The position numbers and the translations under genes are program-made. A DNA stretch of 32,000 nt from Candidatus Hermodarchaeota archaeon (lineage in GTDB: Archaea; Asgardarchaeota; Heimdallarchaeia; Hodarchaeales; Hodarchaeaceae): NCBI GenBank assembly GCA_048886185.1, contig JBHLKY010000013.1, forward strand, positions 1-32,000, written 5' to 3'. Below are positions 1 to 32,000 of the stretch, piece after piece. Under the pieces are notes generated by a model. The model made no database searches. It saw only the letters and a program-made list of their open reading frames with translations, and was not told where the DNA came from. Position 1 is the stretch's first letter; every line of letters begins with the position of its first letter.

Positions 1-3000
1 CTTGCTGGCTTACGGAATGCTACTGGGAGTGCAGACTTTGACAATGAGGTTCCCTTTGACCTCACCTATTCAGGGGGTTATGAGCTGACCTATACTGTCA
101 GCAGTGGGGAAACCGATAATGGTGATGATGTCATCATTACTGTATATGATCGAGTGGGGAATAGTATCACAAGGACTCTGAATTGTGTGCTTGACAATGC
201 TGCTCCAAGTATTGTTTTGGCTGATACTGCTGTAACAGAAACTTCTGATTTCACTTATTATCCACAAGATGGCACTCAAATTCTATGGTATAGCAATAAG
301 ATGTCTGGGGATATTAATATCGAAATTACGATCACATCAGATGATGGATCTGATTCAGGAGTTCAAGCTGTCGAGTTTCCTGCATTATTTAATGAGGTAA
401 TTCCTATCAATGATACTACAGTTGGATTTTTCCAGATATACACAATATCAACCGATAGTAATGATAATGGGACTTTCATTTTTACCAGCTTTGACAATGT
501 TGGAAATTCTGCAACAGTTACACTAGATATTATCCGCGATAACCAAGTCCCCGATCAATCCTCTATTAGTGCGATTATAGAAAGCTCTGTCTATATTCAC
601 AGAAATCCAACATATTCACGACTTTGGTATTCTGACCTCATGGGTAGTACATCTGTTCCTGTAAATATCGTGTTGACGGGCATTGATCCTGGATTGACTG
701 CTGCTGGTTTAGCTACCATTACTTTTCCGACTATTGGTGATGAATCACCTGGTAACATTACTTCTGGTACTTCTAGCTATTCAGTGATTTATAATCTCAC
801 TGATTCTGATAGCACTACTGGAGTTTTATCCTTTATTGTATATGATCGTGTAGGTAATCAATATCAGATCCCTCTTGAGGTTATTAATGATATTACAATT
901 CCTTCAATCCAATTTAATGATGTAGAAAACCCCATTTACGATCCTAATGCCAATGAATTGGATGATATTGGCAATTGGTATGATCAAGCCGAACTCACAG
1001 GGGGTTATTCTATTATCTCTCAACCTAGTGATCCATTAAGTGGTACTAGGCAAGGTAGTGGCGTTTATACCGTTTTTCTTGACTGGGATAGTACGAATAA
1101 TCCTGATGATCAACCTTCTTTTGATATAGGCGCTGATGGTGATCATAATGTAATTGGCTTGACTGATGATGCAGATGCAAATATTACTATAACTTTAATT
1201 GTAGTAGATAATGTCAATAATTCATTCCAGAGAAGTATTACTATCCGTTTCGACAATACAGATCCTGTATGTCCTGATCTTACCACGTTACACCAGAATG
1301 GCCCTATTATTTCCCTTGTTGGATCAGCTACAGACACTAGATCTGGAATTCAAAATATTACTCTTACTGATCTTAGTGCTTCCCAACACTTCCCCAACCT
1401 TATTACTAGTGGTTTTGATAGTTGGATTCTTGAGAATTCATCTTCTCTAGATGTGGATATTGTTCCTGGTCAAAATATAACTATTAATGTGGCTGTTTTT
1501 GATAATGTAAACAATAAATACAGTTACAATTCAACCATTACTTTTCATACCCTCAAATTCCTTGTTTTTACTTCTAATATTCCTAAGCGCGTCGAAATTG
1601 ACAATCCAAATCCCTTGAAATGGAATATCACCATAGGCTTCGAGTTTGATGGCACACTAATTGATAATAATGATAAGATAATAGATCGATTTCTCAACCA
1701 ATCAACTCTATTGACGCAATTTAGTGCTTGGATCAATGGAACATCCCTTCCAATCAAGGATGGTTCTTTAATTTGGCTCCCTGGCCCCCAGTTTCAATTT
1801 ACGGTCATTCTTCCAGATAGTTCTAGTTCCCTAGATGTGTTGAAGCATCTCCCTCTTGGGGAAACCCTCAGTAAAGACATTCGTGTTGAGTGGAATATCA
1901 CCACAGCTTTCATTGATGTTTTAATCAATCATACAAAGTCGAAAGTTGTGTCTTATCATGATCTTGAAATCCTCTACTTAAATGATGATATCAGTATTAC
2001 TGAAACAGATAATCCCGATATTATGAATATCGTTCTGCACCTCAGGAAAGATCATCAAGCTCTTGATACCTGGTCTGGTGTGTTAGAGTTCACTCTCAAT
2101 GGGGGAACTGCGATTATTGAGGGGGCTATTTCTCCAGAAGGAGTCGGTACGGGTAATTGGAGTATTCCTATTCGACTTCCGTCTGGATTACTACCTGGAT
2201 TGAAGGATATTTCTTTCTTATGGCGTTATGATCTTGGAGATTACTATTACGTAACTGAATTTAATACGAGCACTGATGTAGTCAATTATCATGATATCAA
2301 CATTACTGCTAATATTCCATCCCAGCTGTTCGAGATCGATGATGACTTCAATTTCACAGTCTATTTCACGATCACTGAGGATTATGGGAATGGTTCTGGA
2401 CCAATCCCTATTCTTGGTTTACAAAGCACAAATTTAACTGCTTTTAGAATATTGAATAACGATCTGTTTAACCAGACATGGAATTTCACAGATCTCGGTG
2501 GACTGGGTGATTATGCATTCAATTTCACGCTTTATGAAGCTAATACTTCTGAGTCATGGTTGGGTTCTCGATCAGTTTTCTTCAAAATAATTAGTTCAAC
2601 TGGCTTATTTGAGTGGGGTCAAGCAATAATTTTAGGACATGACCTCCAAATGACTATCCTCTCAATTGAAACTCTTACTGGGATTCAAATCTTTGATCCC
2701 GATGAACGTACTTCCTTTGTAATGGAAATTAAGGTTCGAGATAATAACGGAACAGGACCGATTAATGTTGTTGGTTTAGATGCTAGTAATTTCATTCAAA
2801 TATTTATGCAGAATGTAGATCAGGAAAATCAAAATACTACCATAATCTCTAGTGAAGACTGGCAAGAGTTAGCTACTCCTGGTGAATATAGAATTACATT
2901 TGTTTTGGAAGCACTTGCGGCGAGTCAGCTATCCCTTGGAGACATAAGAGTAGAGTTATCTATCAATGACACGAATGGGCATCGTATTGTTCAATCAATT

Positions 3001-6000
3001 ATTGAATTAGTAAGTAGAGATACGGTCGATTTATTAGGACTAGAATGGATCAGTACGCCATTTGGTACCTTTTTCTTTAATGATGTAACTGCAAGGATGG
3101 ATTATACTTTTCGTGTAACTGTAGGCCAAAAATTGAGTGTGTGTTTCAGAATATACAAACTAGAGGAACCCCCAGGGTCTATTTCAGACGCAAATGTTAC
3201 AGTTTTCTGGAACACACCTTGGAATATTACTAATCCAGAGCAAAGTCATCCCACCAGCAGATACATTACTTTGAATCTTACTTCAAATATTGTGTATCGT
3301 CAGAAATTTGTTGCTTATGTTGAAAACAATCTAGAAAAACAGCTCCAATTACAACCATGGTCTTTCTTTGTTGAATGGGATGAGATTCGTGCTGACCCAA
3401 TAGCGATTGACGATAGTACAGACGATGATGAAGCGAGTGTGTTAAATATCGACGGGAACTATACTCTCACTTATACAGCGAAATTTGACCGTTCTAATAT
3501 TAATGTAAAAGGCTCTCAATTTGAAATTGGTATTAATTTATATCAGTTCGATGGAATTGATTGGATTCTTTATGATGGAAATTTAACTGAACAGCTAGGG
3601 GGGACAAATACCTTAGATCATGATCTCATTAATGGTTTGACAACTATCCTACATCAAGATGGAAATGGATCAAGAATATTCTTTTTCGAGAAAGAAGGGA
3701 TAATTGTTGGGAAGATGTACATTGCAGATGTTGAAAATTCATTCCTGTTAGCAGATGGGCAGATCAAGTTAATTCTTCAGTTCTATGATATTTTCAAAGT
3801 AAATATCAATTTCAGGACTATAAATGAGACGGGAGACGATGTTACATATCGATACTATCCATCTTATTATACTGGATCAGGGCCAGTATATTCTTCTGTG
3901 AATGAAACTTCTCAAACCGTATTTCAGGATACATTAATCTGGACAAAGTTCAATGTACGGATGTGGGTCGATGATGATCGAATCCCCCAGCTCACTCCAG
4001 GAACAGTCTATCTAGAAGCCTACTATGCTCATAACGCTTCATGGATACTTGATGATGAGGTGTATATTTATATAGTTGATACTTCTCTTGAACTTACACA
4101 ACCAATAGCACGGAACGAGTGGGAGTACAACCATATCATCACATTCTCTAATCTGATTTCAGGTTGGGATGCTTCGAATGGTTGGAAAGCCAAATATAAC
4201 ATTTCTTCATTTGAAGATTCTCGATATGGAATTTCTGGATTTACCGATAAATTCACCCAAGAATCAGATGTATTTGTTGAGATCATCTGGGATCAAATTG
4301 TTTTCGAGTTCTCCTTACCTGAACCTTGGGGAGAAAATCTACGATTTAATGTCAATACTTCCGCATACATTCAGGTTGTGGCTTATTATTTATATGATAA
4401 GCAACCATTTATAGGAACATTCTTTACTCGTCACGGTTATAATCCACCATTACTCACTTCTATTTCATTAGGTTCTAGAACTTGGGGGAATGAATCAGTA
4501 ATATTCTCAGTTCAACCAGGTGCTAGAGAAAAAGAATTCCATGGTCAAAAATATTTTATACTTGAAAATGTCACTGAAGATTTTTGGGAGTTAAATGGGA
4601 CAAAGGAAGGCGTAGGGTATCGTGTTTCATACAATTTTGATGACCTCTTATTGCTATTAAAGTGGGATCGTATAATTGTAGATTTTGATCTCAATATTGA
4701 ATCACCTAAAGCTGGAGATAATGTAAAGGTAACAATTAACGCATATTACGAGAGTAATCCAGAAAAACATTTGAATACAGCAGACTTTTCCTTCCTAATC
4801 TATAGGGATGGTCAACCCTTCCTAAACGCAAGTGGTAACGAACTTTTCTTCCATTATCATGAATTATATCCTATAAACCATACTTATGAGATGATATATG
4901 CGCACGACTCAAGGACTAATTTAACTGGTGCCTTTACTGTCGCATTTGAACCTAATCCCCGTATAACAATAACATGGAATGATCTGCAACCACCACGGTT
5001 AATTGAACAAAGAATCATTGATTTTGGTAATGGAACTATTGGTTTCCTAGTGATGGTTACAGATGACCAACCAGAAGAATATTTTGGGAGTGGGATTCAG
5101 AGTGTTATAGTGGAACTTAAAGTTCAAGAGTCACCTTTTGGTCAATGGTCAAAACTTAACTTAACAAGATATAAAGATACACTAACATTCTTTGGGACAA
5201 TTAACTCTTCACCTGATGATCCTCGTGAGTATTTCCATTATGGTGAAAGAATTAGATATAATATCAGTATAATTGATTTTGTTGAAAACCTAGAAACAGA
5301 ATCTTTCTCAAAACATCTAGACTATGATAGTGAAATCCCAAGAATCAGTCCGATAATGTGGAATTATTCATTAGAAGTCGATGGAAATCTGAATATATCA
5401 TTCATTGCTTCAGACAATTGGTCTGGTTTAAGGAAAGCAATTATACGTATATTTAATGAGAACTTAAACAAGTGGGCAGAAATAAAAGAAATGAATCGTA
5501 TTAATCAAACTTCAGATTCTTTACAAGATATAGCTTTATATTGGATCAACTATAATTTTACTGTTGGTTTTACCTATAAATATGAAATCACCGTTATAGA
5601 TGTATCAGGAAAATCTTATGTGGATCGTGGAAATATCCTAGTTATTGATAAGTCAGCACCGCGCGTAGAATCCATTAAATTTGAATATAGAGATTTTGGT
5701 CAATTTTTCATAAGCTTAACAGTAGTAGATAATGGATCGTTGATTGATACAGTAGTACTCACCTATCAAATAGGTGAAAATCAAACTTCAATCAGTTTAG
5801 CGAGAGTAGTGGAAGGTGGTGGAGGATCAAGTTTTCAAGAAAATAATTATCTGGACTCACAGTCGTTTTCTAAAAATTTTGTCATTGCTCCAGATTTGAT
5901 TAGCTCAAAAACTGTGTTATTCTCTCTAATAATTACTGATTCCGAAGGAAATCAACGTAAAATACCTCACTCTGAGATATCTCAATATTTAACAGGATCA

Positions 6001-6684
6001 AAACCTAATGGGTTTAATATTCCTTCAATTTCAACAGACATTATATATCGAATCGAATTTCTATTCATTATTGTGATATTTGTATTTAGTGTTGCTATTG
6101 TTAGTGTACGCAGATTCCGCACTATTAGCGGATTTGAAAAGAAAAAGGTTCTCGAAGAGTTAGTAAAGATATCTGAAAATGAAGTTTGGCAGGAAAATGA
6201 TAACATTTCAATTGGATTATTTGTGAATTTCTTTGATCAGGTCAAAGGGCCTGTACCCATTATTTGGTTCCCAGATAAACCAAATATATCTGAAAAAATG
6301 CGGTTTTCTTTAGCTGATAGATCATTCTCAACATTAGGTTTTGTTAGCAATGCGAGTGAGGAGAAAGATGCAACTTTCCGTTATCATTTTGCTGGTGACA
6401 ACTGTATGGCATTTGGGTATGCTTTTGCGATTGAGAAACCTGAAGCCCGTGGAGGTCAAGAAAATCTTTCAATCTGCTTCTTGATACGTCCACCATGGGG
6501 TAATCTTGAAAATCTTAATAAATTCAGAAGTGAATTAGTTGAACATTTTCAACAAATTAGTGAACTAATTAAATCAGATTCAGATGTAAAAATCATTCAG
6601 CAAAAGATGCAAAACACACGTAACTTTTTTACACGAGCGATGTTAACATTCAGAAGAAAATACAGGCAGGAGTTTTTAGAATAG
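1..6684 (+). CDS. Giant single-pass surface protein (5'-truncated, >2227 aa): Ig-like repeat ectodomain, TM helix, cytoplasmic longin/uDENN-like domain
   Basis: Frame 1 is open from base 1 (LAGLRNATGSADFDNEV...YDRVGN); the track's 'M' at 154 is the GTG/Val inside a YDRVGN repeat motif, so the true start lies upstream of the window. Repeated DxVGN...DNxxP beta modules; TM IEFLFIIVIFVFSVAIVSV (~6052-6108) followed by RRFR; cytoplasmic FFDQVKGPVP, DRSFS and EARGGQENLSI motifs. Confidence 0.85.
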   Translation, partial: LAGLRNATGSADFDNEVPFDLTYSGGYELTYTVSSGETDNGDDVIITVYDRVGNSITRTLNCVLDNAAPSIVLADTAVTETSDFTYYPQDGTQILWYSNKMSGDINIEITITSDDGSDSGVQAVEFPALFNEVIPINDTTVGFFQIYTISTDSNDNGTFIFTSFDNVGNSATVTLDIIRDNQVPDQSSISAIIESSVYIHRNPTYSRLWYSDLMGSTSVPVNIVLTGIDPGLTAAGLATITFPTIGDESPGNITSGTSSYSVIYNLTDSDSTTGVLSFIVYDRVGNQYQIPLEVINDITIPSIQFNDVENPIYDPNANELDDIGNWYDQAELTGGYSIISQPSDPLSGTRQGSGVYTVFLDWDSTNNPDDQPSFDIGADGDHNVIGLTDDADANITITLIVVDNVNNSFQRSITIRFDNTDPVCPDLTTLHQNGPIISLVGSATDTRSGIQNITLTDLSASQHFPNLITSGFDSWILENSSSLDVDIVPGQNITINVAVFDNVNNKYSYNSTITFHTLKFLVFTSNIPKRVEIDNPNPLKWNITIGFEFDGTLIDNNDKIIDRFLNQSTLLTQFSAWINGTSLPIKDGSLIWLPGPQFQFTVILPDSSSSLDVLKHLPLGETLSKDIRVEWNITTAFIDVLINHTKSKVVSYHDLEILYLNDDISITETDNPDIMNIVLHLRKDHQALDTWSGVLEFTLNGGTAIIEGAISPEGVGTGNWSIPIRLPSGLLPGLKDISFLWRYDLGDYYYVTEFNTSTDVVNYHDINITANIPSQLFEIDDDFNFTVYFTITEDYGNGSGPIPILGLQSTNLTAFRILNNDLFNQTWNFTDLGGLGDYAFNFTLYEANTSESWLGSRSVFFKIISSTGLFEWGQAIILGHDLQMTILSIETLTGIQIFDPDERTSFVMEIKVRDNNGTGPINVVGLDASNFIQIFMQNVDQENQNTTIISSEDWQELATPGEYRITFVLEALAASQLSLGDIRVELSINDTNGHRIVQSIIELVSRDTVDLLGLEWISTPFGTFFFNDVTARMDYTFRVTVGQKLSVCFRIYKLEEPPGSISDANVTVFWNTPWNITNPEQSHPTSRYITLNLTSNIVYRQKFVAYVENNLEKQLQLQPWSFFVEWDEIRADPIAIDDSTDDDEASVLNIDGNYTLTYTAKFDRSNINVKGSQFEIGINLYQFDGIDWILYDGNLTEQLGGTNTLDHDLINGLTTILHQDGNGSRIFFFEKEGIIVGKMYIADVENSFLLADGQIKLILQFYDIFKVNINFRTINETGDDVTYRYYPSYYTGSGPVYSSVNETSQTVFQDTLIWTKFNVRMWVDDDRIPQLTPGTVYLEAYYAHNASWILDDEVYIYIVDTSLELTQPIARNEWEYNHIITFSNLISGWDASNGWKAKYNISSFEDSRYGISGFTDKFTQESDVFVEIIWDQIVFEFSLPEPWGENLRFNVNTSAYIQVVAYYLYDKQPFIGTFFTRHGYNPPLLTSISLGSRTWGNESVIFSVQPGAREKEFHGQKYFILENVTEDFWELNGTKEGVGYRVSYNFDDLLLLLKWDRIIVDFDLNIESPKAGDNVKVTINAYYESNPEKHLNTADFSFLIYRDGQPFLNASGNELFFHYHELYPINHTYEMIYAHDSRTNLTGAFTVAFEPNPRITITWNDLQPPRLIEQRIIDFGNGTIGFLVMVTDDQPEEYFGSGIQSVIVELKVQESPFGQWSKLNLTRYKDTLTFFGTINSSPDDPREYFHYGERIRYNISIIDFVENLETESFSKHLDYDSEIPRISPIMWNYSLEVDGNLNISFIASDNWSGLRKAIIRIFNENLNKWAEIKEMNRINQTSDSLQDIALYWINYNFTVGFTYKYEITVIDVSGKSYVDRGNILVIDKSAPRVESIKFEYRDFGQFFISLTVVDNGSLIDTVVLTYQIGENQTSISLARVVEGGGGSSFQENNYLDSQSFSKNFVIAPDLISSKTVLFSLIITDSEGNQRKIPHSEISQYLTGSKPNGFNIPSISTDIIYRIEFLFIIVIFVFSVAIVSVRRFRTISGFEKKKVLEELVKISENEVWQENDNISIGLFVNFFDQVKGPVPIIWFPDKPNISEKMRFSLADRSFSTLGFVSNASEEKDATFRYHFAGDNCMAFGYAFAIEKPEARGGQENLSICFLIRPPWGNLENLNKFRSELVEHFQQISELIKSDSDVKIIQQKMQNTRNFFTRAMLTFRRKYRQEFLE
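145..1515 (+). repeat. Five N-terminal Ig-like protein repeats with D-x-V-(G/N)-N motif
   Basis: YDRVGN, FDNVGN, YDRVGN, VDNVNN, FDNVNN with Asp codons at 148, 493, 844, 1207, 1501 (spacing 115, 117, 121, 98 aa); the first four are followed by a DNxxP/DITIP linker. DNA is diverged, so these are old duplications. Confidence 0.75.
3376..4977 (+). repeat. Four ~104-188 aa ectodomain repeats bounded by a W(D/T)xI-type motif (protein 1)
   Basis: Trp codons at 3376 (EWDEI), 3940 (IWTKF), 4288 (IWDQI), 4663 (KWDRI), 4975 (TWND); internal AYY-type motifs (EAYYAHN, VAYYLYD, NAYYESN). Confidence 0.6.
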
Positions 6685-6690
6685 TGCTAT

Positions 6691-9600
6691 ATGGAGGAAA
6701 AAAAAGAGTTGATGATGAACAAATACCCTCATAAATTATTCTATATTTTCATAATACTCATATTATCTGGAACATTTTTTTGGGATATTTTATCCAGTTA
6801 TAAGCCAAGGGAGATACTTATTGTAACAGATGATTCTCAAAACTCCAAAACTATCCGACTTATGTCCTCAGCCCCATTAACCCAGAATAAGATTCATAAC
6901 TTAACTCAACCAGAGATTAATCCTCCATTAGTAAATAATGAAGATGATATAATTCCCGTTCAAGGCCTAAATGTGCCTAATAATACCACATTCCTACATC
7001 CAACCTTCAAGATCACCTCATCAAATGATGTGGCCATCGATAAAATAAATCCTGAAGCAATGGAGATTAACGCAAGTTCAATGACTTTTTTATTAAATTT
7101 TACAATAGTTGGAGCGATTGGACAGGGTTCCACTGCGTTTGAGAAATTAACACTCAACAACACTGTAGAGAATTACCAAATTGCTACTTGGAGTGATTGG
7201 CAATTTAGCCCCTTCAATGACCATTACTCCCTGATATTTACTCTCAATAACTCATTTTTTTCAAGTTTATCTCTTGGGAATTACGATTTAACGTTATTTA
7301 CGAATATCTTGGGTCACAGGTCAAACGATTCCATTCCGTTACCAATGAAAGATTTACAAATAACGATTAATAGTATATCACCACCTCAATTTAACAATAA
7401 ACTTGATGAAGATCAAAGATTCAACATTACAATAACTATACAGGAGTATGATGGAGTCAATACTCAAAAAATTAATAAATTACCTCCAATCCTTGATAAA
7501 GATTCCAGAAACATAAATCCGAATGTTACTATCATCTCTGCTACTCAAGAAGAATCGGCCCCACTACATTTTGTGCGATTCATAAGTAATTCAACCTCAG
7601 AAGGGAGATATACATTCGAAGTTAATCTAACACGAGACGACGCGCCTTATTTTGAGGATGGAATGCACACATTAGCCATTAGTGTCACGACATATGAATG
7701 GATAAGAGCAAATGATACAAAGTACAATTATTTTCAAGCGAAAGGTACCATTTACATCGTTAGGCTAAAAGAAATTACTGTAGGATCAAATAATCCCTTA
7801 GATTATAATGAATTAACAAATAATGGAAAAGATCATAAAGAATTTCGTGTTAATATAAACGAATCTATCATTGTTCGTTATGAAGTTGTAGATAATAGCA
7901 CAAACAACCCCCCTAATCCGTTATCGTTGATTGCAGGCCAGTTAATCGGTTATCAGGATCCTAATCGGCCTGATGATCCATTTGCTTTGAATACCTCTAC
8001 CATCCCAGCTTCAGGAAATGGAACCATTTTATTAACAGCAAATGTTCTTACCTCCTCTGATGGATATTCCCTATTATTCTTTGTAAGAGGCCACAGAACG
8101 TCCCAATTGACATGGGGATTTTCTAATATTACTATTTTCTGGGACATTTTATATTATGAATACACTTATTATGATAATTTGGGAGATGTAGGAACAGGGA
8201 ACTGGGAAAATCCCAATTATATTCAAAGAGCGCTAGGAATTGATATCAATGCATGGTGGGCATTTCAGTTAGGTGTTTATTATGCTTCAGATGATTCTCC
8301 TGCATTAAGTTCACAGATTTCTTATCATTTTTCTAACGAGTCATGGCAGGATCTAACAGATGGAGAAGATAATGATTCCCTAGATGGTACTTTTTTAATT
8401 AATCGTACTGAATCAAAGGCCACTGTCCTGAATCTTTCAATTCAAATAATTAATGGATCCATTATTGACCCTCAGGGAACATTGTTTGTCAACAAGACAT
8501 TAGGTGAGGCAAATATTACTATTCCCATAATATGGACTTATTTAATTATTGAAATGACACCTCAAGAATCAGATAGACGACTTGGTACAAATAGGAGGAC
8601 CACAATCAACTTAACTGCATATTGGGCCCATAACACAATTTTATCTTTCAATGGTACTTTGAATGTCATGTACCCCCCTCCGATTGGTTCTGAAATGGGA
8701 TTAATAATAGGATTAACCTTAATAGATGGACAAGTAAATTGGACACAAGGAATAGTCCAGACAAATACAGGTATTTATACCTACAAAGTTTCAGGGATTA
8801 ATCCAAAATTAAATATCTTCGGTGTTGAAACGTTCAAGAATTCAACCGATGGACTAGAAGTTCAAACTAAAATTATCTGGGAGGAAATCTATTTTTCTTT
8901 TTCCCAAGATGGATTGAGTTTTCACGATGACCTAGAATTTTTTGCGAATTTTAATGAAAATGCAACTTTATATTGTTATGGAAACCATACCTTTGATGGA
9001 GAACCTTTCAAAGGAGAGGCTTTTCTTTTAGACTTTGATCGTGCGGATGAATACCCTCTGATTTTTAATGCAAGTGGTATCGCCATATGGGAAGGTGATT
9101 TAACTGAAGTTCGTTTTCCTGTGTCTTTTAGTATTTATGAAATCACTTACTCATCCGAAATAGATTGGGAGGTTTATAAAATTGGAAGGAAGACATATGT
9201 TGTAATTTCTTGGGATAAAATTCTGGTAACCCTTTCAGCTGATCAATCTTATTCCCATGGAACCATAGCGAGAATAGATATAGATTTCGAATATTTAGTT
9301 TATATTGATAAAGATGTTAACGATACTGCCATCGAATTTGACCTCCTCTTAAGTAATGGTTCTACTCTTCATTTTTCTGGGGGAAATAACACTTATTTTT
9401 TTGATTACAGCCATAAGCCAGATGTTCGTTGGTATAATGTATCTGATCTTTATGATGCCAGCACTGGTATAACAGGATTTGAGGCTCGATATAAGTGGAA
9501 TGATATTTTAGATATGACAACACCTCAGTCTGATAAGAATATGACCATCTGTTGGATCGATGATAAGAATCCCTCTATCTTGGAGTATAGTTGGTATGAT

Positions 9601-11382
9601 TTTGGTAATGGAACAATCATAATAATAGTTGATGTTACTGATAATAGTGAGGACTGGTTTGGAAGTGGAATTAGGAGTGTTGCACTAATTGATAAACGAG
9701 AGGATATAAATCAACGGTTTTCCGATTCTGGAGGAATTAAATATTACCAATTCATTTCTGGGGTTTATAGATATGTTTTTATTTATAGATATAACCAAGA
9801 GACTGCACAGGGGCTTTTTAAGTTCGAATTCAATGAAACCTTGGAGTTTCAATTAAGCGTAACTGACAATGGGACAGTGGAAACCTTCCCGCAATGGTTG
9901 GGATCAAAGCGTGACCCACATACAGTTACAACTAAAACTTTCTCTATCCATGTTGATTATGATCCTGATAAACCATTATTTATCAGGAAAGATGGATATT
10001 TCATCACAATTTCTTACAAAACGATATCAACTGTTGAGCTATCAAACGACATAAAAAATATCACAGATGGCTCTATAATTGTTATTGTGGCCGCTTTTGA
10101 CTCTTGGGCTGGATTAGATGACTACTCGATCCAGTTAATTGTCACTGATATTTCAAATAGGACTATTCTTTATGTAGTAACCATGGATCGCATTAATAAT
10201 CCTGAAGATAGCCACTCGGAATTCCAGTTTGAATGGGAAGGAATTTTGAGTGTTAGTAGGGCTTATTCATTTAAAGTTACTGTGATAGATAACGCTGGTA
10301 ATACTAACTCTTGGACCAGGATTACCGAAATTGAAGATCATGTGGCTCCTCGGGTCAAATATGTGAGTTTTACACCCACATCTGATCGAAAATTGAATAT
10401 TATGGTTACAATCGAAGAGAAAGGGTTAGGAATTAATTACATTGAGGGTGGAATAAAGTATGGGGAAAAGATCTTGAAGTGGGTTAATTTAACGTATCAA
10501 GGGGGAGGAAGGGGAGGACAACAGGCATCTGGATCAGAATTACGAAATTATTCAGCGTTAGTAACACTTGATTTTGATTTGTATGAAATCTTCTTTATCA
10601 AAAACTATTTCCTTGTACTTAATGTATCTGATAATGCAGGAAATTTGAAGCATTATAGTTCAGATGAACTGATAAATATTTGGGATCTTACAATTGACGT
10701 TGCTTTAGACCCGCTTATGCTTCACCCTTTCTTCTTAATATCAGCAGGACTTTGCCTTCTAATTGGAATTATAATAGGAGTTAGAATCACATCAAAGACT
10801 GTAGGATACGATATACAACATATCCTAGTTGAAAGTGATAGAGTTTCTCGCGAAATTGTACTCACAATGATGGATGAGTATGCATTAGGTATCACGGTCA
10901 ATTTCTTTGACCAAGTTCAAGGTCCCGTTCCTGTTATTTGGGAACCCCCTCTTCTTGAAGACCAACAACAAATTATGCTTGATTTATCTGATAAATCCTT
11001 TTCCACATTAGAATTTGTGGGATCAGAAGAAGATGAACGAAGCGGGATCTTTGATTTCTCCACAGGTAGTTATGACTGTATTGCTTTAGGATATTCTTTT
11101 GCTATTGCTAATCCTGCTGCTCGTGGAGGAAAGGAGAATTTATCGATTGTTTTATTATTAAGAAAAGAGTGGGGAGACAATTTATTATTTTTCCAAGATA
11201 TATTACTCGAAAAAATTCGTGAAATTCGAAAGTTAATTGAAGCTCAAGAGGCATCTTCTCTGATTTCGAAAAAAGGAAGGGAATTACGAGAGTTTGTATC
11301 GCGACTTATGATTGCATTCAATAAATTATATTCTGATATAGATCATAAAGTAGAATCAAAGGTGGTTATGAAAAATGCGTAG
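6691..11382 (+). CDS. Giant single-pass surface protein (1563 aa), paralog of protein 1, with cytoplasmic longin/uDENN-like domain
   Basis: N-terminal hydrophobic signal (KLFYIFIILILSGTFFW; true start may be ATG 6712 or 6715); shares DFGNGTI..VTD...GSGI and DxAP modules with protein 1; TM PFFLISAGLCLLIGIIIGV (~10726-10782); FFDQVQGPVP, DKSFS and AARGGKENLSI motifs. Confidence 0.88.
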   Translation: MEEKKELMMNKYPHKLFYIFIILILSGTFFWDILSSYKPREILIVTDDSQNSKTIRLMSSAPLTQNKIHNLTQPEINPPLVNNEDDIIPVQGLNVPNNTTFLHPTFKITSSNDVAIDKINPEAMEINASSMTFLLNFTIVGAIGQGSTAFEKLTLNNTVENYQIATWSDWQFSPFNDHYSLIFTLNNSFFSSLSLGNYDLTLFTNILGHRSNDSIPLPMKDLQITINSISPPQFNNKLDEDQRFNITITIQEYDGVNTQKINKLPPILDKDSRNINPNVTIISATQEESAPLHFVRFISNSTSEGRYTFEVNLTRDDAPYFEDGMHTLAISVTTYEWIRANDTKYNYFQAKGTIYIVRLKEITVGSNNPLDYNELTNNGKDHKEFRVNINESIIVRYEVVDNSTNNPPNPLSLIAGQLIGYQDPNRPDDPFALNTSTIPASGNGTILLTANVLTSSDGYSLLFFVRGHRTSQLTWGFSNITIFWDILYYEYTYYDNLGDVGTGNWENPNYIQRALGIDINAWWAFQLGVYYASDDSPALSSQISYHFSNESWQDLTDGEDNDSLDGTFLINRTESKATVLNLSIQIINGSIIDPQGTLFVNKTLGEANITIPIIWTYLIIEMTPQESDRRLGTNRRTTINLTAYWAHNTILSFNGTLNVMYPPPIGSEMGLIIGLTLIDGQVNWTQGIVQTNTGIYTYKVSGINPKLNIFGVETFKNSTDGLEVQTKIIWEEIYFSFSQDGLSFHDDLEFFANFNENATLYCYGNHTFDGEPFKGEAFLLDFDRADEYPLIFNASGIAIWEGDLTEVRFPVSFSIYEITYSSEIDWEVYKIGRKTYVVISWDKILVTLSADQSYSHGTIARIDIDFEYLVYIDKDVNDTAIEFDLLLSNGSTLHFSGGNNTYFFDYSHKPDVRWYNVSDLYDASTGITGFEARYKWNDILDMTTPQSDKNMTICWIDDKNPSILEYSWYDFGNGTIIIIVDVTDNSEDWFGSGIRSVALIDKREDINQRFSDSGGIKYYQFISGVYRYVFIYRYNQETAQGLFKFEFNETLEFQLSVTDNGTVETFPQWLGSKRDPHTVTTKTFSIHVDYDPDKPLFIRKDGYFITISYKTISTVELSNDIKNITDGSIIVIVAAFDSWAGLDDYSIQLIVTDISNRTILYVVTMDRINNPEDSHSEFQFEWEGILSVSRAYSFKVTVIDNAGNTNSWTRITEIEDHVAPRVKYVSFTPTSDRKLNIMVTIEEKGLGINYIEGGIKYGEKILKWVNLTYQGGGRGGQQASGSELRNYSALVTLDFDLYEIFFIKNYFLVLNVSDNAGNLKHYSSDELINIWDLTIDVALDPLMLHPFFLISAGLCLLIGIIIGVRITSKTVGYDIQHILVESDRVSREIVLTMMDEYALGITVNFFDQVQGPVPVIWEPPLLEDQQQIMLDLSDKSFSTLEFVGSEEDERSGIFDFSTGSYDCIALGYSFAIANPAARGGKENLSIVLLLRKEWGDNLLFFQDILLEKIREIRKLIEAQEASSLISKKGRELREFVSRLMIAFNKLYSDIDHKVESKVVMKNA
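8140..9555 (+). repeat. Four ~111-131 aa ectodomain repeats bounded by a W(D/T/E)xI-type motif (protein 2)
   Basis: Trp codons at 8140 (FWDIL), 8533 (IWTYL), 8878 (IWEEI), 9211 (SWDKI), 9553 (CWIDD); same register as the repeats of protein 1. Confidence 0.6.
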
Positions 11383-14300
11383 ATATTATATATTGATTTT
11401 AATAACAATTTCAATGCTCAATGTGAGTGGCCTATTCTATAATTTTGTGATAAATAAATCATCTGTCTTTCAGGAAGAAAATATACATGGATTAAGGAAT
11501 AGTAGATTATACCTGACCAATAATATACCCTTGGTTCCAACAATTCAATTAGAAAATGGTTTCAATTCTATCAACCCAACCATAATCGATTTGGAACCAC
11601 ATCTAGCTGTTCAACAGATTAATGTTACATCAATATTAGATATCTCTGGTGATAAAAGCCCATATTCTTTAGTTTTTGAGGAAAACATTTGGGATGCCAT
11701 TCTTGGCTCGGATCCCGTTCTTGTTGATAATCCATCATTATATCAAAATGGTTTAATAGTTACTAATAGTACTGTGTTCCCAATCGATGAATCTATTACC
11801 ACCAATGAATTAGCATCTGTGAACAACTCTTTATTTGTTAGGATAGGGAATAATGGGTATGGATCAACCTATAGAGAACCAGAGAATCAGAATGATCCAG
11901 ATGAAGATATTTCAGGAGGGATTTCTGCAGGATGGCAGATTAATTTTTCGGTTGAAGATGATTTTGAGGTCATTCAAGTGAGCTTCAAATGGCGCTTTGA
12001 TGCTCAAGATTGGGCCTTTGATATTTATAATGAATCATTACCATGGTTTATGAATCCTGATACTTCAGACGATTATCAAGAAGTACGATGTCGAATCAAG
12101 CATCCTTACTCCGACCAATCTTCCTTCTGGATGGGAAATTCCAAAAACCAAACAAATCCTAATGGCACAGTTTTTTATCGAGTAGGACCTATTGTTGAGA
12201 AAGATGAAGAGTGGTATTTTTTCAACTACAGTTTTCATCTCCCTCCAACAGAAGATGTCATCCTTGAACTCGGCACTTATTTAAATACACGAGAAAGATA
12301 TGATGAATATTTCGATGTGTGGTTTGATGATATCCTCATACAAGGTGTGAATAACATTACAGATAAGCTTGCACCTCACCCCATTAATTTTGATCTAAGT
12401 AAGACAGAAGATGTGTCTAGATGGGAATTTTGGGTTAATTTATCGGAAGGAACGTGGGAAACACCAATAAAAAATGTAACAGTTGTTTTCTATAACCAAA
12501 GTTTAATTCTTACAAACCGAAGTTTATCTCTAAATAACACCATTTTGAATGAGGCAGGGTATAATCAGACCCATTGGCAATATTCTGAACATTTCACTTT
12601 TGGTGAAAATATTTCCTTTAAATTTTTGATATATGATGAAGCTGAAAACTACAAGGAAACAGAGGAAAAGAAACAGAGGATTGGAGATTTTGACCCTCCC
12701 AAGATCACAACCAGTCCACTGACGATTAATAATCTTAATTTTGTACGTCAACTCGGAAATGGAACTATTTTGATAAGAGTGGGTACAAGTGACTGGGGAA
12801 ATGCAACTGATGATGTAATACTTAATTATACCCTTAATTTTAGAAATGGAACACGTTATAATAATGCGGTTTACATGTCTAAAAATGGATCAGATTATCA
12901 GTATAAACTTTTTGTAAGTTATAGAACACTTCTTGAGTTTAGAATTATACTGACTGACACTGCAAGTAACCTACGAGAATATCCTGAGGATCATAGATGG
13001 TTCAATGTTGTAAGTGAGATTGACAACATACCACCTCTGGTCAATTTTACAATTAATGCAAGTAAATCAGAGGAGGGTCGTACATTCGTTTATGTAGATG
13101 CAGAAGATCCTTTTGGTAACATTGATAATCAGTCAGTATTTTTGGTTATTTTACATGAAGATGGAACACTCGAAAATATATCACTCGTAAAAGGTGTTGC
13201 AGGAACTTATGGGTTGGGAACTAGCCTCAATCTAAAGTACGCTAAAAAATACAACATGACTGTTTTCGCCCGTGATGAAGGAGGTTTAGTCAACAGCTCA
13301 AGTCAATTTTACGTTGTGCCTGATAAAATAGCGCCTAAAATAAGCAGTATTGATCCAGAATACTTGTATCCTGGTAAATTACGTATTTGGGTTCAAGCTA
13401 GTGACCTAGGGAGTGATATAGATTATGTTACTTTTGAGAAAAGAGAGAATAACGAATGGGCTGCCGCCATTAAATTAATTAGAGTAAATAGTAATAACTT
13501 TTATTTGGAGGTAAACACGGGTTGGTTTGGGAATGAAAAGATAATTTATAGGATTAATGCAATTGATAACGAAGGAAATCTGATAGAAAATCTACCAATA
13601 AAAAGTCATACTACACCATTCTTCTTCACTACAGTTCCAGGATTGTTATTATCTGAATTAATTGTTGTTTTAGTAGCTGTGAGTATGTTTGCTTCAATTA
13701 GAATCATTCAATTGCGACAACTACGAGTTCGCCGCCGAAGACGCTTCGATATTGCCTTGGGTCGCAGTGAACGTCTCGCCTACCTTGGTGAGGAGGCTAT
13801 GTTTGGTTTTGTTGCCGCCTATAGTCAAGGTGAAGACGTTTCCAGCATCCTCCTATGGGAACCCCGTTTAATAGGCCATTTCTACCAATACCTAAAAGAA
13901 CTCGTTGACAAAGCAAATACTAACATATCATTCATCATGAAGGCCAAGGCTATGGATCTTGTGACCTTTGTTGACTTTAAGATTGAACAGATTGGTTGTT
14001 CTGCCATTACTTATGCTTATCCTGTGTCCACTCTTCCTCAGCGATGGTTATCATCTGTGACTCTTGATCAAGTTCCCATTGGTGGTGGTCAAGGTGTGTT
14101 ACTCTTAATGTTACTAATGCGAGAAAAATGGGGTGAAATTGCAAACAATTTTCAAGATGAAATTTCTGATGGTATGTTAGAGCTGAAAGATCTCATCTTG
14201 TCGGGAGAAGATAAAGAAAATCTACTTCGCAAATCTCAAGAGTTTAGATTGTTTATTTCAGGGACTTTAGAAGTTCTAGACGAGATTGAAACAGAAACTG

Positions 14301-14398
14301 ATGAAGTTTCAGACGACATTATGGGTGATTTTGAGACTGAATTTCTTGATGAGATTCATGATGATGAGGAATCACGTGATGAAGATCTCTCTGACTAA
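11375..14398 (+). CDS. Single-pass surface protein (1007 aa) with CBM-like N-domain, Ig-like repeats, TM helix, degenerate longin/uDENN-like domain and acidic tail
   Basis: Signal MRRYYILILITISMLNVSGLF; overlaps protein 2 by 8 nt; GNGTI, DNIPP and DKIAP modules; TM VPGLLLSELIVVLVAVSMFASI (~13634-13699); C-domain aligns with proteins 1/2 (LWEP, C.AI.YAY, GGQ..L...LMREKWG). Confidence 0.85.
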   Translation: MRRYYILILITISMLNVSGLFYNFVINKSSVFQEENIHGLRNSRLYLTNNIPLVPTIQLENGFNSINPTIIDLEPHLAVQQINVTSILDISGDKSPYSLVFEENIWDAILGSDPVLVDNPSLYQNGLIVTNSTVFPIDESITTNELASVNNSLFVRIGNNGYGSTYREPENQNDPDEDISGGISAGWQINFSVEDDFEVIQVSFKWRFDAQDWAFDIYNESLPWFMNPDTSDDYQEVRCRIKHPYSDQSSFWMGNSKNQTNPNGTVFYRVGPIVEKDEEWYFFNYSFHLPPTEDVILELGTYLNTRERYDEYFDVWFDDILIQGVNNITDKLAPHPINFDLSKTEDVSRWEFWVNLSEGTWETPIKNVTVVFYNQSLILTNRSLSLNNTILNEAGYNQTHWQYSEHFTFGENISFKFLIYDEAENYKETEEKKQRIGDFDPPKITTSPLTINNLNFVRQLGNGTILIRVGTSDWGNATDDVILNYTLNFRNGTRYNNAVYMSKNGSDYQYKLFVSYRTLLEFRIILTDTASNLREYPEDHRWFNVVSEIDNIPPLVNFTINASKSEEGRTFVYVDAEDPFGNIDNQSVFLVILHEDGTLENISLVKGVAGTYGLGTSLNLKYAKKYNMTVFARDEGGLVNSSSQFYVVPDKIAPKISSIDPEYLYPGKLRIWVQASDLGSDIDYVTFEKRENNEWAAAIKLIRVNSNNFYLEVNTGWFGNEKIIYRINAIDNEGNLIENLPIKSHTTPFFFTTVPGLLLSELIVVLVAVSMFASIRIIQLRQLRVRRRRRFDIALGRSERLAYLGEEAMFGFVAAYSQGEDVSSILLWEPRLIGHFYQYLKELVDKANTNISFIMKAKAMDLVTFVDFKIEQIGCSAITYAYPVSTLPQRWLSSVTLDQVPIGGGQGVLLLMLLMREKWGEIANNFQDEISDGMLELKDLILSGEDKENLLRKSQEFRLFISGTLEVLDEIETETDEVSDDIMGDFETEFLDEIHDDEESRDEDLSD

Positions 14399-14440
14399 TA
14401 ATAATACAAAAGCTTTCAATAAACATTGACGGTGTGAAAA

Positions 14441-14689
14441 TTGACCAACCTTTTGAGAATACGGACCGAACCTTGTTCGATTTGCAAGAAAACATTGCCT
14501 TTGAGCATCTCTGCTGATGAGCTAAAACCCAATATCACTGGATTAGATTTGTTTCTTGATCTCCATGGAGTTGATCACGAAGAACCTCATGCACGTTTGC
14601 TATATATTGATGCTAAAGGTTTTGTCCGAACCATTTCATCGATCACGAAATTTACCTCCCTACTCCGTGATCAAACTCCATCGAAGTAG
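14441..14689 (+). CDS. Small putative Zn-binding protein (CxxC...HG...H...YID...VR)
   Basis: TTG start 42 nt after protein 3 stop; CSIC plus DLHGVDHEEPHARLLYIDAKGFVR; ordered beta-rich pattern typical of a real gene. Confidence 0.7.
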   Translation: MTNLLRIRTEPCSICKKTLPLSISADELKPNITGLDLFLDLHGVDHEEPHARLLYIDAKGFVRTISSITKFTSLLRDQTPSK

Positions 14690-14698
14690 CGTATTGGA

Positions 14699-15103
14699 CT
14701 AGATGATATCCATATGAATTCGTTGAACAGTACCACGAGTCCCTTTCCGTGAGCAAGTCACGCTAAACAAGGGGATATTAAAGTCAACTGCTAAAAGAGT
14801 AGCATCATCCAGACTCTCTCCAACTAATATATCCAGAATAGCTCCGTCCTCGTGGCGGAAAATTCGGATATAAGCATCCTCTGTTTTTTTGGTTCCTGTT
14901 TCATCCCATCCTTTCTCCACAAGGACAATTGTCGGCCATAACTCACCTTTTTTGAACCAAGCATTACGCTCTGGAAGAGGGGCTTGTATCTTCTTTTTTG
15001 AAAGGGCGGGGAATGAAAACTTCTTATTGTCCTTAAGCTTGTTTCTTGTCATGCGAATGTCTGGATTTTGGCGGGCGATCCAACTATAAGTTCTATATTG
15101 CAA
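14699..15103 (-). CDS. Hypothetical protein (134 aa)
   Basis: ORF fills the gap convergent to the 82-aa gene (9-nt gap); TTG start uncertain (internal Met alternative); no recognised motif. Confidence 0.5.
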   Translation of the reverse strand: MQYRTYSWIARQNPDIRMTRNKLKDNKKFSFPALSKKKIQAPLPERNAWFKKGELWPTIVLVEKGWDETGTKKTEDAYIRIFRHEDGAILDILVGESLDDATLLAVDFNIPLFSVTCSRKGTRGTVQRIHMDII

Positions 15104-15279
15104 TTTGTTTCATACCAAAGTTCAGTTCATGATACCATATTCGCATTTAACTGGATTCCGTGTTAAAAGCGTGCTTCCTTAATCCTAATTATTACAACCT
15201 TCTTCTAAAAAAAGGTTTGGGTTTTTTTAAAGTACACCTTCATAAGAATATTTTCGGGTGGTGCATAATCCATTAAAAT

Positions 15280-15774
15280 TTATGTTTTAGTCTTTTGAAT
15301 GTCGGTTTCTTCTGATGTTGATGATATTTCTAGAGACTTTCTGGAGATATTTCGTCCAATAACTATGAAAAAAAGGACTTCAAGTATGAATAAGAGGCCT
15401 TGGAGAAGTTCACTTTCCGAAAGCATTTCTAACATAAAAGTTAATGTTATTAACAGTCCTAGATAGAAAATGTCAGGGGAGAAGAGTTTTGTTGGTCTTA
15501 AGGCACTATTTTTGTATTGTACACTTCTTAACTCCATCAAGGCTACAAATCCTCCAATGGTTCCTCCAACTATCCCTCCTATATACAACAATGGAGGCCA
15601 AATAATTGGAACATTTGCCCACTGCTCTTGAGATATTAAATCAATTACTTCCGTTGCGAAGATGACAAGAACAGCACTAGTAAAAGGTGCTAATACGATA
15701 GCAAGAGTGATTTGCCAGGGGGAAATATCTTCTGAGTCTGATGAAGAGTTGTTTTGTCCGTCGGCTGTTTTCAT
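15280..15774 (-). CDS. Hypothetical membrane protein, ~4 TM helices
   Basis: Four hydrophobic segments including a GGIVGGTIGG glycine pattern; starts 14 nt after the lysS stop, so likely co-transcribed. Confidence 0.7.
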   Translation of the reverse strand: MKTADGQNNSSSDSEDISPWQITLAIVLAPFTSAVLVIFATEVIDLISQEQWANVPIIWPPLLYIGGIVGGTIGGFVALMELRSVQYKNSALRPTKLFSPDIFYLGLLITLTFMLEMLSESELLQGLLFILEVLFFIVIGRNISRKSLEISSTSEETDIQKTKT

Positions 15775-15788
15775 AAGAATAATTCCTC

Positions 15789-17444
15789 TTAGGTTGGGGT
15801 AACCTCATTTAATCTCTTTATAACCCATTCTTTGTCAAGTGAAGCAATAAAAGGAGCAAATCGAGGACCTTGAGGGTTTCCTAATAATATTTGATATAGA
15901 AGCTGAAAGAAATCAGACATTTCCTTTCGCGTCAAAGAAGCCTCCTGTCGTAAAGAGATCATTTTTTGCTTGATATTTTCCTCAGTCCATTTTATTGAGT
16001 TTAAATTTCTTGCTAACTTCAGAATTAAATCTAGCATTTTCTCATCAATCTGATGAATAATAGTTTTCGAAATCTGCTTAGGAATATTTATTCGAAGATG
16101 TGGTGGAGCATAATCGGAAACCCAATTACGAGCTTGAGACAACCGATTGTGGATATGAGTCTCTATTTCCTTTGTAGGAGGTGTGGTGAGAATTTCGGTT
16201 GCTTCTAGCTTTTTAATTGCTTTTTCTACTCCTTCTGGAGTTGGAGAAACTAATTGAGATAAAATTATTGCGTGAGAATAATCTAGTTGAAATCCTCTAT
16301 ATTGAGGGACATCATTGTAGAAAATAATTTCGTAACTCCTCAGAATAGCTTGAAGTTCTGCTGAATCTTCAAATGGCTCCAGCTCGAAGTAAATTCGCTG
16401 AGCCTTGTCATATTCAGCTACATAACTTGGGATTTTATCGAGTCCTAGCACGATTCGTCTTTTCGGAGGATTCTTTAGATAAATATACTTCAATACTTCT
16501 GTTTCTGAGTATTTGAGCCATTTGGAAGGAGTGAATCCAATGAAACCTGAGCTTGTCATATCCCCAAAATCTTTCTTTCCTTCGGAATATCCAACCCATT
16601 CATTCCAGAATCCATAGGGTCCAGGATGTTGGAGAACGGTCTCAAGTACATCAATACAACTATCACGTGACCCCCCTGGAGTAGCATGGTCTTTTCCATA
16701 GGGTTCAAAGTGAATATTCAGAGTATACCAAATTGCTAGCCATTCGAGGCGCCATGTAAGCTTCCCTCGCCTCATATCGGACCAATCATCTGTTTTGCAA
16801 GCTTGACAATAATAATGGATATTGTATTTCTCTAAGTCAACTTCCAATGCTCTTGTTGTTCCAATTCGATTGCAGTGATTGCATAAGGGATTAAAAGGGA
16901 TCCAATCTTCAGGAAATGGCTTTTCTTTTCGATACTTATTAAGAATGGTGCGAACCTGCTCTTTTTTCTCAACTAATTTGATAATCGTGCTTTTCATTGC
17001 CTCTGTTTGATAAAATTCATGCGTACGAATGATCTTGATATTTTTACCGAATTTAGGAAGTGGGTCACCAAACGCTTTCCAAAAATAATCGACCCATGAA
17101 ACTTCTTGGTTATTTGGTGCTGGGACATCAATTAACCGCCAGTCCGTATATTTTTTTGCTTCTTCTGGATTTGAAAAGTTTTTTCGTTGTGCTTCCTTTC
17201 CTTTCCAAGGATCCGCGGTATATAGAATTAGCGAATGAGTAGCATTATAACCACGGCGCTTTATTTCAGTAACAACTGAATTCGTTAGTACAATCTCTCC
17301 GCGGAGACGACCTACATGTTGTTGGCCTGAAACCGAAATACCACAATTACAATTGAACTCAGTTATCTTGGGCCAATTCGATATTAAATCAGTTGTTAAT
17401 TGATCTATCCAGTGTGAATGATCTCTCTTAGTATTTTTTGTCAT
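15789..17444 (-). CDS. lysS: Lysyl-tRNA synthetase, class I
   Basis: GISVSGQQHVGRLRG (HIGH region), Zn motifs CNHC and CQAC, GKLTWRLEW, FEPYGKDHATPGGS, C-terminal LYQILLGNPQGPRF anticodon-binding domain. Confidence 0.95.
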   Translation of the reverse strand: MTKNTKRDHSHWIDQLTTDLISNWPKITEFNCNCGISVSGQQHVGRLRGEIVLTNSVVTEIKRRGYNATHSLILYTADPWKGKEAQRKNFSNPEEAKKYTDWRLIDVPAPNNQEVSWVDYFWKAFGDPLPKFGKNIKIIRTHEFYQTEAMKSTIIKLVEKKEQVRTILNKYRKEKPFPEDWIPFNPLCNHCNRIGTTRALEVDLEKYNIHYYCQACKTDDWSDMRRGKLTWRLEWLAIWYTLNIHFEPYGKDHATPGGSRDSCIDVLETVLQHPGPYGFWNEWVGYSEGKKDFGDMTSSGFIGFTPSKWLKYSETEVLKYIYLKNPPKRRIVLGLDKIPSYVAEYDKAQRIYFELEPFEDSAELQAILRSYEIIFYNDVPQYRGFQLDYSHAIILSQLVSPTPEGVEKAIKKLEATEILTTPPTKEIETHIHNRLSQARNWVSDYAPPHLRINIPKQISKTIIHQIDEKMLDLILKLARNLNSIKWTEENIKQKMISLRQEASLTRKEMSDFFQLLYQILLGNPQGPRFAPFIASLDKEWVIKRLNEVTPT

Positions 17445-17734
17445 TTAATTATTTCACGTCGTTCAGGGGCATTCAGAAAGAACTTTGAAAAAGGATTTAA
17501 AAAAGTCCTTTTATATTGCAAAATCCAGCTATCTCAAATATAATATTAGATGAGTATGTAAAAAGCAATTGATTATAATTAGCGTTGTTACTTTATTCAC
17601 GATTCTAGATTTCACAGTTATTGTGGATCCAATTCCTCTGAATCTGCTGAAAAATGATGATATTGGCCTATAATCAATGAATTTTCAGCTTTTCTGACTA
17701 TTTGAGTCAAAATTTAATAGGTGTATGGTTATAA

Positions 17735-18946
17735 ATGAAAGCATTAGTGTTAGCAGGAGGAAGTGGGAAGGAAATGCTGCCTCTGTCAAAATATTGCCCA
17801 AAGTCCATGTTAACTCTTCATGGAAGACATATTCTAGAATATGTGTTAAATGGGTTAATAGAAACTAGTATCGAAGAATTTGTTATAGTTATTGGGCATC
17901 TAGGAGATAAAGTTCGATCAATTGTTGAGAATTATAGACAAAAGGATTTTCATATCCAAATTATTGATCAAGGGGAGCGGAAAGGGATAGAAAAAGCGAT
18001 TATTGCCGCTCATGATCAGTTCTCTGAAAAAGAACCGTTTCTCTTAGCTTACAGCGACATAGTTGCTCCTCCGATGTTTTATCAGCATCTAATGAATTCT
18101 TATCTCAATACAGCTGCTGATGGGGCTATTGCTGTCACATTAGTCGGAAAATCTTCAGAATTTGGGATAGCAGCTATTGATGACAGAGGTTTTATTACCG
18201 AAATTCTTCCAGAAACCCCTGCTGATGCAACGGATGCGGATTATATTTTTGCTGGTGCGTCGATCTTACCTGGAGAATTTTTTGAGATTCTTAGGGAGGA
18301 ACAGAAACTTACTGTCGCTTTAGCAAGGCTTTTACAAGAACAACGTCGGATTTGTGCCTCAGTTTGGCAGGATGAGTGGGTAGATATTGGATATCCTTGG
18401 GATCTATTAGCAGCCAATAATGATACATTTCAGGCTTTAGAGCATTCTATCATTCATAAAACAGCAAATATATCTCCATCCGCACACATTTCTGGATTAG
18501 CATTGATTGAGGAAAATGTTGTTATAGATCATAATGCAGTAATTGTTGGACCATGTTTCATTGGTAGAAACAGCTATATTGGTACAAATAGTCTCATTCG
18601 AGAATTCTCTTGCATTGAACAAAACTGTAAAATCGGTTATTCAGTTGAAATTAAAAATTCAGTAATTCAACAGGGTACTAAAATCGGGCGTCTCTCTTTT
18701 GTCGGTGATAGTGTCGTAGGAGAGAATGCAAGGTTAGGAGCCGGAGTCACAACCATGAATGAGCTAAAAGATTCAAAATCTCAAAAAATAACAAAGACAA
18801 TTAAAGGAAGGGTCTACTACAAACTAGGGGCTGTTATTGGTCCCCATTCGATAGTAGGATCTAACAGCGTAATGATGCCTGGTAGTATCATCCAATATAA
18901 TCAGCTAATCCCCCCTGGGACAGTTATTCGGAACAATCACTTATAA
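17735..18946 (+). CDS. Sugar-phosphate nucleotidyltransferase with C-terminal left-handed beta-helix (archaeal GlmU-like)
   Basis: MKALVLAGGSG..M.PL....PK, WVDIGYPWDLL, hexapeptide repeats (IVGPCFIGRNSYIG, VGDSVVGENARLGAG). Confidence 0.88.
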   Translation: MKALVLAGGSGKEMLPLSKYCPKSMLTLHGRHILEYVLNGLIETSIEEFVIVIGHLGDKVRSIVENYRQKDFHIQIIDQGERKGIEKAIIAAHDQFSEKEPFLLAYSDIVAPPMFYQHLMNSYLNTAADGAIAVTLVGKSSEFGIAAIDDRGFITEILPETPADATDADYIFAGASILPGEFFEILREEQKLTVALARLLQEQRRICASVWQDEWVDIGYPWDLLAANNDTFQALEHSIIHKTANISPSAHISGLALIEENVVIDHNAVIVGPCFIGRNSYIGTNSLIREFSCIEQNCKIGYSVEIKNSVIQQGTKIGRLSFVGDSVVGENARLGAGVTTMNELKDSKSQKITKTIKGRVYYKLGAVIGPHSIVGSNSVMMPGSIIQYNQLIPPGTVIRNNHL

Positions 18947-18960
18947 CAAAACCAACAGAT

Positions 18961-18989
18961 GAAAAAAGGAAGAAGGAGAGAGGGGGTTT
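18961..18989 (-). terminator. Pyrimidine/oligo-T tract, candidate archaeal terminator for the 18990-19706 gene
   Basis: 26-nt pure purine run on + (18961-18986), read on - as CCCCCTCTCTCCTTCTTCCTTTTTTC just after the TAA stop, between convergent genes. Confidence 0.45.
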
Positions 18990-19706
18990 TTAAAGTTCTA
19001 AACGCTTATCTGGGACATAGGATAGAATTTTTCTAATTTCTTCTTCTTTTGAATTTACTCTGAAAACATTGGCAATTCGATAAATATGTGGATCAGTTTC
19101 GGGTTTAATGTAAAGATCTCCACTGAGGAAAAGCATTTTCTCAAAAATATCAGGTGTAGTTTTTTCAATGTGTGCGTGTTGGGCATTACCAAATCGCCTT
19201 TCATCACCTAAGATCCCACGGTGATGGTAAATTTCTGTGGGTGAAATTAACCAATAATCAATGCGGCTGTAAATATAAATGACAATAAGATGGATAAAAA
19301 CTAGCAATGCGAAGAAGAAATAGAATTCTAAAGAAGCTGTAATGGCAGGCCATTCAAGACCAAGACTAAGGTCAGGAAGCTGCGTTCGTAAAAGTAAGTA
19401 AATCAGAACGATAATTATTACGCCAAAAGCAATTAATGCCGTTTTTCCTAATCCAAAGTCGAAAGCAACAATGATAAAGTTGAATGCGAACACAGCAAAG
19501 AAAAATGTTCCTAATGCACTTGCCATCATTTCATCTTCCATTAGGTTTGGACTCAGAAGACTAATAAGTACAATAATAAAGGCAACGATCATACTAGGGT
19601 AGAAAAATAGCGTTTCAGGATATGATCTTACGATGATATATTCCTTTCTCTTCATAGATTTCTCTTCTTCTGTTTTTGTTGTCTCTAACATTTGTAGAAT
19701 CTCCAT
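18990..19706 (-). CDS. Membrane protein with C-terminal bacterial PH-like (bPH_2-type) domain
   Basis: About four TM segments, then YWLISPTEIYHHRGILG...DIFEKMLFLSGDLYI, matching the bPH_2 pattern; start may be an internal Met. Confidence 0.65.
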   Translation of the reverse strand: MEILQMLETTKTEEEKSMKRKEYIIVRSYPETLFFYPSMIVAFIIVLISLLSPNLMEDEMMASALGTFFFAVFAFNFIIVAFDFGLGKTALIAFGVIIIVLIYLLLRTQLPDLSLGLEWPAITASLEFYFFFALLVFIHLIVIYIYSRIDYWLISPTEIYHHRGILGDERRFGNAQHAHIEKTTPDIFEKMLFLSGDLYIKPETDPHIYRIANVFRVNSKEEEIRKILSYVPDKRLEL

Positions 19707-19836
19707 TGGTGAATTATGAATTAGCTAATGAATCCCCCTATTTTAGCTTTTTTATTTTCCCCTTCCAAAAGATAGCTTTTACTATTTTAAAAAACAAGGG
19801 ATTGAAATTATATAAAATAATTACTAATGAATAACA

Positions 19837-20856
19837 TTAACTAACGTCTATAACTCCTTCTCCCGTTATTGCAAACACTGTTTCACTCTCTGGTAGAAGA
19901 GGACTGTCAACAATTCGAGCAATACGTCGTTCTCCCTTTGATTTACGGAGATAGATACGTGTATGAGACACATGAGCTAGAATGTGACCACCCGCAGGCA
20001 TTGTGGGATCACCAAAAAACATATCTGGTTGGGAATGAACTTGGTTTGTTACAATTACTGCAACATTAGATACTTCTGCGAGTTTCAAAAGCGAATGAAG
20101 GTGTTGGTTTAATTTTTGTTGTCGTGCTGCAAGGGTTGCTCTACCAACGAATTCTGCACGAAAATGGGCTATGAGGGAATCTACAATAACCAGTTTAACA
20201 TTTTTAGATAAAGCTTCTTTGATAATATTCTCCACAAGCACCATTTGATGGTCGCTGCTATATGCACGACCATGGAAGATATGTTTTAATACCATTTGAA
20301 CATCCAAATCGTTACCAAAACGACTGGCCATAGCAACAATTCTTTCAGGCCGAAAGGTTCCTTCCGTGTCAATGTATATGCAAGATATAGGATTTTTATC
20401 ATCAGTATTGAAGCCTCCTAAGGCTGGAGGTAATTGACAAGTGACGCACAGTTGATGAGCGAGTTGAGTTTTTCCTGTCCGATATTCCCCATATAATTCA
20501 GTTATAGAACCAGTTTCTATCCCACCATTTAATAAATCATCTAGCGCGTCAGCACCAGTGGTTGCTTTAAGCATATTTCTCCGTGATTCGAGTATTATAT
20601 CCGCAGTTATGAATCCATATCCTAATTTCTCTCTTGCAGCTTTGATAATTTTCCCTGCAATCTTTTCTCCAAATCCTCCTAATGCCATTAATTCACTGAT
20701 ACTTATTGTTGCGACAGATTCGAGAGTTCTGAAGTTCGCTTCCTGAAGCTTCTTAGTTAGAGCGGGCCCGACACCTGGTAAATCCATCACAGTTATTTCT
20801 TGATTTTGTGTATTTATGTTTGTGATCTTTTGTGTTGAATTACCTGTTCTTTGCAT
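19837..20856 (-). CDS. radA: DNA repair and recombination protein RadA (Rad51/RecA family)
   Basis: N-terminal HhH (DLPGVGP), Walker A GEYRTGKT, YIDTEGTFRPER, Walker B IVDSL, TNQV, GGHILAH, RIVDSP. Confidence 0.96.
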   Translation of the reverse strand: MQRTGNSTQKITNINTQNQEITVMDLPGVGPALTKKLQEANFRTLESVATISISELMALGGFGEKIAGKIIKAAREKLGYGFITADIILESRRNMLKATTGADALDDLLNGGIETGSITELYGEYRTGKTQLAHQLCVTCQLPPALGGFNTDDKNPISCIYIDTEGTFRPERIVAMASRFGNDLDVQMVLKHIFHGRAYSSDHQMVLVENIIKEALSKNVKLVIVDSLIAHFRAEFVGRATLAARQQKLNQHLHSLLKLAEVSNVAVIVTNQVHSQPDMFFGDPTMPAGGHILAHVSHTRIYLRKSKGERRIARIVDSPLLPESETVFAITGEGVIDVS

Positions 20857-21713
20857 TTAAATCACAAATTTTTTTATCTATACAAGTAATAATTTATTCT
20901 TCAGAGATAAAAATAAATGGCTAACACACCATATAATTTAAGAAAAAAGTCTTTAATTGGAGTTATAATATTTTTCTTGGTTTTTAAAAAAGTAAAATAG
21001 ACACTACTTCTCTAGCAATTTAATCTGAAAGCCAACACACGAAAAAAATTACTTATGAGTAAAGTACATGTGAAAATATGATTTTCTTTCAATTTAGTCG
21101 GAATTATATTGAAAAATGATGGAAATATCACTTTTGATTTTGATAAATTGATGTTTGAAAAGAGATAGGTTGATGATGAGCTAATTAAATCTCTGGGGTC
21201 ATTTTTAGTTATCTCTCTATTTAACCTTCAAACGAAAGCTTTCAATTATTTTAGTCACAGATGTAGGATAACTATAATTTTTCATATTTAGAATTAATTA
21301 TTTTAATGTTATTCTATGTTTAAGAGATTTTTTGAAAGAAAAAGTCGATTTGAATGCATCACATGATCTTTTTGCGCTAATAATCATGATATGATGACTA
21401 AAATTATAAACAAAAGTCATAGATATAACCCAGGTTTTTAATAATGAGTTGGTTAAGATATTAAACTCAGGCTGATTCGCTCTAAAATGAGAAAATAAAA
21501 AGTCAGTTAAGAACTCATCTGATAATTAAAACCTACTATTAACTTCAAAATCGATATTATGAGGTCATTTATATCAAAATTTCAGGAGATTAATACGTAG
21601 GGCTTTTCCATTGCTTAACTATAGAAAAATTCAATCAAAAAAGTTAATTTCATTGGATGAGGCTGAATATCTTTTGAAATAAATCATTTTCTAACTTGTG
21701 GTGAAAAATTATA
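20857..21713. other. AT-rich intergenic region, candidate replication origin and divergent radA/cdc6 promoters
   Basis: 857 bp with no long ORF; hand count ~25% GC over 20881-21660 and 6/50 GC at 21271-21320; directly upstream of cdc6. Only degenerate mini-ORB-like sequences seen. Confidence 0.5.
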
Positions 21714-22949
21714 TTGAATGGATCGAAATTTGATCTCGCAAAATATCTTACCAAAAAAAATCAGATTATTAAGGACGATCAAGTTTTTGAGCCTACTTTT
21801 ATTCCAGAATGGATATTACATCGAGAAGATGAGTTAACACAACTAGCTAATCACTTCAAATCAATTTTATCACGTGAAAAAATGAATTCAGGAAAACAAG
21901 TGATAATTCAGGGACGTATCGGACTAGGAAAGACTGTCGTAGTGAAACATTTTGGTCTTACTCTTGAAGATTACTGTCGTACTAAATCTGATGCACAATT
22001 GGCAAAAATCTCTTTTTTTCATATGAATTGCAGACGACAAAGGTCTTGGTATTTAATTTTAACTTCGATCCTTAGTCGTTTAGTTCCTGCTTTTCCTATT
22101 CGAGGATTCAGTGTTGATGAATTACTTATATTTCTAATAAAAATCATTAAGGAGAGAAATCAAGGATTATTAATTTGCTTAGATGAAATCGACTATCTTT
22201 TATCTGAATCTAAAGGACAAGATGCTCTTTATTCACTCATTCGTCATCATGAAGGAATCAATCAATCTGAACAAGCTCAAATTTCACTAATCTTGGTGAC
22301 ACGGAACCCGCATTTTCAAAAAATTTTGGATCCTGCCCTTTCTTCCTCCTTATCTCAACAAGCAATTATCTTCAAACCTTATACAGCAGATCAATTGTAC
22401 GATATACTATTATCTAGAGCTCAACAGGGATTATTTGAATATACTTATTCAGAAGACATTCTTAGAACAATTGCTTCCCTTGCGGTTAAAAGTGGAGATG
22501 CTCGTCATGCCATCGAGCTATTATGGCGTTCGGCTAAGGTAGCAGAGCAAGAAGACTCTCGAAACATTAATTTTGAGCATATCCGAAAAGCCCAGGTAAA
22601 TATTTTCCCAATTAAACAATCCCTTATAACTGATTTGCCTCCCCAATTGAAGAAAGTTCTTTATGCTCTTGCCTCATTACTTAATTGCGAAAAAAATCGC
22701 GGTTTTGTTACAACAGATGAATTACGCTATAAATATGGCGAGATTTGTGAGAAATCTAATGATAAACCACGGAAACAAACCCAATTTTGGAATTATCTGC
22801 AGAATCTGGCTAAGCAGGGTCTTATTGAATTAAATGTTCAAAATAGACATCAGAATGGTAAATCAGCAGGAAGAACTACATTAATTAGTATTTCTGATTT
22901 ACCCGTCAGGGATTTACTTTTTCTTCTAGAAACCAAGTTAAATTCCTAA
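21714..22949 (+). CDS. cdc6: Orc1/Cdc6 replication initiation protein
   Basis: ILHREDEL, Walker A GRIGLGKT, Walker B LDEID, FKPYTADQL..IL..R, GDAR, C-terminal winged helix (LAKQGLI...GRT). TTG start. Confidence 0.93.
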   Translation: MNGSKFDLAKYLTKKNQIIKDDQVFEPTFIPEWILHREDELTQLANHFKSILSREKMNSGKQVIIQGRIGLGKTVVVKHFGLTLEDYCRTKSDAQLAKISFFHMNCRRQRSWYLILTSILSRLVPAFPIRGFSVDELLIFLIKIIKERNQGLLICLDEIDYLLSESKGQDALYSLIRHHEGINQSEQAQISLILVTRNPHFQKILDPALSSSLSQQAIIFKPYTADQLYDILLSRAQQGLFEYTYSEDILRTIASLAVKSGDARHAIELLWRSAKVAEQEDSRNINFEHIRKAQVNIFPIKQSLITDLPPQLKKVLYALASLLNCEKNRGFVTTDELRYKYGEICEKSNDKPRKQTQFWNYLQNLAKQGLIELNVQNRHQNGKSAGRTTLISISDLPVRDLLFLLETKLNS

Positions 22950-23058
22950 ATAGTATTGGTACTACTTGTTTGATATCATAAAAAATGACGAAAATCTTTT
23001 TTCTCTTCTATTATATATGGATTTAATTAATCTACTTGAAAATCATAGTTGAGTCAAC

Positions 23059-23802
23059 ATGAATAAATCACAGAAGGATCTTTATGAGCAAAGTTGGACC
23101 ACACATTCCCTCAGGAATCCTGAAATGTGGCCAATAAACACGATTATAAAGAGAATTCTCAAAGAAAATGGTAGAATCCTTGAGGTTGGCCCGGGGAATT
23201 GGCCAAAATCACCAATCGCCAGTACCGTATATCTTGAATTAACTGTTGCAGGGGCATACAATCTAGAAAAAATTGGAGCTTACACCTCCACAGGTAGTAT
23301 AGAGAACATTCCATTCAAGGATGAAACATTTGATATTGTTGTTGCTTTAGAAGTAATTGAGCATGTCCCTAATATTCAAAAAAGCTTCTCCGATGTTAAT
23401 CGTGTTTTAAAGAAGAATGGACACTTTATATTCTCCACCCCCATTCACCAAAGGTTGTGGACTCACTTTGATAGCCTTGCAGGGCATTTACGTCGTTTTG
23501 ATCCAATTGAGTTATTGAAATTAACTTTGCAAAATGACTTCCGATTGGTCAAATTTACGGGAAGAAATGATGTTCCAGTCATGTTCAGTAATATAAATGC
23601 ACTGATGGAAATACGTTACAAGAGATTTTTGATGTCTCTTTCTGAAATTACACTGTCAATTCTTTCTGCTATCCATCATAGCGCCTTTTATCGAAGAGTC
23701 AATCGTCAAGCCTATGATCTTGAATTGTGGTTTGATCCCAATCTTTACATAAGTAAATCAAAAAAAATGGGAAATGTGACCTTAGTTTGTCAAAAAGAGT
23801 GA
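23059..23802 (+). CDS. Class I SAM-dependent methyltransferase
   Basis: RILEVGPG, IPFKDETFDIVVALEVIEH, LKKNGHFIFSTP, D..AGH.RRF motif common in glycan-locus methyltransferases. Confidence 0.88.
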   Translation: MNKSQKDLYEQSWTTHSLRNPEMWPINTIIKRILKENGRILEVGPGNWPKSPIASTVYLELTVAGAYNLEKIGAYTSTGSIENIPFKDETFDIVVALEVIEHVPNIQKSFSDVNRVLKKNGHFIFSTPIHQRLWTHFDSLAGHLRRFDPIELLKLTLQNDFRLVKFTGRNDVPVMFSNINALMEIRYKRFLMSLSEITLSILSAIHHSAFYRRVNRQAYDLELWFDPNLYISKSKKMGNVTLVCQKE

Positions 23803-23827
23803 GAAAATCGCTGTACTCAACATAGCC

Positions 23828-25201
23828 TTAAGACATTACCGAGGGGGATCTAATGTGTTCCCTATTATTTATTGAAAATTTTTTTCTTTGTGAGCTAGTT
23901 ATTAATACATAATCGAATAATATTACTCCAAAAATTGATGTGGCCAGAAATGGAAGAGCAAAACTGTTAATTACTAGCAGGGATAGTAACGACATCACAA
24001 CAAGTCTCAATCTTGTATTCTTTTTAATGATGAGGCCGAGAATGAAGATGAGAACCAAGCCTATAAGTGTTAATACTCCAATTATTTCAATTAGGTTGAA
24101 TGCTTTGGCAAATTCAGCAACAATTGTTCCTCCCAGCGATCCATCCTCAATATATCTTCTTGATGAATTATAAAAGAGAACTGTTTCTTGAAACACCCAA
24201 ATTATGTTGAATGGAAATGCCACTATAAGAAATCCCAGGAAAGGAATACCTGGTGTAGCAAGTATCTTTTCCCAATTTCTTTCGTGTAAATAGGTGATCC
24301 AGATAGCAACTAGGAAAATAGCTGAGAAGTATTTACTAAGGGCACTAAGGGTAAAAAAAAGGATGGCAAGATAATCCTTGTGTTTGTATGAAGACTCATA
24401 AAAATAAAATCCTATAATAGCATATAGCATCATTAAAGGGGCACTACTCCAAATAAAAGAAACCATAAGTAAAAACGCTAGAATAGGGCCTTGAAAGCGA
24501 TCTTTGGGAAATAAATGATATGCAAACAAACCACTTATTGAGATAAAGATTAAATTAGCAAGAGTGAGGCCAAAATTGTTGAAACCAGGTAACCAAAACG
24601 GAACATCTCCGTTAATTAGGAAGGAGCTTATCAAATTAAGAATACCTAAAATCAATCCGTAGGAAATTAAATCTACTGGCAAATAAGGATAAGTTCCTGC
24701 ATGAAAATCACCTGCTCCTGTTGGACTTCCATGTTGAATATACAATTTATTGGGATCATAAGGGTTCTTTCCTTCCCATAAGCATTGAGCTCCAGTATAT
24801 ACTACTTGATTAACATCTCCTCCATACATTGCTGGCAGATAGATAAGAAAAAATGCTGCCAGAAAAATGAGGCCCAGATAAAGGAGAGTGGGTGATAATC
24901 GTAACTTGATATTGGTTAATATGAAAACTACGAGTAATATAATGAATAAATTATAAAAAACGGCTGAAATAAACACACCAGTAATACCTGAATGCTCTAA
25001 TTCATCGAAGCCATAGAGAACGCCTTGAACAAAAAAGAGTGAAAAGGGAATAGCAATAATTAATATAAAAAACAAATTAGCCCAATTTTCTTTGAGAAAC
25101 GGATTTTTCTTAAGTCGTGACATAAAGTCATCAAAGAAAGGAACTTCTCTCAAATTCAATTCAACCTTATTTTCAATCAGTGGAGATGAATAAGGACTCA
25201 T
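23828..25201 (-). CDS. Multi-pass GT-C fold glycosyltransferase (GT87/DUF2029-like)
   Basis: About 11-12 TM segments; GGD loop followed by LWEGKNPY and YPYLP; LSKY motif. Confidence 0.7.
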   Translation of the reverse strand: MSPYSSPLIENKVELNLREVPFFDDFMSRLKKNPFLKENWANLFFILIIAIPFSLFFVQGVLYGFDELEHSGITGVFISAVFYNLFIILLVVFILTNIKLRLSPTLLYLGLIFLAAFFLIYLPAMYGGDVNQVVYTGAQCLWEGKNPYDPNKLYIQHGSPTGAGDFHAGTYPYLPVDLISYGLILGILNLISSFLINGDVPFWLPGFNNFGLTLANLIFISISGLFAYHLFPKDRFQGPILAFLLMVSFIWSSAPLMMLYAIIGFYFYESSYKHKDYLAILFFTLSALSKYFSAIFLVAIWITYLHERNWEKILATPGIPFLGFLIVAFPFNIIWVFQETVLFYNSSRRYIEDGSLGGTIVAEFAKAFNLIEIIGVLTLIGLVLIFILGLIIKKNTRLRLVVMSLLSLLVINSFALPFLATSIFGVILFDYVLITSSQRKKFSINNREHIRSPSVMS

Positions 25202-25472
25202 AAACTTTGTGTTTTCCTGTGATTAGAAGGCGAAACATAACCTCTTTTTTCTGTAATGAAATTTCTGGAGAGGATTACTCAAAAAATGTGAAGTGATAAC
25301 AAATCAGGCTATCTCTTAAATTCAGATGCTAAACGTCAATGAGAAATATAGCAGGAAGGGAGATAAAGATAATTTAGAATCTTCTATCTTGGAAACTTCC
25401 CTTCTTAAATTATAAAAACACACATTTACTAATCTGATAGAAGTTGTGGGAATACACCCAACTCAATGAAGG

Positions 25473-25497
25473 TTTACCAAAGTAGCATGTTGGTAAA
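25473..25497. promoter_or_regulatory. Perfect 8-bp inverted repeat, candidate operator
   Basis: TTTACCAA-N9-TTGGTAAA, 80 nt upstream of the helicase start, next to a TATA-like TTTATGTA at 25502. Confidence 0.35.
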
Positions 25498-25577
25498 TAA
25501 CTTTATGTAAACTCCAATAAAGAGTATCAAAGCTTTTGTATTTTCTATAAAAATCTCTCAAAACAGATGAATTTGTC

Positions 25578-28010
25578 TTGACCATTCGCATTAATCGTAA
25601 GAAGAAATCACTTCAACTTAGTGTAAGAGACCTGACTGTTCTAGGAGCTCCTAAGTTAAGTAAACCGCGTTTCACATTCAAGAGTGCTGATGAAGGCCAG
25701 GAAATTCATCAAAAAATTCAGATTCAAAAATTCAGGGAAAACAACAATTATGAGACTGAATATTTCGTAAAATATCAATTTTTCGTTAAAGGTTGGCAAG
25801 TTATCATTCGTGGACGAATAGATCTACTAGCTCGGACACCTGAATGTATTTATATTGAAGAAATAAAATCTATTTTCCTACAAAAGTTCTCTGGCTCCTC
25901 CGATGATCCCCGAATCAAATCATTCAAACAACAACTTCAGTGTTATGGATGGATCTTAAATCAGATTGAAATCGGATTACCTCCGTTATCCTTACAATTA
26001 ATTTTGGTTAATCGTTATAATAATACCCAATATAATGTTTCTGTTTCTTATCAAGATATGTCGGAATTTATTATCGAAAAAATAAGACAACTTCTTCTCG
26101 CTGATGAGGCTCAACAACTTCGTCTTGAAAAGAAAAAAGCTTCTTTGTCAAACTTGCATTTTCCTTTTTCCTATCGCAAATATCAAAAAGAGATCATCCA
26201 TAAAATTAGGGAAATTACTGAAAAAGAATTGTTTTTGACTATGGAAGCTCCTAGTGGCTTGGGGAAAACTGTCGTTTCCCTCTATCCACTACTTTCTAAA
26301 GCTATTCTTGAGGACACAAAGATCTTTTTTTTAACTGCTAAGGCTACTCAGAGACATATTGTTGAAAAAACACTTGGATTATTTCATAAACAAGGGACTG
26401 ATTTTCTTGCCTTATCATTAAAGGCAAAAGAAAAGATTTGTACAAATTCTATCTATTTTTGCCATGAAGATTATTGTCCTTTCCTAAAAAACTATATTCA
26501 ACATTATCCTCAAGAAATACTTGAAAGATTTATCCAGCAACGAGGTGTGATTGATCCAGAGCTTATTGAAAAGAAAGCATTGCATACAGAGGCTTATTGT
26601 CCATTTGAATTATCCTTAGACTTATCTCTAGAGGCAGATGTTATTATTGGTGATTATAATTATGTATTTCACCCCCGAGTATTCTTACAACGTTTTTTCG
26701 GTGATCCTCCACCAAGAAAGAAATTTTATCTGGTAATAGATGAGGCTCACAATCTGGTTAATAGGAGTTTATCATATTATTCTCATACTTTGACTCAAAG
26801 AGAGGTTTTTCTTTTTAAACGTTCATTACAGCAACTCGAAAGGAAGGTCAAGGGTATCCCCTTACCAAAGTTTTTCCCTCCAGAAATAGAGAGAATCTTT
26901 CGGAATCTACGAACTAAATATGGTACCACAATTTCTACCCACCATGTGAAAAAACTCAATATCAATGAATTTCAGAAAATTTTGACTCAGTTTGAAGACA
27001 CTGTAACTCAATATGTTCGTTTCTTAGTTGAAAGAGAGCTTCACTGGCCTGATGACCCCGTTTTAAACTTTTTCTACCATTTTCGCGATTTCGTGGACAC
27101 AGCCGTGTTAGCACAGGGTGCTGAAGAGTTTTCAATCCTATATTATTCTCATGAAGGGAAAATTAAGATTTTGTGTAAAGATGCGTCTCCTTTTCTCCAA
27201 CAACGTTTGAAATTCTTCAAGTCAGCTATTGCGATATCTGCTACTCTAACCCCCTTTCCATTTTATCGTGATCTATTGGGATTTCCAGTTGATAAAACTG
27301 TATATGAACGGTTTCCTTCACCTTTTTCGCCGAGAAACCGAAAAATATTAGTTTTTCCAAATATTGACACACGATATAAACAAAGGAAGCACTATTATGA
27401 AGATATTGCTAATCTAATTCAAAAAACACTCAAAATAAAAAAGGGGAAGTATTTTGCTTTTTTCCCCTCGTTTAAGTTTGTAGATAAAGTAGCTAGCTTC
27501 TTTCCCCCTAGCAATAATCTCGTAATTTTAAAACAAACTCCAACAATGCATGAAACTGTTCGTCAAGATTTCATTAGTAAAATCGAGACCACTCCCAATT
27601 TATTAGTCCTAGCTGTAACAGCTGGGATTTTTGCTGAAGGCGTCGATTTTCCAGGTATATTAGATGGGATTATTGTAGTTGGTCCAAGTTTACCTTCAGT
27701 AAGCTTCGAGCAGGAATTGCTTAAGCAGTACTATGAGGAGAAATTTGGAAATGGTTTTGCTTATGCGTATCAATTTCCTGGATTGACACGAACGTTTCAA
27801 GCTGCAGGCCGTTTAATTCGTACGTCTTCTGACCGCGGAATTATTCTTTTTATTGGTCGTCGTTTTGCTACTCCTAGTTATTCTAATTATTTTCCCTCAT
27901 ATTATTATCAGGAAAGCCCTAAAGAGTTGATAAGTAACGATTTAGAACACGAAATTGAGCTATTTTGGAAGAAAATGGAAGCAAATCCATCTTCTAAAAA
28001 TATGGAATAA
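25578..28010 (+). CDS. XPD/DinG-family Fe-S 5'-3' helicase with N-terminal PD-(D/E)xK (RecB/Cas4-like) nuclease domain
   Basis: RGRIDLL...IEEIKS and QLQCY nuclease motifs; Q-motif YRKYQ, Walker A APSGLGKT, four Fe-S Cys (KIC, FCHEDYCP, YCPFE), DEAH, SATL, EGVDF, QAAGRLIR. Confidence 0.9.
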   Translation: MTIRINRKKKSLQLSVRDLTVLGAPKLSKPRFTFKSADEGQEIHQKIQIQKFRENNNYETEYFVKYQFFVKGWQVIIRGRIDLLARTPECIYIEEIKSIFLQKFSGSSDDPRIKSFKQQLQCYGWILNQIEIGLPPLSLQLILVNRYNNTQYNVSVSYQDMSEFIIEKIRQLLLADEAQQLRLEKKKASLSNLHFPFSYRKYQKEIIHKIREITEKELFLTMEAPSGLGKTVVSLYPLLSKAILEDTKIFFLTAKATQRHIVEKTLGLFHKQGTDFLALSLKAKEKICTNSIYFCHEDYCPFLKNYIQHYPQEILERFIQQRGVIDPELIEKKALHTEAYCPFELSLDLSLEADVIIGDYNYVFHPRVFLQRFFGDPPPRKKFYLVIDEAHNLVNRSLSYYSHTLTQREVFLFKRSLQQLERKVKGIPLPKFFPPEIERIFRNLRTKYGTTISTHHVKKLNINEFQKILTQFEDTVTQYVRFLVERELHWPDDPVLNFFYHFRDFVDTAVLAQGAEEFSILYYSHEGKIKILCKDASPFLQQRLKFFKSAIAISATLTPFPFYRDLLGFPVDKTVYERFPSPFSPRNRKILVFPNIDTRYKQRKHYYEDIANLIQKTLKIKKGKYFAFFPSFKFVDKVASFFPPSNNLVILKQTPTMHETVRQDFISKIETTPNLLVLAVTAGIFAEGVDFPGILDGIIVVGPSLPSVSFEQELLKQYYEEKFGNGFAYAYQFPGLTRTFQAAGRLIRTSSDRGIILFIGRRFATPSYSNYFPSYYYQESPKELISNDLEHEIELFWKKMEANPSSKNME

Positions 28011-28096
28011 GATTTTTCAATAACAGTCATTAGGCGTGTATCTCGAGGTAAAGTCAGTATCTCATGGTCAACATATGTAAAGGAAGATCGTTCTAG

Positions 28097-29155
28097 ATGG
28101 AAAATTCGTTATCAGATTTGGAAAAGCTTCGTTATGCTCGTCAAATTGTTTTAAGTGATTTTGGAGAAATTGGACAAGAAAAACTAAAAGAAGCACGAAT
28201 TTTAGTAGCTGGGATCGGAGGTCTTGGTACTTTCTCGTCTCTTTTATTAGCTGAGATGGGAGTTGGTTATATTAGAATAGTCGATCGCGACATCGTGGAA
28301 TATTCGAATCTGCATAGAACGCCATTATATACTAGTGTTGATCTAGATCGTGCCAAAGTAGAAGTTGCTGCTGATCGTTTAAAGCAATTAAACCCAGTAA
28401 TGACCGTTGACACACATGCTTGTCACATTGGTTCAGCAAACATTAATGATCTATTAAGCGAGATTGATATTGTTATTGATGCGCTTGATAATTTTGAAAC
28501 TCGTCGCATTATTAATAAAGCGTGTATTCAAAGAGGAATTCCATTTATTTTTTGTGGAGTCAGCGCTTATTCAGGAAATATTTCTGTGTTTAATTTAAAT
28601 GATCAATCTCCCTGCTTTTCCTGTTTATATCATGGGATTAATGACGATGACTTAGAAACTTGTGATATAACAGGAGTTCATCCTGCGCTCCTTCCTATTT
28701 TAACAGGCATACAGGTTAGCGAAGCAATAAACATCCTACTTGGAAAAGAATCATTATTAAATGGGATCCTTCTCTTTACAGACTTAAAAAGTTTAAATTT
28801 TGATAAAATCCCAATCCAGAAGAATCCCACTTGCCTAGTTTGCTCTGAATCGGCAGATTATACTGTAAAGTCTCCTGTTAGTGAATGGGTAACATTAGAC
28901 ATCTGTGGTGGAGATAACTTCATGCTTATTCCTCAGATGAAGATAAGTTTCGATATTAATAAGATTAAATTACAATTGGAAGATAATTATAAAATTACTA
29001 AAATTGGAACCCATTCGATTACCTTCTTATCTAAGAAAAACGTTTTATTAACTATTTTTAAAGGAGGAAATGTCCTGGTTCGTGGTGTTCCAACTCCTAG
29101 TGAAGCTTTAAAACTTTGGAATGATGTTAAGATCAACGCTTTATTGAATGTTTGA
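28097..29155 (+). CDS. ThiF/MoeB/E1-like adenylyltransferase with C-terminal extension
   Basis: RYARQI, GIGGLG, DRDIVEYSNLHR, DALDN, Zn motifs CFSC and CLVC, candidate catalytic Cys in ETCDITG, C-terminal ICGG...FKGGNVLVRG domain. Confidence 0.9.
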   Translation: MENSLSDLEKLRYARQIVLSDFGEIGQEKLKEARILVAGIGGLGTFSSLLLAEMGVGYIRIVDRDIVEYSNLHRTPLYTSVDLDRAKVEVAADRLKQLNPVMTVDTHACHIGSANINDLLSEIDIVIDALDNFETRRIINKACIQRGIPFIFCGVSAYSGNISVFNLNDQSPCFSCLYHGINDDDLETCDITGVHPALLPILTGIQVSEAINILLGKESLLNGILLFTDLKSLNFDKIPIQKNPTCLVCSESADYTVKSPVSEWVTLDICGGDNFMLIPQMKISFDINKIKLQLEDNYKITKIGTHSITFLSKKNVLLTIFKGGNVLVRGVPTPSEALKLWNDVKINALLNV

Positions 29156-29404
29156 CCTCAATCTTAATTAAAACTGACCATAGATATCTCGAAAATCATG
29201 TTCATCCTTATATAACCATGGCTATATGTTATAATGGATTAAATTGGGTTAAATTTAAGAAGTATGTTATTTTTGTTCGTTTCATCCATATTATTGTAAT
29301 AGAAATTCTCTGAATTCCTTCGACATCTCAATATGATACATGAAAATAGTGCTAAAAACAAGCTGTTAATGCCATTTTGGCCGGAATAAATGGAAAGAAT
29401 TTAA

Positions 29405-30445
29405 ATGTCCGAAAAAGAAAAACAGATCGAAGAAAAAATTTCCCTCCTTGAGGGTGAAAAAAGAATCCTCGAAGGACTTAAAGCTTATTACGATCGAGAA
29501 TTATCTTATTCTGATTTAGAGGAAATAAGTGGCGTCTCAATCTCAGAATTTAAACGATATCAACAAGATCATGAATATCCCTATCGTCTCGGAGTCTACA
29601 ACATGAGATCTATTCTTGAGAAGGTAGATCAACAAATCCAAGAAATAAATAATAAAATATTTCAGTTACGTGAGTCAGTGTTAGGTACTTTGGATCAGAT
29701 CTTATTCATTCCATCATGGCGAAAACTCATTGGCTCAAATTTCAATGGTTTTTATTTAAATCAACCTGTTCAAAGAATTTTTCAAGATAATGTTGTTTTG
29801 TTACCTGATCTTGCCCTAACTGGATTCGAAGAAACCACTGGAGAACCATTCTTTCTGATAACAGGTTTTGGTATTTATTGGGTAAAATTTCAGCTAGGAC
29901 CTGGATCTATCATCACTGATTATCGTGAAATAACTGGTATTGTATTGCCACTGGATGTTTATGAAAAAGCGCAAGATGTATCGGGTTCTGTCTTGAATAG
30001 TGAAAAAATACGAATGACAGAATATATGATTTCGATTCCATTCTCACTTATTCTTGCTAAAAGAACTACTCAGATGTATCTTAGAGGTGTTTTAGCACGA
30101 AATGTGTTTTTACCCAATAAAGAATGTTTTGATCAATTATTGGTTTCCTGTGATGATCCTAATAGTTTTAATAAAGATGATGGGCTTAAAATTCTTTCTG
30201 GTGGGTTATCAACACAGATTCAGCTTTATACAAATGAATTACTAACTGAAAAAACGTTGGATAATTATTCCAGCCTAATTGCTGGAATAAAAAACACTCA
30301 ACCCAAGTTAAATAAGATTCTTGCTAATCTACAACTCGAATCAATGAGCGAGGGGTTTTTTGCTAAAATACAGCAAATGAAAAGTGAATTTGGAGAAATT
30401 GGAAGGACATACTTGCTTGATTGGATGCCTGGTTATGTGAGCTAA
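29405..30445 (+). CDS. Hypothetical protein with N-terminal coiled coil and HTH-like (UPF0175-like) segment
   Basis: 346-aa ORF; YYDRELSYSDLEEISGVSISEFKRY resembles the UPF0175 HTH pattern and is flanked by heptad-like helices; the rest is unrecognised. Confidence 0.65.
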   Translation: MSEKEKQIEEKISLLEGEKRILEGLKAYYDRELSYSDLEEISGVSISEFKRYQQDHEYPYRLGVYNMRSILEKVDQQIQEINNKIFQLRESVLGTLDQILFIPSWRKLIGSNFNGFYLNQPVQRIFQDNVVLLPDLALTGFEETTGEPFFLITGFGIYWVKFQLGPGSIITDYREITGIVLPLDVYEKAQDVSGSVLNSEKIRMTEYMISIPFSLILAKRTTQMYLRGVLARNVFLPNKECFDQLLVSCDDPNSFNKDDGLKILSGGLSTQIQLYTNELLTEKTLDNYSSLIAGIKNTQPKLNKILANLQLESMSEGFFAKIQQMKSEFGEIGRTYLLDWMPGYVS

Positions 30446-30502
30446 ATATTTTAGATTCTCTGTTTGATTTTTATTTCATTTTAGTCCAATTTAACAATAT
30501 TT

Positions 30503-31663
30503 TCAAAGGAATATATTTTTCAAAGCCTCTTGAATTGAAATGACCTCACTAGATGTTACTCCAGGATGGATGGGAACTTCAAAGTGAGATTGTGCGATCT
30601 TCTCAGTTATTGGAAGATCGACCTTTGAGTAATCAGGATAATTTACGAATTTGTTCCATCGCCAGTGTTTAATTCCCTCTAAATAAGTTGGTTGTTTATG
30701 ACAAGGGACGTAGTAAATCCTCCTAGACCCTATTCCAAGGTGGTTCAATTCTTTTATCACCTTATCGACTGAAAACTTAGAATCCTGAATTACAGGTGCA
30801 CAAATATAATGTCCATGAGTGACTCCTCTTGGAATTGTTTGAACCTTAAGCGATTCAATCTCCATGATTGTACTTCTTATTGATTCAGCATTTTTTCGTC
30901 TTTGCTCCAACATCTTAGGAAGTTTTCTAAGCTGAATTAAGCCAATAGCTGCAAGTGGATCCGCTAAACGAAAGTTGTATGCAATAATGTGATGATTATA
31001 ACCTCCAGTGATTCCCCTACCATGATTTTTGAGGCTTCTCATTCGTGTTGCCAGTTCATCGTTATCAGTGACAACCATTCCTCCTTCTCCACTAATCATA
31101 TTTTTCGTTGCATAAAAAGAAAAACACCCTACATCTCCAAAAGTACCAGTATGTTTACCATCGATATATGCTCCATGAGATTGGCAGGCATCTTCAATTA
31201 TTGTAAGATTATAGTCTTCTGCTAAGTCAGAGATTGCTTTCATGTCAGCAGGAAGGCCAAAAATATGAACAGGAACGATGCATTTTGTTTTAGGCGTAAT
31301 GAGCTTTCTTATCTCTTCAGGATCAATATTAAAGCTATCTGGATCAACATCAGCAAAGATTGGAATTCCACCCCCAAAGCAAATAGAATTTGCAGAAGCA
31401 ATGAATGTAAAGGCTGAAGTGATAACTTCAGCTCCAGGGGGAATATTTAATCCTTCCATTGCTAAGTGTAAAGCAGCTGTTCCATTAACCGTGCAAATTG
31501 CATGTTTGGCTCCAACAAATTCTGCAAACTCTTTTTCAAGGCTTCTGGCATTTTTTCCTTCTACAAATCCTCTAGACTGTATTGTTTTTGTAACTAAAGA
31601 GATCTCCTCTTCTGAGATTTGAGGTTGAGCGATATACTTCATGGACTGTTCTTCTCCTAACAT
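30503..31663 (-). CDS. DegT/DnrJ/EryC1/StrS family PLP-dependent sugar aminotransferase
   Basis: NGTAALH, PVHIFG, IEDACQSHG, SFYATKNMISGEGG (PLP lysine), AYNFRL; likely start at ATG 31642 (MKYIAQP). Confidence 0.93.
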   Translation of the reverse strand: MLGEEQSMKYIAQPQISEEEISLVTKTIQSRGFVEGKNARSLEKEFAEFVGAKHAICTVNGTAALHLAMEGLNIPPGAEVITSAFTFIASANSICFGGGIPIFADVDPDSFNIDPEEIRKLITPKTKCIVPVHIFGLPADMKAISDLAEDYNLTIIEDACQSHGAYIDGKHTGTFGDVGCFSFYATKNMISGEGGMVVTDNDELATRMRSLKNHGRGITGGYNHHIIAYNFRLADPLAAIGLIQLRKLPKMLEQRRKNAESIRSTIMEIESLKVQTIPRGVTHGHYICAPVIQDSKFSVDKVIKELNHLGIGSRRIYYVPCHKQPTYLEGIKHWRWNKFVNYPDYSKVDLPITEKIAQSHFEVPIHPGVTSSEVISIQEALKNIFL

Positions 31664-31752
31664 AGGACTCTATAGAATCCAGCATTGAAAGACTCTTTAT
31701 CTATTTTTAAGATAGATCAAATGAGTATAAAAATCACAAAAGTACAGAGATT

Positions 31753-32000
31753 ATGGGTATTTTTATAAGAAAGCAGGGTTTAATAGTGATTGGAGAAGAT
31801 CAAATCGTTCTTAATTATCATAAAATACTTTCTCTATTACAAAACTATACATATGGCGTTGAATGTCCCAAGTTGGTCATGGTTACAAAGGATCAGCCTG
31901 TGGATCTGGTTTCGAGAATTTTAAACAAAATAAAATATCCAATTCTCGGGGAAAATCGAGTACAGGAAGCCCTTGAGAAAATAGAAGTGTGTGGGAGTAA
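31753..32000 (+). CDS. yggS: YggS/PLPBP pyridoxal-phosphate homeostasis protein (3'-truncated; not in the ORF track)
   Basis: Frame open from 31711 to the window end; first ATG 31753 (GTG 31786 alternative). Translation ...PKLVMVTKDQPVDLVSRILNKIKYPILGENRVQEALEKIE matches the YggS L-x-A-V-(S/T)-K...GEN-x-VQE signature. Confidence 0.8.
   Translation, partial: MGIFIRKQGLIVIGEDQIVLNYHKILSLLQNYTYGVECPKLVMVTKDQPVDLVSRILNKIKYPILGENRVQEALEKIEVCGS

Follow-up and report, generated by a model that had tools for sequence, protein, structure and literature searches.

Three tandem genes at the start of the window, the 32,000-nucleotide stretch analyzed here (C13:1-32000) from a Heimdall/Hodarchaeales-like Asgard archaeon, encode giant surface proteins whose C-terminal tails are predicted to be cytoplasmic longin domains of the folliculin/SMCR8/NPRL2 class, whose human members turn off Rag/Arf GTPases. 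The explanation that we favor, with moderate confidence in it as a whole, is that the genes make up a conserved operon for paralogous type I surface glycoproteins and that these are surface receptors whose GAP-type longin tails regulate Rag/Gtr-type GTPases.

Gene layout, topology, and ectodomains

The three open reading frames are co-oriented, with a 6-nt gap and then an 8-nt overlap, as the original prediction had it. Of the span then assigned to them, 1-14689, the genes occupy 1..14398, but the remainder, 14399-14689, is intergenic. The features are as follows.

1..6684, plus strand: gene 1, partial, with the ORF open at its 5′ end at the contig start; 2,227 aa comprising a repeat-rich ectodomain, a TM helix, and a predicted cytoplasmic longin tail
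6052..6108 (aa 2018-2036), plus strand: gene 1 TM helix; Kyte-Doolittle 19-aa mean of 2.91; K/R in the flanking 15 aa, 6 after versus 1 before
6109..6681, plus strand: gene 1 predicted cytoplasmic FLCN/SMCR8-class longin domain; GP motif stretch at 6229-6258, Arg2150 codon at 6448-6450
6691..11382, plus strand: gene 2, 1,563 aa; N-terminal signal/anchor (6736-6792), ectodomain, TM helix (10726-10782, aa 1346-1364), and longin tail
10783..11379, plus strand: gene 2 predicted cytoplasmic longin domain, putative catalytic type; GP motif stretch at 10903-10932, Arg1478 codon at 11122-11124
11375..14398, plus strand: gene 3, 1,007 aa; signal (11396-11452), beta-sandwich ectodomain, TM helix (13643-13699, aa 757-775), and divergent longin tail
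13700..14395, plus strand: gene 3 predicted cytoplasmic longin-homologous domain, without the GP motif (13820-13846) or the Arg finger (14069-14095); conserved acidic tail motif at 14312-14344

The contig begins inside gene 1. The 2,227 aa that remain of its product are colinear, at 43.6% identity, with the last quarter (aa 6651-8857) of an orthologue in genome G208 that has 8,857 aa, begins with a signal peptide, and repeats the giant repeat structure of gene 1 many times; complete orthologues of gene 1 are 8,800-10,400 aa long. Gene 2 is homologous to gene 1 across ~950 aa (E 5.5e-61), and the order gene 1-gene 2-gene 3 is found again on one contig in at least eight genomes of the genus.

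A single strong hydrophobic helix lies close to the C terminus of each protein and is followed by basic residues, just as had been claimed: K and R together number 6, 2, and 8 (genes 1, 2, and 3) over the next 15 aa, versus 1, 0, and 1 before the helix. The products of genes 2 and 3 carry a further N-terminal hydrophobic signal or anchor. On these sequence signals, the predicted topology places all three tails on the cytoplasmic side and not outside the cell, again in agreement with the original prediction.

The idea that the ectodomains consist of Ig-like repeats held up in part. A structure model of the gene 3 product, of moderate quality (pLDDT 70-84 over aa 450-760), is all-beta and matches tandem Ig/FN3 arrays, but a Pfam search of the ectodomains found almost no recognizable domains, and the matches to Big, PKD, and DUF7743 were all subthreshold. 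The ectodomains contain 57, 45, and 29 N-x-S/T sequons, versus 24.7, 17.2, and 10.1 in shuffled sequence, a 2.3- to 2.9-fold excess. This excess, the internal repeats, the gene 3 model, and the signal-like N termini of genes 2 and 3 and of the G208 orthologue of gene 1 point to secreted, cell-anchored tandem beta-sandwich repeats with weak Pfam support.

Longin fold and GAP-type motifs of the tails

The tails of the three proteins (191, 199, and 232 aa) are homologous, as had been proposed for C-terminal domains of ~190-240 aa. Those of genes 1 and 2 share 38% identity (E 7e-47), and those of genes 1 and 3 share 24% by BLASTP (E 4e-8); hhalign of the catalytic-type against the gene 3-type profile gave a probability of 95.8% (E 7e-9, 151 columns). 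An AF2 model of the gene 1 tail (pLDDT 87.3, pTM 0.86) has longin topology. Its elements (E28-37, E41-48, H56-70, E79-88, E91-103, E111-120, H134-149, and H154-184) follow the order strand-strand-helix-strand-strand-strand-helix-helix, including the two C-terminal helices typical of longins. The fold of the gene 2 tail is assigned through its identity to that of gene 1, and the gene 3 tail, with a pLDDT of ~30 in the full-length model, is assigned as a longin by homology alone.

In an exhaustive structural search (VIA), the top solved match of the gene 1 tail was a Lokiarchaeota longin (8yqg, Z 13.9). FLCN matched at Z 12.5 (rmsd 2.5 over 134 residues), C9orf72 at 11.7, Lst4 at 10.6, SMCR8 and FNIP2 at 10.5 each, NPRL2 at 10.1, and Npr2/3 at 9.4. 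Generic longins (TRAPP/TRAPPC, AP sigma/mu, VAMP7, Sec22, and Mon1-Ccz1) fell at Z 7-9, and roadblock structures (3kye, 9jue, and 7f8m) at only Z 6-7, versus 10-14 for longins; LOV, PAS, and GAF folds came further down the lists. Foldseek searches of the PDB and the ESM Atlas returned the same families. The gene 1 tail is structurally closer to GAP-type than to other longins, by a modest margin of only a few Z units. The modeled structure supports assignment of the tail to the longin domains of the folliculin/SMCR8/NPRL2 class; both the longin fold of the C-terminal ~200 aa and its likeness to FLCN, SMCR8, C9orf72, and NPRL2 (Z 10.1-12.5) had been anticipated.

The folliculin signal in the sequences is faint. 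Pfam PF11704 (Folliculin) matches the tails of gene 1 (E 0.0024) and gene 2 (E 0.001-0.0016) with about 18-19.4 bits, below the curated cutoff of 23.3 bits, and gave no match to the gene 3 tail. It is the only Pfam family that recurs, matching 13 of 61 family members at E below 0.1. FLCN was not found by profile or single-sequence searches of PDB sequences. The same genome encodes a soluble 457-aa folliculin-type protein (C6:93401-94771) that is Pfam significant (29 bits) and contains the motifs FDEEHGP and DDPEARG; hhalign aligned the tail family with it (80.9%, E 1.2e-5), PEARG loop to PEARG loop.

A GP motif and a loop arginine set GAP-type longins apart from non-GAP longins, which have neither (PMC12290439). 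In genes 1 and 2, the GP motif (aa 2083-2084 and 1411-1412, respectively) lies where strand 2 begins, and the loop connecting strands 4 and 5 holds an arginine (R2150 and R1478) that falls within the stretch aligned both by Pfam Folliculin and by the soluble folliculin-type profile. Both sit at the positions published for the GP motif and the arginine finger (PMC12290439), and among the 61 family members G41 is conserved in 60, P42 in 51, and R108 in 52. The motifs originally picked out by eye are thus in place in genes 1 and 2, but both are missing from the gene 3 tail: gene 3 and its five orthologous clusters have no GP motif in the subfamily alignment, and the arginine finger is absent from gene 3-type tails in the subfamily and profile alignments. 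The gene 3 tail bears a conserved acidic motif, and the stem branch of its type in the tree is long (3.39). Judged by these alignments, genes 1 and 2 retain putative GAP active-site residues, and gene 3 is a copy of noncatalytic type.

The family is small, with 194 clusters among 1.84 billion proteins. The longin domain sits at the extreme C terminus in 120 of 120 representatives, the protein ending 0-60 aa past the last longin helix, and no DENN or NPRL-specific module follows it in any of them; in 103 of 115, a TM-like segment lies immediately upstream of it. No equivalents of WDR41 or DEPDC5 were seen.

Rag-type GTPases and the possible role of the receptors

Within the genus, nearly half of the matches to one ~300-aa Rag-like GTPase (18 of 37) have a family gene no more than about 5 kb away, and the proximity takes at least five different arrangements. 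Outside it, Gtr1_RagA-type genes are immediately adjacent at seven of nine loci from three other families. The neighboring GTPases match yeast Gtr1 over their own full length (E 3e-37) and human RagA (E 1e-32), and the adjacency is seen for many paralogue types. The synteny check proposed at the outset, for small GTPase or roadblock genes, came out differently for the relatives, which adjoin Gtr1/RagA-type GTPases, than for the operon itself: neither the window operon nor two complete orthologous loci have a GTPase or roadblock neighbor. Upstream at these loci are ThiN, a TnpB-like gene, or another giant, and downstream are two small unknown ORFs and LysRS. Taken together, the link of the family to Rag GTPases and the GAP-type tail raise the possibility that a Rag switch of the eukaryotic kind is coupled to the archaeal cell surface.

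One can envision that each protein exposes a very large ectodomain of tandem beta-sandwiches on the outside of the cell (the complete gene 1 product would have ~9,000-10,000 aa) and that one membrane helix joins it to a cytoplasmic folliculin/SMCR8/NPRL2-class longin. Genes 1 and 2 retain the GP and the loop arginine, which in the eukaryotic counterparts make up the GAP active site; gene 3 would probably be a noncatalytic partner, like FNIP, NPRL3, or C9orf72. The most likely role would be membrane-anchored control of the organism's Rag/Gtr-type GTPases, by analogy through activation of the GTPase via an arginine finger, so that contact or a ligand at the ectodomain would change the nucleotide state of the GTPase. 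GTPase binding, GAP catalysis, a pairing among the three tails, and the kind of extracellular input are inferred. That catalytic and noncatalytic tails form a heterodimer is suggested, again by analogy, by the makeup of the conserved operon, in which two copies bear the motifs and one does not.

It is also conceivable, if rather doubtful, that the longin tails are not enzymes but a membrane tether or platform holding Rag-like GTPases or other longin/roadblock proteins, the arginine serving binding or structure. Ragulator holds Rags on lysosomes, and longin pairs work in GEF complexes. Longin and roadblock modules mostly serve as dimeric platforms, with some acting as GEFs (PMC10933270); the best structural match of the gene 1 tail is itself an archaeal Roadblock-Longin protein of unknown role, and the gene 3 domain has been kept under selection without catalytic motifs. 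Rag synteny indicates coupling and not its direction. Against a platform stand the GAP-specific GP motif and arginine (PMC12290439), which are kept in 51-60 of the 61 members, and the structural ranking, in which TRAPP, AP, and Mon1-type longins are outranked by the GAP-type longins.

That the proteins are adhesins or cell envelope proteins, with a longin tail that serves to sort them, turn them over, or anchor them to the cytoskeleton and plays no part in GTPase control, seems unlikely. The family-wide adjacency to Rag-type GTPases, in multiple arrangements, would be hard to explain, and the SNARE and adaptor-subunit longins, which do function in sorting, are more distant structurally (Z 7-8.6); still, the giant, sequon-rich, and repeat-rich ectodomains resemble adhesins and S-layer proteins, and the window operon fits this reading in having no GTPase next to it. 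Least credible by far is a convergent or over-read folliculin likeness, with chance motifs on a generic alpha/beta sandwich (roadblock, GAF, or PAS-like): solved FLCN gave no significant sequence match and LOV/PAS/GAF folds do occur lower in the structural lists, but GAF and PAS, like roadblock, reach only Z 6-7, the secondary structure runs in longin order through both C-terminal helices, and the weak Pfam Folliculin matches in 13 members go together with both motifs at the expected structural positions.

For receptors that regulate Rag/Gtr-type GTPases, a broader and more tentative scenario, possible but short of probable, is that the Rag-folliculin/GATOR switch is older than eukaryotes and lysosomes. 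It would have begun in Heimdall-group archaea as a plasma membrane receptor pathway, in which giant surface proteins with GAP-type longin tails acted on a pair of Rag-like GTPases. The operon would then be a derived three-receptor set, with the motif-less gene 3 product pairing with the catalytic products of genes 1 and 2, an archaeal forerunner of the FLCN-FNIP or NPRL2-NPRL3 heterodimers.

Comparison with known systems

FLCN-FNIP2 (yeast Lst7-Lst4; PDB 6nzd, 6ulg, and 8dhb) is a GAP for RagC/D. The archaeal tails resemble the FLCN longin in fold, in the GP at the start of strand 2, in the A-R-G loop between strands 4 and 5, in the weak PF11704 match, and in the Rag/Gtr-type gene neighbors of the family. 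Whereas FLCN is soluble and has a C-terminal DENN module, the archaeal longin terminates a giant surface protein that spans the membrane once. There is a similar likeness (Z 10.1-11.7) to the SMCR8-C9orf72 and GATOR1 NPRL2-NPRL3 pairs, in which a catalytic subunit with GP and Arg joins a partner without the arginine, an arrangement that resembles genes 1 and 2 versus gene 3, although pairing here is by analogy. Unlike those complexes, the archaeal proteins are membrane anchored and lack the DENN or NPRL C-terminal modules.

Soluble FLCN-type longins in Asgard archaea have already been published (PMC12290439; Liu et al., 10.1101/2020.10.19.343400), and the novelty here is confined to the membrane-anchored architecture; the giant membrane-anchored form and its Rag synteny were not found in the literature searched. 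The soluble Asgard Folliculin/SMCR8 longin proteins share the motifs and the lineage (Heimdallarchaeia) but are cytosolic and score above the Pfam cutoff, whereas in the window family the longin follows a giant ectodomain and a TM helix in one protein, and its score stays under that cutoff. The longin of the Lokiarchaeota Roadblock-Longin protein (PDB 8yqg) superimposes with an rmsd of 3.0 over 140 residues at 16% identity. That protein, dimeric according to the entry title, differs in that it is soluble, has two domains, and comes from another Asgard class; no paper on the entry was found in the literature searched. Finally, the tandem beta-sandwich arrays in the gene 3 model recall the giant tandem Ig-like adhesins and receptors (SiiE, MpIBP, RPTPmu, LAR, and the leptin receptor), from which the window proteins differ in being archaeal, in being anchored by a C-terminal TM helix, and in ending in a signaling-type tail.

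Architecture of the operon and its surroundings

The window covers the first 32 kb of contig C13. In this genome (4.84 Mb, 96% complete), genes 1 to 3 occupy positions 1-14398 of the window, with a 6-nt gap and then an 8-nt overlap between them; the ORF coordinates agree with the original prediction of three co-oriented genes at this spacing. These genes, together with the window ORFs that have no Pfam family, are as follows:

1..6684, plus strand: gene 1, ORF with an open 5′ end
6691..11382, plus strand: gene 2, ORF
11375..14398, plus strand: gene 3, ORF
14699-15103, minus strand: ORF without a Pfam family, its position beside the operon kept in genomes G208 and G119
15280-15774, minus strand: ORF without a Pfam family, its position beside the operon likewise kept in G208 and G119
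18990-19706, minus strand: ORF without a Pfam family
23828-25201, minus strand: ORF without a Pfam family

The two small ORFs downstream of the operon gave no family match, and a 164-aa ORF among the four on the minus strand is a multi-pass membrane protein. Window genes near the operon are otherwise archaeal housekeeping genes (class I LysRS, RadA, Orc1/Cdc6, and XPD). Between radA and orc1/cdc6 lies an 857-nt AT-rich intergenic region (20857-21713), and GC in the window is at its lowest (0.32) in the 20001-22000 bin. This region is a candidate replication origin; a repeat scan found no clear ORB-like repeat family.

At least eight genomes of the genus keep the three genes in this order on one contig. 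The genes are paralogous well past their tails (genes 1 and 2, E 5.5e-61 over about 950 aa; genes 2 and 3, E 3e-14). In public data, near-identical homologs of gene 2 are all annotated as hypothetical proteins, from Hodarchaeales, Heimdallarchaeota, and Promethearchaeota MAGs, including B3_Heim. Together with the housekeeping genes and the GTPase content of the genome, these homologs identify the host as an Asgard archaeon of the Heimdall group. The sequencing runs located for this stretch are of sediment metagenome DNA and may be its source; no RNA runs turned up. Upstream of the complete orthologs in G208 and G119 are ThiN, a TnpB-like gene, or another giant. In G119, the gene immediately before the orthologous operon encodes a 3,052-aa Ig-repeat giant (contig C87, 43127-52282; L027:3127-12282); it has Big_3_3, Big_7, Y_Y_Y, and PKD domains and lacks a longin tail. 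Its slot in G208 is taken by the TnpB-like gene and ThiN.

Each of the three proteins has one strongly hydrophobic helix, 191 to 232 aa before the C terminus. As had been predicted, basic residues follow it: the 15 aa after the helix contain 6, 2, and 8 K/R in genes 1, 2, and 3, respectively, compared with 1, 0, and 1 before it. Genes 2 and 3 also have a hydrophobic signal or anchor at the N terminus, and N-x-S/T sequons in the N-terminal parts are 2.3 to 2.9 times as frequent as in shuffles (about 7 SD). The charge bias and the sequon excess agree with a tail in the cytoplasm and a glycosylated part outside the cell.

Gene 1 is incomplete. The 2,227 aa present are colinear with residues 6651-8857 of an 8,857-aa ortholog (43.6% identity) that starts with a signal peptide and along which the first 300 to 500 aa or so of the fragment are repeated many times; further orthologous frames reach 8,821, 10,069, and 10,431 aa. 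The claim of Ig-like ectodomains was borne out in part. Although Pfam recognized almost nothing in the ectodomains and the full-length gene 3 model was poor overall (pLDDT 51.6), aa 450-760 of that model are all-beta (pLDDT 70 to 84) and match the tandem Ig/FN3 arrays found in adhesins and receptors.

Fold and motifs of the tail domain

The tails of genes 1, 2, and 3 (aa 2037-2227, 1365-1563, and 776-1007, respectively) are homologous, and the genome contains nine such tails, each ending a long ORF (542 to 4,204 aa, several cut by contig ends). An AlphaFold2 model of the gene 1 tail, run with an alignment of these nine, was confident (pLDDT 87.3, pTM 0.86). After two juxtamembrane helices, the modeled tail runs strand-strand-helix-strand-strand-strand-helix-helix, which is the order of longins. 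In an exhaustive comparison with 48,161 PDB representatives, the best match was a Lokiarchaeal Roadblock-Longin protein (Z 13.9), followed by FLCN (Z 12.5, rmsd 2.5 over 134 residues), C9orf72 (11.7), Lst4 (10.6), SMCR8 and FNIP2 (both 10.5), NPRL2 (10.1), and Npr2/3 (9.4). The longins of TRAPP, AP, VAMP7, Sec22, and Mon1-Ccz1 scored 7 to 9, and Roadblock, GAF, and PAS folds 6 to 7. Foldseek returned the same families; matches in the ESM Atlas were a Heimdallarchaeota cluster with Pfam Folliculin, an Asgard GTPase-longin fusion, SMCR8, AVL9/DENND6, and C9orf72. The confident model and the ranking of FLCN, C9orf72, SMCR8, and NPRL2 above generic longins uphold the proposed longin fold. The tail part of the full-length gene 3 model did not fold, and thus the longin fold of gene 3 rests on homology.

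In the gene 1 tail model, G-P opens strand 2 and a conserved A-R-G-G lies in the strand 4-5 loop. Among 61 diverse family members, the G is kept in 60, the P in 51, and the R in 52. We presume that FLCN R164 and NPRL2 R78 are the residues to set against R2150, the conserved loop arginine of gene 1 (R1478 in gene 2). According to a 2025 survey (PMC12290439), GAP-type longins (FLCN, NPRL2, and SMCR8) are marked by an arginine finger plus a GP motif in the strand 2 loop or where that strand starts, C9orf72 has the GP motif only, and soluble Asgard longins carry both.

The gene 3 type, comprising gene 3 of the window and five orthologous clusters, departs from this pattern: both G-P and the A-R-G-G arginine are replaced, the domains have a 13-aa insertion and a conserved acidic motif at the end, and their stem branch in the domain tree is very long (3.39). 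The acidic motif, DDIMGDFE-like and at 14312-14344 in the window (aa 980-990 of gene 3), follows the longin domain in all six clusters and could be a short docking motif.

A folliculin-type longin domain is also found at the N terminus of a soluble protein of 457 aa in this genome (contig C6, 93401-94771, minus strand; L029:5401-6771). This protein has FDEEHGP and DDPEARG motifs and scores 29 bits, above the PF11704 cut-off; of 21 other genomes of the genus, 20 have it. Just upstream are a weak roadblock-domain gene and one for a zinc ribbon.

Distribution of the family and its Rag-type neighbors

Only 194 proteins, up to 5,809 aa long, reached E <0.001 when 1.84 billion cluster representatives were scanned in full with HMMER. 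The longin domain comes last in all 120 representatives in which it is complete, and 103 of 115 have a TM-like segment no more than 75 aa before it. The family is present in 57 of the 301 genomes from the phylum. Within the window's genus, 19 of 20 genomes carry it (1 to 11 copies each); for two other families of the class the counts are 20 of 29 and 7 of 11, and elsewhere it is sporadic. Two genes downstream of the giant on contig C10 is a 313-aa ORF (8555-9493; L030) that the tail profile matches weakly (E 1e-4) and that has no Pfam match; a 742-aa Rag-like gene lies 5 kb beyond it.

The genome has 62 Arf/Ras-like matches and about 11 strong matches of Gtr1/RagA type. Its Rag-like genes include short forms of about 300 aa (such as C9:88143-89048 and C28:6845-7759), a cluster on contig C30, and long forms of 570 to 740 aa. 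A paralog on contig C9 is preceded on the same strand, with 28 nt between, by a 300-aa Gtr1/RagA-type GTPase, and a 576-aa Rag-like gene is divergently upstream. When this 300-aa GTPase was searched across the genus and match coordinates were set against the longin matches, 18 of 37 were no more than about 5 kb from a family gene. Individual loci of the genus showed at least five arrangements with short (about 300 aa) and long (565 to 761 aa) Rag-like genes. At nine loci from three other families, Gtr1_RagA-type genes were immediately adjacent in seven. The usual order there is the receptor, a co-oriented long Rag-like gene 18 to 90 nt after it, and then a short one in the opposite orientation. 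Yeast Gtr1 (E 3e-37, full length) and human RagA (E 1e-32) are both matched by the short form. In the domain tree, Rag adjacency is seen on either side of the midpoint root, for loci that were chosen by hand, include some "no Rag" cases on truncated contigs, and are not independent where they are kin. The variety of arrangements argues against chance adjacency.

The long Rag-like neighbors (500 to 761 aa; e.g., L032:13299-15581, L039:12668-14590, and L028:878-2605) have a Gtr1_RagA domain in the first 200 aa or so, and then 300 to 550 aa without a Pfam match. A second example of a multi-receptor operon, in another family, is a tandem of 1,585- and 1,598-aa family genes (L041:6583-16134, contig C97 of genome G193), each carrying GP and ARGG, which immediately precedes a long Rag-like gene.

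Possible roles and relation to known systems

On balance, we favor genes 1 to 3 as candidate membrane-anchored folliculin-class longin regulators of Rag-like GTPases, genes 1 and 2 being of catalytic type and gene 3 a putative noncatalytic partner. The main rival, to which we give a smaller but substantial chance, is that the tails act as a tether or platform. Complex prediction for the longin tail of the C9 paralog with the adjacent 300-aa Rag-like GTPase, GTP, and Mg scored 0.57, compared with 0.46 for a control in which chain 1 was replaced, a difference that weighs on neither side of the binding question.

A role unrelated to GTPases seems unlikely. Many family members elsewhere adjoin Rag-type genes, but this operon has no neighboring GTPase or roadblock gene: none was found downstream of gene 3 in the window or in the complete orthologous loci of G208 and G119, and the three operon clades are separate, well-supported tree groups without Rag neighbors. 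The GTPase partner of the operon, if any, is encoded elsewhere.

That the fold assignment is mistaken is very improbable, given the model and its structural ranking. At the sequence level, Pfam Folliculin is the top match of the gene 1 and 2 tails at 18 to 19 bits, below the 23.3-bit cut-off, and the only recurring family (13 of 61 members); the family profile matches the soluble 457-aa protein (80.9% probability, E 1.2e-5) with the P-E-A-R-G loops superposed; an NCBIfam search of the tails gave no match; and PDB sequence searches with the family profile, the gene 2 tail alone, and the soluble protein returned helical-bundle noise and no FLCN, SMCR8, or NPRL2.

Asgard folliculin-like and NPRL2-like longins, Rag GTPases, and longin/two-component fusions have already been published (10.1101/2020.10.19.343400; PMC10933270; PMC12290439). 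In the accessible literature we found no description of this TM-anchored giant longin form or of its Rag synteny, although the 15 Asgard longins of PMC12290439 may include the family. Here, a catalytic-type longin domain is placed on the inner end of cell-surface giants whose relatives adjoin Rag-type GTPase genes, which makes for a hypothesis testable with small recombinant domains: regulation of Rag by longin GAPs may be pre-eukaryotic and may have been coupled first to the cell surface, not to an organelle.

In eukaryotes, folliculin, GATOR1, and C9orf72-SMCR8 control nutrient signaling and lysosome function and are linked to disease; their origin is a question in eukaryogenesis, and the archaeal group that hosts this operon has been proposed as the nearest to eukaryotes. 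One can envision the operon as a natural catalytic and degenerate pair in which to study the origin of the heterodimeric GAP design.
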